Assembly (NCBI GenBank): GCA_050012075.1
Contig: JBEKHW010000001.1
Span: 68,766-132,765, forward strand
Direction of reading: 5' to 3'
Length of the DNA: 64,000 nt
From: Candidatus Omnitrophota bacterium
GTDB lineage: Bacteria; Omnitrophota; Gorgyraeia; Gygaellales; Profunditerraquicolaceae
In this document: positions 1 through 64,000 of the stretch, one piece after another
Position numbering within the stretch: position 1 is the stretch's first letter
Layout: every line of letters starts with the position of its first letter
Notes under the pieces: generated by a model
Told to the model about the DNA's origin: nothing
The model's database searches: none
What the model saw: only the letters and a program-made list of their open reading frames with translations
Position numbers and translations under genes: made by a program

Positions 1-207
1 TTTCCCAAAAACGGCCATCTATATATAAGGATTTCTGTGTAATGCCTATTTTAATGGGGCTTAAGAAAGATAGTAGAGTATCAATACTTTTTTTGAAATT
101 CTGGGCTGACTTTACGAAGAAAGGGTGTTCCTTTTTATATGCCGAGGCATTACTGAATGCTATCCGCAGGCCTTTAAGGAATTCAAGGATTGCTTCATCT
201 TTTGTCA
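1..207 (-). CDS. Possible 5' fragment of a gene running off the window start (ATG at 205-207, open frame to position 1); function unknown
   Basis: My own minus-strand translation begins MTKDEAILEFLKGLRIAF... and has no stop before the window edge. It is not in the ORF track. It competes with plus-strand ORF 42..242. Confidence 0.25.
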
Positions 208-308
208 TAACGTTATTTTACCCTAAAAATATCTTTCTATAAAGCAAAAATAAAAGGGGCGTCCATGATTAAATGGCCGCCCCTGTTATCGGCGAAATTA
301 CAGCTTAA

Positions 309-1949
309 TTAAGATTTAAGTATCTTCTGCGCTATACTATCGCCCCTATCGGTGACAAACGGTATACCCGTTTCTTTTTCAGTTTCACGGTTGCCTGAGA
401 ATATATCTTCGCGGGAAATCTCTTTAACGGAGAATCTCCTTGCGCCGGCCATTAACTGCTGCACTCCGGCTGCCAGCTTATCGCATAAGGTCCAGAACGC
501 AATGGCTCCGAAAGGAATGTTTTTCATCTCTTCTTTACCGACTTTTTTCTGGACATCATAGTAGCCGGCAAATATCTCATCGGGAGTGGTCCCGAATTCA
601 GCTACCGGAGAAGGTAACTTCTCCCAGTTGCCGTGCACTTTTTCCTTTACCTCCGGATTAAGCACACCCTCGATATTTGAGCCGAGGAAACCGGGTATCA
701 TGGTAGCGCGGCCCATACACACCAGTTTCACAAACGGCGCTCCCAGCGCGATAGCCTTAAAGATATGATCCTCCCGTGCCAGGCCGCCGGCAAAAGCCAT
801 ATCCACAACCTTCTTGCCTTTCTTGCTCAATACTGCGGCATACTCCCTGGCTTTTGAATGCAAAAGAAGCGAAGGGACTCCCCATGACTCCATCATATTC
901 CAGGGACTCATACCTGTCCCACCGCCTGAGCCGTCAACGGTCAAAAGGTCCAGTTTTGCTTCGGTGGCGTATTTAATCGACATGGCGAGCGCTTCCATCC
1001 CATAGGAACCGGTTTTTAAGGAAATGCGCTCGTAGCCAATCTTACGAAGGTGCTTAACCGCCTTCATAAAATCCTCTCTCACTGCTTCTGCGCTTGATAA
1101 GCTCGTATAACCGAGCCTGCTGTGCCGGGCAAATGACCTTATGGCCTTGTGTTTAAAAGCTTCCTGCACCTCAGGAAGCGTGGGATCCGGGTCAACTACA
1201 TAGCCTCTCTTTTTAAGGAAAGTGGCATATTCAAGGCTTGTAACCTGTATCTCGCCTCCGATATCCTTTGCACCCTGCCCCCATTTAAGTTCAATAATCG
1301 CCTTGTCGCCGTATTTCTCAATGACATATTCGGCTACACCATTACGCGTATCTTCCACGTTCATCTGCACGATAATCGCGCCATAGCCGTCATAGTAACG
1401 CAGGAATGTCTCTATCCTCCTGTCTAATTCAGGGGCTTTGATGATTTTTCCGTTCTTAATCTCCGCCTTCTGGTCAATACCTACTACGTTTTCTCCGACT
1501 ACGATAGGTAATCCTACGAGGGCAGCACCCACGGCAAAGGATTCCCAGTATTTTGCCGCAATAAAGGTCGAACCCAATGCCCCGGTCATAATGGGGATAC
1601 GCGCCTTTGTCTTTATGCTCTGGCCGAATTCGGTCTCAAGATTCACATTAGGGAAAATACAGTCATCCTCGGAATTAGAGAGCCCTTTAGGCAAGCCATG
1701 TGCTCCGTAGTTATAACCGTTTATACGTATAGAATTGTAGCAAACCCCGGTATGCGATGTATTAAGGCTTCCCGCGGTTATGAACCCGTAATCCCTGGGA
1801 TACAACAGTTTCCTGCCCCTTAAAGAGGAAAGCCAGGTTTCACATTTACCCATGCAATCAGCTTGACAAAGTGTGCATAAGCCGGACTCGGCAGCATTAC
1901 CCCTGTTAACCGTACCCAATGCATCATTAGATTTCGGCCACTGAATCAT
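309..1949 (-). CDS. FMN-dependent glutamate-synthase-domain-2-like protein (stand-alone GltB central-domain homolog with N-terminal Cys cluster)
   Basis: 546 aa. N-terminal CTLCQADCMGKCE motif (C-x2-C-x3-C-x3-C). Gly-rich FMN/TIM-barrel motifs (TVDGSGGGTG, MAFAGGLARE) resemble the GOGAT large-subunit FMN domain. Confidence 0.65.
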   Translation of the reverse strand: MIQWPKSNDALGTVNRGNAAESGLCTLCQADCMGKCETWLSSLRGRKLLYPRDYGFITAGSLNTSHTGVCYNSIRINGYNYGAHGLPKGLSNSEDDCIFPNVNLETEFGQSIKTKARIPIMTGALGSTFIAAKYWESFAVGAALVGLPIVVGENVVGIDQKAEIKNGKIIKAPELDRRIETFLRYYDGYGAIIVQMNVEDTRNGVAEYVIEKYGDKAIIELKWGQGAKDIGGEIQVTSLEYATFLKKRGYVVDPDPTLPEVQEAFKHKAIRSFARHSRLGYTSLSSAEAVREDFMKAVKHLRKIGYERISLKTGSYGMEALAMSIKYATEAKLDLLTVDGSGGGTGMSPWNMMESWGVPSLLLHSKAREYAAVLSKKGKKVVDMAFAGGLAREDHIFKAIALGAPFVKLVCMGRATMIPGFLGSNIEGVLNPEVKEKVHGNWEKLPSPVAEFGTTPDEIFAGYYDVQKKVGKEEMKNIPFGAIAFWTLCDKLAAGVQQLMAGARRFSVKEISREDIFSGNRETEKETGIPFVTDRGDSIAQKILKS

Positions 1950-2178
1950 TTCTCTTTCCCTCCTTAAAATAAGCGATGCCTATGGCGTTGATTTCGGCAT
2001 ACCTATGGTGCTTATGCCGAAATCACACCGAGCTATGCTCGGTGATTATCGCTTATTTTACTCCGCACTATGTGCGGAGCTCTGATTTGCCCGCTATAAC
2101 GGGCTAGTAGATTAATCCGCCTAAGGCGGACATCCAATTATTGTGCAACTTATGCCTAACTATTAGGCACGAACAGAC

Positions 2179-2217
2179 AAAAAAATAAAAGACGCCTCCA
2201 TAGTACCTAGACGTCTT
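2179..2217 (-). terminator. Weak terminator candidate after atpC
   Basis: Minus strand: short GC stem (aagacg...cgtctt) followed by ttatttttttg. Confidence 0.3.
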
Positions 2218-2354
2218 TGTCCGTTACTCTACTGTATTTTGCCCTGCCTTGCTTCTTCGCAAGACCTTAAAGACAAATGATAATATAAAAATTTTTCTTG
2301 TCAAGGGAAATCTACCCTAAAGTTCCGACAGGAACAGAATTTTCTGATAAGTCT

Positions 2355-4866
<2,512 letters not shown>

Positions 4867-4868
4867 CT

Positions 4869-6389
4869 TTAATCTTCTTTAAATTTTCCTTTAAAATCGG
4901 CTATGATTGTATCCAGCCGCGCCGTTAATTCAGGGGTTAATTCTTTGGCCTCTAATATCTGGGTTATAACATCTTTATGGTTAGCTTCCATATACTTGAA
5001 TAACTCCTGCTCGAATTTCTTTATCCCTGAAACCGGAATATCGTCTACAAAACCTTTTGTGCCGCAATAAATAATCAGGGTTTCTTCTGCCACGCTAAAT
5101 GGCGTATACTGATCCTGCTTAAGGAGTTCAATCATACGTTGGCCCCTGGAAAGCTGCGCCTGGGTGGTTTTATCCAGATCCGTGCCAAATTGCGTGAAAG
5201 CCGCCAGTTCCCGGTATTGCGCCAGGTCCAGCCGCAGTTTTGCTGAAACCTGCCGCATCGCTTTATTTTGCGCCTTCCCACCCACTCTTGATACCGATAG
5301 GCCCACATTTACCGCTGGCCGCACCCCTGCCCAGAAGAGGTCGCTCTCCAGATAAATCTGTCCGTCAGTTATGGAAATGACGTTAGTGGGGATATAACTG
5401 GTAATATCTCCTGCCTGGGTCTCGACTATAGGCAGGGCAGTCATTGAGCCTGCGCCCAAACTATCATGCAATTTTGCGGCGCGCTCAAGTAATCGCGAAT
5501 GGAGATAAAATATATCCCCCGGATACGCCTCTCTGCCCGGAGGCCGCCTTAAAAGAAGGGACAACTGGCGATATGCCTGCGCATGTTTTGTCAGGTCATC
5601 ATAAATAACAAGGGTGTCTTTGCCGTTATACATAAATTCCTCGGCCATGGCGCAGCCTGCGTAAGGTGCCAGATACTGCAAGGAAGCTGATGCGCGCGAA
5701 GAAGCGCTCACGATAGTAGTATAATTCATTGCCCCGTATTTAGCTAAGGTCTCGGAAATAGCAACTATAGTAGAAAGTTTCTGGCCTATCCCCACATATA
5801 TACAATACACATCTTTACCCTTCTGATTTATGATTGTGTCAATGGCTATGGCGGTCTTTCCCGTCTGCCTGTCTCCGATGATAAGCTCGCGCTGTCCCCT
5901 GCCGATAGGAGTCATTGCATCAATTGCCTTTATGCCTGTTTCTAATGGCACACTCACGGGCTGGCGCTGCACCACATTCACTGCCCTTGCCTCTAAGGGC
6001 CTGTATTTCTCGGTTTGAACCGGGCCTTTTCCGTCAATGGGCCTGCCTAATGCATTAACCACCCTACCCACCAGCGCTTCTCCTACGGGTACCTGGGCAA
6101 TTTTGCCCGTGCGCTTGACTGTGTCGCCTTCTTTTATATCCTTATCGGGGTTATCCGTGCCGAAGACGACGACTCCTACGCTGTCCTCCTCCAGGTTAAG
6201 GACCATCCCCTTAACCTTTTCCGAAAACTGCACTATTTCCCCCATCATCGCGTCGTCAAGGCCGTAGATACGCGCAATGGTATCGCCTACCTGGATTACC
6301 GTCCCGATAGACTCTACCTTAAGGCGCGTCGTGTATTTCTCTATCTCTTTTTTTATGATAGAGGAGACTTCCTCCGGCTTTAGGCTCAT
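4869..6389 (-). CDS. atpA: F-type ATP synthase alpha subunit
   Basis: 506 aa. Walker A motif GDRQTGKT. Alpha-subunit-like throughout. Confidence 0.95.
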
Positions 6390-6937
6390 GCTTCGACCCT
6401 CGCGCTCATTAACCTTTCCCGCAGTTCATCCAACCGCCTTCTTATTGAACCATCGATTATGGTATTGCCTATAACCACCTGTACTCCCCCGAGGAGACCG
6501 GCGTCCAATTCTGTGCGAAATTTGAATTTTTTACCGAACTTGCTTTCTAACCTATCCTCTATGTCTTTTATTATTCCTGACTCAAGCGGAGAACTTACCC
6601 TAAGCAGCGCCTCGGTCCTCCTGCCATGCGAATAATTAAGCCGTATATATTCCGCTATATCCGTAAGAATAGCGATGCGTTCTTTTTCAACGAGCAATTT
6701 AAGGAAATCCCGGATCGCAAAGGAAAAATCTTCCCCCAACACCTTATCAATAAACGCGCATTTTTCACTAAAGGATATTCCCGGGCTTCGTAGAAATTTA
6801 AGGAAATCTGGGTTATCGTGGAGGATGGCGCCCTTTAGCTTTTTAAAATCTTCCGCTGCCTTATCGATGCCAATATTATCTTTGGCAAAATCGATGAATG
6901 CTTCAGAGTAACGTCTAACCGCAATACGCTCTAACAT
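6386..6937 (-). CDS. atpH: F-type ATP synthase delta (OSCP) subunit
   Basis: 183 aa. Position between atpF and atpA matches the delta subunit. Confidence 0.7.
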
Positions 6938-7431
6938 TATAAATCTTCCACCTTTTCCAGGAAATTCCTGATTATTTTCTTGTCGAGCTCTTCATTCAAT
7001 TTCTCCTGGATGACCTGTTCAGTCGCTGATATGGTCAACTCCACAATCTTCTCTTTTAATTCCTCTTTTGCAGCGGAGAGCTCATGCCTGATATTGTCTT
7101 TGGCATTATTGATAATCTCCTGCGCCTGCAGGTGCGCGTTCTTGCGGACCTCGTCGCTGATTTTCCTGCTTTCCGACACGGCTTCTTTAATAATCCTGTC
7201 CGCTTCTTCCTTGATCGTAGCGACCTTATCTTCGTATTCGCCCTTGCTCCTTAAGGTTTCTGCCCTAGCCTCCTCTATCTTTTTGAATTCCAGGGCTATA
7301 CGATCTCTCCTGTCGTCCAGGATCTTCAGGATCTTATTCCAAGCAAATATCCTAAGCAGCACCAAGAGGAGAATAAAACTCAAGGCCTCTGCAACAACTT
7401 CATTTGCACTCAGCAGTTTCAACAATTCCAT
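6937..7431 (-). CDS. atpF: F-type ATP synthase subunit b
   Basis: Single N-terminal TM helix followed by a long charged coiled coil. The ORF-track start at 7503 overlaps atpE; the internal Met (MELLKLL...) at 7431 is the likelier start. Confidence 0.65.
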   Translation of the reverse strand: MELLKLLSANEVVAEALSFILLLVLLRIFAWNKILKILDDRRDRIALEFKKIEEARAETLRSKGEYEDKVATIKEEADRIIKEAVSESRKISDEVRKNAHLQAQEIINNAKDNIRHELSAAKEELKEKIVELTISATEQVIQEKLNEELDKKIIRNFLEKVEDL

Positions 7432-7444
7432 ATCAATAAAAAAG

Positions 7445-7681
7445 TTAAATCCTTCCGGATAGCACGAATCCGAACACGAGCACGTAAATGGTAATCGCTT
7501 CAATAAACGCGCAGCCGATAGTAAGGTTTATCAGTATCTTTGTTGCGGCTTCCGGCTGCCTTGCTGTAGCATCCATTGCCTGGCTGACTGCCTTACCTAA
7601 TGCAAAGGCCGAACCAACCGCCGCCAACGCAAGCCCTATGGGTAGTGTAATTGCAAGTATGCTTTTTACATCCATATTCAC
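7445..7681 (-). CDS. atpE: F-type ATP synthase subunit c
   Basis: 78 aa. Two-TM hairpin proteolipid with the conserved acidic residue in TM2 (AFIEAITIY). Confidence 0.85.
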   Translation of the reverse strand: MNMDVKSILAITLPIGLALAAVGSAFALGKAVSQAMDATARQPEAATKILINLTIGCAFIEAITIYVLVFGFVLSGRI

Positions 7682-7689
7682 TCCTTTCG

Positions 7690-8424
7690 TTATTTTGCTT
7701 CTTCAAGCGGTAACAACACCGCAAAATATATCGTGGTCAGGACACAAAACACCATTGCCTGGACTATGCCTGCCAATACAGTGGCAAGCATATTAATAAA
7801 AAGCAATATAAAACCTTTTATGCCAAAACCGGCTAAAACCGACAACAACATGTCGTCTCCCCAGATATTGCTTCTAAGACGCAGGGAAAGGCTGATTGGT
7901 TTAATCAACTCTGAAAGCATATGCAGCAAAAACATCATGATGGGAAGTATAACCGAAAAGGCGATTATACCGCGCGGTTTTCCGGCAGCATGGTCGATAT
8001 AGCCGATAAACCCCATCTCCCTGATTGCGCTGTATTGGACGTAACCAAATACGCAAAGAGCTAGCGCCAGGGTAGTTGACCAACTAGTGGTAGCTGATTT
8101 AAAAAAGGGAACTAATCCCATAAGGTTCATGCATAGTATGTAGAAAAATAACGTGCCGATAAAAGGGGTATATTTCCTGCCGCGGCTGCCTAATATACCG
8201 CAGATAAAGTCATCGGCCCCGCCAATTAAAACCTCGGCCATATTCTGCAATCGCCCGGGTATTAACGCCTTCTTGCGTCCGGCTACAAAAGCCAGGATAG
8301 AAAGTATGAGAGCGACAATAAGGGCATAGGCGACCGTGCGCCATATATATAGGTAATGGAAAAAAACGGTATCCGGAAACCTTTTTGCAAGAAGCGTTAT
8401 AAAATCAGGGAGCTCCTCAATCAT
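7690..8424 (-). CDS. atpB: F-type ATP synthase subunit a
   Basis: 244 aa polytopic membrane protein. Conserved Arg region (LSLSLRL) typical of subunit a. Confidence 0.8.
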   Translation of the reverse strand: MIEELPDFITLLAKRFPDTVFFHYLYIWRTVAYALIVALILSILAFVAGRKKALIPGRLQNMAEVLIGGADDFICGILGSRGRKYTPFIGTLFFYILCMNLMGLVPFFKSATTSWSTTLALALCVFGYVQYSAIREMGFIGYIDHAAGKPRGIIAFSVILPIMMFLLHMLSELIKPISLSLRLRSNIWGDDMLLSVLAGFGIKGFILLFINMLATVLAGIVQAMVFCVLTTIYFAVLLPLEEAK

Positions 8425-8429
8425 AACCG

Positions 8430-8666
8430 TTATTTGCCTTTCTTATCAATCCTTGTGACTAATTTAATGATCCTGATAGTCTCAAAAACCCCTGCCACAA
8501 AACCCAGGGTTATACATACCAGAACCGCGTACCTGGGAAAACCAAACTTCTTTTCTAAATACTCTCCTATGAAGAAGCCGCCGATAGGCCCTACCGCTAA
8601 CATGAGAGGAATAAAGAAAACCATCCCTGATATCTTAATCTGACGATATAACTCTTCTTTTCGCAT
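8430..8666 (-). CDS. AtpZ/AtpI-like small membrane protein heading the atp operon
   Basis: 78 aa, two TM helices. It is the first gene of the atp operon. Confidence 0.45.
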   Translation of the reverse strand: MRKEELYRQIKISGMVFFIPLMLAVGPIGGFFIGEYLEKKFGFPRYAVLVCITLGFVAGVFETIRIIKLVTRIDKKGK

Positions 8667-8692
8667 TCTTTGCCCAAGGCAAAATCGCGCTA

Positions 8693-9103
8693 TTACTGTT
8701 TTGGAACCGTGCCCAGAAGAACAGGATTGGCTCCCAGCTGGGAAACCATATCAATAACCTTTACCACGAATTCGTATCTTACGTTCTTATCGCCGTTAAT
8801 AATAACCGCGGGATTTGCCGTATCCTTAATCAAAGACCTCAATTTTGATTTCAATACGCCGAAGTCATAACGCAGGTTGTACTGCGCGTTATCAAGAGAC
8901 GCCTCTCCTTCTTCATTAATCGTAACGATAACTGCGTGGGGTGAGCTTTCCGCGGATTCCGCGTCCGGAAGATGCACCCGCATATTGGACTGGTAAATCA
9001 GGGGAGTGGCGATCATAAAAACAACCAGCAACACCAGGATCACGTCTGTAAAAGGCGTGATATTAATCTCCGCCATTAACTTTTCTTTTCTGTTCCTGAG
9101 CAT
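8693..9103 (-). CDS. ExbD/TolR family biopolymer transport protein
   Basis: 136 aa. N-terminal TM helix and a periplasmic domain, ExbD/TolR-like. Confidence 0.7.
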   Translation of the reverse strand: MLRNRKEKLMAEINITPFTDVILVLLVVFMIATPLIYQSNMRVHLPDAESAESSPHAVIVTINEEGEASLDNAQYNLRYDFGVLKSKLRSLIKDTANPAVIINGDKNVRYEFVVKVIDMVSQLGANPVLLGTVPKQ

Positions 9104-9732
9104 TATTTCTTCCTGACGCTAGCCATATCCATAAACTCTGAAGCGCACAGCTCCATATCCTCTATAAACGTATCTATGCGCCTCATAAAAAAATTGTAGG
9201 CAATGACCGCGGGAACCGCAACCATGAGGCCGGCTGCGGTACAAACCAGAGCCTCTGCGATGCCTCCGATAACGACGTTCATTCCGCCTGCGCCGCTTGC
9301 CGAGATATCCTGAAAAGCCCTGATAATCCCAAGGACCGTCCCGAAAAGGCCGATGTAAACCGCGGTGCTTCCGATAGTGCCGACGATACCGGTGTAGCGC
9401 TCAAGTTTTGTCGTCTCTATGGTTATTTCCCTCTCCATGGAGTTGGATATCACCGTCTCATCATGGCCATACAAGGTAATACCGATGGAGACAACCATGG
9501 AAAAAGGCGTGTTGGTGTTTCTACAAATCTGCAGCGCCTCCTGAAGGTCACCTTTTGCGATAGCCCTGCGGATATCCCCCATAAAATCAGTGCGCTTTAT
9601 CTTTGAGTGCCTTCTATAATACAGTATCCTCTCTACGATTATGGCTATGGATACGACGGAACAAAACAAAAGTACGTACATCGTTATTCCGCCGATCTTA
9701 AGTATCTGCCAAAGCGTCTTTCCTTTAAACAT
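9103..9732 (-). CDS. MotA/TolQ/ExbB family proton-channel protein
   Basis: 209 aa, three-TM topology. Stop/start overlap with the ExbD-like gene. Confidence 0.7.
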   Translation of the reverse strand: MFKGKTLWQILKIGGITMYVLLFCSVVSIAIIVERILYYRRHSKIKRTDFMGDIRRAIAKGDLQEALQICRNTNTPFSMVVSIGITLYGHDETVISNSMEREITIETTKLERYTGIVGTIGSTAVYIGLFGTVLGIIRAFQDISASGAGGMNVVIGGIAEALVCTAAGLMVAVPAVIAYNFFMRRIDTFIEDMELCASEFMDMASVRKK

Positions 9733-9743
9733 TCCTCTACCCC

Positions 9744-10349
9744 CTATGAAGTTATGTTGGTATCGGGTTTTATATTCTTTTGAACGGCTCTAATACAACC
9801 AGAGCGGCGTATGCATTTTACAAACAAGAAAATAAGTAAAAGAACGGATATTATAATAAGGGCTGGCGTCTTATAACGGAGTATTGCCAAGCCGCAAAGC
9901 GAAAGAATATAAATCCGTGGCACGACACCGATTAAAGTGAATAATACGAAGGAAGGGAAATTTATTTTAGTGATTCCGGCGGTAATGGAAAATACCTTAA
10001 AAGGTATTACCGGCAATACCCTGCCAATCAGGACACTCCATGCGCCGTATTTTTTTGCGAATGCCTCTGCTTTGGCAATATGGTGCGGCTTGATTAATAT
10101 GAACCTTCCAAATTTAAGGACTACCGGTAAGGCAGCGTATCTACCCAGCGCATAGCCAAGCATAGCGCCTAAGGTTGAGCCGAGAGATCCAAAGATAACA
10201 ATGGATAAGATGGGTATTCCTACTGCGGCGGCACCCGCGATTACGACTTCGGAGGGAATAGGGATAATACTTGATTCAAAAAACATGCCTAAAAATATCC
10301 CTATATCGCCAAACCTTGCAATCAGCCCTGTTATATTGTGTTCCAGCAT
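9744..10349 (-). CDS. DedA family membrane protein
   Basis: 201 aa polytopic protein with the DedA-type G(x)nR motifs. Confidence 0.65.
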   Translation of the reverse strand: MLEHNITGLIARFGDIGIFLGMFFESSIIPIPSEVVIAGAAAVGIPILSIVIFGSLGSTLGAMLGYALGRYAALPVVLKFGRFILIKPHHIAKAEAFAKKYGAWSVLIGRVLPVIPFKVFSITAGITKINFPSFVLFTLIGVVPRIYILSLCGLAILRYKTPALIIISVLLLIFLFVKCIRRSGCIRAVQKNIKPDTNITS

Positions 10350-10461
10350 ATAAATTTCGGCCTATTTACGGAAAAAATCCACTTTTCCTGTGCCAAAGAC
10401 GGTTGATTTCGAAGGTAAATTAATTATACTATAACAGAGGGTGGTTTACTGTCAAGGTAAT

Positions 10462-11907
10462 TTAAAAGGCGGGGAGGGCGGTATCTTTCATAAGGTATTT
10501 ATCAATGAAATGCGCGGCTTTTCTTCCCTCTGAGATAGCCCACACAATCAGGGATTGCCCGCGGTGCATGTCTCCGGCAGTAAATATTCCCGGGACAGAA
10601 GTCATGAAATCAACGCCTGTTGCGACATTTCCCCTGGAATCCAATTTAAGCTTAAGCTCGTCAATTATACCTTTTCTTTCAGGATGCAGGAACCCTAATG
10701 CCAGTACCACTAAATCCGCTTCAATTTCAAATCCTGAACCGGGTATTTCCTGCATTGCAGGGCAACCCTTTTGGTCTCTAGCGGAAAAATCTACACGCAC
10801 ACAGGAAAGCCCGGAAACAGAGCCGTTCTTACCGATAAACTTCTTGGTCAATACAGACCATTCTCTCGCTCCACCTTCCTCGTGGCTGGTTGTGGTCTTA
10901 AGAAGCAGCGGATACTTTGGCCAGGGATAATCCTGCGTGCGGCATTCAGGGGGCCTGCTAAGCAACTCTATCTGGACTACGCAGGAAGCGCCCTGCCTGT
11001 GCGCAGTACCCACACAGTCTGCACCCGTATCGCCGCCTCCGATGACGACTACTTTCTTACCCTTGGCATCTATAATTTTATCTGTCTGGACGCGCTCTCC
11101 TGCTACGCGCCTGTTGGACTGGATCAGATACTCCATCGCAAAATGTATCCCTTTAAATTCTCTCCCCTCTATATTTAAATCACGGGCTTGACGAGAACCG
11201 CAGGCAATACAAATAGCATCAAAATCTTCCTTTAGTTTGGCAACAGGTATATCTATCCCGGCGTTGGCTCCGGTACGGAATGTAATACCCTCTTTCTTTA
11301 AAATTGCTATGCGCCTGTCTAATATATTTTTATCCAGTTTAAAATCAGGTATACCATAGCGCATGATGCCGCCGATTTTATCGTCGCGCTCAAATACAAC
11401 TACAGAGTGGCCTGCCTGATTCAGCTGGTCTGCGCAGCTCCACCCTGCAGGACCTGAACCTATTACTGCAACATTTTTACCGGTGCGTTTCCTGGGACGA
11501 TTAATTTTTACAAGGCCATTTTTAAAGGCGTATTCTATAAGTGCGAGTTCATTTTCCTTGATAGTCACGGGGTCATCATTAATGCCCAGCACACAGGCAT
11601 ATTCACAGGGTGCCGGACAGATCCTGCCGGTTATCTCCGGAAGATTATTAGTTGCATCAAGTAATTCAAATGCTTTTTGCCAATGACCCCGGAAAAGATG
11701 GTCATTCCATTCGGGGATGTAATTTCCGATGGGGCAACCCCAGTGGCAGAAAGGAGTGCCGCAATCCATGCAGCGCGAGGCCTGATCCTTAGAATGCTCC
11801 TCTTTAGAGGGGGCATTTACTTCAGAATAATCCTTGATCCGCTCGCATACCGGCCTATATTCCTGCGGCTTTCTTTTGACTTTTAAGAAACCTTTTATGT
11901 CTCCCAT
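10462..11907 (-). CDS. gltD: Glutamate synthase small (NADPH) subunit
   Basis: 481 aa. N-terminal Cys clusters and two dinucleotide-binding motifs (VAVIGSGPAGWS and VVVIGGGDTGADC). Confidence 0.9.
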   Translation of the reverse strand: MGDIKGFLKVKRKPQEYRPVCERIKDYSEVNAPSKEEHSKDQASRCMDCGTPFCHWGCPIGNYIPEWNDHLFRGHWQKAFELLDATNNLPEITGRICPAPCEYACVLGINDDPVTIKENELALIEYAFKNGLVKINRPRKRTGKNVAVIGSGPAGWSCADQLNQAGHSVVVFERDDKIGGIMRYGIPDFKLDKNILDRRIAILKKEGITFRTGANAGIDIPVAKLKEDFDAICIACGSRQARDLNIEGREFKGIHFAMEYLIQSNRRVAGERVQTDKIIDAKGKKVVVIGGGDTGADCVGTAHRQGASCVVQIELLSRPPECRTQDYPWPKYPLLLKTTTSHEEGGAREWSVLTKKFIGKNGSVSGLSCVRVDFSARDQKGCPAMQEIPGSGFEIEADLVVLALGFLHPERKGIIDELKLKLDSRGNVATGVDFMTSVPGIFTAGDMHRGQSLIVWAISEGRKAAHFIDKYLMKDTALPAF

Positions 11908-11916
11908 ATTCCTCCG

Positions 11917-11991
11917 TAGGGACGGTTCTCAAGCCAAAGCTAAAAGTGTCCCTCAGGGGGACAGTTCTCCGAACAAATTGAGAACCGTCCC
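11917..11991. repeat. REP doublet (family agggacggttctcaa...aagtgtccc / ...gagaaccgtccct) between gltB and gltD
   Basis: Direct match to the REPs flanking the RAYT gene. Internal inverted arms are agggacggttctc and gagaaccgtccct. Confidence 0.7.
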
Positions 11992-11997
11992 TGATTT

Positions 11998-14900
11998 TTA
12001 GCCGTCAGATACCTCAATTAACTCGGCACCCTTAACAGGTTTTTTCTCCTGTAAAATCCTTTTGTATTCTAACGGCATGATTTTAATGAATTTCTTAAGC
12101 TTAGCCGTAAAATCATCAAGGATATCTTTGGCAATCCTGCTTTGCGTATATCGGTAATGGTTTTCCAGAAGCAGCCGTATCGTCTGGATATCTTCATCGT
12201 CGGCCTTCTCGAACGTAACCATCTCCATATTGCATTTCTTTTTGAAATTTCCGTTGATATCATAGACATAAGCAATGCCGCCGGACATACCCGCGGCGAA
12301 ATTCCTACCGGTCTCGCCCAATATTACCACTCTTCCGCCGGTCATATATTCACAGCCATGGTCGCCTACACCTTCTACCACCGCATATAAACCGGAATTC
12401 CGGATACAGAATCTTTCTCCGGCAACACCGCGTATATACGCCTCACCATTTATTGCTCCGTAGAAAGTGGTGTTCCCGATAATAATATTGCCTTCCAGAT
12501 TAGAATCCCTGGCAGGGTCGGGATAGATTATGATCTTGCCGCCGCTAGTCCCCTTACCTACATAATCATTAGCCATCCCGCTTAATTCAAAAGTTATGCC
12601 GCGGGCAAGCCACGCTCCAAAACTCTGGCCTGCCACACCCTTAAACTTAAAATGGATAGTATCTTCCCCTAATCCTTCTTCACCGAATTTACGGCAGAGC
12701 TCTCCGCTAAGCATCGCTCCGGTTGTACGGTTAGTATTATTGATTGCGACTTCCGCCTTTACCGGTGTAGCGTTATCAAGCGCGGGACGGGCGAGCGTCA
12801 TAAGTTTTAAATCCAATACCTTATCTATCCTGTGATTTTGCTTTATCGTACAATGGCTCATAATATCCTTGGATACCTCTGGTTTATAGAGCACCTTAGA
12901 AAAATCAATACCTTTTGCTTTCCAGCCAAGTATATCCTGGTTTAGCTCCAAGAGGTCGGTCCTGCCTACCATTTCATCCATTTTACGTATGCCAAGGCCG
13001 CTCATAATCTGGCGTAATTCCCGGGCTACAAAATTAAAATAATTAATAACATATTCTGGTTTACCGCTGAATCTTCTCTCCAGGATCTCATCCTGCGTAG
13101 CAATGCCCACAGAACAATTATTCAACTGGCAGTGCCGAAGCATCACGCATCCTAAAACAATTAAAACAGCAGTGCAAAAACCAAACTCCTCTGCACCCAG
13201 GATGCAGGCAATGGCTACATCGCGTCCCGTGCGCATCTGGCCGTCGGTTTGCAGGCGCACGCGGCTGCGCAAGTCATTTAAAACCAGCGTCTGATGAGTT
13301 TCGGATAGGCCTAACTCCCAAGGCAGGCCTGCATGTTTTATTGAACTTAGAGGAGAAGCTCCTGTGCCTCCATCACCGCCTGAAATAAGTATCATATCGG
13401 CATGGCCTTTAGCTACGCCGGCAGCGATTGTCCCTACGCCGATTTCCGAAACAAGTTTTACGCTGATACGCGCGGCAGGATTAGTATTTTTAAGGTCAAA
13501 TATCAATTGGGCAAGGTCTTCAATGGAATAAATATCGTGGTGTGGCGGAGGAGAAATGAGTGTCACCCCCGGAGTTGTGTAGCGTGTGCGGGCAATTATC
13601 GCGCTTACCTTATGCCCGGGAAGCTGCCCCCCTTCCCCTGGTTTTGCGCCCTGGGCTATTTTAATCTGTAATTCATCGGCGTTAATCAGATAATTAGTAG
13701 TTACGCCGAACCTGCCTGAGGCAACCTGTTTAATCGCGCTCCTTGCCGAATCCCCGTTTGGCAAGGGGCTAAAACGGCCGGGATCCTCACCGCCCTCTCC
13801 GGTATTGGATTTGGCTTTCAACCTATTCATGGCAATAGCGATGGTTTCATGTGTCGCTCTTGAGATAGAACCAAAACTCATAGCACCCGTGGCAAAACGC
13901 CTGACAATCTCCTCTGCGGATTCCACTTCCTCAAGGGGAATAGGATTTGCTTTCTTGAATTTTAACACTCCTCTTAATGTTGTAGGGTGGCTCGACTGGT
14001 CATTAATCAGGCGGATAAATTCCTCGTACCTCTTCTCATCATTATTACGCACGGCATCCTGTAGCGCTGCAATACTATCCGGATTCCAGAGGTGAAATTC
14101 TCCGTCTCTTTTCCATTGGTATAATCCGCCGGTAGTAAGGATCGGCTCATCTACTCTTTCAAATGCTTCCTTGTGCCTTATAATGGTCTCCCTGGCAATG
14201 GTTTCCAGGTTCACTCCGCCGATACGCGAAGGAGTCCCCGGAAAACATCTCTCAATTACTTCTTCTGCTATTCCTACTGCTTCAAATATCTGCGCGCCGC
14301 GATAACTCTGCAAAGTAGATATTCCCATCTTGGAGATTATCTTAAGTATCCCTTTTTCCACTGCTTTTATATAATTATGCAGGCCCTTCTCAAAATTAAA
14401 GCTGATCTCTCTATCTTCTGCCAAATATTTTACCGCCTCATAAGCAAGATAGGGATTAATGCAGTCCGCTCCATAACCAAAGAGAAGCGCAAAATGATGC
14501 ACCTCTCTGGGCTCTCCGGTCTCTAAAATCAGACTGATCTGCGTACGTAAAGCCTTACCTACCAGGTGATGGTGGACACTTGAGACAGCCAAGAGGCTCG
14601 GTAATGCTGCATGCGCCTTATCCACTCCCCGGTCACTTAAAATAATAAAGGTGTACCCCTCTTTGATTGCGGATTGCGCTTCTTTACAAATCCTGTCAAT
14701 TGCCTTCCTGAATCCATCTTTAATCGAGATATCAAACAGCGTAGAAATGGTTTTGGTCTTAAAGCCGTTTATTTTAATATCACGGATCTCTTCCAGCTTC
14801 TCATTGGTTAAAACCGGATGCTTAACCAGCAGTTTATGGCAATGTTCTGGTGTTTCATCCAGGATATTCTTCTCAGGGCCAAGGTAGGTTTCCAGGTTCA

Positions 14901-16572
14901 TCACCAGCTCTTCGCGGATATAGTCAATCGCCGGATTCGTAACCTGGGCGAACAACTGCTTAAAATAGGTAAATAACAACTGAGGCTTATCCGAAAGCAC
15001 GGCATGCGGCGTATCGTTACCCATCGAACCTACCGGCTCCTGGGCTGCCTCTACCATGGGCTTAATAATTACTTTCGGGTCCTCGCGGCTGTAACCGAAT
15101 GCCTTTAGCTGAGAAAGAATATCTGTTGACGTTATGCGTTCTGCGTTATGCGTTGTGCGCTTACTTACAGACAGGGCATCTAATTCAACTATATTACTTT
15201 TAAGCCATTTGCCGTAAGGCATACTTGTGGCCATCCTGCCCTTTATTTCTTCATCGGTAACAATGCGTTTTAATCCTGTATCAATAAAGAAAATTTTGCC
15301 GGGTTCAAGCCTTCCCGATAAAAGAATCTCTTCACCAGGCAAATCTAATACCCCCACTTCAGAGGCCATAACCACAAAACCTTTCTTAGTGACAATGTAA
15401 CGGGCAGGCCGAAGGCCATTCCTGTCAAGGAGTGCTCCGATACGCTCTCCGTCTGTAAAAGCAATGGCAGCAGGACCGTCCCAGGGTTCCATAAAACAGG
15501 CATGGTACCTGTAGAAACTGCGCACCTTGTCATCGAGAAAACTATTCTGCTCCCATGCCGGAGGTATAAGCATCATCATGGCATGCTCAAGAGGCCTACC
15601 GGAAAGGACAAGCAGCTCAAGGACATTATCAATGGTCGCGGAATCGCTTCCTCCCGGAACAATAACCGGATAAAGCTTCTTAAGAGCGGAGCCGAAGAGT
15701 TTACTTTTTAACAGGCCTTCGCGGGCGCGCATCCAATTGATATTCCCCCTCAACGTATTGATCTCTCCATTATGCGCAAGGAACCTGAATGGCTGCGAAA
15801 GGTCCCAGGTAGGAAAAGTATTGGTAGAGTAACGCGAATGCACAAGACAAAGAGAGCTTTTTATATTTTTGTCTTTTAGGTCAGGGAAAAACTTATCTAC
15901 CTGGTCAGGCATAAGCAGGCCTTTATATGAGAATGTACGGCTGGAAAGATTAGTGATATAAAAGAATGATTTCTGCTTTAATCCAGATGCGCGGATAGTG
16001 TTCTCTACCCTCTTCCTGATAATATAGAGCTTTCTCTCAAAATCAAGATTACCTTCACTTGTGACTTTGTGACTTTGTGACTTTGTGACTTTTTTAGCGA
16101 TAAATATCTGCTCTATGGCGGGCTGGGTGTCTCTGGCGGTCTTACCTATATCAGTATCATCCACAGGCACGGCTCGCCACCCCAATAATAGCTGGCCTTC
16201 TTTTTTTACAATACCTTTAAAGATATCCTTGCAGGATTGGCGCTCCTTGGTATCAGTAGGCAGGAATATAAGCCCTGCGCCATACTCCCCCAGAGAAGGC
16301 AAAATAATTTTTTCTTCTTTACATACCTTTTCGAAAAATTCATGGGGGATCTGCAATAACACCCCTGCCCCATCTCCTGTTTTAGGATCTGAACCCGTAG
16401 CGCCCCGGTGGGAAAGCCGCTTTAAAACCTCTAACCCCTGTAAGATAATCTGATTTGTCTTTTTACCGTCTATATTGCAGACAAAGCCAACCCCGCAGGA
16501 ATCATGTTCAAAACCGGGGTCATATAATCCTTGTTTTTCAGGAAAACCGTGTCTTTTCATCTTATCTTCCAT
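11998..16572 (-). CDS. gltB: Glutamate synthase large subunit
   Basis: 1524 aa. N-terminal amidotransferase Cys (CGVGF), FMN/Fe-S central domain, and C-terminal GXGXG beta-helix. Contains an in-frame AAAGTCAC octamer tandem repeat at 16061-16092. Confidence 0.95.
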   Translation of the reverse strand: MEDKMKRHGFPEKQGLYDPGFEHDSCGVGFVCNIDGKKTNQIILQGLEVLKRLSHRGATGSDPKTGDGAGVLLQIPHEFFEKVCKEEKIILPSLGEYGAGLIFLPTDTKERQSCKDIFKGIVKKEGQLLLGWRAVPVDDTDIGKTARDTQPAIEQIFIAKKVTKSQSHKVTSEGNLDFERKLYIIRKRVENTIRASGLKQKSFFYITNLSSRTFSYKGLLMPDQVDKFFPDLKDKNIKSSLCLVHSRYSTNTFPTWDLSQPFRFLAHNGEINTLRGNINWMRAREGLLKSKLFGSALKKLYPVIVPGGSDSATIDNVLELLVLSGRPLEHAMMMLIPPAWEQNSFLDDKVRSFYRYHACFMEPWDGPAAIAFTDGERIGALLDRNGLRPARYIVTKKGFVVMASEVGVLDLPGEEILLSGRLEPGKIFFIDTGLKRIVTDEEIKGRMATSMPYGKWLKSNIVELDALSVSKRTTHNAERITSTDILSQLKAFGYSREDPKVIIKPMVEAAQEPVGSMGNDTPHAVLSDKPQLLFTYFKQLFAQVTNPAIDYIREELVMNLETYLGPEKNILDETPEHCHKLLVKHPVLTNEKLEEIRDIKINGFKTKTISTLFDISIKDGFRKAIDRICKEAQSAIKEGYTFIILSDRGVDKAHAALPSLLAVSSVHHHLVGKALRTQISLILETGEPREVHHFALLFGYGADCINPYLAYEAVKYLAEDREISFNFEKGLHNYIKAVEKGILKIISKMGISTLQSYRGAQIFEAVGIAEEVIERCFPGTPSRIGGVNLETIARETIIRHKEAFERVDEPILTTGGLYQWKRDGEFHLWNPDSIAALQDAVRNNDEKRYEEFIRLINDQSSHPTTLRGVLKFKKANPIPLEEVESAEEIVRRFATGAMSFGSISRATHETIAIAMNRLKAKSNTGEGGEDPGRFSPLPNGDSARSAIKQVASGRFGVTTNYLINADELQIKIAQGAKPGEGGQLPGHKVSAIIARTRYTTPGVTLISPPPHHDIYSIEDLAQLIFDLKNTNPAARISVKLVSEIGVGTIAAGVAKGHADMILISGGDGGTGASPLSSIKHAGLPWELGLSETHQTLVLNDLRSRVRLQTDGQMRTGRDVAIACILGAEEFGFCTAVLIVLGCVMLRHCQLNNCSVGIATQDEILERRFSGKPEYVINYFNFVARELRQIMSGLGIRKMDEMVGRTDLLELNQDILGWKAKGIDFSKVLYKPEVSKDIMSHCTIKQNHRIDKVLDLKLMTLARPALDNATPVKAEVAINNTNRTTGAMLSGELCRKFGEEGLGEDTIHFKFKGVAGQSFGAWLARGITFELSGMANDYVGKGTSGGKIIIYPDPARDSNLEGNIIIGNTTFYGAINGEAYIRGVAGERFCIRNSGLYAVVEGVGDHGCEYMTGGRVVILGETGRNFAAGMSGGIAYVYDINGNFKKKCNMEMVTFEKADDEDIQTIRLLLENHYRYTQSRIAKDILDDFTAKLKKFIKIMPLEYKRILQEKKPVKGAELIEVSDG
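16061..16092. repeat. Tandem octamer (GTGACTTT)x4 inside the gltB coding sequence
   Basis: Encodes KVTKSQSHKVT in GltB. The same octamer is dispersed at three other loci. Confidence 0.8.
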
Positions 16573-16937
16573 CTGTTCACGTCAATACCCAGTTTTTTTA
16601 CTTTGGCGCGCATGGTGTTACGGTTAATACCGAGAATCCTTGCCGCCTTAAGCTGGTTACCTTCTGTCCGCTCCAGCACTTGTTCAATAAGCGGCTTCTC
16701 TATTACCTCCAGGACCGACTTATATAATACGCCTTTTTTCTCTTCAAATAAGGCCTCTTCTATCTCAATAACCCTGTCCTTTATAAAGGCGAGGTCTCTT
16801 ATGCAGTTTTTCTTAACTATACGGATAACGCCATCCTGTTCCAGGCTGTCAGATAAAGTGTACCCCTGCTCTTTAAGCATATTAATGAGGGCTTCTTTTG
16901 CTTTGGCTTCATCCTCTGATATTACAAGTGTAATCAT
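16557..16937 (-). CDS. Small Fis-family (NtrC-type HTH_8) DNA-binding protein
   Basis: 126 aa. The C-terminus NQLKAARILGINRNTMRAKVKKLGI is the Fis/NtrC-type helix-turn-helix. Its stop overlaps the gltB start, suggesting translational coupling. Confidence 0.55.
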   Translation of the reverse strand: MITLVISEDEAKAKEALINMLKEQGYTLSDSLEQDGVIRIVKKNCIRDLAFIKDRVIEIEEALFEEKKGVLYKSVLEVIEKPLIEQVLERTEGNQLKAARILGINRNTMRAKVKKLGIDVNRWKIR

Positions 16938-17164
16938 ATTTTATGCGGTTAGTGCCTATTGCTTAAGCACGGCCAGACAAAAAAAATTAAGTGAGGACAT
17001 AAGTTATGGAACAAGCTATTGCTTATCTAAACGACATAACTTATATGTCCGAATTAACCCCACACCCAGCCAACAAGCTACATAGCTATGGTTTTCTGGG
17101 TGTGGGGTTAATTCGCGCAAATAACTTACTCTCCGCCTACGGCGGATCGTAAGTTATGCGCTCA

Positions 17165-18670
17165 TTAAATGTCAAAATAAAGATAAAACTCATAGGGATG
17201 CGGACGCATTCTTACCGCATCTATTTCCTTTTTGCGTTTGTATTCAATCCAGATGTCAATCACATCTTTGGTGAATACTCCGCCCTGAAGGAGATAATCA
17301 TGGTCTGCTTCCAGCGCATCAATTGCCCGGCGTAGCGAAGAGGGAACCGTAGCAATCTTGTTCATCTCTTCTTCGCTTAATTCAAACAAATCAACATCAA
17401 CGGGCTCTCCCGGGTCAATCTTATGTTTTATACCGTCTAAACCGGCAAGAAGCATCGCGCTAAACGCAAGGTAAGGATTACAAGCCGGGTCAGGCGGACG
17501 GAACTCAATCCTCTTTGCCTTAGGGTTATCTGTATACATGGGAATCCTTACTGCTGCCGAACGGTTGCGCGCGGAATAAACCAGGTTCACCGGCGCCTCG
17601 TAACCCGGAACCAATCTTTTATAAGAGTTGGTCGTGGGAGCGCAGAAAGCCATTAAGCTATTCGCGTGCTTAAGGAGCCCGCCAATATAATACTTTGCGG
17701 TCTGGGATAGAAGCGCATAACCATTCTTATCATAAAAAAGGTTTACGCCGTTCTTCCATAAACTCTGATGGCAATGCATACCGGAGCCATTATCAGCAAA
17801 CAATGGCTTTGGCATAAAGGTTGCCACCATCCCTGCTTTCCTGGACATATTCTTGATGATATACTTATACATAAGCAGGTTATCCGCCATCTTGGTGAGC
17901 TTATCAAACTTCATATCGATTTCGCACTGTCCTGCGGTAGCTACCTCATGATGGTGCACTTCTACATTGATACCGGCTTCCTTCATCTTCAAAATAATCC
18001 TGCTCCTTAAATCCTGGATAGAATCATGCGGGGGAACCGGGAAATAACCTTCCTTGAAACGGATTTTATAACCAAGGTTTGGATTTTCCATGCGGCCAGT
18101 ATTCCAATCCGCTTCCTGAGAATCAATAAAATAATAACCTGAATTCTCCGTCTGGTCAAAGCGGATATCATTAAAGATGAAAAACTCTGCCTCTGGCCCG
18201 AAATAAATGCTGTCGGCAATACCGGAATCCTTGACATATTTCTCCGCCTTTTTAGCAATATAACGTGGGTCACGGCTGTAGGGTTTACGCGTAATCGGGT
18301 CGTAAATATCGCAGAGCAGGCTTAGAGTAGGGACTTCGCAGCACGGGTCAATAACAGCAGTTAAAGGATCGGGTATGAGAATCATATCCGATTCCTGTAT
18401 TTTCTGGAACCCCCTTATGGAAGAGCCGTCAAAACCGATACCATCCACCCAGATCGAACGCACAATATCATCCATCTCCAGTAATTCTGTCGCGGGGATG
18501 GAAAAATGCTGCCATAGGCCAGGCAGGTCATTGAATTTCAGGTCTATTATCTGGATATTGTTATCCTTGACCATCTTCAGAACATCACGCGCGGCTTTCT
18601 CGTCAAAAGAGCCGTTTACCAATGGATTCATGGTCTTTACCCCCTTGGATTCTTTTGTCTTCTTAGGCAT
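17165..18670 (-). CDS. glnA: Glutamine synthetase type I
   Basis: 501 aa, GS-I fold throughout. Confidence 0.9.
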
Positions 18671-18704
18671 ATCTTTCTCCTCTCTATTTTTTGTCCGAAA
18701 AGAT

Positions 18705-18763
18705 TAAAAAAGCGTTCACCAAAAAAGCCACAACTTTCAGCTCTTTAATGAACGCCTGCGTTC
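18705..18763 (-). terminator. Terminator-like attenuator in the glnA leader with a competing upstream hairpin
   Basis: Minus strand: gaacgc-ag-gcgttca ... tgaacgc + tttttt, 35 nt before the glnA ATG. Confidence 0.5.
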
Positions 18764-18865
18764 TATTTTTATTAGCTGCTTAATTAAGCACCGCTATGTG
18801 CCTAAACTTTGCCTTATTTATACAAGTAAAAAAGCGCCTATCCTGGTAACAGTTTTTTTACCCCG

Positions 18866-21049
18866 TTACTTTATAAATAGCATCTCCCTATACTTTGGTA
18901 AATCCCAATGCTCATCCGAAACAACGCACTCCAGGGCATCACAATGCCTCCTGATATGCTCCATCAGCGGCTTTAGTTCTTTAAAGTATATGGTTGCTTT
19001 TTTGTCTTGATCCATACCCCTGGTTCTCTCCAGCAGACTGATTAACTCTTTAGTGTTCCTGCGCACGTAATAAATCTTGCTGGAAATATCCTTTAAGTGC
19101 TCCCTCTGGTCATTAATCACCGCGGGCGCAATTTTAGCTTTCTTTGAAAGCAGTATCAACCTCTCCAGGTTAGACGCGACCATCTGCTGATACTCAAACC
19201 CCGCCGGGACGATACTGGCGTTAACCATTTCATTAAGGGTATTTGCCTCTATCTCAATAGTCAGGTTATACATATGCATCCAGATATGGTAGCGGGCGAC
19301 GATTTCCTCTTTTGAGAAAACTTTATATTTTTCAAAAAGGGAGATATTTTTCTCCCTGGTCAAGGCCAAAAGGGATTCGGCGGTAGAGGCGATATTAGGA
19401 AGTTTTCTTTTCTTTGCCTCGGAAAGCCAGGCCGAAGCATAATTGTTGCCTTCGAAACGTATATCTTTTGTCTCCTTAAAAATCTTTGCGATCACGCGCA
19501 TGACCTTAGTGTTAAAATCTTTTCCTTTCTCCTTGCGGATTTCTGTAGCCACATAATCAAGGCTTTCCGCGATAATAGTGTTAAGAATGGCTATAGGTGT
19601 TGAGATATTCTGCGAAGAACCCACGGCGCGGAACTCAAATTTTGCGCCTGTAAAGGCAAACGGCGAAGTGCGATTCCTGTCAGTCGTATCTTTATTGAAC
19701 CGCGGCAATCTTGCCAGGCCCAAGTCTATTACATCCTTCTTGGAAACGTTTGATTTTATGCCTTTACCTATCATCTCCACGATTTTAGTCAACTGCTCTC
19801 CAAGAAAAATACTGATAATGGCCGGCGGCGCCTCATTTGCGCCTAAGCGGTGTTCATTTCCTGCCATAGCTACCGATGCGCGCAGGAGGTCCGCATGCAG
19901 GTAAACTGCCCTTAACACTGCTGCCAGGAATGCCAGAAACTGCAGATTATCCTCAGGGGTATCCCCGGGGTTAAGCAGATTGTTACCTAAATTATCTGCC
20001 AAAGACCAGTTCAGGTGCTTACCGCTGCCATTAATGCCGGCAAAGGGTTTTTCGTGTAAAAGGCAGACCAGGTTATGGCGAAGGGCGACTTTTTTCATCG
20101 TCTCCATCAAAAGCTGGTTATGGTCTGCGGCGATATTGGACTCTTCAAAAATAGGCGCGAACTCATACTGGTGCGGAGCAACTTCATTGTGCCTGGTCAT
20201 AACCGGTATTCCCAGTTTATACGCCTCCTCTGCCACCTCAAACATAAAATTAATCATCCGTTCTGTGATAGTGCCTAAATACTGGTCTTCGAGCTGCTGG
20301 CCCTTGGGAGAAGAAGCGCCCACCAGGGTGCGGCCCGTCATTACCAGATCCTGCCGCAGATTATAGTAGTTCTTATCAATCAGAAAATATTCCTGCTCCG
20401 GACCGCAGGTTGAATAAACCTTTAATACATCCTTGTGGCCAAAAAGTTTCAATAAACCTACCGCTGCCTTATTCAATGCTTCGTCGGAACGAAGAAGCGG
20501 TAATTTCTTATCCAGCGCTTCCCCGTGATAAGATATGAATATGGTCGGGATACAAAGAGTTTTACCCAGCGCGCTCTCGCTGATAAAGGCGGGGCTGGAA
20601 GGATCCCACGCAGTGTATCCGCGCGCTTCAAATGTTGCGCGTATTCCTCCGGAAGGAAAGCTGGAAGCATCGGGCTCTCCCTGAATAAGTTTTGAACCGG
20701 AAAATTTTTCAATGACTTTCCCCGGTCCGACAATAGAGATAAAACTATCGTGTTTCTCTGCGGTAAGGCCGGTCATCGGCTGAAACCAGTGGGTATAGTA
20801 GGTTGCGCCCTTTGAGGTAGCCCAATCCTTCATCGCATCGGCAATCTCATTTGCCTGCGTAAGAGTTATGGTTTTTCCTTCATTCAGCCAATCCTTAAAT
20901 GCCTTAAAAGTAGGCCTGGAAATGTGTTTCTGCATAGTTTCTATGCTAAAAGTATTCTCACCGAAATAGGTAGATACCTTTTTAGGTATTTTCACCTTTT
21001 CTAAACTTACTCCCTTAATCCTGAATAATGTATCTTGCCTGATTCCCAT
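18866..21049 (-). CDS. glnN: Glutamine synthetase type III
   Basis: 727 aa, the size of GS-III. GS catalytic motifs are present. Confidence 0.8.
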   Translation of the reverse strand: MGIRQDTLFRIKGVSLEKVKIPKKVSTYFGENTFSIETMQKHISRPTFKAFKDWLNEGKTITLTQANEIADAMKDWATSKGATYYTHWFQPMTGLTAEKHDSFISIVGPGKVIEKFSGSKLIQGEPDASSFPSGGIRATFEARGYTAWDPSSPAFISESALGKTLCIPTIFISYHGEALDKKLPLLRSDEALNKAAVGLLKLFGHKDVLKVYSTCGPEQEYFLIDKNYYNLRQDLVMTGRTLVGASSPKGQQLEDQYLGTITERMINFMFEVAEEAYKLGIPVMTRHNEVAPHQYEFAPIFEESNIAADHNQLLMETMKKVALRHNLVCLLHEKPFAGINGSGKHLNWSLADNLGNNLLNPGDTPEDNLQFLAFLAAVLRAVYLHADLLRASVAMAGNEHRLGANEAPPAIISIFLGEQLTKIVEMIGKGIKSNVSKKDVIDLGLARLPRFNKDTTDRNRTSPFAFTGAKFEFRAVGSSQNISTPIAILNTIIAESLDYVATEIRKEKGKDFNTKVMRVIAKIFKETKDIRFEGNNYASAWLSEAKKRKLPNIASTAESLLALTREKNISLFEKYKVFSKEEIVARYHIWMHMYNLTIEIEANTLNEMVNASIVPAGFEYQQMVASNLERLILLSKKAKIAPAVINDQREHLKDISSKIYYVRRNTKELISLLERTRGMDQDKKATIYFKELKPLMEHIRRHCDALECVVSDEHWDLPKYREMLFIK

Positions 21050-21099
21050 CTTGCCCTCCTAATTAATAATCTATTTTTTAATACCTTATTCTATCATAC

Positions 21100-21142
21100 A
21101 AAATCAAAAAATAAAGGCGTTCTTTTACAAAAAAACGCCTTT
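21100..21142 (-). terminator. Rho-independent terminator after glnK copy 1
   Basis: Minus strand: aaaggcgtttttttgtaaaagaacgccttt followed by a T-run. Confidence 0.6.
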
Positions 21143-21187
21143 ATTTCGGGAACCTTCCCGGGCTGAAACAGAAGTATCCCTGATTAA

Positions 21188-21529
21188 TTAGCCTATTGCA
21201 ACAGACCCCTTCTCTTCAGTCCTGATCCTGATACATTCTTTTAAATCAAGAACGAATATTTTTCCGTCTCCGGTCTCTCCTGTCTTTGCGCCCTTGATGA
21301 TTGCTGCTATGGTCGGCTCGACAAAATTCTCGTTTACCGCAATCTCAAGGCGGATTTTCCTTAAGAGATTACCTGTCTCCTTGTGGCCGCGGTAAACTTC
21401 GGTAACCCCTTTCTGCCGGCCATGGCCGAGAACTTCGCTTACGGTAATAAGATTTACCTCTGCCTTGTAAAGTTCTTCTTTTACATCTTCGAGTTTATGC
21501 GGCTGGATTATCGCAATGATTAATTTCAT
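21188..21529 (-). CDS. glnK: P-II nitrogen regulatory protein (copy 1)
   Basis: 113 aa. Begins [21 protein letters not shown]-loop region is RGHKETG. Adjacent to amt. Confidence 0.9.
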
Positions 21530-21549
21530 ATTAGCCCCCTTTTATCATG

Positions 21550-21577
21550 GTGACTTTGTGACCTGTGACTTTGTGAC
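21550..21577. repeat. GTGACTTTGTGAC-ct-GTGACTTTGTGAC element between amt and glnK (copy 1)
   Basis: Lies in the 52-nt amt-glnK spacer, directly upstream of the glnK ribosome-binding site. Confidence 0.8.
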
Positions 21578-21581
21578 ATCT

Positions 21582-22868
21582 TTATTCAAGTACCGTATAC
21601 GCCCTCTCCCTGTGCTGCGTAAGATCAAGCCCCATGGCTTCTTCTTTTTCGCTGACGCGTATCCTGAAAAATATATCCACAAATTTATATATAATATAGG
21701 TAACAACAAAGGTGTAAGCTACCGCTGCTACAACCCCGATTAACTGTATCAAAAACTGCCGGGGATTACCGGCAAATAAACCATTTGCCCCTGCGGCATT
21801 TATTGCTTTGGAGGCAAATAACCCTGTAGCCAGAGTTCCCAGGATTCCTCCTAAACCATGCACCCCAAAAGCGTCCAGGGAATCATCATAACCGAACTTG
21901 GGCTTGATAACGGCGACCCCGATAAAACACAAGATGCTTGCAAAGACCCCTATTATTAACGCTGAGGAAGGACTAATAAAACCCGAGGCAGGAGTAACCG
22001 TAGCCAGGCCTGCGATAGAACCGGTGACAGCGCCAAACATTGTGGGTTTTCCGTTACGGACCCATTCCAGAAGCGCCCAGGTCAACCCTGCTGCCGCTGC
22101 CGCTGCGTTAGTCGCCACAAATGCACTGACTGCTAGGCCATTTGCCGCTAAAGCGCTACCGGCATTAAAACCAAACCAACCAAACCATAGTAAAGCTGTT
22201 CCCAAGGCTACGAAAGGAAGGTTGTGCGGGACAGGAGTATTGTGCTCCAGGTTCTTTCTTTTGCCGATAGCCAGGGCTACAACTAAAGCAGCAATACCTG
22301 CGCTCGTATGCACTACAATTCCTCCTGCAAAATCAAGGACACCTAAATTCCTTAACCAGCCACCCATTCCCCAAACCCAGTGGCAAAGCGGGTCATAGAC
22401 AAAAGTAGCCCATAGAATGCTAAAAACCAGAAACGCCGAAAATTTCATCCTTTCCGCAAAAGCACCAATAATTAATGCCGGTGTGATTATCGCAAACATC
22501 GCCTGAAAAATCATGAATGCCTGATGAGGGATAGTAGCGCTGTAGCCGCTAAAAGGCTCAATGCCGACCCCATTTAAACCAAACCAACTCAGGCCTCCCC
22601 AGAAACCTTTGCTCGGAGCAAAAGAAAGGCTGTAACCAAAAAGCATCCAATGTACTGTCAATAAACATAATATCACAAAACACTGCATTAGGATACTTAG
22701 GATATTCTTCCTTCTGACCATGCCTCCATAGAAAAATGCCAACCCCGGAGTCATCAACATCACAAAGGCCGTAGAGATTAAAACAAACGCCGTGTCTGCC
22801 CCATTAATCATATTGCCTCCTTCACAGCAGTGAACACTTGCCTCGATAAAACAAGGTGTTCCTTGCAC
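21582..22868 (-). CDS. amt: Ammonium transporter (copy 1)
   Basis: 428 aa, 11-TM Amt/MEP family. C-terminus is EAMGLDLTQHRERAY. Confidence 0.9.
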   Translation of the reverse strand: MQGTPCFIEASVHCCEGGNMINGADTAFVLISTAFVMLMTPGLAFFYGGMVRRKNILSILMQCFVILCLLTVHWMLFGYSLSFAPSKGFWGGLSWFGLNGVGIEPFSGYSATIPHQAFMIFQAMFAIITPALIIGAFAERMKFSAFLVFSILWATFVYDPLCHWVWGMGGWLRNLGVLDFAGGIVVHTSAGIAALVVALAIGKRKNLEHNTPVPHNLPFVALGTALLWFGWFGFNAGSALAANGLAVSAFVATNAAAAAAGLTWALLEWVRNGKPTMFGAVTGSIAGLATVTPASGFISPSSALIIGVFASILCFIGVAVIKPKFGYDDSLDAFGVHGLGGILGTLATGLFASKAINAAGANGLFAGNPRQFLIQLIGVVAAVAYTFVVTYIIYKFVDIFFRIRVSEKEEAMGLDLTQHRERAYTVLE

Positions 22869-22895
22869 AATTGGTTAAACAACTGTGTAAAAACA

Positions 22896-22949
22896 GTTTA
22901 AAAAATAAAGGCGTTCATAACAGTTTGGTCGTAACTATCATGAACGCCT
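22896..22949 (-). terminator. Terminator/attenuator between glnK copy 2 and amt copy 1
   Basis: Minus strand: aggcgttcat-N21-atgaacgcct, then ttatttttt. Confidence 0.6.
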
Positions 22950-23055
22950 AATTGCGCTATCTCATTATAAACACTGCAACGTGCTTATAGCTAGTTACCT
23001 ATACAAGTAATAAACTCGATATTTTGGTAATCCGAATATTTGACTGCTTAAAGAT

Positions 23056-23397
23056 TTACCCAATCGCCAGCGAACCGCGCTCCTCGGTCCTGATTCTTAT
23101 GCACTCCTTTAAATCCAGGACAAAGATCTTGCCATCCCCGGTCTCTCCTGTCTTTGCGCCTTTTATTATGGCTTTTATGGTCGGCTCGACAAAATTATCG
23201 TTTACAGCGATTTCAAGGCGAACCTTTCTAAGCAGATTTCCCGTCTCTTTCGCCCCGCGGTAAACCTCAGTAACACCCTTTTGCCGGCCATGGCCTAGGA
23301 CCTCACTTACGGTAATAAGATTTACCTCTGCCTTATAAAGCTCTTCTTTTACATCTTCGAGTTTATGCGGCTGGATTATCGCAATGATTAATTTCAT
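23056..23397 (-). CDS. glnK: P-II nitrogen regulatory protein (copy 2)
   Basis: 113 aa. Differs from copy 1 at only a few residues; the 5' DNA is identical. Confidence 0.9.
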
Positions 23398-23417
23398 ATT
23401 AGCCCCCTTTTATCATG

Positions 23418-23430
23418 GTGACTTTGTGAC
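23418..23430. repeat. Single GTGACTTTGTGAC unit between amt and glnK (copy 2)
   Basis: Same position as in copy 1, but a single unit. Confidence 0.75.
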
Positions 23431-23434
23431 ATCT

Positions 23435-24718
23435 TTATTCAAGTACAGTATACGCCCTCTCTCTATGCTGCGTAAGGTCAAGTCCCATGGCTTCTTCTTT
23501 TTCGTTGACGCGTATGCCGATAAATACATCCACCAGTTTATAGATTATAGCTGTTACTGCCAGAGAGTAAATTAGCGTGACCGCCACGGCAGTTAACTGC
23601 ACCAGGAATTGCTTTGGGTTGCCAAAGAAAAGCCCGTCTCCACCCGCAGCATTTACGCTCTTCGAAGCAAAAAGCCCGGTAGCTAATGCGCCCCATATAC
23701 CGCCTACACAGTGCACGCCAAATGCGTCCAGGGAATCGTCATAACCGAACTTGGGCTTGATAATACTGACGGCAGTAAAACAGAAGACACTTACCAGCAA
23801 TCCTATAATAATCGCCGGAATTACGCTCACAAACCCGGCTGCGGGAGTGATGGCTACGAGGCCCGCTACTGCTCCTGAAGCTGCGCCGAAAATGGTAGGT
23901 TTGCCGTTACGAATCCATTCAATTATTGCCCAGCTTAACCCGGCGCTAGCTGCTGCGGTATTGGTAACCACAAAAGCATTCACTGCCAGGCCATTTGCCG
24001 CTAAAGCACTGCCGGCATTAAAACCAAACCAGCCAAACCAGAGAAGACCTGTGCCCAAGATTACAAAAGGCATATTGTGCGGTGCAGGAACATCTTTTTC
24101 TATATTCCTCCTCTTGCCGATAAATAATGCTGTTACCAACGCAGCAATACCCGCATTTATGTGTACTACGGTGCCGCCGGCAAAATCAAGAGCGCCCATC
24201 TGTCTTAAGAACCCGCCGACCCCCCAGACCCAGTGACAAACAGGGTCATATACAAATGTCGCCCACAGGAGCACAAAAGCAACAAATGCGGAAAACTTCA
24301 TTCTCTCTGCAAATGCACCCAGTATTAATGCCGGTGTGATTATCGCAAACATCGCCTGAAAAATCATAAATGCCTGATGCGGGATTGTACCTGCGTAATC
24401 CGCATACGGCCCAAAACCTACTCCCTTTAACCCAAGCCAGCCAAAGCCGCCCCAAAATCCAGTCGAAGGCGCAAAAGAAAGGCTATAGCCATATAAAACC
24501 CACTGCACACTTATGACACACATTATTATGAAACACTGCATAAGTATGCTTAGGATGTTCTTCTTCCTGACCATGCCGCCATAGAAGAATGCCAGCCCCG
24601 GGGTCATCAGCATAACCAGGGCCGAAGAAATCAAAACCCATGCCGTATCACCTGCATTAATCATTTCTACCCTCCCTTGCCCACAAAGGGCACACTTGCG
24701 CAATACCGATAAGCGCAA
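23435..24718 (-). CDS. amt: Ammonium transporter (copy 2)
   Basis: 427 aa. Paralog of 21582..22868. Confidence 0.9.
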   Translation of the reverse strand: MRLSVLRKCALCGQGRVEMINAGDTAWVLISSALVMLMTPGLAFFYGGMVRKKNILSILMQCFIIMCVISVQWVLYGYSLSFAPSTGFWGGFGWLGLKGVGFGPYADYAGTIPHQAFMIFQAMFAIITPALILGAFAERMKFSAFVAFVLLWATFVYDPVCHWVWGVGGFLRQMGALDFAGGTVVHINAGIAALVTALFIGKRRNIEKDVPAPHNMPFVILGTGLLWFGWFGFNAGSALAANGLAVNAFVVTNTAAASAGLSWAIIEWIRNGKPTIFGAASGAVAGLVAITPAAGFVSVIPAIIIGLLVSVFCFTAVSIIKPKFGYDDSLDAFGVHCVGGIWGALATGLFASKSVNAAGGDGLFFGNPKQFLVQLTAVAVTLIYSLAVTAIIYKLVDVFIGIRVNEKEEAMGLDLTQHRERAYTVLE

Positions 24719-24720
24719 GG
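24681..24720. repeat. Inverted copy of the ATCGG-loop hairpin plus a ccc/ggg mini-hairpin immediately upstream of amt copy 2
   Basis: cccacaaagggcacacttgcgcaataccgataagcgcaaggtgt is the reverse complement of 25741-25785 with a few changes. Confidence 0.6.
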
Positions 24721-24724
24721 TGTA

Positions 24725-24904
24725 TTAATTAATCCCTAGTTTCTCCCTGACTAACTTCGCGTAAACTTTGTTTATACGTTTGGTCTTCAACCATCTCTCT
24801 ATGGTAGTAACCTGAATATCAAGCTTCTTGGATAAATCGTAAAGGGTATAGCTTCTTTCTTCTTTTAAGATTAAAAGTCTTCTAATCAATTCTAGGTCTA
24901 CCAT
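24725..24904 (-). CDS. Unannotated 59-aa helix-turn-helix protein (excisionase/AlpA-like or sigma-region-4-like small DNA binder)
   Basis: My own translation is MVDLELIRRLLILKEERSYTLYDLSKKLDIQVTTIERWLKTKRINKVYAKLVREKLGIN. Its start overlaps the stop of the upstream OMP gene as TAATG. It is absent from the ORF track because it is shorter than 60 aa. Confidence 0.45.
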   Translation of the reverse strand: MVDLELIRRLLILKEERSYTLYDLSKKLDIQVTTIERWLKTKRINKVYAKLVREKLGIN

Positions 24905-25722
24905 TAGAAATCCAGATCCAATTGAAAGGTTATCGTATCTTTCGCATTAGGATTATTATAGATGTCGTAAGCAATGATAGCGGAAACATTGCTGGTGAAT
25001 TTCCAGGAGAAACCGAAGTTAAGCGCTCCGTATGAAGACTGGGTTCCCTGATAATCAGCGCATATCCACAACCTGTCTGATATCTCGGTCATCACCCTTT
25101 CCCAGGCAATCATAGGGCCGGCATTATCACGCTCGCCGTTTTTATCACGCAATAACCTGGCGCTGCCGTTGAAATAGCCGGCTGAGAAACGGCCCAGGCT
25201 AAGCTTACCTATATATAAGCTCTTTGCAACCCTGAGATACCAGATATTATTACCGGTAACGTCGTGTTTTGTGCCGATATCATAACCGCCTATGGCAAAA
25301 GCAGGCATAAACTTAAAATAAGCATCCTCGGGAACTCCGAATTTAAAATGAAAATACCATGGATAGGTGTCGGCTGCGGGGCCAAACCCTTTTTTATAGT
25401 CAAAACCGGTTTCCGCCATGATTTTTCCTAAAGGAGACCATAACTTGCCTAAAAGGTTATTTTCGGGCTTATCAGAAAGAAGGCTGAAGGTCGGTCCGTA
25501 AACCTGCTGGACATAAAGTTGGTTATCATTATGGTCCCTGCTTTTAACAGGAGTATAATTATCCACATTTAAATGTATCTTTCCGTAAGGTTGAATATCG
25601 GTTGAGGGAGTCCAGATAAGAGTAGTAGGCGTAGCAAAAGCAATATTTGCGCATATGCTAAAAATACAAAAAATTCCCGTCAAAATCAGGCAGTTCTTAA
25701 ACAGGCGTGTTTCTAGTTGCAT
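24904..25722 (-). CDS. Outer-membrane beta-barrel (porin-like) protein
   Basis: 272 aa. Signal peptide, alternating beta-strand pattern, and a C-terminal ...LDLDF ending in Phe. Confidence 0.5.
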   Translation of the reverse strand: MQLETRLFKNCLILTGIFCIFSICANIAFATPTTLIWTPSTDIQPYGKIHLNVDNYTPVKSRDHNDNQLYVQQVYGPTFSLLSDKPENNLLGKLWSPLGKIMAETGFDYKKGFGPAADTYPWYFHFKFGVPEDAYFKFMPAFAIGGYDIGTKHDVTGNNIWYLRVAKSLYIGKLSLGRFSAGYFNGSARLLRDKNGERDNAGPMIAWERVMTEISDRLWICADYQGTQSSYGALNFGFSWKFTSNVSAIIAYDIYNNPNAKDTITFQLDLDF

Positions 25723-25740
25723 TATCTCCTCTTCGTCTTA

Positions 25741-25924
25741 CACCTTGCGCTTATCGGTATTGCGCAAGTGTTCCCTCGTGGGAAAAATAAGGCGCCTTAC
25801 TAAATCCATCCCTTGGATTAATAAGACGCCTGCGTCTTAATAACTGTTTAAACACCCCAACATATCGGAATGTTGGGTGTGCCCTTACTGGGCTAACACC
25901 CGGCCATAGCGGATTGGCCGGTGT
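25741..25924. repeat. Array of three related hairpins (acacc-stem-loop containing ATCGG/AGCGG-stem-ggtgt) in the leader region of the OMP gene
   Basis: Hairpins at 25741-25772, 25855-25885 and 25896-25924. Stems differ with compensatory changes; loops are conserved. Confidence 0.6.
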
Positions 25925-25936
25925 GCCCTTTGTGGG

Positions 25937-25967
25937 CAAAAAAAGACGTTCTTCTTTAAGAACGTCT
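25937..25967 (-). terminator. Rho-independent terminator after the sigma-factor gene
   Basis: Minus strand: agacgttcttaaagaagaacgtct + ttttttt. Confidence 0.65.
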
Positions 25968-26031
25968 ATGTACCACTTCGCGACAATGCGCTTTCACTAC
26001 TACAAGTAAAGAACTTACTGCTTTGGTAACC

Positions 26032-26553
26032 TCAATCCAAATATTTTCTGCACTTTTCTCGTATCTCTTTCGTCAATTTCACTACCCGCACATGAGATAT
26101 AGATAAGCGGCTGCCGATTTCCCTGGTAGTAAGGCCTTCGGCGTAGAAACGTAAAATCTGTTTTTCCCTGGTAGTAAGGCCGTTATTCAGGATGGTTTCG
26201 GCGACCAGCCTATCATCAAGCTTGCGCAGGTAGCTAGCGTGACCGCCTTCTTCCGACTCCAATATATCGCTCAATTTTAAATCAATTTCCGGGTTAACAA
26301 ACTCATCCAAACTTACAGTGTTCCTGCGAATTTTCTGCAGCCGGATATAATTCTTCATATGGAAATAGCACCCCTGCAAAATATAGCTGTCTGTTTTATC
26401 GGATAATTTACCGCTATTATGATCCTGCCAAAGGCGGACCAGGGCTTCCTGATAAAGGTCGTCAGCGTTAAAAAAGGTAAAATTACCCTTAATCCGGTAA
26501 GTTATCCTTTTTAAGGTAGGGGATATTTTCTTTACTAACTCTTCAAATTGCAT
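26032..26553 (-). CDS. Sigma-70 family (ECF-like) RNA polymerase sigma factor
   Basis: Region-2-like DDLYQEALVRLW and a region-4 HTH (LTTREKQILRFYAEGLTTREIG). The ORF-track start at 26640 is probably an upstream extension; the internal Met (MQFEEL...) is the likelier start. Confidence 0.6.
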   Translation of the reverse strand: MQFEELVKKISPTLKRITYRIKGNFTFFNADDLYQEALVRLWQDHNSGKLSDKTDSYILQGCYFHMKNYIRLQKIRRNTVSLDEFVNPEIDLKLSDILESEEGGHASYLRKLDDRLVAETILNNGLTTREKQILRFYAEGLTTREIGSRLSISHVRVVKLTKEIREKCRKYLD

Positions 26554-26703
26554 TTTGACTCCTATAAAATACGAAAGCGTCCGCACCCCTGTCTTCGGGG
26601 ATTTCGGACGCCTTAGTCCCTGTCCGCCTACGGCGGACAAAAAAAATGCCTTCCCTAGCCAACATCGCTAAAGAAGACATCCTTGTCTTTCACTTACACT
26701 TTA

Positions 26704-26731
26704 AGTATACCCCAAAAATCTGGCTTGTCAA
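26704..26731 (-). promoter_or_regulatory. Near-consensus sigma-70 promoter (TTGACA-N16-TATACT) for the sigma-factor gene
   Basis: The minus strand reads ttgacaagccagatttttggggtatact, 150-180 nt upstream of the proposed start. Confidence 0.5.
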
Positions 26732-26739
26732 GCTCAATC

Positions 26740-28419
26740 TTAAACTTTATATCTATTGGTTATGGGCATCCTGCGGTCACGGCCGAATGCCTTGGGCGTT
26801 ATTTTTATGCCCGGAGGGGATTGTCTGCGTTTATATTCGCTTCCGTCAACCATGCGCAGGACCTTTGCTACTGTTTCTTTATCAAATCCGGAAGCGACGA
26901 TCTTCTCTAATTCTTCATCTTCTTCTACATAGGCCTTTAAAATGGGGTCTAGCGTCTCATATATAGGTAAGGTATCCGCATCTTTCTGATTCGGCCGTAG
27001 TTCTGCGGTAGGCGGGCGGATTAAGACATTCTCAGGGATAACGGTACCCAAAGAATTCCTGTAACGGGCTAATTCATATACGAGCATTTTGGGAACGTCT
27101 TTTATTACCGCAAGGCCTCCTGCCATATCTCCGTAAAGCGTGGCATAACCTGTGCTCATCTCTGATTTATTGCCGGTGGTTAGAACCAGCCACCCGAATT
27201 TATTGGAGAATGCCATCAGCATATTGCCCCTTATGCGCGCCTGGATATTCTCTTCTGTAATATTCCTCTCTAAGGCAGCAAAATGCGGCTCAAGGACAAC
27301 CAGGTACATATTGTAAATCTGCTCAATTGAGATAACAATGAATTTTATTCCCAGGTTCTCTGCGAGTCCCCTGGCGCCTGTCAGGGATTCTTGTGAAGAA
27401 TGGCGCGTAGGCATGAATAAGCCGGTGACATTTTCTTTTCCCAGGGCATCGACTGCCAATGTAGCTACCAGGGAAGAATCTATGCCTCCGCTTAAGCCTA
27501 TAACAACTTTCTGAAAACCGTTTTTCCTGACGTAGTCGCTCAAGCCCAAAACCAGGGCTTGATAAATTTCAACAACCGTTTCTAAAACCCTCACCTCTTT
27601 TTTCTGAATCTTCGTTTTTTCTACCGGATAGAATTTATCCGTAATTATAACAGCGCCATTGGGCTTACGATTAATCTCTGGCATCTCTATATCCGTAACT
27701 AACAGCTCCTCTTTAAACGCCTCTGCCCTGTTGATTATCGAACCGCGGCTATTTACCACCATGCTCTGTCCGTCAAAAACCAGTTCATCCTGGCCGCCGA
27801 TTAAATTAGCGTAAGCGATTGCCACTTTATTTGCCTTTGCCTGCTTGCGAATGATACCCTCCCTCTCTTTTATCCTGCCGGCATAATATGGAGAGGCGTT
27901 TATATTTAGGACAAGTTTTGCCCCGGACTTTGCCTGTGTTCTTGTCGGTCCGCATTCATGCCAGATATCCTCGCAGATATTTACGGCAAAACAAAATCCA
28001 CCCAGTTTAAATAAAAGAGGTTTATCCCCCTCCTCAAAATAGCGTTTTTCATCAAAAACCCCATAATTCGGTAAAAACATCTTGTGATATATGCCGCAGA
28101 TCCTAGTATTATAAATTACGGCAGCCGCATTATACAGGTATATACCCTTCTTATTAACGAAACCTGCCACCGCCACAATATTGTTAACGCAAAGAGATAA
28201 CTCCTTTAAAGCCCTTAGATTATCTTCAATAAATTTTGGCTTATGCAATAAATCTTCGGGAGGGTATCCGGGAATTGCAAGTTCCGGGAAACAGATTATA
28301 TCTACGCCTAGTTCCTTTGCCCTGTTAATATGCTGGATAATCTTACGGCTATTGCCTTCCAGATCACCGACAGTAGAGTTTATCTGCGCAAGGGCTATTC
28401 GTAAATTAGATTTTTTCAC
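26740..28419 (-). CDS. nadE: Glutamine-dependent NAD+ synthetase
   Basis: 559 aa. N-terminal nitrilase/CN-hydrolase domain plus a C-terminal PP-loop (GLSGGIDSS). Confidence 0.9.
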   Translation of the reverse strand: MKKSNLRIALAQINSTVGDLEGNSRKIIQHINRAKELGVDIICFPELAIPGYPPEDLLHKPKFIEDNLRALKELSLCVNNIVAVAGFVNKKGIYLYNAAAVIYNTRICGIYHKMFLPNYGVFDEKRYFEEGDKPLLFKLGGFCFAVNICEDIWHECGPTRTQAKSGAKLVLNINASPYYAGRIKEREGIIRKQAKANKVAIAYANLIGGQDELVFDGQSMVVNSRGSIINRAEAFKEELLVTDIEMPEINRKPNGAVIITDKFYPVEKTKIQKKEVRVLETVVEIYQALVLGLSDYVRKNGFQKVVIGLSGGIDSSLVATLAVDALGKENVTGLFMPTRHSSQESLTGARGLAENLGIKFIVISIEQIYNMYLVVLEPHFAALERNITEENIQARIRGNMLMAFSNKFGWLVLTTGNKSEMSTGYATLYGDMAGGLAVIKDVPKMLVYELARYRNSLGTVIPENVLIRPPTAELRPNQKDADTLPIYETLDPILKAYVEEDEELEKIVASGFDKETVAKVLRMVDGSEYKRRQSPPGIKITPKAFGRDRRMPITNRYKV

Positions 28420-28425
28420 GGGTTT

Positions 28426-29175
28426 TTAAGATTTTTTGGCTTTTATATCTTTGGCCAGGATTATCGCTTCGGCAATCTCGCGCATGGATTTACGCGTATC
28501 CATACTTTGTTTCTGGATAAGCCGATATGCCTCGGAAGGAAGAATATTTGCTTCCTGGGATAATATATCCTTTGCCCGTTCTACAAGCTTACGGGTAGTC
28601 AATGCCTCTTCGGCGCTGCGCGCCCTCAAATCAAGCTCCGCGTTCTCAATGGCAATTGCCGCCTGGTTAGCCAGGGCAGTAAGGACATCTATTTCATGCT
28701 TGGAGAATTTATGTTTTTTGGAAGTATAGCAGTTAAGGACCCCGATTACCCTTCCTTTTACTGACATAGGGACACTGGCCAGCGAGCATAGCCCTTCTTT
28801 TTTGGCGATATCCTGGTTAAGGTAACGGCTATCACCCTTAACATCCTCTACTACAATCGGCCTATTCTCTTTTGCTACGATCCCCGCGATCCCGACCCCC
28901 ATCTTTATATTCGGCTTCTTATTGTATGCCTCTGAGATTGACTGCGTGGCCTTTACCACTAATTCCTGTTTATCCGGGTCAAGCAGTAGGAGGGAGGATA
29001 TTTTGGAATTCATCACTTCCGCGGTAACCTGCACAACCAGGCGCAGGAGTTCCTCCAGGTACAGGCCGCTGGTGATAAGGTTGGCTATCTTGGAAAGCGC
29101 TTCTATCTGTTTTACATAAAGGTCGTAATGTTCTTTCTTCTTCTGAACCATGTTATCTGCCCCTGCTGTTGACAA
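28426..29175 (-). CDS. GAF-ANTAR domain regulator (putative RNA-binding antiterminator)
   Basis: 249 aa. Central GAF-like region. The C-terminal ANTAR-like helix is TTRKLVERAKDILSQEANILPSEAYRLIQKQSMDTRKSMREIAEAIILAK. Confidence 0.65.
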   Translation of the reverse strand: MSTAGADNMVQKKKEHYDLYVKQIEALSKIANLITSGLYLEELLRLVVQVTAEVMNSKISSLLLLDPDKQELVVKATQSISEAYNKKPNIKMGVGIAGIVAKENRPIVVEDVKGDSRYLNQDIAKKEGLCSLASVPMSVKGRVIGVLNCYTSKKHKFSKHEIDVLTALANQAAIAIENAELDLRARSAEEALTTRKLVERAKDILSQEANILPSEAYRLIQKQSMDTRKSMREIAEAIILAKDIKAKKS

Positions 29176-30313
29176 AGTTTTTAATCCTGTTCAACGCCTC
29201 TTTCAAATTCTCATAACTCGTAGCGTAAGACATGCGCACATAATCATCCAGCCCTTTACCAAAAGCAGTCCCCGGCACAACTGCTACCTTTTCCTTCTTG
29301 AGCAGTTTTTCGGCAAACTCCATATCTTTCATGCCGCACTTCTTTATATTGGGGAAGACATAGAACGCACCTTGCGGCTTATTGCAGCGAAAGCCTATGC
29401 TGTTTAAGCCATCCACCACAAATTCCCTTCTTCTTTTATATTCGCGCTTCATTTCATCAACCGACTTTCTGCCGGAGTGTATTGCCTCACAAGCAGCCAT
29501 TTGGCTGGTGATGGGAACGCACATAATGGTATATTGGTGAATCTTGGTCATAGCGGCAATTATTTCTTTCGGGCCGCAGGCAAAACCAACGCGCCACCCC
29601 GTCATGGCGTAACTCTTGGAAAACCCGTCAAGATAAATGGTGTTTGCCTTTGCGCCGGCTAAAGTGGCAAAAGGCGTGTGCTGAAAATCATAAGTCAGGT
29701 CGCCGTATATTTCATCAGAGATACAAAGCACTTTATGCCTTAAAAGAACCTTGTTAATTAAGCTTAACTCTGTCTTGCCGTAAGAAACCCCCGTAGGGTT
29801 GGACGGATAATTAAAGACGATGGCCTTGGTCTTTTTATCAATATGCTTTTCTAAATTTTTCGGCGTAAGTTTACAGCCGTCTTTGGTGGTATCGATATAA
29901 ACCGGTATGCCCCCGCATAAATCCACGATGGGCCCATAAGAGACGTAACTAGGCTGGGGAACAATGATTTTATCCCCTGGATTAATAATAGTGCGTAAGG
30001 CTAAATCCATTGCCTCGCTTACCCCTACGGTAATCAGGATTTCTTCATCAGGAGAGTAATCAAGGCCATGCCTATTTTTCAGGTAACGGCTTATAGATAG
30101 GCGAAGTTTATACAGCCCCTTATTTGAAGTATAGGATGTAAAACCCTCTTCAAGAGAATAAATTCCCGCTTCGCGTATCTGCCAGGGAGTGACAAAATCC
30201 GGCTCTCCTACGCCAAGGGAGATGACATCCTTCATACCGAGCACTAAATCAAAGAATGCCCGTATGCCTGATGGCTGCATATCCTGTACTTTTTTGGAAA
30301 TAATCTCTTTCAT
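29153..30313 (-). CDS. Class I/II PLP-dependent aminotransferase
   Basis: 386 aa. PLP lysine motif SFSKSYAMTGWRVG. Confidence 0.85.
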   Translation of the reverse strand: MKEIISKKVQDMQPSGIRAFFDLVLGMKDVISLGVGEPDFVTPWQIREAGIYSLEEGFTSYTSNKGLYKLRLSISRYLKNRHGLDYSPDEEILITVGVSEAMDLALRTIINPGDKIIVPQPSYVSYGPIVDLCGGIPVYIDTTKDGCKLTPKNLEKHIDKKTKAIVFNYPSNPTGVSYGKTELSLINKVLLRHKVLCISDEIYGDLTYDFQHTPFATLAGAKANTIYLDGFSKSYAMTGWRVGFACGPKEIIAAMTKIHQYTIMCVPITSQMAACEAIHSGRKSVDEMKREYKRRREFVVDGLNSIGFRCNKPQGAFYVFPNIKKCGMKDMEFAEKLLKKEKVAVVPGTAFGKGLDDYVRMSYATSYENLKEALNRIKNFVNSRGR

Positions 30314-30394
30314 GGTTCTAAAGTTCTATAGTTCTAATGTTCGTTAGTTTTACATTTAACTTTCGAACTTACGAACAAAAGAACTTGCGAACTC

Positions 30395-30880
30395 CTAATA
30401 CGATATCGCTATTCTTTTGTTCTCCTCTTTATGTTTAAGTATAACTCCGTCTTCCTTGTATTTCTTAAGCAGAAAATGGGTAGCAGTGCCTTTTACATTC
30501 TCAAGCGGCGCAAGCTTTTCAGCTACAAAGCGGGCGACGGTATGAAGGTCTTTACCTTCTACAATCAAAAGCAGGTCATAGGTACCGGAAATAAGGTAAC
30601 AACTGGAAACCTCTGAAAACGAATAAATGCGCTCCGCGATTTTATCAAACCCTACATCCTTCTGGGGCGCTATGTTTACCTCTATAAGCGCGCGGCAGCT
30701 GGAGGACTCCTCCTTCACCAGGTCCTTGTTAAGCACTGTCTTATATTTTAAGATTACTCCCTCTTTCTCGTATTTCTTAATCGCGTCTTTGACGGCCTTT
30801 GCATTCTTCTTCAGCATCCTGGCAATATCTTCAGCCGGCATCCTTGCATCCTTCTCCAGAATCTCCAGTATTTCATCCAT
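30395..30880 (-). CDS. Lrp/AsnC family transcriptional regulator
   Basis: 161 aa. N-terminal HTH and a RAM-like C-terminus. Confidence 0.7.
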   Translation of the reverse strand: MDEILEILEKDARMPAEDIARMLKKNAKAVKDAIKKYEKEGVILKYKTVLNKDLVKEESSSCRALIEVNIAPQKDVGFDKIAERIYSFSEVSSCYLISGTYDLLLIVEGKDLHTVARFVAEKLAPLENVKGTATHFLLKKYKEDGVILKHKEENKRIAISY

Positions 30881-30901
30881 TATTTCCTCCCTCTTGCTTT
30901 C

Positions 30902-31291
30902 TTATTTTCTATCGCTTACAAACAGGGACAATTTTTTAAGCAGGGTATCTTCTAAAAACTTTAGCGTGAAAGGTTTGGTAAGGAATTCTTCCGCACCCAG
31001 GCTCTTTGCCCTTTCTATGCTGTGGCTGTCATCCAGGGCAGTAACCATAATTACCTTGATATTGCGGTCTACTTCCTTTATCTGGCGCAGAACCTCAAGC
31101 CCTGAATCAGAACCCAAGCGTACATCTAACAGCACGATATGGGGAGATTCTTTCTTGACGGCCTCCATCGCCTCTTGCGCGCTATAGGCGCCAAAGGTGC
31201 AGTAATTCCTTTTTCTCAGGAAATCGCGCGTGAGCTCGCAAACTTCCACTTCGTCATCCACTACCAGGACTTTAGTTATACCGGTAACCAT
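30902..31291 (-). CDS. Single-domain response regulator receiver (CheY-like)
   Basis: 129 aa. Shows VLVVDDE, LLDVRL, and a conserved Lys in LTKPF. Confidence 0.75.
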   Translation of the reverse strand: MVTGITKVLVVDDEVEVCELTRDFLRKRNYCTFGAYSAQEAMEAVKKESPHIVLLDVRLGSDSGLEVLRQIKEVDRNIKVIMVTALDDSHSIERAKSLGAEEFLTKPFTLKFLEDTLLKKLSLFVSDRK

Positions 31292-31444
31292 ATATGCGCC
31301 TAATTTTATCTCGGAATTCTTGCTGCAGAAGTGTAAAATAACCCAATTATTCTATATGATAGCATAATTGGGTTAAGGGTCAAGCGCTTACTTAAGTGAG
31401 GACATAAATTATGGAGTTTTATATTAATATAATGTAACCGATGG

Positions 31445-32107
31445 TTAAAATCTTATACTAAGGTTACTTACCAATACGTTAGCATACGTCCATTTTGGCG
31501 AGCCCTTTTTGGAATTAAGCATATAACCGATACTAAAAGAGATGTTCTTGGTAAAACTGTAAGTTATGCCGGAGCTTGTGCGATGTTCCGTAATCCTGTT
31601 AAGCTTGCAATCGTAAAACGGCTCTTCGTTAAAATACGGCGCTATCTCGTGTTTACCTATTTTAAACCCTCTTGATAACTTTAAAGAATTCCTTAATACC
31701 GTTTTTGCCTTATCGAAATTGTATTCATAGCGGAACCTGTTTGAGATTTTAATATCAAAAAAATTCTCAAGAGTGATTTTTCCGGTAGTATCAAAATACG
31801 CCAAGTCAGACCTGTCCCACATATTCTGAGACTGCTTCTCTTGATACGCATAATAAGGAGCTATATCAAGATATTTGTTTATCTTAAAATACGGCCCGGT
31901 CTCTACCTTAAACAAGTAGTTGTAATCCATATCGTTCTTAAAGCGCCATTCAGTAACCACAACATAATCTACTGTTTTGGTGATGGGTACGGTATACGTT
32001 TCGTACGACCAGTATTCCCAGTCCCTGGAAGCAAATGCGCTTTGCAAGAATCCAAGAAATATCAGTAACGCTAGCACCGCAACCCGTATTCTCACCTTAT
32101 TCTTCAT
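31445..32107 (-). CDS. Putative outer-membrane beta-barrel protein
   Basis: 220 aa. Signal peptide, Tyr/Phe-rich amphipathic strands, C-terminal ...SIRF. Confidence 0.4.
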   Translation of the reverse strand: MKNKVRIRVAVLALLIFLGFLQSAFASRDWEYWSYETYTVPITKTVDYVVVTEWRFKNDMDYNYLFKVETGPYFKINKYLDIAPYYAYQEKQSQNMWDRSDLAYFDTTGKITLENFFDIKISNRFRYEYNFDKAKTVLRNSLKLSRGFKIGKHEIAPYFNEEPFYDCKLNRITEHRTSSGITYSFTKNISFSIGYMLNSKKGSPKWTYANVLVSNLSIRF

Positions 32108-32159
32108 GTTACTACATTGATATTTGGTAAATCTTTTTAAATTGAAATAGGGAAAAAAT

Positions 32160-33155
32160 TTAATGCGGGAGGAAACTCCGGATTAGAACATAGGCAACTG
32201 CGGATATCGCAGCCGAACAGGGAATAGTCAGTATCCAGGCCCAAACAATCCTGCCTGCCACTCCCCAGCGCACAGCACTAATCCTTTTTAACGAACCTAT
32301 ACCCATAATAGAACCGGTGATGGTATGAGTCGTACTTACCGGAATGCCAAAGGCAGTTGAAACAAAAAGCATAATCGCAGCACCCGATTCAGCGCAAAAC
32401 CCGTCAACGGGCTTAAGCTTTGCTACCTTCTGGCCCATGGTCTTAACAATGCGCCAACCACCGAACATTGTCCCCAATGCGATAGCGCTATGACAGGCGA
32501 TCACCACCCAAAAAGGAATATAAAATTTACTACCTAATAAGCCGGCGGTAAAAAGGAGGCTGGCAATAATCCCCATGGTCTTTTGCGCGTCATTCCCGCC
32601 ATGGCCTAAGCTGTACAATGCCGCGGACAATAACTGCCCTTTTCTAAAAATATGGTCTACTTTTGATGGGGCATTTTTTTTAAATAGCCGATAAACAATA
32701 ATGCCAAGCAGTAACCCTAAAATAAGCCCGGCTACCGGAGACACAAAGATAAATGTAACTGTCTTTATGATGCCCTTCCAGACAAGCGAGCCAGGCCCGG
32801 CCTTAACCAGCGCAGAGCCAATCATCCCGCCAATCAGCGCGTGAGAGGAACTCGTAGGCAAGCCAAAATACCAGGTGATAATATTCCATCCGCAGGCACC
32901 TACAAGCGTGCCGAAGATAATGCTTTTATCTATTACGGCTATATCTATAATCCCCTTGCCGATAGTGTTTGCGACATGTAACCCGAAGACAAGAAAGGCC
33001 ACGAAATTAAAAAAAGCCGCCCAGATAACGGCGTAGCGCGGGGATAAGACGCGGGTAGAAACAACAGTTGCGATGGAATTGGCTGAATCATGGAAACCGT
33101 TTAAGAAGTCAAAAAATAAAGCCAGAATAATCAGAAGTATGATCCCTAACAACAT
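32160..33155 (-). CDS. Inorganic phosphate transporter, PiT family
   Basis: Duplicated GFHDSANSIAT and GGNDAQKTMGI motifs. The start is probably the internal Met at 33155, adjacent to the upstream stop. Confidence 0.8.
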   Translation of the reverse strand: MLLGIILLIILALFFDFLNGFHDSANSIATVVSTRVLSPRYAVIWAAFFNFVAFLVFGLHVANTIGKGIIDIAVIDKSIIFGTLVGACGWNIITWYFGLPTSSSHALIGGMIGSALVKAGPGSLVWKGIIKTVTFIFVSPVAGLILGLLLGIIVYRLFKKNAPSKVDHIFRKGQLLSAALYSLGHGGNDAQKTMGIIASLLFTAGLLGSKFYIPFWVVIACHSAIALGTMFGGWRIVKTMGQKVAKLKPVDGFCAESGAAIMLFVSTAFGIPVSTTHTITGSIMGIGSLKRISAVRWGVAGRIVWAWILTIPCSAAISAVAYVLIRSFLPH

Positions 33156-33156
33156 A

Positions 33157-33783
33157 TTATGCCTGTTTTGCCATAATTGAGCTGACCACATGCGCGACAT
33201 CTTCGCAAATATCAAGTACAGTTTCGGCGTCCTGATATATCTCTTTCATTTTTATTACCATAATCGGATCTTTTTGTTTTTCAAAGAGTTCAGCCAGGAC
33301 TTTATCCCTCATGGAATCTCCGACATTCTCCAGGCGGTTAACCTCAACGCAGGCATCCCATAATGACTTACTGTGTTTCATACTGCGCATGCCCTTGACT
33401 GCGCAGGCAACCGCTTTTACTGAATCCTCAATCACGTTAGAAAATTCAACCAGGTTTTTGTCAGTGCCCAATATCTTATAAACATTCATGCGGCTTATTA
33501 TGGTATTAATCATATCAATAACATCATCCAATTCCTTTACCAGGGTATGGATATCTTCGCGGTCAAAAGGCGTAATAAAGGTCTTATCCAGCCGGTTGAT
33601 GATTTCATGCGCCGCTTCATCCCCCTGATGCTCGATGTCGCGCATTTGCTCGAGCGCTTCATCACTTACGCGGTCACAAGACACCACCTCTTTCAGGTAC
33701 TTAGCGGCATCAATAGCAAAATCAACTTGTTTATCAAAAAGGTCGAAAAAATTACTGTCTTTAGGTAAAAATCTGAAAAACAT
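33157..33783 (-). CDS. DUF47/PhoU-like accessory protein paired with PiT
   Basis: 208 aa helical protein. The DUF47 gene preceding a PiT gene is a common pairing. Confidence 0.65.
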   Translation of the reverse strand: MFFRFLPKDSNFFDLFDKQVDFAIDAAKYLKEVVSCDRVSDEALEQMRDIEHQGDEAAHEIINRLDKTFITPFDREDIHTLVKELDDVIDMINTIISRMNVYKILGTDKNLVEFSNVIEDSVKAVACAVKGMRSMKHSKSLWDACVEVNRLENVGDSMRDKVLAELFEKQKDPIMVIKMKEIYQDAETVLDICEDVAHVVSSIMAKQA

Positions 33784-34532
33784 ATTAGTCCTCCCCTATA
33801 TTGATACTGCGTGTTTTTTTTTGAGTTTTTCTTCCCGCCGCAGGCATTGACGCAGACCCCGCAGATATACTGGTCAACCAGCCGCTGCTTCTGGAATTCC
33901 TTTAATTTTTCAAGACATTTAATGCGATCGAAATCCGGAGGGTTTTCTTTAATTGCTCCTGCAGGACACATTATAACACAACTCCTGCAATTTCCACAAT
34001 TTTCTTTTGTGGGACTATCCAATCTTAACGGCATATCGGTAAGAATAGTGCTTAGGCGAAATTGGCTGCCGAGATTCTTATTAACCAGCAGGTTATTCCT
34101 GCCAATCCAACCAAGGCCCGCAAGCTCTCCGATTTTCTTATGCGAAAGGTGGCCTGTCTGCTTCTGCCAATCCACGATCTGGCTTGCCGGAATGGGCAAT
34201 GCCAGAAATCCTTTCTGCTGGATAAAATTCGCGACTTTAAGGGTCAGCTGGTCCAAAAGCGCGTTTGCAGTCTTATAGTGGTAGAAGTACAGCTTGGTGG
34301 GGGCATTTTCAATTTCTTCGAGGACGCTGGAGGACAACCTGACACCTAAACTTATTGCTTTATCAAATTTATCCAGGACTTTTTTGGCTAACGCAAAGTC
34401 ATTCTTTATCTCTTTTATACCGGCGACGCCGAACAATTCTACCCCTGAATTTACCGCTAATTTCCTTAAGGCAAGGTAATTTTTATTTAGCCCTGTGACT
34501 TTGTGACGTGGTGACTTTGTGGCCCTACTCAT
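33693..34532 (-). CDS. 4Fe-4S di-cluster protein, QueG-like (epoxyqueuosine-reductase family?)
   Basis: Two ferredoxin-like Cys motifs (CGNCRSCVIMCP and CGVCVNACG). The N-terminus is encoded by the GTGACTTT repeat block, so the true start is uncertain. Confidence 0.45.
   Translation of the reverse strand: MSRATKSPRHKVTGLNKNYLALRKLAVNSGVELFGVAGIKEIKNDFALAKKVLDKFDKAISLGVRLSSSVLEEIENAPTKLYFYHYKTANALLDQLTLKVANFIQQKGFLALPIPASQIVDWQKQTGHLSHKKIGELAGLGWIGRNNLLVNKNLGSQFRLSTILTDMPLRLDSPTKENCGNCRSCVIMCPAGAIKENPPDFDRIKCLEKLKEFQKQRLVDQYICGVCVNACGGKKNSKKNTQYQYRGGLICFSDFYLKTVIFSTFLINKLILLLMPLST
34495..34522. repeat. GTGACTTTGTGAC-gtg-GTGACTTTGTGg element at the mnmG / QueG-like junction
   Basis: Same family as the other three loci. 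Confidence 0.75.
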
Positions 34533-36411
34533 TATTTGCCTTCCTAAGATATATCATCAATATGGAAACCGCGGCAGGAGTTACTCCGGAAATGCGCGAT
34601 GCCTGGCCAAGGTTTATCGGCTTAAATTTATCCAGCTTTTCTTTTATCTCGCGGGAAAGTCCGTTTATGGAAACGTAATTTAGGTCTCCTGGTATCCGTA
34701 TCTTCTCCAGGTTCCTGAACCGCTCTACATCCTTATATTGCCTCTGTATAAACCCGGAATATTTTACTTCAATTTCTACCTGTGGCAAAGCTAATTCTGG
34801 TATATTTATCCCTACCTGTCGCAACCCTTTTAATGTCTGGATATTAACCTGCGGCCGCTTAAGAAGCTCTTCCAGAGTTGCACTTTTATTTAGAAGAGAA
34901 GAATTTACCCCGGCAAGCATCGAATTCAATTCCTGGTCCGGCTTTATCCTTGTTTTCTTCAAGAATGCTATCCCTGTTTCTATGGCGCGGATTTTTTCTT
35001 CTGTCTTGCGGTATTCATCGTGGCTGACTAAACCTATATCCACGCCTATCCTGCGTAACCTCGTATCCGCGTTATCCTGGCGCAAAATCAGGCGGTATTC
35101 TACTCGCGAGGTAAACATCCGGTACGGCTCATTCGTGCCTTTAGTGGTCAGGTCATCTATAAGCACTCCGATATAGCTGTTAGAACGTTCCAGTATCAAC
35201 GACCCTTTACCTTTTATCCGTAATGCCGCATTAATTCCTGCAACCAAACCCTGGGCCGCTGCTTCTTCGTAACCGGTGGTTCCGTTAATCTGGCCGGCAA
35301 AATACAGGTTCCTGATTAATTTTGTTTCTAATGTAGGATACAACTGGGTCGGCTCAGCTACGGTATGCTCTATGCCGTATCCAAAAGTAATTGCCCTTGC
35401 CTTCTCCAGCCCCTCAATAGAATGTATCATCTCTAATTGCACTTCTTCGGGAAGGCTTGTCGATAAACCGTTGGGATAAACGCGTTCCGTATCAAGCCCC
35501 TGTGGCTCAAGGAATATCTGATGCCTTTCTCTGTCGGAGAATTTTACTACTTTATCTTCTATAGAAGGGCAGTACCTGACCCCCGTGGCTTTAATTATGC
35601 CGGTATATAGCGGAGACTTATCCAGATTATCAAGGATAATTTTATGGGTATTTTTATTGGTATAAGTAATGTGGCAGGGGACCTGCTTGCGCGTTATCTT
35701 CTCAGTTGAAAAAGAGAACGGCGTGGGGCAAGGATCTCCTTCCTGGATTTTAAGCCGGCTGTAATCAATGGAATCCTTATCTAGCCTGGCACAGGTACCG
35801 GTCTTAAAACGCATTAATCTAAACCTAAGCTCCTTTAGATTATTTGCCAGGCAGATACTTGCCGGTTCATTGATGCGCCCTGCGCTTTTATGTTTTAGGC
35901 CCACGTGTATCAGGCCGTCAAGGAATGTCCCCGGACACAGGACTATAGAATCGGTAAGAATTTCTTCCCCCTTTTCGGTAATTAGCCCCTTTATGGTATT
36001 GTTTTCGACAATCAGTTTCTGTACCTCGGCCTCTTTTATAAACAGACCTTCCTGGCCGGCGACCAGCTCTTTCATATAATTATTATACCTGTACATGTCT
36101 ATTTGAGCCCGCAGGGATTGCACTGCCGGCCCCTTGGAGGCATTAAGCATGCGGAATTGGATAGCGCAGGAATCAGCGGCGACTCCCATTACCCCGCCAA
36201 GGGCATCGACCTCTTTTACCAACTGGGCCTTGCCTACCCCGCCAATAGCGGGATTACAACTCATTAATCCTATATTTTCGCGCTTAAGCGTGATTAACAG
36301 GGTCCTGCAATGCATGCGGCTTGTGGCAATTGCCGCTTCAATACCGGCATGCCCTGCCCCGATGACCACCACATCATACTTTTCCATAAGCAACTTAGGG
36401 ACGGTTCTCAA
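34525..36411 (-). CDS. mnmG: tRNA uridine 5-carboxymethylaminomethyl modification enzyme
   Basis: 628 aa. FAD motif VVVIGAGHAGIEAA. The first 9 codons come from a REP element; the likely true start is MEKYDVVV near 36384. Confidence 0.9.
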   Translation of the reverse strand: MRTVPKLLMEKYDVVVIGAGHAGIEAAIATSRMHCRTLLITLKRENIGLMSCNPAIGGVGKAQLVKEVDALGGVMGVAADSCAIQFRMLNASKGPAVQSLRAQIDMYRYNNYMKELVAGQEGLFIKEAEVQKLIVENNTIKGLITEKGEEILTDSIVLCPGTFLDGLIHVGLKHKSAGRINEPASICLANNLKELRFRLMRFKTGTCARLDKDSIDYSRLKIQEGDPCPTPFSFSTEKITRKQVPCHITYTNKNTHKIILDNLDKSPLYTGIIKATGVRYCPSIEDKVVKFSDRERHQIFLEPQGLDTERVYPNGLSTSLPEEVQLEMIHSIEGLEKARAITFGYGIEHTVAEPTQLYPTLETKLIRNLYFAGQINGTTGYEEAAAQGLVAGINAALRIKGKGSLILERSNSYIGVLIDDLTTKGTNEPYRMFTSRVEYRLILRQDNADTRLRRIGVDIGLVSHDEYRKTEEKIRAIETGIAFLKKTRIKPDQELNSMLAGVNSSLLNKSATLEELLKRPQVNIQTLKGLRQVGINIPELALPQVEIEVKYSGFIQRQYKDVERFRNLEKIRIPGDLNYVSINGLSREIKEKLDKFKPINLGQASRISGVTPAAVSILMIYLRKANNE

Positions 36412-37006
36412 TCCAAAGCGAAAAGTGTCCCTTTTTAGTGTTAGAAAATTGTGTTTTAAACGTCTAGTATAGTTGGAGGTGACAGATATGCCAAGAACAG
36501 CAAGGCTTACTATTAAAAACGGATGTTACCATGTTATCACAAGAGGGAATCAAAAACAATCGGTTTTTGGAGATACGCGGGACTACGAAAAATATCTACA
36601 ATTTTTAGTTAGATACAGAAAACGTTATAAGTTCAGACTGTATTGTTTTTGCTTCATGCCAAACCACGTGCACCTTGTTATCGAAGTGAATGATCCCCAG
36701 AATTTGGAAAAGATTATGCGGGGAATAAACCTAAGTTACACACTCTATTTTAATTTTAAATACAAAAAGGTAGGGCATCTCTGGCAGGATAGATTTATGA
36801 GTAAAATTCTATATAAAGATAAATACCTGTTAGATTGTATAAACTACATTGAAACAAATCCTGTTAGGGCTAACTTAGTGAATAATATCACTGAATATCT
36901 ATGGAGTAGCTATAAGCTACGCTTAACTCAAAAACAAAACATTCTAGATATACCTGAAATCTGAATTTCTGGGGACACTTCTCCGATTGAATTAAGAACC
37001 GTCCCT
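36397..37006 (+). mobile_element. REPtron: RAYT gene flanked by inverted REP copies
   Basis: Left REP at 36397-36432 (agggacggttctcaatccaaagcgaaaagtgtccct). Right REP at 36971-37006 is its reverse complement (ggggacacttctccgattgaattaagaaccgtccct). Confidence 0.7.
36473..36964 (+). CDS. REP-associated tyrosine transposase (RAYT; IS200/IS605-like Y1 transposase)
   Basis: 163 aa. HuH motif NHVHLVI and a downstream Tyr region. It is flanked by inverted REP copies. It is the only convincing plus-strand gene. Confidence 0.75.
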   Translation: MEVTDMPRTARLTIKNGCYHVITRGNQKQSVFGDTRDYEKYLQFLVRYRKRYKFRLYCFCFMPNHVHLVIEVNDPQNLEKIMRGINLSYTLYFNFKYKKVGHLWQDRFMSKILYKDKYLLDCINYIETNPVRANLVNNITEYLWSSYKLRLTQKQNILDIPEI

Positions 37007-37009
37007 AGG

Positions 37010-37336
37010 TTATGAAAAGGAAAGGCCTGTATTATCAGGAGGGATATAGATTTTACTATCTTCGCCGAAGTCCAACCCGTGCTGCCAGAGGCCGTTATTA
37101 ATTTCTTTGGACCAAACCACAGTTGCTTGCTTAGAGAGGTTTTCCCGGGATATAAAAGGCGCGCTAATAACCAGGTTAATCTTCTGGTTAATGGCCAGGG
37201 CCATATGCGAAAGAATCCCTGCGCCCCGCGCGCTTAAGTCCTTCAAAATAGAGGATTGTTCCGTGCCTTCGGGTGCGGATAGGAAACAGGAACGGTTTAC
37301 CTTAAAACGGTTATATGACCTTCTATAAGCTGGCAT
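37010..37336 (-). CDS. PilZ domain protein
   Basis: 108 aa. RRSYNR (RxxxR) and DLSARGAG (DxSxxG) motifs. Confidence 0.55.
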   Translation of the reverse strand: MPAYRRSYNRFKVNRSCFLSAPEGTEQSSILKDLSARGAGILSHMALAINQKINLVISAPFISRENLSKQATVVWSKEINNGLWQHGLDFGEDSKIYIPPDNTGLSFS

Positions 37337-37416
37337 GGCTTATGAAAGAAACTCCTCCATAAGAAATATAACATATTACTCGCCTGAAAACAAGGTGTCA
37401 CGGCAATTTATAATTA

Positions 37417-38700
37417 CTATTGCCCTGCTGATTTTACCAGAAGAGGCATGATTTCCCGGCCCAGAATTGGGCCTATTGAGCCGAGTTTTGCTGCTTTCTC
37501 GGAGAAACTGAGAGAGCCATCCGCAGGCACATTGCCTCCGGAAACAAGGAGCGGGACTGGATCTGCGGAATGCGCCTTAATCGCGCAGACAGTGGAGTGG
37601 TCTGCCGTTACCGCCACGATAGTATCGTTAATATCCAGTTTAGGCAGGAGGCTTGAGAAGAAATATTTATCTATGGCTTCGATGATTTCTTTCTTGAGCA
37701 AGAAATCTCCGTCGTGCGCCGGCTCATCCGGGCCTTTGATGTGGACGTAAATCCCATCATACTTACTTAAGGATTCCAGCGCCACCTTTGCCCACACCGG
37801 ATAATCTACGTCCAGGTGGCCGCTTGAATCAGGGATTTCGATTATATCCATGCCCGTTAAAAGCGCTATGCCTTTCTCAACAGGCATCTGCACGAAAGAA
37901 CCAAATTTCAGGTTAAAAATACTGCTTATAGGAGGGAATTTAGGCAGGTGGTCGCCTGCGTCACGCGATAAGATTATATTGCCGGGGAGTTTTCCTTCAG
38001 AAACCCTTTTTTTGTTCACCGGGGAGTCATTGAGTACTTTATGGGATTTCTGGGTAAATTCATTAAGGAGTGCCGCTGCTTCTTTCGCCTCTTTCAGCTC
38101 TTCATATCCGGGCATAGCCTCGGACGTGGCCACAAAGTTTTCAAACTTCTCCTTAGCGACGCCAAAAACCCCTTCCCTGTCATAAGCGGGGTCAGTATTG
38201 GTAATCCAGCCGGATAGTTTTGAATGCATTCCGCGTATCACCAACACGCCGCGGTGGCCTATCGTATTCTTGAATTCAAAAGTGGCATTCGACAAAGTAA
38301 CCTTGGAATTAATCTCCTTGCTTAAAGCCGTGGCCTCATCAGTGCTCAGGTTTCTTCCTACGCGCCTGTCTTTAATGGTTGAGCCATCCTCGGCAACTGT
38401 AGCAAAATTAACCCGGAAAGCAACATCTCCGTCATTTACGGCAAGGCCTTCAGCAAAAGATTCCAAAGGCCCTCTTCCCGTATAGTATTTATGCGCGTCA
38501 TAGCCCAATAAGCTGATTACCGCGATATCGGATTCCGGGGCAATACCTTTTGCTACCGGGTAAACCAGGCCTGTCTTTCCCTTCTGCGCAAGGCGGTCCA
38601 TATTCGGCGTTAATGCGGCTTCAAGGGGAGTCTTATTACCCAACTCTTTTAAAGGCAGGTCGCCTAATCCGTCTAAAACTATATAAAGTATTTTTTTCAT
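37417..38700 (-). CDS. apgM: Cofactor-independent phosphoglycerate mutase, archaeal-type
   Basis: About 427 aa. Begins MKKILYIVLDGLGD and carries metalloenzyme-superfamily motifs. The ORF-track start at 38730 overlaps nrdJ; Met11 is the likelier start. Confidence 0.75.
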   Translation of the reverse strand: MKKILYIVLDGLGDLPLKELGNKTPLEAALTPNMDRLAQKGKTGLVYPVAKGIAPESDIAVISLLGYDAHKYYTGRGPLESFAEGLAVNDGDVAFRVNFATVAEDGSTIKDRRVGRNLSTDEATALSKEINSKVTLSNATFEFKNTIGHRGVLVIRGMHSKLSGWITNTDPAYDREGVFGVAKEKFENFVATSEAMPGYEELKEAKEAAALLNEFTQKSHKVLNDSPVNKKRVSEGKLPGNIILSRDAGDHLPKFPPISSIFNLKFGSFVQMPVEKGIALLTGMDIIEIPDSSGHLDVDYPVWAKVALESLSKYDGIYVHIKGPDEPAHDGDFLLKKEIIEAIDKYFFSSLLPKLDINDTIVAVTADHSTVCAIKAHSADPVPLLVSGGNVPADGSLSFSEKAAKLGSIGPILGREIMPLLVKSAGQ

Positions 38701-38704
38701 TGGT

Positions 38705-40999
38705 TTAACACTTGGAAAAACCGCAGGCATGGCATTTCACGCAACCTTCCTCATGGCGTAAAGCGCCGCCGCAATCAGGACAGACACCGACGATATTTAC
38801 CTGGTCATCAAGGTCAAGGCTAGGATGCTCATCTTCATGCGAGTGCTTCATTGCCACAGACTCAGCCTCAACCGCTACCTGCATTGCCCTGGAATTTACC
38901 AGCCTTCTTTCTACGACCCTGGCAATAGCGTCAGCGCAGGAGAAGATACGCTGCCCCTTTTCCCAGGAGGGAGAAGGACAGCGGATATTGCGTAATTGCT
39001 CGATAATCGATTTTACTTCTATTCCGGAACGAAAACCTAAAGAGACGAGGCGCCCGAGTGCCTCCAGCTGCGACGCAGCGCATCCGCCTGCCTTACCCAT
39101 CTGGGTAAAAAGCTCAAAAGGCTTACCATCCTCGTCAACATTTATAGTAACATAAAGATTGCCGCAACCGGTAGCTACCTTGGTAGTCGTGCCGATAATT
39201 ACTTCAGGCCTTGGCCGGGGGGCAATCTCCTTTTTAAACTCCGGCGCTTTCTGCCCCTGCTTATCCTGCTCAGGACTACCCACATTCAAAACCTGCTCCT
39301 CGCGGCTCTTGTCCCGGTAAATGGTAATTCCTTTACAGCCGAGGTTATATGCCAATAAATAGGAGCTTCTTACGTCTTCGATTGTAGCTTCATGCGGAAA
39401 ATTTATTGTCTTGGAAGTCGCGTTATGCACATATTTTTGGAAGGCCGCCTGCATGCGTACGTGCCATTCGGGGCTGATATCATGGGCGGTTACAAATGCC
39501 CTTTTTACCTCATCGGGTATGCCGTCCACATCCTGTATTGAACAGTTCTCTGCAACTTTCTGCATAAGCTCCCTGCTGTAAAAACCCTTTTCGCGCGCGA
39601 CTTCTTCAAAGAGGGGATCTACCTCCACAAGCTTATCATTATCCATTACTTTACGGTAATAACAGAGGGCAAACAGGGGTTCAATTCCCGAAGAGCAGGG
39701 CCCGGCAATAATACTGATAGTGCCGGTAGGCGCAATTGTAGTCAGAGTTGCATTACGCATTCTCATAGCGCCTTCTTTTTTATCATAGGCGCTCCCCTTA
39801 AAAGCGGGGAATACACCTTTACTGCTGCCTAACTCTAGCGACTTCCTGGTTGATTCATTAAGTATGAATGACATTATCTTCTCGGCCAAAGCTACAGCCT
39901 CTTCACTATTGTAGGGAATATTAAGGCGGATAAGGAGGCTGGCCCAACCCATAACGCCAAGGCCGACCTTTCGCGTCAGCTTTGTCGCCTTCTCTATCTG
40001 CGGCAGTGGAAATTTGTTTACATCGATGAGGTTATCCAAGAAATGCACGGCCAAGTGCGTTACCTCTTTTAATTTATCCCAGTCTATCTCGATACGGCCG
40101 CCTACCTTTTTGTACATGCGGTCAAGATTTATAGAACCCAGGTCGCAACTCTCATAAGGCAACAGAGGCTGTTCTCCGCAAGGGTTAGTCGACTCAATAC
40201 TGCCTAATTTAGGGGTAGGGTTATACTGGTTAATGCGGTCGATAAAAATAATACCCGGCTCTCCGTTCTTGTGCGCCTGTTTTACAATCAGCTCAAAGAC
40301 CTCTTTGGTATTAATACGTTTTACCGGCTTATGGGTATGAGGGTCAATAAGATCGTAATCCTGGCCCTTCTCCAACTTCTTCATGAAATCATCGGTAACA
40401 GCCACGGAAATATTAAAATTAGTAATCTGTTTGTTTTGGTCTTTACAAGTAGTAAACTCCAGAATATCCGGATGGTCTACGCGTAAAATACCCATGTTGG
40501 CGCCGCGGCGCGTACCGCCTTGTTTTACCGCCTCGGTCGCAGCGTCATATACGCGCATGAAAGATATCGGGCCTGAAGCAATACCTCCGGTTGAACGCAC
40601 CACCGCGTTCTTGGGCCGCAGGCGCGAGAAAGAAAAACCTGTACCGCCGCCGGATTTATGAATGAGGCTTGTAACTTTTAGCGTTTCAAAAATCGACTCC
40701 ATTGAATCGTCGATAGGCAACGTAAAACAGGCGGAAAGCTGCCCCAGGTCTTTTCCGGCGTTCATCAGGCAGGGAGAATTTGGAAGGAATTCCAGATTTG
40801 TCATGATGCGATAAAATGATTGCGTAAGTTCGGCTGTTTCCTTTTCGCTTTTTCCGTATAATTTCTCTGCGGCTGCAATGGCGCTAGCAACGCGCATAAA
40901 CATCTGCTCTGGAGTCTCTGTGGTCTTACCCTGTTCATCCCTGGTAAGATACCTCCTCTCCAATACCTTGAGCGCATTACTAGAAAGGTTCAATTTCAT
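38705..40999 (-). CDS. nrdJ: Adenosylcobalamin-dependent (class II) ribonucleotide reductase
   Basis: 764 aa. RNR 10-stranded barrel motifs and a C-terminal Zn ribbon (CPDCGG...CVKCHACGFSKC). Confidence 0.85.
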   Translation of the reverse strand: MKLNLSSNALKVLERRYLTRDEQGKTTETPEQMFMRVASAIAAAEKLYGKSEKETAELTQSFYRIMTNLEFLPNSPCLMNAGKDLGQLSACFTLPIDDSMESIFETLKVTSLIHKSGGGTGFSFSRLRPKNAVVRSTGGIASGPISFMRVYDAATEAVKQGGTRRGANMGILRVDHPDILEFTTCKDQNKQITNFNISVAVTDDFMKKLEKGQDYDLIDPHTHKPVKRINTKEVFELIVKQAHKNGEPGIIFIDRINQYNPTPKLGSIESTNPCGEQPLLPYESCDLGSINLDRMYKKVGGRIEIDWDKLKEVTHLAVHFLDNLIDVNKFPLPQIEKATKLTRKVGLGVMGWASLLIRLNIPYNSEEAVALAEKIMSFILNESTRKSLELGSSKGVFPAFKGSAYDKKEGAMRMRNATLTTIAPTGTISIIAGPCSSGIEPLFALCYYRKVMDNDKLVEVDPLFEEVAREKGFYSRELMQKVAENCSIQDVDGIPDEVKRAFVTAHDISPEWHVRMQAAFQKYVHNATSKTINFPHEATIEDVRSSYLLAYNLGCKGITIYRDKSREEQVLNVGSPEQDKQGQKAPEFKKEIAPRPRPEVIIGTTTKVATGCGNLYVTINVDEDGKPFELFTQMGKAGGCAASQLEALGRLVSLGFRSGIEVKSIIEQLRNIRCPSPSWEKGQRIFSCADAIARVVERRLVNSRAMQVAVEAESVAMKHSHEDEHPSLDLDDQVNIVGVCPDCGGALRHEEGCVKCHACGFSKC

Positions 41000-41048
41000 C
41001 TTACACCCCTGTTTTTAGATAATTTATGATTTCGGCTGGCAGTTATCA

Positions 41049-41076
41049 AGTATAACACGCTTACATTCCTTGTCAA
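41049..41076 (-). promoter_or_regulatory. Near-consensus sigma-70 promoter (TTGACA-N16-TATACT) upstream of nrdJ
   Basis: The minus strand reads ttgacaaggaatgtaagcgtgttatact, about 45 nt upstream of the nrdJ ATG. Confidence 0.5.
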
Positions 41077-41083
41077 CAAAAAA

Positions 41084-41128
41084 TACAACGTGTAGTATCT
41101 TTGTGCGGTTGATATACAATAAATTGTG
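41084..41128 (-). promoter_or_regulatory. Two NrdR-box-like imperfect palindromes about 32 bp apart, just upstream of the nrdJ promoter
   Basis: tacaacgtgtag (41084-41095) and tacaataaattgtg (41115-41128). Confidence 0.3.
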
Positions 41129-41139
41129 CAAGAGCTATT

Positions 41140-42171
41140 TTAGCGTCCTGGCCCGAATGGGCGGCAGGATTCACGGATTACCAGCTCCGTAGGCAGGAGT
41201 ATTTTCTTAACCTGCGTTTCTTTTTTCTCATTCATCAGCCGGTACAATTCCTTCACGCCATCCTCTGCCATTTTTATCAAGGGCTGCCTTACGGTAGATA
41301 GAGCTACCGGGCCGTAAAGGCCGGATGGATTATCGTCAAACCCCACGATAGACAGGTCCCTGGGGATATCTTTACCCATCTCTCTTGCCACGGCCATTAC
41401 CTCAAGGGCCATTGAATCCGAAGCCACAAATACCGCGCTGGGGGGTGTAGGCATCTTAAGCATCCGGTCTGCGGCAAGGCGTGCCTGCCCCCGCGAGTAA
41501 TCAGTATTAAAAATATATTTGGGGTCAAATTTTATATTATTCTTTTTTAAAGCGCGCTTGTAACCTTCCAGGCGAAGGCTGGCCGCCTGCGTGACCACAT
41601 CGCCGGTGATATGAGCGATTTTTTTATGTCCAAGCGTTATAAGATAGTTCACCGCGTCTTGGGCGCCTCCCGCATTATCAATGGCAATACAACTTACGTT
41701 AAGGTCTTCGGCATAATGATTGATTACCACGCAGGCGATCTTTTTCGAAAGCGCGTCTTCTAACTGCGCCCTGTTAGCGATGATATCGGCGAAAATCATA
41801 CCCCCGACTCCCCTTACATTAAGGGGGGAGCGGGCATCTGTCAGGCGCAGGAGTAAATCCAGTTTAAGTGCGGCGCAAAGTGTCCCTATACCGCGGATTA
41901 ATTCCAGCGCATAAAAAGAATAGAAGACGCCTTCGTAACGCGGTATGACCAGGGCCACTACATTGCTTTTTCCAGTTGCCAGGCGCTGGGCAAAAATAGA
42001 AGGTTCAAATTTCAACTGTTTTACGGCGTCAAGGACCTTAATCTTGTTTTTTTCTTTTACGGTACCGATTTTATTGATGACGCGGGAAACTGTAGTGATG
42101 GATACGCCGGCGAGCTTAGCAACATCTTCTATGGAGATAGGCCTTGAGGCAGTTCTTCTGATACGGGTCAT
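41140..42171 (-). CDS. LacI family transcriptional regulator
   Basis: 343 aa. N-terminal HTH (ISIEDVAKLAGVSITTVSRVIN) and a periplasmic-binding-protein-like core. Confidence 0.85.
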   Translation of the reverse strand: MTRIRRTASRPISIEDVAKLAGVSITTVSRVINKIGTVKEKNKIKVLDAVKQLKFEPSIFAQRLATGKSNVVALVIPRYEGVFYSFYALELIRGIGTLCAALKLDLLLRLTDARSPLNVRGVGGMIFADIIANRAQLEDALSKKIACVVINHYAEDLNVSCIAIDNAGGAQDAVNYLITLGHKKIAHITGDVVTQAASLRLEGYKRALKKNNIKFDPKYIFNTDYSRGQARLAADRMLKMPTPPSAVFVASDSMALEVMAVAREMGKDIPRDLSIVGFDDNPSGLYGPVALSTVRQPLIKMAEDGVKELYRLMNEKKETQVKKILLPTELVIRESCRPFGPGR

Positions 42172-42201
42172 ATACGAAAAAAAATGAGGACTCTTTAGAA
42201 T

Positions 42202-43374
42202 CTATTTTATAATATCGCCTATTTGTAGTGGAATCGCTTCCTGTTTTATATCGCAGGCAGAAATATCGTTACGCGTCTGTGTCACTTCAAGGAGCGCTAT
42301 GATTTTACCCTGCCGGTATGCCTGTAAGGTATCGCCGGCCTTGAGGCCTGCCCTGTCGCCTAAATCCACGATTACAAAATTATTTTCCCTGTTTACCGCC
42401 ACTATCTTACCTTCGAATGCGCTTGAAGAAGTAACTGCTGCCGGTTCCGGCACGGTAGAGGCGGGCCGCACGACGATAGGCGGAAGCTCAACCGATTCTT
42501 TACCTTTGTCTTCTTGCGTGGCGGCCTTACTTTGACGTATAGCATCAATCTGCCCCTTTAGGACAGAAGAACTACCCGTGTTCTCAATAAGCATAGTTTC
42601 CATTTCATTTATCCTTCGTTCGAGGCCGTCATTATGCGACTGAAGATTTTCTATCTTTCTGTCCAGGGTGACTTTTCGTCCATTCAGGCTGTTCAATTGA
42701 CGCATCAAAGTTATGTTCTCCTGTTTCAGCGTCTTGTAATTATCCTGAATCTTTGTCCGGTCGTTCCTCTCGCGCACGAGCTCCGTGGCGACGCTATCCA
42801 TCATCTTACGGTTATACTCCAGCTGCCTCGTCAGGTCACTACGTTCCCGCTTGTAATTCTTTACTTCTAATTCAAGGTTGGCCTTTTCTTTCTGCAGCTG
42901 TTCATTAGCCAGTTGCAATGTATTAAAGTTCTTACGCATATCTTCCAGTTGTAACCCCAGCGCCGTTTTATCTTTTATAATACCTGCCCAGTATTCATCG
43001 GCGGTAGGCGGGGGCGCTACTTCTTGCGGCTGTGGTTGTATTGCGACCGGCGCAGGATTAGACACCGTCCGCTTTAATCTATTGGTCAGTTCATTACGTT
43101 CACTTATGGCCTGAGTTAAATTTTTCTCGAGTTCGCTTTTCTGCTGAGCAGCTGTTTCCAGGTCTCTCTTTGCAGTGGCAAGCTTATTGTCGTAATCGCG
43201 GATACTGGACTCAAGCTTATCGAGTTTACCGGTTAAGGTAACATTTTCCTTCTTCAGGTCATTCCTCTCTCTCGTGATCGCCTGCTTTGAGAGAAAAATC
43301 TGCACAAAAAGAAACAGGAAAACCAGGGCTATGCCGCAAACTCCGATTACCAGGAATTTAATCTTCTGGTCCAT
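42202..43374 (-). CDS. Membrane-anchored long coiled-coil protein with a C-terminal beta-rich domain; function unknown
   Basis: 390 aa. N-terminal TM helix, then about 250 aa of heptad-rich E/K/L/Q sequence. Confidence 0.4.
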   Translation of the reverse strand: MDQKIKFLVIGVCGIALVFLFLFVQIFLSKQAITRERNDLKKENVTLTGKLDKLESSIRDYDNKLATAKRDLETAAQQKSELEKNLTQAISERNELTNRLKRTVSNPAPVAIQPQPQEVAPPPTADEYWAGIIKDKTALGLQLEDMRKNFNTLQLANEQLQKEKANLELEVKNYKRERSDLTRQLEYNRKMMDSVATELVRERNDRTKIQDNYKTLKQENITLMRQLNSLNGRKVTLDRKIENLQSHNDGLERRINEMETMLIENTGSSSVLKGQIDAIRQSKAATQEDKGKESVELPPIVVRPASTVPEPAAVTSSSAFEGKIVAVNRENNFVIVDLGDRAGLKAGDTLQAYRQGKIIALLEVTQTRNDISACDIKQEAIPLQIGDIIK

Positions 43375-43385
43375 TCAGCCCTCCT

Positions 43386-44621
43386 CTACCATAATTGGGC
43401 GAACATCCGCTGCTCTACGAGGCTTGCCGCGCCTAATGCCACGGCATTCTCCCGTAATTGCGAATAAACAATTTTAAGGCTATCTGTGGTCTCCCGGAAA
43501 GCCCAATCCCGGATAGTAAGACCTACCTTGCTTAAGAAATCTTCTCCCGCCTCTTCGAAACCGCCTCCGATAACCACTACTTCCGGATTCAGGAGATTTA
43601 CGAGGAACGCGATTTTTATCCCCAGTCTTTTAGCGGCGTTATCCAGGGCTGCCTGGGCAATGGGGTCTTTTGCGCGTGCGCCGATAAAAATACTTTTTAA
43701 ATCTATGTTATCGATATTGCTGGAGGTAAGCTTAAACAGGGCTTCGGCTTTCTGCCTATCCTTAAGGCACATTGCCTTGGTATCTTCTACTATGCCTAGA
43801 TCCATCTCCCAGCGTTTGATAAAACAGGGATTTCCCGGAGGACAATTGAATAAATCCTGTTCCTTAAAATTGTAAATAGATACCTCTCCCGCATAACCCT
43901 GCGCCCCGCGGTAGACCTCACCGTTAATAATAATACCGCAGCCGACTCCCGAGAACATATAGAGCGCATCCTTTACGCCGCAACTTAAACCCAGCCAATG
44001 CTCGCCGAAAGAAGCGGCGGTAGCGTCGTTTTCAATCAGCGCCGGCAGGTTAAATTCTTTTTCTATCAGGTCCTTAAGGGGCAGGTCTACAGAGGCGTAA
44101 GTATAATAATGGTCCATCTTCTGGGGCCAATGGATTGAGCCGTTCTCTTTATTTACGAGCCCGGCGATACCGACTCCCACGCCTTTTATATTTGCGGAAT
44201 ATTCTTTGGAACGGCGCAATATTTCGCGCACAATTTCAAGAAGGCACTCCGAGATTTCTTTCACGGAAGCCTTGGGCCTGACCACCTGGGTCTTGGTGAC
44301 GATATTGCCTTTTAAATCCACGAGGAGCCCGACCATATTCATAAGGTTAAGACCCACGCCTATGGCATAACCGGCCTGGGCATTCAAATCCAGCAGCACC
44401 GGCCTCCTGCCGCCCTCGGAAACATCGAGTTCTTTTTCCAAGACAATGTTCCTCCTGATGAACTCGTCAATATAATTAGAGATGGTCACCACGTTTATGC
44501 CCATCTCCTTGGAAATATCGGGCCGGCTTACCGGGCCATGCCTGCGTAATATCTCCAATATATCTATATTACGCTTCTCTTTCTCCGTAAGCTCCTCTTT
44601 TTGAAAGTCTAATTGATGCAT
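43386..44621 (-). CDS. ROK family transcriptional regulator
   Basis: 411 aa. N-terminal winged HTH plus a ROK sugar-kinase-like domain (GVGVGIAGLVN; Cys/His Zn motif). Confidence 0.8.
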   Translation of the reverse strand: MHQLDFQKEELTEKEKRNIDILEILRRHGPVSRPDISKEMGINVVTISNYIDEFIRRNIVLEKELDVSEGGRRPVLLDLNAQAGYAIGVGLNLMNMVGLLVDLKGNIVTKTQVVRPKASVKEISECLLEIVREILRRSKEYSANIKGVGVGIAGLVNKENGSIHWPQKMDHYYTYASVDLPLKDLIEKEFNLPALIENDATAASFGEHWLGLSCGVKDALYMFSGVGCGIIINGEVYRGAQGYAGEVSIYNFKEQDLFNCPPGNPCFIKRWEMDLGIVEDTKAMCLKDRQKAEALFKLTSSNIDNIDLKSIFIGARAKDPIAQAALDNAAKRLGIKIAFLVNLLNPEVVVIGGGFEEAGEDFLSKVGLTIRDWAFRETTDSLKIVYSQLRENAVALGAASLVEQRMFAQLW

Positions 44622-44740
44622 TTAGATTTTGCCCTGCGCTTTTTTATGCCTTATTATAAATAATGGGTATAAAAATTTATTTATTTATACTTATACTACT
44701 AAAGAAAATAGTATAAGTCAAGTATTTTTAACGGGTAATG

Positions 44741-46342
44741 TTATTTTACTTCTACGAAGTCAATGTTGCGGTCAAAGAAACCAGAAGGCAGGACTATGAT
44801 AAGATTCAAGACTTTTGTGCCTGCTGATGGGTAGGTTGTGGCAAAACCCGATTGCGAATCCTGGGGCAAAACAGCGCCAGTATTCCCTGACCAGAGATAT
44901 TGCACCTCTGGCTGCATGCATCCGGAGGCCGGCATGTTCACAGAGCAGGTAATCTGAATTTCATTATTTTTATTTATGAAGTAGCGCGAGGCAGTAAGGG
45001 TTGATTTTGCCATATCCAGAAAAGAATTTCCTTCTTTAAGGGAAAGATCCAGGAAGTTTTTGAGGTTATATTCAATAGGCTTCTTGTTCTCTATTTCAGC
45101 AAGGCGCGCCTTGGCCATTGCGGTAATATCCTGGTAATCCGTCCCTGCCAGGGCAATAAGTTTATTGTAATAATTCTTGGCGGACTCTGTATCATCCTGC
45201 CATTGCGCTAAAAGCCCCAGTTGATATAAGCTTGATATTACATAGGGGCCAATTTCTTTCTTATCCGCTAATTTATTAAAATATGACCTGCCCGAAGATA
45301 CGTCCCTTAGGACATAGACGGAAATAACGCCGGCTTTAAAATTTGCTTCATTTATAAAAGCGCTCTCGGGATAGTGTTTCAATAATTCCACATACGCGTC
45401 TTTTGCCTTTATGAGTTCTTTTGCCTTTTCCAGGTTAATGGCGCGCGCATATTGAATATCTTCCTTAGATACTCCCGCGCTACACAAATCCTGTGCCTTC
45501 TCAAACACCTTCTCCGCATAAAGAGGGTCTTTTAACCCGCTATCCTTATATGTAAAAAGAGCGGCTATCTCCGTTATCTCCGCAGCAAAAAAACAGGCCT
45601 TTTCTTTCGGCAGGGTTTTGGAGACCTTCTCTATATATAAATCATAAAAATTCTCGGCTAATTCCGGATTTCCTTCATCATAAAAATTCTTTGCGGTGCC
45701 TTTAAGTTGTCCATCGCTAGAAACAGAAGTAATTACCTTATCCGCATAAAGCCGGTACAATTGTTTTGCATCTACCTTCTCACCTGAGGCAAGCAATTTA
45801 TCCGCTACTTCCTTAATTACTTCGGCGTCCTTACCTGTATATCCGGAAACCGCGCTCATAAGCCCGCTAAGCGCCTCTTGCGCAAAAGGATCCTGCTGGT
45901 CGCGATGGAACTGCCACAGTATAAGGCGGCAACGCAATAAAATAGGGCTACCCGGTTCTGCCTTATCAATTACCTTTTGCGCACTGGCAGTGATATCATC
46001 CCGGTAATTATTGCCTTCAGAGAAATATTCATCCCACAATTGCTTCTCTTCCAGGTATTTTAACTGGGTATAACGCGACAACAATATATAATAATTGGCT
46101 GGGACGAAAATACAGCTCTCCTTGGCAGGAAGGGACTTTAAGAAATTCACAAAGTCAGTATACCTATTATCCTTGAAATAAATGCCTTTTAATTCCTCAA
46201 GCGGCCCTGCGATATCGCTTTTACAATCCGCCTTGAGGATCTGTTTTTGCAGGGAAACTAATTCAGGGCTATCGGCGGCTAACCCTTTGGCCGGCAGGAG
46301 ATATGCCAGCATAAAGCTGACTAAAATAATCAAAAACCTCAT
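44741..46342 (-). CDS. Secreted helical-repeat (TPR-like) protein; function unknown
   Basis: 533 aa. Signal peptide followed by an alpha-helical repeat region. Confidence 0.4.
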   Translation of the reverse strand: MRFLIILVSFMLAYLLPAKGLAADSPELVSLQKQILKADCKSDIAGPLEELKGIYFKDNRYTDFVNFLKSLPAKESCIFVPANYYILLSRYTQLKYLEEKQLWDEYFSEGNNYRDDITASAQKVIDKAEPGSPILLRCRLILWQFHRDQQDPFAQEALSGLMSAVSGYTGKDAEVIKEVADKLLASGEKVDAKQLYRLYADKVITSVSSDGQLKGTAKNFYDEGNPELAENFYDLYIEKVSKTLPKEKACFFAAEITEIAALFTYKDSGLKDPLYAEKVFEKAQDLCSAGVSKEDIQYARAINLEKAKELIKAKDAYVELLKHYPESAFINEANFKAGVISVYVLRDVSSGRSYFNKLADKKEIGPYVISSLYQLGLLAQWQDDTESAKNYYNKLIALAGTDYQDITAMAKARLAEIENKKPIEYNLKNFLDLSLKEGNSFLDMAKSTLTASRYFINKNNEIQITCSVNMPASGCMQPEVQYLWSGNTGAVLPQDSQSGFATTYPSAGTKVLNLIIVLPSGFFDRNIDFVEVK

Positions 46343-47622
46343 TTTGCTTTCTTTCCTTTCAGTTTTTCATTCGGGTGCTGCCAGAATTCCCTGATGACGT
46401 AATAGGCCTTACGCGGAATACGCTTATTTATGCCGTTATCCATATCTTCGGAAAGCGCTACTATCCCGAACCACTCTTCATTCATATTTTTATTGCCCGG
46501 GGCCTGGATATCAAAATAGTAACTGCCGTTTGACCAGTTTGATTCCGTATCGTGCACCTTCCAGCTCTCCGGATTATTCTGGTCATGTTTCCACCATTCA
46601 TCCGTCCATTCAAACATTGTCCCGCCGATACAGTTGCCTGCGCCTTTGGGGTTACCCGCTAAATTCTCGTAAATCTGGCGCCACTGCGACTGTAGGAAAA
46701 ATGCCTGTATATTCTGGTCTTCTTTTTTGAGGTAGGCGTCGTAGTCATCAGCGCCGAATTCCGAGATTAAAATCGGTTTATCAAAGGTAGCGCGTAACGA
46801 CCTGAAAAGATTGCCGAAGGTCTTACCTCTATAGATGATGCAGGCGACTAAATCCACATCCTGGCAAAACTGGTTTGCGTATTCCAGGCTTATCAGTTCG
46901 CCATTTCCCATCGCCACCGGATGCAGGGAATCCAGCTTATGGATCTCTTGAGTTAACTCATTGATGTAGGAATAATAAATTTTTGAGCGCATTGCCTTTT
47001 GTTTCTGGGGGTCTGTTTCCTTATCTATCTCATCGTTTGACCAGGTATTTACCATACCGGTACAGGAATAATTATTCTCGTTGCCCAGTATCCACATAAG
47101 TATGCCGGGTTCATCTTTATAAATTCTAACCATCTCCAAAACCTGTTTTTTTATTTTTTCCTGAAAAGCGCTATCGCCGTAAAAAGGGCAGGGATATTCC
47201 CAGAAACCAAGCCAATCCCCAAGAATCGTGCGGATGCCATAAAGATTATAGAGATCCCTGATGACCTGCCTTACGCTATCAGGATTGTCTCCTACCTGAT
47301 AAATACGGATGGTATTTATTCCCATATCCTTCATAAGCTTGCCGTCAATTAACCAGGGCTTTGCCGGATCAGACCACCAGTCATAATCATGGTTTTTGCC
47401 TATGGGGATGGGATTATAACAGGCGCCTTTTACTATGTAGGCTTTATTATTGACAATTAACTGGTAATTATCAATGCCGGTTTTCTTGATATAAACTTTG
47501 CTGGGCCTGGGTGCGGGAACTGGTTTTAGCGCGGCACCCGGTTTAGGTGCTGCGCAAGAAACACAGGAGAGAAGAAGAAATAAGCCACAGGCTGCAAGCA
47601 AAAATCTCTTGCGACCTGTCAA
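46339..47622 (-). CDS. Lipoprotein glycoside hydrolase, clan GH-A TIM barrel (family uncertain, GH2/GH5-like)
   Basis: Catalytic WILGNENNY motif. Paralog of 49010..51355. The ORF-track N-terminus (to 47730) runs through a REP element; a TTG start at 47622 gives the lipoprotein signal ...LLLSCVSC. Confidence 0.55.
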   Translation of the reverse strand: MTGRKRFLLAACGLFLLLSCVSCAAPKPGAALKPVPAPRPSKVYIKKTGIDNYQLIVNNKAYIVKGACYNPIPIGKNHDYDWWSDPAKPWLIDGKLMKDMGINTIRIYQVGDNPDSVRQVIRDLYNLYGIRTILGDWLGFWEYPCPFYGDSAFQEKIKKQVLEMVRIYKDEPGILMWILGNENNYSCTGMVNTWSNDEIDKETDPQKQKAMRSKIYYSYINELTQEIHKLDSLHPVAMGNGELISLEYANQFCQDVDLVACIIYRGKTFGNLFRSLRATFDKPILISEFGADDYDAYLKKEDQNIQAFFLQSQWRQIYENLAGNPKGAGNCIGGTMFEWTDEWWKHDQNNPESWKVHDTESNWSNGSYYFDIQAPGNKNMNEEWFGIVALSEDMDNGINKRIPRKAYYVIREFWQHPNEKLKGKKAK

Positions 47623-47625
47623 TTT

Positions 47626-47701
47626 AGGGACGGTTCTCAATTCAATCGAAGAAGTGTCCCGGAACAGGGACGGTTCTCGCTTTGGTTTGAGAACCGTCCC
47701 T
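47626..47701. repeat. REP doublet at the 5' end of the glycosidase gene
   Basis: agggacggttctcaattcaatcgaagaagtgtcccggaacagggacggttctcgctttggtttgagaaccgtccct. Near-identical to 52211-52286. Confidence 0.7.
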
Positions 47702-47710
47702 GTTTTTGAA

Positions 47711-48925
47711 TTATTCGTATTTAATCTCATCCAGATAGAAGGTCGCGCCTTCCGGGTTGTTATCGATATTTGCCGACCAGCAGAATCCTCCGATTACGTA
47801 TGACATATCCTTGCCTTTTAAATCTATTGTATACTGCTGCCAATCTTTGGTAAGGATAACCGGCCCTATCACTGCGCTGTCAGAATCAGAGAACTCTCCC
47901 ATAATGCCGCCAACCTTGAATTCTTCTATGCGTTCGCCGCCCTTTGCGCCCTTAGCCCAAAAGGTTAGCTTTACGGCCTTAGAGAGATCGTATCCGCCAT
48001 CGATGGTGCCCCAGTTGTTCGCGGGATGCTGCCAGAAAATACCTGCCCATCGCGCGCCCTGCGCTGCTTTGCCGTTGTAGATAATCTTGATGCAGCTGTC
48101 GCCTAAATAGGCGTCTTCGCGGGAGGCATTATCATATTTTATATCTCCGTAATCACCCATCCAGCCTGAAGGAATAAAATGATTTTTAGGTGATGAGCTG
48201 TCGGAATAGATATAAAATGGCATTGCCTCGGATTTTTTTGCCTCAGGCTTCATGGCAGTATCTGCTTCATATTTGACGTCATCAATATAGAATGTGCAGC
48301 CTTGCGGAGCGAGGTCCGAGGTAATCACCCAGCCAAACCCTCCGTTTATATAGGAAAGGTCTTTGCCTGCCAGGTTAACCGTATATTGTTTCCAGGTATC
48401 TGTCAATTCAATCGGCCCCATTTCTACTGATGTTGAATCAGGATACACGCCTTTTATGCCGCCGACTATCACCTTTTGCAGGACCTCGCCGCCCTTTGCG
48501 CCCTTTGCCCAAAAGGTAAGTTTGGTCATGCCGGTAAGGTCAAAGCCGCCTTTTTTATTTCCCCAGTTGTTGGCGGGATTCTGCCAATAAACACCTGCCC
48601 AGCCCAATCCTTGCGATTTCTTGGCGCTGTAGGTAAATTGAATACAGGTGGTGCCGGAATGAGGGGTCTCCGTCGCCTGGTCGTTCATCTTGATATCGCC
48701 GTAATCACCCATCCAGCCTGAAGGAATAAAATGATTTTCGCGGTTAGCCTTATCGCTATAGACCGCAAATTCCTTTTTTTCCGGGGCTTTTGGTGCTACC
48801 GTTACCGTCGTAGCTGCCGTTGACACAGTCGTTGTCGTAGTTGTGGTAGTATTGGCAACTTCTTCGGCAAATACGCATGGCGTAATTACCGCAAGAACAG
48901 CCAAAATTACTAATAACTTTTTCAT
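47711..48925 (-). CDS. Secreted protein with a poly-Thr linker and two tandem roughly 170-aa repeat domains (carbohydrate-binding-like)
   Basis: A strong SD (gaggaggtg) precedes Met11 (MKKLLVILAVLA...). Internal duplication: HFIPSGWMGDYGDIK...LTFWAKGAKGGE appears twice. Confidence 0.5.
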   Translation of the reverse strand: MKKLLVILAVLAVITPCVFAEEVANTTTTTTTTVSTAATTVTVAPKAPEKKEFAVYSDKANRENHFIPSGWMGDYGDIKMNDQATETPHSGTTCIQFTYSAKKSQGLGWAGVYWQNPANNWGNKKGGFDLTGMTKLTFWAKGAKGGEVLQKVIVGGIKGVYPDSTSVEMGPIELTDTWKQYTVNLAGKDLSYINGGFGWVITSDLAPQGCTFYIDDVKYEADTAMKPEAKKSEAMPFYIYSDSSSPKNHFIPSGWMGDYGDIKYDNASREDAYLGDSCIKIIYNGKAAQGARWAGIFWQHPANNWGTIDGGYDLSKAVKLTFWAKGAKGGERIEEFKVGGIMGEFSDSDSAVIGPVILTKDWQQYTIDLKGKDMSYVIGGFCWSANIDNNPEGATFYLDEIKYE

Positions 48926-49009
48926 ACACACCTCCTCATTTGGTTCATGGTTCATGGCAAAATATTCTACTATGAACTATGAACTATCAACTATCAACTA
49001 TGAACTATA

Positions 49010-51355
49010 TCATTTCTTCCAAAGTTTTTTATATACAAAGTAGCTTTTGCGTAATTGCCTTAAAAAGGGGCTAAGCTTTCCTTCGCCCTGGCCGCATAAA
49101 CCAAGCCATTCTTCATGCATATAGCCATCCGGAAATGGCCCGGCGAACAAGCCTCTCGTATCATGCACGGACGGCTCATATGCTTTCCACCATTCATCCA
49201 GGTATTCAAAAACAACCCCGCCTATGGAATTCCCCGCGCCTGTCTCGAAAGCCATGTTATTCTCGATATCTTCCCACGAGCCCTTATGATATTCGGCCTG
49301 GAGCTCTTCTGCTTCATCAATGCTCTTACCGTCCGCGTAAGCCGGGCAGCCGAATTCAGTGATGAATACAGGTTTATCCGCTTCCTCTTTTACGCCCTCC
49401 CAAAGACGGCCGAATCCGGAGTTGCCCCTGTAAACATTGGTCCCAAAAATATCTATGTCTGGCGCGTCCTTGCCAAACTTATCCAGATATAGTGTATCGC
49501 CGCTACATATGGCTACGGGATGCTCGGGGTCGATTTCTTTTATTCTCCTGGCCACCTCATTTGCAAATTTAAAAAAGGTGTCCGGTTCTTTATCGGCATT
49601 ACAGGCCAGGCCATACACGTTTTCATTCCCTAAAAGCCAGAAAAGAATAAACGGCTCGTCTTTAAATTCCGTTACCATCCTGACTACTGAATCCATCATA
49701 TTCTTTTTCTGTTCCTCATTATTGTAATCTGTTCCCGGATTCCATGGCGCGCCAGAGCCCAGGGCGTATTTTCCCAGGAAATCACCCATGATTACCCTTA
49801 TCCCGTAAGTTTTATACAGGTCGCGCAGAAGCTCTTTATTTACCGGATACGGCTGATGGTACAACCGGACCGTATTTGTCCCTAAGCTCTGTATAAGGAA
49901 GAAATCGCCTATAGAGGGCTCGTCTTTATCCTGGATATTATTGCGGTTCCTATCCACAAAAGCATCATAGGGCCCATCGATTTTTCCGTTTTTATTAAAG
50001 TCGTCATACATCCAGTTGGTCATAGTCTTATCATCCGGGGATTGCCCTACCTTTGTCGGCGCGTAAGTTATACCTTTAATTATATAGGGCTTGCCTTCAA
50101 CAGTAAGTTGCCAGTCACCTGTTTCGTATTGCAGGAGGTGCACTTTTCCTTTACCGAGGCGGCGCTTTATGCTTAAGAGGTTTATGTCCGGCTTTGATTT
50201 AATTTTATCAAGAATATTTACTTTTACGAATTTCCCGGGGCTGGCGACGACTATATCGTTAGCCACATCATTGTCATAACCATTTATTATCTTTATGTCG
50301 GCGTCCTCAAGTTTATAACCTAACTGCGGATTGCGGCGCAGTAAATAATCTATCCTGTCTATCGCTGCCTGACCGACGTACCAGGGGGTGTGCCAATAAG
50401 TCCAGCCGTAAGCGCCGGGAAAATGCACGACAATAGCGTAATAACATTTTATGGCATGTTTAATAAGTCCTGCCTTCTCCAGGATAAAAGCGGTATAAAA
50501 TAATTTAACCCCCTGCGGCTCTGGGGCAATGGCCCACCTCAAAAACGCCGACTCTAAATCAGGGGTATGCAGATAATCCCAGTGCGGGCACTCCAGGCGC
50601 TTCTCTTTCATAGCCGTCTTAAATTCCGGGTCCCATCTTACTGAAGTGCTATTAGGATAAATCGCCTCGCCCACCGCAGCCATTAATCCTTCCTGGTCTT
50701 TAACCTCGTATTTATAATCCTTTGTGCCCACATTCTTAAACTCGCCGTATTTGGCGTAGTTGACGAAATCTTCCTTTCCCGGGTCATAAAGGGTTATTTT
50801 GGTGGGGGTTTTGCTTATCTGGCACTCTTTCTTTTTTTCATCTATTACGCCCGGGCATTTGCAGGGGACGGTATCCGCGGGAGTTATCTTGATAATGCTT
50901 TCGCGGCTTGCTTTCGCCACTTTCCAGAACCAGCCACGGGGGTCCCATGCCTGGGCAAAACAATAGTTGTCCACAACGATCCGAAAGGCTTTTAGCGCCT
51001 CATCATTATTTTTCTTTATATCGCGCCAGGCCTCTGCCTGGATAAAATAGGCGGTGCCTACGTCATTTAACGATTGCAGCGCTTCAATATCCGGCCGGTT
51101 AACCGGAAATCCACGCAGGGAGTTTTGCTGTTTGTCTGCCTGGTCTTTATAAAGCTGGATGATTTGAGCGGTGTATTGCATGGTTTCATCAAACTTGCCT
51201 TCACCTTTAGCTGCCCAGGCCTTTACGATTAACTCTCCGGAGGTGGGTTTGGCCGCAGGTGCCGCAGTATTTTCTGCGAAAGCAAAAGTTATTGCTAGGC
51301 ATACTATGAACCATGAACTATGAACTATGAACAACTTTCTAAATTGAGGCATCAT
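49010..51355 (-). CDS. Large secreted glycoside hydrolase, clan GH-A TIM barrel (paralog of 46339..47622) with an N-terminal extension domain
   Basis: 781 aa. Signal peptide and WLLGNENVYG motif. Start overlaps the upstream permease stop as ATGA. Confidence 0.55.
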   Translation of the reverse strand: MMPQFRKLFIVHSSWFIVCLAITFAFAENTAAPAAKPTSGELIVKAWAAKGEGKFDETMQYTAQIIQLYKDQADKQQNSLRGFPVNRPDIEALQSLNDVGTAYFIQAEAWRDIKKNNDEALKAFRIVVDNYCFAQAWDPRGWFWKVAKASRESIIKITPADTVPCKCPGVIDEKKKECQISKTPTKITLYDPGKEDFVNYAKYGEFKNVGTKDYKYEVKDQEGLMAAVGEAIYPNSTSVRWDPEFKTAMKEKRLECPHWDYLHTPDLESAFLRWAIAPEPQGVKLFYTAFILEKAGLIKHAIKCYYAIVVHFPGAYGWTYWHTPWYVGQAAIDRIDYLLRRNPQLGYKLEDADIKIINGYDNDVANDIVVASPGKFVKVNILDKIKSKPDINLLSIKRRLGKGKVHLLQYETGDWQLTVEGKPYIIKGITYAPTKVGQSPDDKTMTNWMYDDFNKNGKIDGPYDAFVDRNRNNIQDKDEPSIGDFFLIQSLGTNTVRLYHQPYPVNKELLRDLYKTYGIRVIMGDFLGKYALGSGAPWNPGTDYNNEEQKKNMMDSVVRMVTEFKDEPFILFWLLGNENVYGLACNADKEPDTFFKFANEVARRIKEIDPEHPVAICSGDTLYLDKFGKDAPDIDIFGTNVYRGNSGFGRLWEGVKEEADKPVFITEFGCPAYADGKSIDEAEELQAEYHKGSWEDIENNMAFETGAGNSIGGVVFEYLDEWWKAYEPSVHDTRGLFAGPFPDGYMHEEWLGLCGQGEGKLSPFLRQLRKSYFVYKKLWKK

Positions 51356-52200
51356 CCTACAACCGCTCCTTGTGTTACGCCCTTAACAATATACTTCTGC
51401 ATCAACAGATATACTATTATTATAGGTAGGGCGGTAATGGTAAGCCCTGCCATTAAAAGCGGGTAATTGGTAACAAACTCCCCCTGGAATGTCTGTAGCG
51501 CTACCTGTAAAGGCATAAATTTACGGTCGTCGAATATAATGAGCGCTAGTATATATTCATTCCAGACGCTAAGCGCGTTAAAGACTACAACCACTGCCAG
51601 TACCGGTTTTGCCAAAGGAAGCGCTACGTGCCACCAGATGCCCAGCTTCGAACAGCCGTCAATACGCGCGGCATCCTCCAGTTCCTTGGGCATTTTATCG
51701 AAAAATGTTTTCAAAAGGAAGATGCTCGTGGATAACCCTACGTTTATCATACACAGGATATAACCTACAGGCGTGTTTCTCAGGTGCAGTTTATTAAGAA
51801 GCACGTAAAGGGCAACGAAACTTCCCGGTATGGGAATCATCATCGCGGCCATAAACATTATAAACAGGATATTTCTTCCCGGAAATTTAAAGCGCGAGAA
51901 GGCATAAGCAGCAAGCGAGGCGATAATAATAATGCCGAATACCACGGCAGTGGTATAGAGAATACTGTTAAGAAAATTCCCTCCGAACCCCCCTTCTTTC
52001 CAGGCAAGTATATAATTCTGCCAGTGAGGATGATGGGGCAGCAAAGATAAATCTTTAAATATGGTATCCTGGGTCTTGAGGCTCGAAGATACCATCCATA
52101 ACAAAGGGAATAAACAGGTAACAGTAACAGAAAGCAGCAATAGATGCACCAATACGTTAATTGTAATTTTCTTGGCCTTATAATAAACAGGCGTTCTCAT
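51352..52200 (-). CDS. Carbohydrate ABC transporter permease (MalG-like)
   Basis: 282 aa, 6 TM helices. EAA loop is DAARIDGCSKLGIWWHVALPLAKP. Confidence 0.85.
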   Translation of the reverse strand: MRTPVYYKAKKITINVLVHLLLLSVTVTCLFPLLWMVSSSLKTQDTIFKDLSLLPHHPHWQNYILAWKEGGFGGNFLNSILYTTAVVFGIIIIASLAAYAFSRFKFPGRNILFIMFMAAMMIPIPGSFVALYVLLNKLHLRNTPVGYILCMINVGLSTSIFLLKTFFDKMPKELEDAARIDGCSKLGIWWHVALPLAKPVLAVVVVFNALSVWNEYILALIIFDDRKFMPLQVALQTFQGEFVTNYPLLMAGLTITALPIIIVYLLMQKYIVKGVTQGAVVG

Positions 52201-52210
52201 ATACCCTTCC

Positions 52211-52286
52211 AGGGACGGTTCTCAATTCAATCGGAGAAGTGTCCCGGAACAGGGACGGTTCTCGCTTTGGTTTGAGAACCGTCCCT
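52211..52286. repeat. REP doublet between the two ABC permease genes
   Basis: Differs from 47626-47701 at a single base. Confidence 0.7.
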
Positions 52287-52292
52287 GCATAT

Positions 52293-53186
52293 TTAACTCC
52301 TGGATTTTCTGGAAATCCGGTATTGCACAAAAGAAATCGCCATAAGAATCGCGCCGAAATTAATACCCAGCGCGCAGGCATATCCAAAGCGGGAAGAACC
52401 GCGCATTGCCGCTAAAATCCTTAATACAGGCATAGAGGTGTGCCCCGCGAATTCTCCACCGACAAGCCCGATAATCAGGACAAATACCTGCATGGTCCCC
52501 AGGATCGTTAGTATGGCCACCAGCACCATCACCGGTATCATGAGGGGCACGGTAATCTCCTTGAATTGCCGCCAGGCATTTGCTCCATCTACCCTTGCTG
52601 CCTCGTAAAGTTCCCGCGGTATGGTCTGTAACCCTGCCAGGAATATCAGGAATCCCCAGCCAAAACCCTTCCAGCAGTGAACAATCGCTACCGTAGTAAG
52701 GGCCGTTTTAGGGTCAGAAAGCCAGTTGTGCGCCAATTGCGGCAGCCCCATGCCAATAAGAGAACGGTTGATAATATTTGCCCCGTCTACATCGTTAATA
52801 ATAAAGCGCCAGGCCATGCCGACTACGATCTCTGAAAGGACCGGAGGGATAAAAAATACCACGCGGTAAAAATTTTTCAGGCGTATCTCCCTGTCACAGG
52901 CCCAGGCCAATAGAAATGCCAATATATTCTGGAAAGTGAGCGCTATCAACGTGACGTATCCGGCATTCCCGATGGACTGCCACCAGCTCTGGTCGGTAAA
53001 AATGGCCTCCTTAAAATTTGCCAGGCCGATAAAGGGCTTGAGCCGGCTTATGCCGTCCCAGTCGGTAAAACTTAAATAAAAAACGTTGATAAAAGGAATG
53101 ATGTAGAATATGGAAAATATAAGCACGGCGGGCAAAACAAACATGTAGTTTTCTGTTGTTGATTTTAATTTCATACGATTTGCCAC
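52293..53186 (-). CDS. Carbohydrate ABC transporter permease (MalF-like)
   Basis: 297 aa. EAA loop is EAARVDGANAWRQFKEITVPLMIP. Confidence 0.85.
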   Translation of the reverse strand: MANRMKLKSTTENYMFVLPAVLIFSIFYIIPFINVFYLSFTDWDGISRLKPFIGLANFKEAIFTDQSWWQSIGNAGYVTLIALTFQNILAFLLAWACDREIRLKNFYRVVFFIPPVLSEIVVGMAWRFIINDVDGANIINRSLIGMGLPQLAHNWLSDPKTALTTVAIVHCWKGFGWGFLIFLAGLQTIPRELYEAARVDGANAWRQFKEITVPLMIPVMVLVAILTILGTMQVFVLIIGLVGGEFAGHTSMPVLRILAAMRGSSRFGYACALGINFGAILMAISFVQYRISRKSRS

Positions 53187-53200
53187 CTGTTACCTAAAAC

Positions 53201-54514
53201 CTATGGCCTTTTTTTAGCTAACTCCCGCTCTTTTACCTTCTGCACTTCCCGGGCCACCTGTTCAGGCGTCTTTTCTCCGATAATAATCGACTGAATTCCC
53301 CTGTCCCAGGCCTCGATAACCGCAGAAAATTCTGAAACGCCCCAGACATTAGGGTGGGTAGCTACGTCCATACCCTTGGCAAAATCCGCCAGTATATCCG
53401 GTATCTTTCCCAGGCAGTTTTTATTCGCAGGCAGGTTATTGGTTTCCTGCGCCAGGTATGCCTGCTGATCTCTATCGGTAAGCCACTGTAAGAATTTTAC
53501 CGCTTCTTCTTTATTTTTGGAATGCGCGCTTATCATGAAAGATGAACCAGCGCCTCCCCAGATACTCATCGGAAAATTGATCGAGGCCTGAGGCGGAAGC
53601 ATAACGCCGTAGTCAAGCTTGGAGTTCATTCCTTTATATACATTGACACACCAGGAACCGTTAAAGGCAAAGACTGCTTTTTCGTTGGCAAAAAGCTGCT
53701 CTGCGGTCTTATTGACCATGGTCACAAGGCCCTGGGCTAAAATACCGGATTCCCGCATCTGCCTGAAAATATCCAGCACCTCTATCCATGCCGGGTCAGT
53801 ATAAGGCACATCTCCCCGCAGCGTTGCCAATACCTTCTCTTTTCCCATGATGTTAAAGGCGTAGTCACTGGCGAAACAATCAATCATCCATAATTCTCCC
53901 CATCCTGAAACAAATCCCTGTACGCCGGCTGCCTGGATTTTCTTTCCTAACTCCAAAAACTCCTGGAAGGTCGCGGGAGGATTTCGGGGATTTAATCCCA
54001 GCTGTTTAATAAGATTCTTATTATAGACCATCTGTATGGTCATTATGTCTATGGGCGCGCCGTAAATACCCGGCGTTACACCGTAACTATTTGCCTCGGC
54101 AAATTCATTCACTGCCAGCGCCTTAGGAAAAAAATTATTTTTCCATTCGGCGTTATTTGCCTCCATATAAGTAGTGAGGTCAAGTATATGGCCTGCTTTT
54201 ATAAAAGAGGCAAAATCCCTTTTTTCTCCCAGTATCCCGAAAATATCAGGTAAATTCTCTCCCTGGGCTGCCGCGCGCACCTTCTGTGAATATGCATCCG
54301 ATGGCGCATAAAGCTGGAAATCAATTTTCACTCCTGTTTTTGCTTCGTAACGGCTGGCGAGTTCCTGAAAAACGGGTTCTCTATCCGTCATCCAGTGCCA
54401 TACGGTAAGAGTAACAGGGCGCTTGCCCTTTTTAGCATTGCACCCTGTCAGTAAAGGTAAGATTAAAATACCTGAAAATAATAAACTTAATAATATTATT
54501 GTTTTACGCCGCAT
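53201..54514 (-). CDS. Extracellular solute-binding lipoprotein of a sugar ABC transporter
   Basis: Family-1 SBP fold. The likely start is an internal Met giving the lipobox LLTGC; the ORF-track start at 54688 is a 5' extension. Confidence 0.8.
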   Translation of the reverse strand: MRRKTIILLSLLFSGILILPLLTGCNAKKGKRPVTLTVWHWMTDREPVFQELASRYEAKTGVKIDFQLYAPSDAYSQKVRAAAQGENLPDIFGILGEKRDFASFIKAGHILDLTTYMEANNAEWKNNFFPKALAVNEFAEANSYGVTPGIYGAPIDIMTIQMVYNKNLIKQLGLNPRNPPATFQEFLELGKKIQAAGVQGFVSGWGELWMIDCFASDYAFNIMGKEKVLATLRGDVPYTDPAWIEVLDIFRQMRESGILAQGLVTMVNKTAEQLFANEKAVFAFNGSWCVNVYKGMNSKLDYGVMLPPQASINFPMSIWGGAGSSFMISAHSKNKEEAVKFLQWLTDRDQQAYLAQETNNLPANKNCLGKIPDILADFAKGMDVATHPNVWGVSEFSAVIEAWDRGIQSIIIGEKTPEQVAREVQKVKERELAKKRP

Positions 54515-54741
54515 CTTTCCTATCCTTTCTTTTAATGGGGAATGGGATATATGAGGACGAATTACCTTAAAAACGAATACTAAAATGTAACATATATTTA
54601 CTTTTAGGTCAAGATTTTTTTGCCTACATTGGCATCTACCTGGCGCTAATCGGAATTGCGCCAGTATTGCCCTCGTGGGCAAACCCACGCAAGGCGTAAC
54701 TTCTTCACTCTCTTACCTATATGTGTATAGATAATCCTGCA

Positions 54742-55461
54742 TTACCTGGCTGCCAATAAGCCGGACATTCCCATTAAATTGGCCCTTTCAAGGTTCACGC
54801 CTACCCGGAAATTCTCCCTGCCGCCTTTTTCGCACCAGGCCACTTCCCCGCGTAAATAATGCGGCTCTTGCCTCCCCGGGACTTCTACCCACATCTCTAT
54901 GGGCGCGCTATTGGATAATTGCCCATTCAGGGTAATACCTAGCCCCTTGGCGCTGATATCGTTTGTCCAGCCCCTGCCTTCCTGGTTGGAAAATAAATCA
55001 ATGTAACGCAGGTTAAAGCGCGCCGGAAACCGTTCAAAAACCCGCTTGTCGGAAAACTTCTCTCCTTCCATATTCTCACCACCTTTCTTATTTTCTTCTT
55101 TGATACCCCTGCGCCATTCTTTCTTGATTTGTCCTGCGCAGTAGCGCCGGGCAAATTGGCTGATTTTTTCTTTATCGTCGTCGCTTATCTTACTAAAATA
55201 CAACCCGTATACATTATGGCCGTCTATTATCTTCTGCCAGGCCACCCAGCATGTTGCTTCTACAGAGCAATCCTTGCTTAGTGTAATGCGCAAGTTCTTA
55301 TAGGTATCTTTCTCTATCCTGCGGCTGATAATAATCTGCGCGCCCTTAAAACAAATATCCCTGAGCTGGCAATCGACAGATTCTTTACCGTCGCCCACTG
55401 CCACCTTTACCTGTTTATACAACAGGTAACGCTGGAATTCTCTACGCTCTTTAATCTCCAT
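54742..55461 (-). CDS. Tandem PilZ-domain protein
   Basis: 239 aa. Two RxxxR ... D/NxSxxG units: RREFQRY...LRDICFKGAQI and DKRVFERF...TNDISAKGLGI. Confidence 0.6.
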   Translation of the reverse strand: MEIKERREFQRYLLYKQVKVAVGDGKESVDCQLRDICFKGAQIIISRRIEKDTYKNLRITLSKDCSVEATCWVAWQKIIDGHNVYGLYFSKISDDDKEKISQFARRYCAGQIKKEWRRGIKEENKKGGENMEGEKFSDKRVFERFPARFNLRYIDLFSNQEGRGWTNDISAKGLGITLNGQLSNSAPIEMWVEVPGRQEPHYLRGEVAWCEKGGRENFRVGVNLERANLMGMSGLLAAR

Positions 55462-55467
55462 CGCCGT

Positions 55468-56262
55468 TTAACTAATGCCTGTCCACCACTGTTTTCTTAG
55501 CTCCTTCGGGAAATTGCTCTCAACATAATCATAGATCCTGGTTTTATATGCGTCATTGAGGTCGTGAAAGCGCAGCCCATAACAGCAATCCTGTTCGCCA
55601 TCCTGGCTCCAGGCAACAGACGCCTCTGTCCGAAAACCCAAACCGTCTGCCAGATCCACCCTTATCCTTGATAATGCTTCGGGAAATACCTTCCGGGGCA
55701 AAAACACACGCATCCCCTCGGTGCTTATATCCCTGACCGTACACGGCATCCCCCTGCCGCACTCTTGATCAAGCATGATCTGTGCCGGTTGATTCACTTC
55801 CCATCTCACCATCTTCCTGCGCTCATCCATCTTATTCTCACCTCCCTTCCCCGCTAGGGGACACCCGCGCAATTTCCCCACAGAGGGGACACCGGCGCAA
55901 TTCAAATAAGCGCCGGGTGCATGCATCGCACGAGGTGCTATTGTTTTCCCGTGGCTTTTCTGTACTAACTGGCGATTAATTAATTTAGACGCAGCTGTAA
56001 ATAAAATGGGCAACTCTCGTGCGGAAAGATACGGGGCAAGATGACGCGTTAAGGCATCACTTTTAGATGGGGTGTTGTCTGGAAGTTTTTCAAAATCCGC
56101 TCTTACCTGCAACATCTTTCCTCGTGTTGGCTTCCGGTGTTCTTGCGTAACAGAAACTTCTTGCTTCCCCAAAGGAGAAAATAAGTCTCTGCGCCTTCCG
56201 TGGCTAGATCGCAGGCTGCTATTGTTACCCATTATTATATCCCAAGTTACGTAAAATATCAT
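55468..56262 (-). CDS. PilZ-domain protein (PilZ at the C-terminus; N-terminal start uncertain)
   Basis: ERRKMVRWEV ... VRDISTEGMRVFLP. Confidence 0.5.
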   Translation of the reverse strand: MIFYVTWDIIMGNNSSLRSSHGRRRDLFSPLGKQEVSVTQEHRKPTRGKMLQVRADFEKLPDNTPSKSDALTRHLAPYLSARELPILFTAASKLINRQLVQKSHGKTIAPRAMHAPGAYLNCAGVPSVGKLRGCPLAGKGGENKMDERRKMVRWEVNQPAQIMLDQECGRGMPCTVRDISTEGMRVFLPRKVFPEALSRIRVDLADGLGFRTEASVAWSQDGEQDCCYGLRFHDLNDAYKTRIYDYVESNFPKELRKQWWTGIS

Positions 56263-56315
56263 ATTTTATTTTTACTCATTGTGTTGCTTTTAAAATATCC
56301 ACCTCTGCCCAAAAA

Positions 56316-59300
56316 TTATGGCAGAGGAGGAGACTTCTGCAGTATCCGTAACCATTCAATCAGCTGAATTAAGGAACTTATTTTTTCACCCACAAAAACA
56401 TACCTGGAGTCATCTACATATATCGGCCCTACCTTATCGTATCTGACGGGGCCGTATTCCTCTTCTTCCGTAAAGGCGATTTCAGGGAGCCTGGCCGGCG
56501 TCGATGAGCTTTTCCCGGCAACATCGCAACCCGTATCTGGTTTGTTTCCGGATGCCGGCGAGCTGCCGATATTATCCTTACTTTTTTTTGTTTTACTCAC
56601 TACTGCCTTACCCATCTTTCTCCGGCAAGCGTTGATTAGGTCGGTCTGGGGATAGGTCAATCCTTCATCATTTTCTAAGGCACCAATTTGATCCAATATG
56701 GCTTTTGCCTTGTGCTTGCGGCCTTTACCCAGGGCATTAGTTAGCTGCCAATATAAATTGCTGAATTTTCTTTCTTGTTCCAGTGCCTCTTGTTCGCCAT
56801 CCGTGTCAAGAGAAGATAACTGGGATGTTTTCTCTGGGAGTGCCTGTGTTAAAAACAATGGCACAGGTTCTCTTTTAAATTTAATCGTCATTATGGCAAC
56901 ATAACGCAGCTGTGTGCCCTTTTCTGCTGCCGCTTCAATTAATTTCTTTTCTGCGTAATCCAGAGCCTTTATAATCTCATTATCCTCTCCGCAATTATTA
57001 GGTAATGTCTCAATATGCTCACGGAAGAACGCCAACAAGAAGGGCCATTCATTCAACTTCACGATATGCTCGATCTGTTCCGCGAGCGTCTTCCCCTTTA
57101 ACTCACGACGGCTCCGGAGCTTGTCTTTTAAATAATCGCTTTTGTCCAGCCACCCCATGGCCGCCTCGCATCTTTCTATAGTAAAATCTGGGGCCTTTAG
57201 CTCCTCTACTGCCAGCTGCGCTTCATCCTGCGCCGGAGAGCTGCCGGTTACTCCAGAATTATCCTTTCCGCCGCCTGCGCCGCCGCCTTGAGGTCCATTG
57301 CGTAAAGACACTTTATTACCGTGACTCTCATTCTCTTCTGGATCCATGCTACGCAAGACAAATTCATCATCTTTAAGAAGAGCAACTTTAAATTGACTCC
57401 TTAAACCTTTTATAAAATCAGACAATTCTACCTTGCCGTCCTCCGTTGCTAAATTCCAAGTATTGGGAAAAATTAAAACATGGGTAGATGGGCTAATATT
57501 ACCCAACAGATTAAATAGCCTTTTGAGTGCATGCGGCATGAGATGATGTATTACTGCATTAATCATTATAAAATCCGCTGAAAGGGCGCGATTTATAATA
57601 TTCTCATCAATAATATTCCCAAAAATTAGTTCAATTGAATCTTTTACAAAAGGTAAGTTTCGATTCACGAAATTAACCTTTGCCTGATAACGTTCAAATT
57701 CCCGCTGAGACGGTAAGTCAGGATTTTTTAACTCAAAACCAGAATCTAAATGGATTCTTGCTAGAGATAAGAAATCTTGTTCTATATCAACCCCCGTAAC
57801 TTTTAGCTGAAGGTTCTTCCCAAATTTTATACCCCATTCAGGATGTCTACTGACTTCATCAAACACAACAGCAGCTAGCGAGGCAGGCTCCTCTCCGGTA
57901 CCACAACCTAAACTCCACATATTTATCTTAACAGGTAATTCGTTATTATGTTTTTCCCTATCTATAATTATCGCTAAAGATTGCCTTATGTACTCGTATT
58001 CTTTATCACATCTTAAACAATCAGATTGGCTAACTACAATAAGATACTGATCTATAAGATACTGATGAGCCGAAGAATTCACATTATTCAAGTCAGCAAT
58101 AACCCGATGAATATCATAGTTATACTGCCTGAAACAATCATACAAATAAGAAGCCCCAGACTGCTGCGCTGACATCTCTTCTATCAATTGCCTGAGAAAA
58201 TTCAAAGAGGTTGGCGCTCTTCGAGAATCGCCGAACACCTTCTCATAAATACCTGTGCTGTAAAAAACATTCTCGATTGTTTTTATTTCTGCCTGACTGA
58301 TATTATAGCGGGACATAATATCGTGTAGTTCCGATAACATTCCCTCTTTCTCCGCCGGCGAGCTGCCGCGCTTAATAACTTCAGTAAACTTAATCGCTGT
58401 CTCTAGGGGGTTTGCTACCTGGGTAATCGCTGAATTTACCAGGAAACCATTAAATCCTATCATTAATGCTTGCCTGGCCTGTTCGGGGACACCTATACCG
58501 CACTCAGCAATTAACGAAATATCCGGCCGTATTTCCCTAACCCACCTTATGATATCTTTCATTTTCGTAATATCGCCCAAACCTTGGTTAGAACCCGGCT
58601 TTGTCCCTTCAATACGTAAAGCAATGACCTGAGGCGTTTTTAACAATTTTTTTAGCTTTGCTCTGCCAATATCTTTTCCTATTAAAGGGATAATCTTAAT
58701 GTTTTTGTTTAATCCAGCTAACTTACGGGTTGCTTCCAGAATATTGTCATTTTTAGTCATGAAATTATCATCTCTGATTTCAAGCTTAACATAAGGAGAT
58801 TTCATAATCATAATCCCTAACCCTGCCATTTTTACAGCCGCATCCACTGTTTGACACCTACTGGTATTGATGAGAATAATAAAATCTCTGGTTTTATTTT
58901 GTTTGGTTAATTTCTCATGAACTAATTTTATATAATCTAACTGCGCAAATTCCGACACTGAATTTAAATCACCTTCTTTACCCAACCTGCACCAGCCAGC
59001 ATTATCTTCAATCTCGGCTTTCTGCAGATAGCTCTCCATAGGTTTTATATGATATCCGGCCCTCATGTTTAATTCTTCGATACGCACAGGTGTAAAAATA
59101 AAGAATTGTGCGTTTGACTCTACGACAATGTCAGCTGCTATTTCCGTGGTAAGGATTTTAATGCAACTTCCTTTACCACGCGCATCATTAGATATATGTG
59201 TAATGGCTAGCGGAGCGATAAAAGGATATAATTGTCTATTATCAATTACTATACCGCCGTGCCTGCCCGCGCTGGCGGCAGGGCTGCTGCCGCACACACT

Positions 59301-62300
59301 AACGAAACCATCGGATTGTACTTGGTAAGCATCATCGGTGGCAGATTCAGCGGCAAGTTTTCGTGCCTCTTCGGGAATATAACAGTCTTCCAGCCATTTC
59401 AGGTTATTTTCAATCACCGCCCGTTCCTGAATCTCGCCTGCAAATGCCCTGGGAAAGATAATCTTTCCCCCCTCCTCTAATAATTTCTTCTTTGCCTGCA
59501 ACCAATAAGATACATTACAAGATATTGGTTGGTACTTCCATCCCTTCGGAAGACGGTCATTAACTTCGTGTATGGCTATTTGATAAGGAATCAAGATTTC
59601 AATCGCCCTTAATCTTTGGTTAATTTCCTGGATGTTCATCTCAATTGCTGCGTCTGCGTTTTTCCTTAACAACTCTTTCTTGGCCACCAACCATTCCCTT
59701 ACCGGTGAAAATAAATCTAATCCTTCATCGATCAGCCGGTCAATCACTTCATAGTAGGCGTCTCTATATGCCGCCGCTAATTTACCCGCTATCTCGGGTT
59801 TGATGAGCAACCCTAGATTGGCTTTTTGCGCCCTATGGTGCTCAATTTGGTCAATAAGTTTTGCGATATAATTATAGAATTCCTCCGCTATTTCAGGCAT
59901 CTTTGGCAACATTTGCTCTAAATTGCGTTTGGTCTGTCTTAAGGCCGTCAGGTTGGCTAAAGTACTGATTTCTTCTAATTCTAATGGGCGTAAGATTAGC
60001 GCTTCCAGCAAATCCTGGTTAAGCTTGAGGACGATGCTGAAAAATTCCTCTTTTAAAGCGGCTTTTCTCTGAACCCATTTTTTTCTCTCCCTGTTAAATA
60101 AGCTTCGGGAAAAATCCTGGATTTGTTTAATGTCCCATGGCGATAAACCGTCAGGCCATTCCTGACAAAATACTATTTCTCGCATAATCTCCAACATTTG
60201 CCTAATTTCTTCAAGGTCGGTAAGCTGGAGTATTTCGCCAGCTACTAAGCTGCGGATCTCGAGATGCGGAGAACGCAGCCTTGCTTTCAACCTCTCTAGT
60301 TTATGCTCCCAAAGTTCCGTAGTTGTTTCGTACACAGTTATTGTTTCCTCGGGCAGCTCTGAGTCGCCCTCACTGCCGGCAGGGCTGCTGCCGCGGATGT
60401 ATTTTTTCCTGTCTGCTAATTTTGCCAAAACTTCTTCTGCTTCAAGCAATCGCAAGACATTACGGTCATGCGCGCGGATATCGGTAAATAACTTCTGCCT
60501 ATCTATTTGTTTATCTGTAATTGCAGTATACCAGTTAGCCAGATGAGAAACCGAGTTCCACTGCGCCATGGTAATACCATTGAATACGCGGGCTCCCTTG
60601 TTATGCGCCTGATATAAGAACGGGGTGACCAATGGGTCTGTGATAATATCAATCACGGTTTGCCTTCGCGAAATTATTTTTGCGGCACCGGCAAAAGGAA
60701 CCGGGCCGTGCAAATCAGAATGCATGCCAACACCGGTGGCATTAACTATTACCAAGGAATTACGTAAAAGTTTTTTAGATTCAATGAAATTGAACCTACC
60801 AAAACCCATAGACTCCATAATCTGGAGCTTTTCAATGCCTGCACCCGCTAAGGCAAAATTAATTTCCATTCCTGCCCCGCCCAAGCCTAGAATCGTGAGA
60901 GTTCTTTTTTTCCAATTTGGCGGAAACTGGCTTTTGTACGCCTTAAGAAACGCAGCGCCATCTGTAGCGTCAAGCATTAACCGACCGTCTTTCTTAGTTA
61001 TATGGTTAATCGCCCCGGCTTCCTCAACGGCATCCGAAGCAATAACTAAATGCTTGTATTCTCTGGACATATAAATCTCCTTGGCTCTCATTTTCCAAGG
61101 CGCGGTCACTACGGCTCCGATTACACGCGGAGAGTCTTTCATCAAAGCCAATGCCTCGGCAAGTTGCGTTTCGTCTTGCACGGGATACGACACGCGAAGC
61201 GCATCAAGGCCTAAAATATTTCTAAAGGCGTTTTCATATTTCTTATCGGAATTTAGCGAGCCGGATTTTCCTATAAATAATGCAAATTTTGTGCTCTTGT
61301 TGACGGCAAATCCTTCCTGCTCTGCCAGAACCTCAAGCTCATCTTCAAAATTGGAGACGGTTCTATTTTTCGCCGGCGAGCTGCCAGCAGTAAGGCTTGC
61401 TGTTTGAGGCCCCTCTTTGGATTTATTTTGCGCAGCATATTCAAGGGCATTCAAGTACCACCACTGGGCTTCGCGGGAGACCTTCCATGCTCTTATGTCT
61501 ATCCTATTTTTAAAAATGGGGCCGTCTAATACTATCGTGTGATAATCATTATAATCTCCTATTAAGTCAATATTACTATCATGCAAGAACTTCATAAAGT
61601 CAGAGTCTATTTTATGGCCAAGCCATGACCTGCCGATAGCTTCCGATGGGGTGCTTACGACAATTGCCTCAAACCCGTCATGCAAGAAATTCCTAAGAGC
61701 GTCTTCCGGTCCCTGTTCATATAAAAGTTGGGGCGCATCCAATCCAAGCTCTGCGCATGTCTGCTTAAGCCATAATGCATTTATGCAGGGCCCGAATTCA
61801 TGCCCTCCGAAGATACAACCCCTGATCTTCCGGTCATTGCTCCTAAGTTCTGCTATGGCATCCATGAATTCAACTGAATCGTAATATTCTCCCCGTACCT
61901 CTTTTTTATAAAGAGAAACCCCCAATGCATTTGCCTGCAATTGCAATAATCCTGTTTCTGTCCCATGAAAACATACTCTTGTCTGCTTTTCTGAAACAAA
62001 ACTAACGAGGGAAGAAACGTTATATCCTTTCTGCAGCGCCCGATACAAAGCATGGCAGCAATCTTTCCCGCCACTCCAGAATAACAAATAATGCCCATTC
62101 GCCGGCGAGCTGCCGACTTCCTTTGGCCTCTCTGCTGGCCGACCATTCGCCGGCGCGGATGTGCCTGCCTGGGAAAGTCCGCCGGATTCAAGGCCCGGCA
62201 TTCTTTGATTATCAAGCAGATTATTTTCACTGCCGCGGTGGAAAACATTATCCGGCTCCAATCCCTTGATCCTACACAGATGCTCATGGAAAAAGTTATT

Positions 62301-64000
62301 ATATTGAGCTGTTGTCATTTCCGGCTTTAAGAGATCGCTATATCCTCTTAAGACCTTCAAAAATTCGCTGTATTGTGTATTATAAACTGTCTCATATCTT
62401 GTCTCTGCGGACGGCGTTCTTTGCGCAAGGGCTTTTCCAGATTCTTGATGGAGGCTGGCGATAATCCTGTCTAATGCGAGGCGAGCTTGTTCTATTCTCC
62501 CCTTCCTTGCCTCTATTGTTTGAGCCACAATTGGGCCAATGGCAGACCTGATCCTCTGGACAAACTCTTTGAATTTCACAGAATATGCATCTGCGGGCTG
62601 TCTTGTCGAAGGAACTTCTTGCAATTTTCTAATTTTACCGAGGATGTCTGAACGGTTAAGCTCAAAAGCACATAAAAATATTCTTAGCGCCATATAATAG
62701 CCGAATTTTTTGCCGTTTTCTCTGATATTACCGCGGGCAATGCTGATATTCTGCATTCCTTTAATGATCTGATGCAGCCAGTCATCTATTTCTGCCTGTT
62801 CTGAAGCCAGTCCGCCTTGCTGGATATATAAATCTCCTGCATCTTCCGCCGGAGAGCTGCCGCGGCCGCCCGCGTTGCCGCCAAACTCCCCATCTAATAC
62901 TAAATGCCCTGAAGCGTAATAATCTATATCTATATAATCTCGCACACTCCCCTCTAATTCTAATATAGTTTTGCCTGTAACAAGAACTAACCTTTTAAGT
63001 TGTGTGCAGCCCCAGAGAAAATCTTTTATTCTACAAATTTGTGCCACTATCTTCATAACATTATCTCGCAACTCCCAATCATTCTCTCTTAATATACAGC
63101 TTAAAACTGCCCTATCGCCGAAATTATCCATTCCTAGCTTATGTACGATAAGCCGTGCTTCTTGCTTATTGAGCCCAAGCATGAGAAATTTATCGGCAAT
63201 GTTCCAATAATTTCTATACGAGGCGCGTAGTTTATCACAGTTTCGTTTTAATGTGGCCTTGTCCCTAATAACAGCTCCTATAAAAGAATCGAATTCTTTA
63301 ATTACTTTATTTATCTCATCAAACGCCTGCCTTGCCCAGTCCCTGAATTTCTCCATTTTATCCAGCTCCATGACCGCTGCTGCCATATTATTTATTTCAA
63401 CCCAGTTACCGGGAATACCTGATTTTATAATACCTTGGGGCATTTCACGGCTATAAAAAGGCGAAAATCTATTTATCTTTTGCACCAATATCTCGCCATT
63501 ATTCTTATATCCTTCTTGGGCTCCTAAAACGCCGCCATTACCGCGGCCCGAAAGAATTGCATAAACAGCTCTTTCCTTTAAATGCCTTGCCGCTGTAATA
63601 AATAGCGTATCTATAGAACCTGTTGCCTCTTGAATATTTATATTATTGGTTACAAAAAGACGCTCTTCATCGTCTTTTCCAATACTAATATTATGACCGA
63701 TTATAATCGTGTCTTTTTCTAAATAAACTTTCTCATCAATATTTCCAAAGAGAATAATTTTATGCGTGAATTTCTTGACGATTTTTAGAAAACGGCGATT
63801 TTTATTTACCGGAAGGGGTGTGTTTACGACTATCGGAGGATGCTTAAGGGGTAATTTTGTTATAATTTTTTCTAGTGCCCTATAGCCGCCTTGAGATGCC
63901 CCGACTACAATAATTTTCCCTTTAAAATCCGGGACAGTTAGATTTTTCTTCTCTATTGCTCCGCTACCTACGCCTGCCTTGCGCTCTAGGCTTTCTCTTA
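56316..64000 (-). CDS. Giant multidomain protein, 5'-partial (>2560 aa). Domain order is CheB-like methylesterase, unknown helical, PP-loop ATPase-like, shikimate-dehydrogenase-like, long helical, ThiG-like TIM barrel, CheR-like methyltransferase, unknown. Domains are joined by recurring GSSPA junctions.
   Basis: The frame is open from 63488 to the window edge. My translation of 63489-64000 gives ...IIVVGASQGGYRALEKI...SIDTLFITAARHLKERAVYAILSGRGNGGVLGAQE..., a CheB catalytic-domain signature. The listed 'M' at 63488 is a TTG codon. Other motifs: LLFWSGGKDCCHAL (PP-loop); GAVVTAPWK...NATGVGM (AroE-like); KSPYVKLEIRDDN...ECGIGVPEQARQALMIGFNGFLVNSAIT (ThiG-like); WSLGCGTGEEPASLA (CheR-like). Confidence 0.8.
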   Translation of the reverse strand, partial: RESLERKAGVGSGAIEKKNLTVPDFKGKIIVVGASQGGYRALEKIITKLPLKHPPIVVNTPLPVNKNRRFLKIVKKFTHKIILFGNIDEKVYLEKDTIIIGHNISIGKDDEERLFVTNNINIQEATGSIDTLFITAARHLKERAVYAILSGRGNGGVLGAQEGYKNNGEILVQKINRFSPFYSREMPQGIIKSGIPGNWVEINNMAAAVMELDKMEKFRDWARQAFDEINKVIKEFDSFIGAVIRDKATLKRNCDKLRASYRNYWNIADKFLMLGLNKQEARLIVHKLGMDNFGDRAVLSCILRENDWELRDNVMKIVAQICRIKDFLWGCTQLKRLVLVTGKTILELEGSVRDYIDIDYYASGHLVLDGEFGGNAGGRGSSPAEDAGDLYIQQGGLASEQAEIDDWLHQIIKGMQNISIARGNIRENGKKFGYYMALRIFLCAFELNRSDILGKIRKLQEVPSTRQPADAYSVKFKEFVQRIRSAIGPIVAQTIEARKGRIEQARLALDRIIASLHQESGKALAQRTPSAETRYETVYNTQYSEFLKVLRGYSDLLKPEMTTAQYNNFFHEHLCRIKGLEPDNVFHRGSENNLLDNQRMPGLESGGLSQAGTSAPANGRPAERPKEVGSSPANGHYLLFWSGGKDCCHALYRALQKGYNVSSLVSFVSEKQTRVCFHGTETGLLQLQANALGVSLYKKEVRGEYYDSVEFMDAIAELRSNDRKIRGCIFGGHEFGPCINALWLKQTCAELGLDAPQLLYEQGPEDALRNFLHDGFEAIVVSTPSEAIGRSWLGHKIDSDFMKFLHDSNIDLIGDYNDYHTIVLDGPIFKNRIDIRAWKVSREAQWWYLNALEYAAQNKSKEGPQTASLTAGSSPAKNRTVSNFEDELEVLAEQEGFAVNKSTKFALFIGKSGSLNSDKKYENAFRNILGLDALRVSYPVQDETQLAEALALMKDSPRVIGAVVTAPWKMRAKEIYMSREYKHLVIASDAVEEAGAINHITKKDGRLMLDATDGAAFLKAYKSQFPPNWKKRTLTILGLGGAGMEINFALAGAGIEKLQIMESMGFGRFNFIESKKLLRNSLVIVNATGVGMHSDLHGPVPFAGAAKIISRRQTVIDIITDPLVTPFLYQAHNKGARVFNGITMAQWNSVSHLANWYTAITDKQIDRQKLFTDIRAHDRNVLRLLEAEEVLAKLADRKKYIRGSSPAGSEGDSELPEETITVYETTTELWEHKLERLKARLRSPHLEIRSLVAGEILQLTDLEEIRQMLEIMREIVFCQEWPDGLSPWDIKQIQDFSRSLFNRERKKWVQRKAALKEEFFSIVLKLNQDLLEALILRPLELEEISTLANLTALRQTKRNLEQMLPKMPEIAEEFYNYIAKLIDQIEHHRAQKANLGLLIKPEIAGKLAAAYRDAYYEVIDRLIDEGLDLFSPVREWLVAKKELLRKNADAAIEMNIQEINQRLRAIEILIPYQIAIHEVNDRLPKGWKYQPISCNVSYWLQAKKKLLEEGGKIIFPRAFAGEIQERAVIENNLKWLEDCYIPEEARKLAAESATDDAYQVQSDGFVSVCGSSPAASAGRHGGIVIDNRQLYPFIAPLAITHISNDARGKGSCIKILTTEIAADIVVESNAQFFIFTPVRIEELNMRAGYHIKPMESYLQKAEIEDNAGWCRLGKEGDLNSVSEFAQLDYIKLVHEKLTKQNKTRDFIILINTSRCQTVDAAVKMAGLGIMIMKSPYVKLEIRDDNFMTKNDNILEATRKLAGLNKNIKIIPLIGKDIGRAKLKKLLKTPQVIALRIEGTKPGSNQGLGDITKMKDIIRWVREIRPDISLIAECGIGVPEQARQALMIGFNGFLVNSAITQVANPLETAIKFTEVIKRGSSPAEKEGMLSELHDIMSRYNISQAEIKTIENVFYSTGIYEKVFGDSRRAPTSLNFLRQLIEEMSAQQSGASYLYDCFRQYNYDIHRVIADLNNVNSSAHQYLIDQYLIVVSQSDCLRCDKEYEYIRQSLAIIIDREKHNNELPVKINMWSLGCGTGEEPASLAAVVFDEVSRHPEWGIKFGKNLQLKVTGVDIEQDFLSLARIHLDSGFELKNPDLPSQREFERYQAKVNFVNRNLPFVKDSIELIFGNIIDENIINRALSADFIMINAVIHHLMPHALKRLFNLLGNISPSTHVLIFPNTWNLATEDGKVELSDFIKGLRSQFKVALLKDDEFVLRSMDPEENESHGNKVSLRNGPQGGGAGGGKDNSGVTGSSPAQDEAQLAVEELKAPDFTIERCEAAMGWLDKSDYLKDKLRSRRELKGKTLAEQIEHIVKLNEWPFLLAFFREHIETLPNNCGEDNEIIKALDYAEKKLIEAAAEKGTQLRYVAIMTIKFKREPVPLFLTQALPEKTSQLSSLDTDGEQEALEQERKFSNLYWQLTNALGKGRKHKAKAILDQIGALENDEGLTYPQTDLINACRRKMGKAVVSKTKKSKDNIGSSPASGNKPDTGCDVAGKSSSTPARLPEIAFTEEEEYGPVRYDKVGPIYVDDSRYVFVGEKISSLIQLIEWLRILQKSPPLP

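Follow-up and report, generated by a model that had tools for sequence, protein, structure and literature searches.

The locus lies in a Candidatus Omnitrophota MAG, within a stretch of 64,000 nucleotides that was analysed at its full length and is referred to here as the window. Its minus strand carries a giant ORF with no stop in 2,560 codons (translation of 56319-63998); the stop codon is located at 56316-56318, and the other end is open at the window edge, 64000. The N-terminus lies beyond that edge, and the 2,560 codons are the visible part only. An initial annotation, made from the sequence alone, had described this giant ORF as a series of enzyme-like modules, and the ORF and all the peptide strings quoted from it are present. 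Our analysis identified at least nine cassettes in the visible part, five from enzyme families and four units without family assignment. The exact pentapeptide GSSPA is found at every boundary, and two PilZ-domain genes follow downstream. The features are as follows:

56316-64000, minus strand: giant ORF, C-terminal 2,560 codons and stop (open frame by translation)
62859-63998, minus strand: M1 (aa 1-380), CheB-like, truncated by the window edge; PF01339 domain and ~170 aa without family match
62847-62861, minus strand: J1, GSSPA (GGCAGCTCTCCGGCG)
62112-62858, minus strand: M2 (aa 381-629), no family match in HMM searches
62100-62114, minus strand: J2, GSSPA
61383-62111, minus strand: M3 (aa 630-872), Dph6/MJ0570-type PP-loop ATP pyrophosphatase (PF01902)
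61371-61385, minus strand: J3, GSSPA
60390-61382, minus strand: M4 (aa 873-1203), shikimate-dehydrogenase-like Rossmann enzyme (NCBIfam SDH models)
60378-60392, minus strand: J4, GSSPA, variant DNA GGCAGCAGCCCTGCC, in a 29-nt direct repeat with J5
59289-60389, minus strand: M5 (aa 1204-1570), all-alpha module (relatives and AF2 model)
59277-59291, minus strand: J5, GSSPA, variant DNA, repeat partner of J4
58365-59288, minus strand: M6 (aa 1571-1878), ThiG-like TIM barrel with a family-specific N-terminal extension (PF05690)
58353-58367, minus strand: J6, GSSPA
57243-58364, minus strand: M7 (aa 1879-2252), CheR-type SAM methyltransferase (PF01739 and fold search)
57231-57245, minus strand: J7, GSSPA
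56565-57242, minus strand: M8 (aa 2253-2478), function without assignment; one relative, a segment of P0068
56553-56567, minus strand: J8, GSSPA
56319-56564, minus strand: M9 (aa 2479-2560), 82-aa C-terminal unit, function without assignment (translation, no HMM match)
55468-56262, minus strand: PilZ-domain gene, starting 53 nt downstream of the giant ORF
54742-55461, minus strand: PilZ-domain gene, second of the pair spanning 54742-56262

Window positions 54575-59724 recur with 100% identity in an independent assembly from Logan (SRR7028477, 5,150 bp); since this match extends over four junctions, the open frame there cannot be put down to an artefact of a single assembly. No transmembrane-like segments were found in the visible 2,560 aa (maximum Kyte-Doolittle value over 19 residues, 1.32; the N-terminus lies outside). 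Promoter- and terminator-like sites inside the giant ORF are no more numerous than in shuffled sequence, which ruled out internal promoters and terminators. Internal translation starts at the cassettes were also ruled out, since Shine-Dalgarno-like start codons do not consistently follow the junctions, two of which have no start codon within 45 codons. The cassettes must thus be translated as one chain. Pfam scans gave no peptidase family for the visible giant ORF or for the window ORFs they covered, and the latter include no thiamine-biosynthesis genes.

Profile HMM searches recovered all five families named in the initial annotation, i.e., CheB, PP-loop, shikimate-dehydrogenase-like, ThiG-like and CheR, the last of which was also recovered by fold search. 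These five assignments hold, while the sizes given for the modules were only approximate, the true boundaries being the eight GSSPA sites, which that annotation lacked. The stretches it had called "helical" and "uncharacterised" have no family matches with Pfam and NCBIfam HMMs. The CheB-like domain of M1 (aa 30-208, nt 63375-63911) matches PF01339 CheB_methylest at 59.9 bits, over a cut-off of 24 bits, the match extending over profile positions 1-173 of 174. Only 29 residues separate it from the window edge, beyond which any N-terminal REC domain would lie. Based on the alignment to 1a2o/1chd, which is ungapped at both catalytic sites, only the Ser of the Salmonella Ser164-His190-Asp286 triad is kept (GASQGG), with His190 replaced by Pro (TPLP) and Asp286 by Gly (GRGNGG). 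These replacements speak against a functional methylesterase/methyltransferase pair around a pathway, as had been proposed. The ~170 aa that follow this domain in M1 had been read as helical.

A uniform loss of catalytic residues, which had been raised as a possible sign of degenerate modules, was not observed: the SGGKD motif of M3, the SDH Lys and Asp of M4, the ThiG Lys of M6 and the CheR SAM motif of M7 are intact. The PP-loop domain of M3 begins 5 residues past J2 and matches PF01902 Diphthami_syn_2 (aa 639-850, 127.6 bits, profile positions 5-213 of 219). In the alignment to PDB 3rjz, its FWSGGKDC is aligned with YSGGKDS, and it reads GDYNDYHT where the GEGGEFET motif is expected. M3 scores below the diphthine-ammonia ligase equivalog (TIGR03679, 101.6 bits versus a cut-off of 197.3). 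M4 was matched by SDH models of NCBIfam only (aa ~917-1160, at most 79 bits), far under the equivalog cut-offs, and is therefore not an equivalog-level AroE (best NCBIfam SDH, 79 bits versus 252; TIGR00507, 56 versus 200). Its APWK, with the catalytic Lys, its ATD, with the Asp, and its GLGGAG loop are aligned with VPFK, NTD and GAGGA of solved SDHs, while the Ser-x-Ser that binds the shikimate carboxylate is replaced by Asn-x-Asp (IGKSGSLNSD versus IGFPVKHSLSP). The AF2 model of M5 has a mean pLDDT of 80.8, with both ends below 50, and gave no specific fold match in a structure search. M6 matches PF05690 ThiG (aa 1694-1880, 66.9 bits, profile positions 51-229 of 247), and its Schiff-base Lys, equivalent to B. 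subtilis Lys96, lies in VKLEI and is invariant throughout the ThiG-like cassette family, which also has a conserved N-terminal extension, LFPLIAPTAITH. The match of M7 to PF01739 CheR (aa 2011-2083) reaches 29.0 bits against a cut-off of 27 and covers profile positions 19-83 only. Its SAM motif WSLGCGTGEEPASLA aligns with WSAACSTGEEPYTLA of CheR, and the nine best Foldseek PDB matches of its AF2 model (pLDDT 74) are all CheR (E 7e-10 to 3e-7; TM (target) about 0.5-0.7). The N-terminal 110 residues of M7 form low-confidence helices in the model and have no CheR_N Pfam match.

The eight exact copies of GSSPA compare with 0.0018 expected (P about 3e-27). They are located at every module boundary, always between HMM envelopes and never inside one, and no other real ORF of the window contains the pentapeptide. 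The flanks of the junctions are enriched in S, N and G, depleted in hydrophobic residues, and free to vary in length and composition; the pentapeptide alone is conserved around the sites. The AF2 models of M5 and M7 have confident cores, with a pLDDT below 50 beside three of the four adjoining junctions and of ~60 at the N-terminal end of M7; the GSSPA junctions are predicted to sit in disordered linkers. At the DNA level, six junctions share GGCAGCTCKCCGGC (6 matches versus 0.02 expected), the Gly codon GGC and the first Ser codon AGC are used in all eight copies (P about 2e-9), and the direct repeat that flanks M5 at J4 and J5 is identical at 26 of 29 positions. The junction DNA of this gene is more uniform than the peptide demands, which also fits a DNA-level role or recent gene conversion.

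Three other accounts of the pentapeptide were rejected. Paralogy of the modules was ruled out as the origin of the repeated peptide, no internal paralogy having been found among them. Gly/Ser self-cleavage of the pyruvoyl/Ntn type was rejected because conservation is limited to the pentapeptide, and a signal-peptidase I site was rejected because Pro directly follows the small residues, a position in which it would block this enzyme. To our knowledge, no protease specificity matches the GSSPA junction.

Using aa 1204-2400 (M5-M8) as the query, an exhaustive HMMER search of 1.84 billion representatives placed each matched module in a different protein; no protein matched two of the modules, and none showed the same module order. 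This distribution points to independently shuffled cassettes. M5 has relatives in giant proteins only, and one segment of P0001, a protein of 2,750 aa, is 49% identical to it. The sole relative of M8 in this search is a stretch of P0068, a protein of 1,396 aa. M6 is not a ThiG orthologue: it groups with Omnitrophota relatives, some stand-alone and some embedded in giants, in a separate family (38-46% identity among members, M6 included, and ~30% to true ThiG). Six of the seven genomes with the ThiG-like cassette are labelled Omnitrophota. The window itself encodes AtpD and AtpA proteins identical to MGD0335535.1 and MGD0335537.1, NCBI entries assigned to Candidatus Omnitrophota MAGs. Stand-alone ThiG-like and CheR-like proteins of 240-570 aa have ends that coincide with the junction positions. 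Because module relatives occur alone or with other neighbours, the bracketing of the chain by CheB-like and CheR-like units is, judging from these homologues, probably incidental.

A GTDB genome scan for close relatives (query, aa 1-630) and a search of JGI metagenomes (query, whole visible protein) gave no protein with this module order and, except for an ordinary AroE (L009), no relatives; a plasmid collection contained single-domain distant homologues only. A word-index homologue search gave no matches for the whole protein, for aa 1-629 or for aa 1204-1878; we ascribe this to the index and not to real absence, since HMMER found relatives of up to 49% identity. No homologues of the ordinary proteins of the window were found in the fetched relative loci.

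Five Omnitrophota-type giants contain the ThiG-like cassette, next to different neighbours (including methyltransferase, HAD and WD40 modules). Four of the five are punctuated by [SA]SP[ALVI], a pattern set post hoc, once the data had been seen, with 8-14 copies per giant versus 0.5-1.0 expected (P 1e-7 to 1e-14); the fifth has 8 copies of D[PG]AMV. As a control, the 28 ordinary proteins of the window showed no enrichment of [SA]SP[ALVI] (2 observed versus 1.4 expected). In the protein P0012, RSE[LQ]R-type motifs (21 versus 0.39 expected) bracket a formyltransferase, an acyltransferase, three methyltransferases and CheR, and the motifs of other loci bracket Pfam domains: GH77 and ThiG-like in L005, HAD in L007, and ThiG-like/WD40 in L002. 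The many codons that encode one peptide in L005-L008 (TCC, AGC, TCG and TCA; CCT, CCG, CCA and CCC) point to protein-level selection. The 15-nt DNA of the motif is nearly invariant in L002. L007 and L008 have common cassettes with ~89% DNA identity, and past the junctions their sequences are unrelated. Their best-defined homology block extends from motif to motif; the other block ends are at a motif or a few residues off, and one end has no motif.

Selection acts on the junction peptide at the amino-acid level, and the peptide differs among lineages, from which we infer that some specific factor recognises it. The explanation we tentatively favour, while rating it a little short of an even chance, is that the giant ORF strings cassettes together in frame, as an "operon in one ORF", and that its junctions are recognised by a factor that is most plausibly a processing protease. 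Accordingly understood, the giant ORF would not be one integrated enzyme but at least nine self-contained cassettes translated as one polypeptide, each boundary of which carries the exact GSSPA within a linker predicted to be disordered. Cassettes would be gained, lost and swapped among giant genes with breakpoints at the junctions, and a specific factor would recognise the junction peptide, most likely an endopeptidase that would cleave there and free the cassettes as separate proteins. Two properties of a polyprotein, i.e., a single frame made up of several complete proteins that also occur independently, and a short conserved motif at each boundary, are present in the giant ORF; a third, a cognate protease, was not found in the visible ORF or the Pfam-scanned window ORFs. 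Possibly, and with more than a little doubt, the Omnitrophota giants are bacterial polyproteins in general, in which whole proteins would be joined in one frame through lineage-specific peptides (GSSPA/[SA]SP[ALVI], D[PG]AMV and RSE[LQ]R); proteases evolving together with these peptides would cut them, and in-frame exchange of cassettes would use the same peptides as breakpoints.

It is rather unlikely that the chain is an uncleaved "beads-on-a-string" multi-enzyme scaffold, one working chain like AROM/CAD/FAS, with GSSPA as a hinge, docking or modification site. Ser-Pro phosphorylation and glycosylation are examples of such modifications. In its favour, no protease was found in the visible part or among the scanned neighbours; the junction core of Ser-Pro and small residues in disordered S/G/N-rich linkers suits it, and a 2026 preprint treats the giants as intact and membrane-anchored (bioRxiv 10.64898/2026.06.07.730766). 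Nevertheless, simple linkers would not require identical pentapeptides at eight of eight sites amid freely varying flanks, and D[PG]AMV or RSE[LQ]R occupies the equivalent positions elsewhere without a modifiable residue common to SSPA. As D[PG]AMV offers neither a hydroxyl nor an amine side chain for modification, a shared role in cleavage or docking would be favoured over covalent modification. Additionally, the cassettes have no common pathway logic and are shuffled among giants, and the CheB-like unit has neither the catalytic His nor the Asp.

A mainly DNA-level function, in which the junction is a microhomology or recombination site for in-frame cassette exchange and the peptide is a passenger, seems improbable as the whole explanation. 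The DNA common to six junctions, the invariant Gly and first Ser codons, the 29-nt repeat around M5, the almost invariant motif of L002 and the homology breaks at the junctions of L007/L008 all favour it. However, the DNA of L005-L008 has diverged while the peptide was kept, and every copy of the motif follows the coding frame and strand. Selection alone would also place breakpoints in linkers, given that breaks inside folded domains would be lethal to the domain. This function is compatible with the cassette array and does not exclude it.

The homologues CheR, CheB and Dph6 all act on carboxyl or amide groups of proteins, and this would agree with the initial view of one integrated signalling or biosynthetic enzyme, in which CheB/CheR regulate or complete PP-loop, SDH-like and ThiG-like chemistry. 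Five folds are indeed located on one chain, key motifs for catalysis or cofactors are intact in four of them, and PilZ genes follow the ORF; MapZ, a PilZ protein and known partner of CheR1, is among the fold matches. We consider such an enzyme very unlikely, because the CheB-like triad is broken, no relative of M5-M8 combines two of these modules, other giants place the ThiG-like cassette among quite other neighbours, and known and unknown modules are all set off by the same GSSPA. That the frame is a mis-assembly or a functionless pseudogenised fusion, as the lack of a close homologue of the whole ORF and its somewhat lower GC3 (0.41 versus 0.49 in neighbouring genes) might suggest, is scarcely credible given 7.7 kb without a stop, five in-frame HMM-supported domains that keep catalytic motifs (the CheB-like one, its Ser only), an identical independent assembly over 5.15 kb, and the same organisation in relatives from several MAGs and one SAG.

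Among the giant proteins of Omnitrophota, a "multi-enzyme" class has already been described (bioRxiv 10.64898/2026.06.07.730766), and the giant ORF fits it. The initial statement that its architecture is not a known one therefore goes too far, and the existence of CheB-CheR fusions also speaks against it; the same module order was found in no other protein by the searches above. As in these giants, which are from the same phylum, unrelated Pfam families tile a long chain with no dominant repeat, and the whole protein is unique while single modules are recurrent. Most of the catalogued giants are membrane-anchored, whereas the visible part here has no transmembrane helix; the threshold of that catalogue is 10,000 aa, compared with 2,560 aa visible here of an ORF that leaves the window. 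Cleavage of Omnitrophota giants was proposed by West-Roberts et al. in 2023, with cleavage points not known (bioRxiv 10.1101/2023.11.21.568195), and neither of these preprints mentions a recurrent junction peptide or cleavage point.

Like the polyproteins of picornaviruses and potyviruses, with their 3C/NIa-type sites, the giant ORF has several complete functional proteins per frame and a short lineage-specific motif at each boundary in exposed linkers. Unlike them, it is located on a cellular chromosome, consists of metabolic and regulatory enzyme folds and has no cognate protease in the scanned ORFs, and its cleavage is a proposal. MARTX toxins also array unrelated, strain-shuffled effector domains in one bacterial polypeptide with processing sites between modules; however, those sites are loose (after Leu) and are cut by a built-in InsP6-activated cysteine protease domain (CPD), whereas HMMs found no CPD, toxin repeats or secretion signals in the visible part of the giant ORF. 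In multi-core RiPP precursors (cyanobactin PatE) and neuropeptide precursors, repeated recognition sequences likewise flank cassettes and direct a dedicated protease, but their cassettes are 6-10 residues long, compared with folded proteins of 80-375 residues here. AROM, CAD and FAS combine several enzyme folds per chain, and AROM includes a shikimate-dehydrogenase fold. Each of them fuses successive reactions of a single pathway, the order being conserved and a conserved junction peptide being absent, while in the giant ORF the order is not conserved and pathway logic is not evident. Literature searches on GSSPA, Omnitrophota polyproteins and CheB-CheR fusions gave nothing relevant. Such fusions exist in chemotaxis-type sensor kinases (CheB_methylest-CheR_N-CheR-PAS-kinase), which similarly have CheB-type and CheR-type domains on one polypeptide. 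There, the two are adjacent and catalytic, whereas here they are ~1,800 residues apart, with seven junctions between them and the CheB-like triad broken.

Omnitrophota giant genes reach ~147,000 codons. According to West-Roberts et al. (bioRxiv 10.1101/2023.11.21.568195), the missing cleavage points blocked even the computational dissection of the giants. The punctuation peptides are concrete candidate cut sites and a principled way to split giants into units for structure prediction and annotation, and they reveal that giant genes exchange cassettes there. If cleavage is true, a free-living or predatory bacterium would use a polyprotein strategy, and if exchange is added to it, genes would be organised and shuffled in a way not yet described for cellular life. 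If cleavage is false, the motif still calls for an explanation as a conserved recognition element. The two PilZ genes downstream may be co-transcribed with the giant ORF and are given here as context only.

The giant ORF comprises 2,560 stop-free codons on the minus strand (63998 down to 56319, with the stop codon at 56316-56318 in our translation), and its frame runs beyond the window edge, so that 2,560 codons represent the visible part only. All of the peptide strings quoted in the initial annotation were found in this translation. Based on Pfam/NCBIfam profile searches, whose domain assignments match PDB sequence searches, we recovered the five modules it had named, i.e., CheB, PP-loop, shikimate dehydrogenase (SDH), ThiG and CheR. 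No TM-like segment was found in the visible 2,560-aa chain.

Domains of the giant ORF (minus strand) in Pfam/NCBIfam profile searches
aa 30-208, CheB_methylest, 59.9 bits
aa 639-850, Diphthami_syn_2, a Dph6-type PP-loop ATPase, 127.6 bits
about aa 917-1160, shikimate-dehydrogenase models, at most 79 bits, far below the equivalog cut-offs
aa 1694-1880, ThiG, 66.9 bits
aa 2011-2083, CheR, 29 bits against a cut-off of 27

The chain contains eight copies of the pentapeptide GSSPA, which the initial annotation did not report, at aa 380, 629, 872, 1203, 1570, 1878, 2252 and 2478, against 0.0018 expected from composition (P about 3e-27); no other real ORF of the window contains it. Each of the eight lies between HMM envelopes, and together they delimit nine units of 82-374 residues, M1 to M9; of M1, which is cut by the window edge, 380 residues are visible. 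No paralogy was found among the nine units, and the recurrence of GSSPA is therefore not a repeat-domain effect. The giant ORF belongs to the Omnitrophota multi-enzyme giant class and strings independent cassettes together in frame, as a punctuated array. Shine-Dalgarno-like sequences with start codons do not consistently follow its junctions, two of which have no start codon within 45 codons, and promoter- or terminator-like sites show no excess in it; thus, the cassettes must be made as one polypeptide.

Using aa 1204-2400 (M5 to M8) as the query, we searched 1.84 billion representatives exhaustively with HMMER and obtained only 138 matches, with different proteins for each module. The helical M5 shared 49% identity with part of a protein of 2,750 aa and was also present in giants of 1,600-4,800 aa. 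For the ThiG-like M6, identities of 38-46% were found to part of a protein of 1,139 aa and also to stand-alone proteins (308-570 aa), the majority of which carry a hydrophobic N-terminal segment at the would-be junction position. The CheR-like M7 matched stand-alone proteins (about 240 aa) as well as parts of giants 1,476-4,072 aa long, and M8 matched one protein, of 1,396 aa. The initial annotation had suggested looking for homologous fusions; no protein among these matches contained two of the queried modules. Searching all nine modules locally against the fetched giants gave no further matches. A word-indexed protein search came back empty for queries to which the exhaustive search had found relatives of 44-49% identity, so that its negatives do not mean absence for the giant ORF.

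Using the M6-family alignment in a degenerate-pattern scan of GTDB genomes, we identified seven loci, six of them labelled Candidatus Omnitrophota. Five of the seven have the module within open frames of >3,700 to >6,950 codons, which continue past the fetched DNA. The window itself is from Omnitrophota: both the alpha and the beta subunit of its ATP synthase match, without any difference, NCBI proteins annotated 'MAG: ... [Candidatus Omnitrophota bacterium]'. One locus, L007 (CAZPNW010000152.1), is labelled 'uncultured Planctomycetales bacterium', and its cassettes share about 89% nucleotide identity with those of the Omnitrophota MAG L008 (JBAZKL010000001.1); this bin label is probably wrong.

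Punctuation was also found in other giants. In four giants with a ThiG-like cassette, the counts of [SA]SP[ALVI] are 8, 13, 14 and 11, where 0.5-1.0 would be expected (Poisson P 1e-7 to 1e-14); the window's 28 ordinary proteins contain 2 copies against 1.4 expected. A fifth giant, at the ThiG-like locus L002 (L002:2-13330), carries D[PG]AMV eight times, and P0012 (4,822 aa, recovered by the HMMER search) carries 21 RSE[LQ]R-type motifs against 0.39 expected. These motifs flank recognizable domains, as follows:

L005 (ThiG-like locus), GH77 domain at aa 743-1214, motifs at 732 and 1241 on either side
L007, HAD domain at aa 2750-2927, motifs at 2741 and 2977 on either side
L002, DGAMV at 3634, exactly between the ThiG-like and WD40 modules
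P0012, RSE[LQ]R-type motifs around a formyltransferase, an acyltransferase, three methyltransferases and a CheR domain

In five giants, a junction lies 13-25 residues ahead of the first conserved motif of the ThiG-like cassette, and several have a second junction about 20 residues past the last one; stand-alone ThiG-like versions start and stop at these same positions. The pooled junction consensus was [GSA]-[SA]-S-P-[LVAI]-[AEG], with S, N and G over-represented in the flanks and hydrophobic residues depleted there. The nine top PDB matches of the AlphaFold model of M7, which was built from 13 relatives (pLDDT 74), were all CheR structures; the pLDDT fell to <50 over the last 26 residues of M7, which adjoin a junction. 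M5 was modelled as an all-alpha domain (pLDDT 80.8), with values <50 in its junction-adjoining first 23 and last 15 residues; no specific fold match was found for this model.

Three further proteins from the HMMER search (P0001, P0009 and P0117) have recurrent hydrophobic segments between modules in place of short peptides, such as 'HAPPVILVGLI...' and 'SRLWFTLHNA...', the latter part of a block of about 60 aa that is repeated; membrane hairpins may serve there as another form of punctuation. The C-termini of P0002, P0004 (from the same search) and L002 share a conserved tail, 'GGIDLN/GGIDMN...', preceded by D-x-x-M-V or similar. The giant ORF has no such tail and ends in an 82-aa unit without assigned function.

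The junction peptide is uniform within each protein, lineage-specific and conserved at the amino-acid level, lies in exposed linkers and takes three chemically unrelated forms; on these grounds, we propose that it would be recognised by a co-evolving factor, whose action would not depend on a particular side-chain chemistry. The simplest candidate for this factor is an endopeptidase, a reading that we favour tentatively and at slightly less than even chances. West-Roberts et al. (2023; bioRxiv 10.1101/2023.11.21.568195) considered that giant Omnitrophota proteins are perhaps cleaved, citing C39 and S8 peptidase domains, and wrote that for want of known cleavage points these proteins could not be dissected even computationally. 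A 2026 preprint (bioRxiv 10.64898/2026.06.07.730766) catalogued Omnitrophota proteins from 10,000 aa upwards, including a 'multi-enzyme metabolic cluster' class with chains tiled by many distinct Pfams, and makes no mention of junction motifs, linkers or proteolysis. Our literature search found no paper tying Omnitrophota to polyproteins or naming GSSPA in the junction sense. The giant ORF is a new member of a recently described class, and the junction punctuation appears to be undescribed; this punctuation makes it directly testable whether and where Omnitrophota giants are cut. Alternatively, the chain would remain an uncleaved scaffold with the motif as a hinge or docking site, which we consider somewhat unlikely.

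A third explanation, that the motif is mainly a DNA-level recombination site, is compatible with the endopeptidase reading and is favoured by the uniformity of the junction DNA in the giant ORF and L002. In the giant ORF, six GSSPA copies are encoded by GGCAGCTCKCCGGCR and two by GGCAGCAGCCCTGCC, and the Gly codon GGC and first Ser codon AGC are invariant in all eight (P about 2e-9 given local codon usage). The two variant copies (codons AGC-AGC-CCT-GCC) flank M5 and lie inside a direct repeat identical at 26 of 29 positions:

59265-59293 and 60366-60394, 29-nt direct repeat flanking M5, including both variant-codon GSSPA junctions

This repeat resembles the trace that a cassette insertion would leave, or gene conversion from one junction to another. 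Together with the invariant codons, it makes the junction DNA more uniform than the peptide demands. The L002 motif is likewise near-invariant in its DNA (GAC CCG GCG ATG GTG), and Pro-Ala encoded as CCGGCG is common to this motif and the window's. In L005-L008, many different codons spell [SA]SP[ALVI], so that the peptide is what is conserved there. We regard a mainly DNA-level role as improbable.

Cassette exchange was evident between L007 and L008, loci of two related MAGs whose common cassettes are about 89% identical in DNA. The clearest block of homology extends from motif to motif (L007 aa 2103-2317, L008 aa 2456-2677), the sequences being unrelated past 'NG-SSP[L/I]', and a second block ends at an L008 SSPL motif. 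One block end, past the ThiG-like cassette, has no canonical motif in either genome. The spacing between two common cassettes differs between the genomes, at 167 aa versus 2,362 aa. Since these blocks end at or beside junctions, cassettes have been gained, lost or replaced there.

The initial annotation had read the CheB-like and CheR-like modules as a methylesterase/methyltransferase pair bracketing metabolic folds, and had proposed checking their catalytic residues. These are intact in four modules: the SDH-like unit has its Lys (APWK), Asp (ATD) and dinucleotide loop GLGGAG, the ThiG-like unit its Schiff-base Lys, the PP-loop unit SGGKD and the CheR-like unit WS..C.TGEEP.SLA. The CheB-like module, aligned to Salmonella CheB without gaps around both catalytic sites, retains the nucleophile Ser (GASQGG) and has lost the other two residues (His190 to Pro, Asp286 to Gly); by this alignment, it cannot act as a canonical Ser-His-Asp methylesterase. 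The SDH-like substrate is probably not shikimate, since the carboxylate-binding Ser-x-Ser reads Asn-x-Asp. With the CheB-like triad broken and the queried M5-M8 matching separate proteins, the bracket is incidental, and an integrated CheB/CheR enzyme is decidedly unlikely. An artefact is the least likely explanation, very unlikely in our view; window 54575-59724 is matched without any difference by a 5,150-bp contig of an independent Logan assembly (SRR7028477), so that the unbroken frame is not specific to a single assembly.

The window is ordinary chromosome. Across its 64 kb, all called ORFs of at least 100 aa with assigned function are on the minus strand; they include F-type ATP synthase, NAD synthase, MnmG, class II ribonucleotide reductase, GOGAT, two glutamine synthetases, two Amt/P-II pairs, LacI and ROK regulators, GH2-like enzymes and a sugar ABC transporter. 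No peptidase gene was seen in this context, and two ORFs (24904-25722 and 47711-48955; 272 and 414 aa) had no significant Pfam family. Three PilZ genes are present:

55468-56262 and 54742-55461, minus strand, two PilZ-domain genes, starting 53 nt downstream of the giant ORF
37010-37336, minus strand, third, small PilZ gene

The best structural matches of the CheR-like cassette include P. aeruginosa CheR1 in complex with MapZ, a PilZ protein (5xly, 5y4r). A c-di-GMP/PilZ link to this unit is possible, and we concede that it may be coincidence. The intervals 10462-24718 and 28426-29175 hold a dense nitrogen-assimilation block, with both GOGAT subunits, the two tandem Amt-P-II pairs and one type I and one type III glutamine synthetase, and, further along, a GAF-ANTAR regulator that adjoins NAD synthase. 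MnmG (GidA) and the uniform minus-strand orientation would fit a location on one replichore, not far from the origin.
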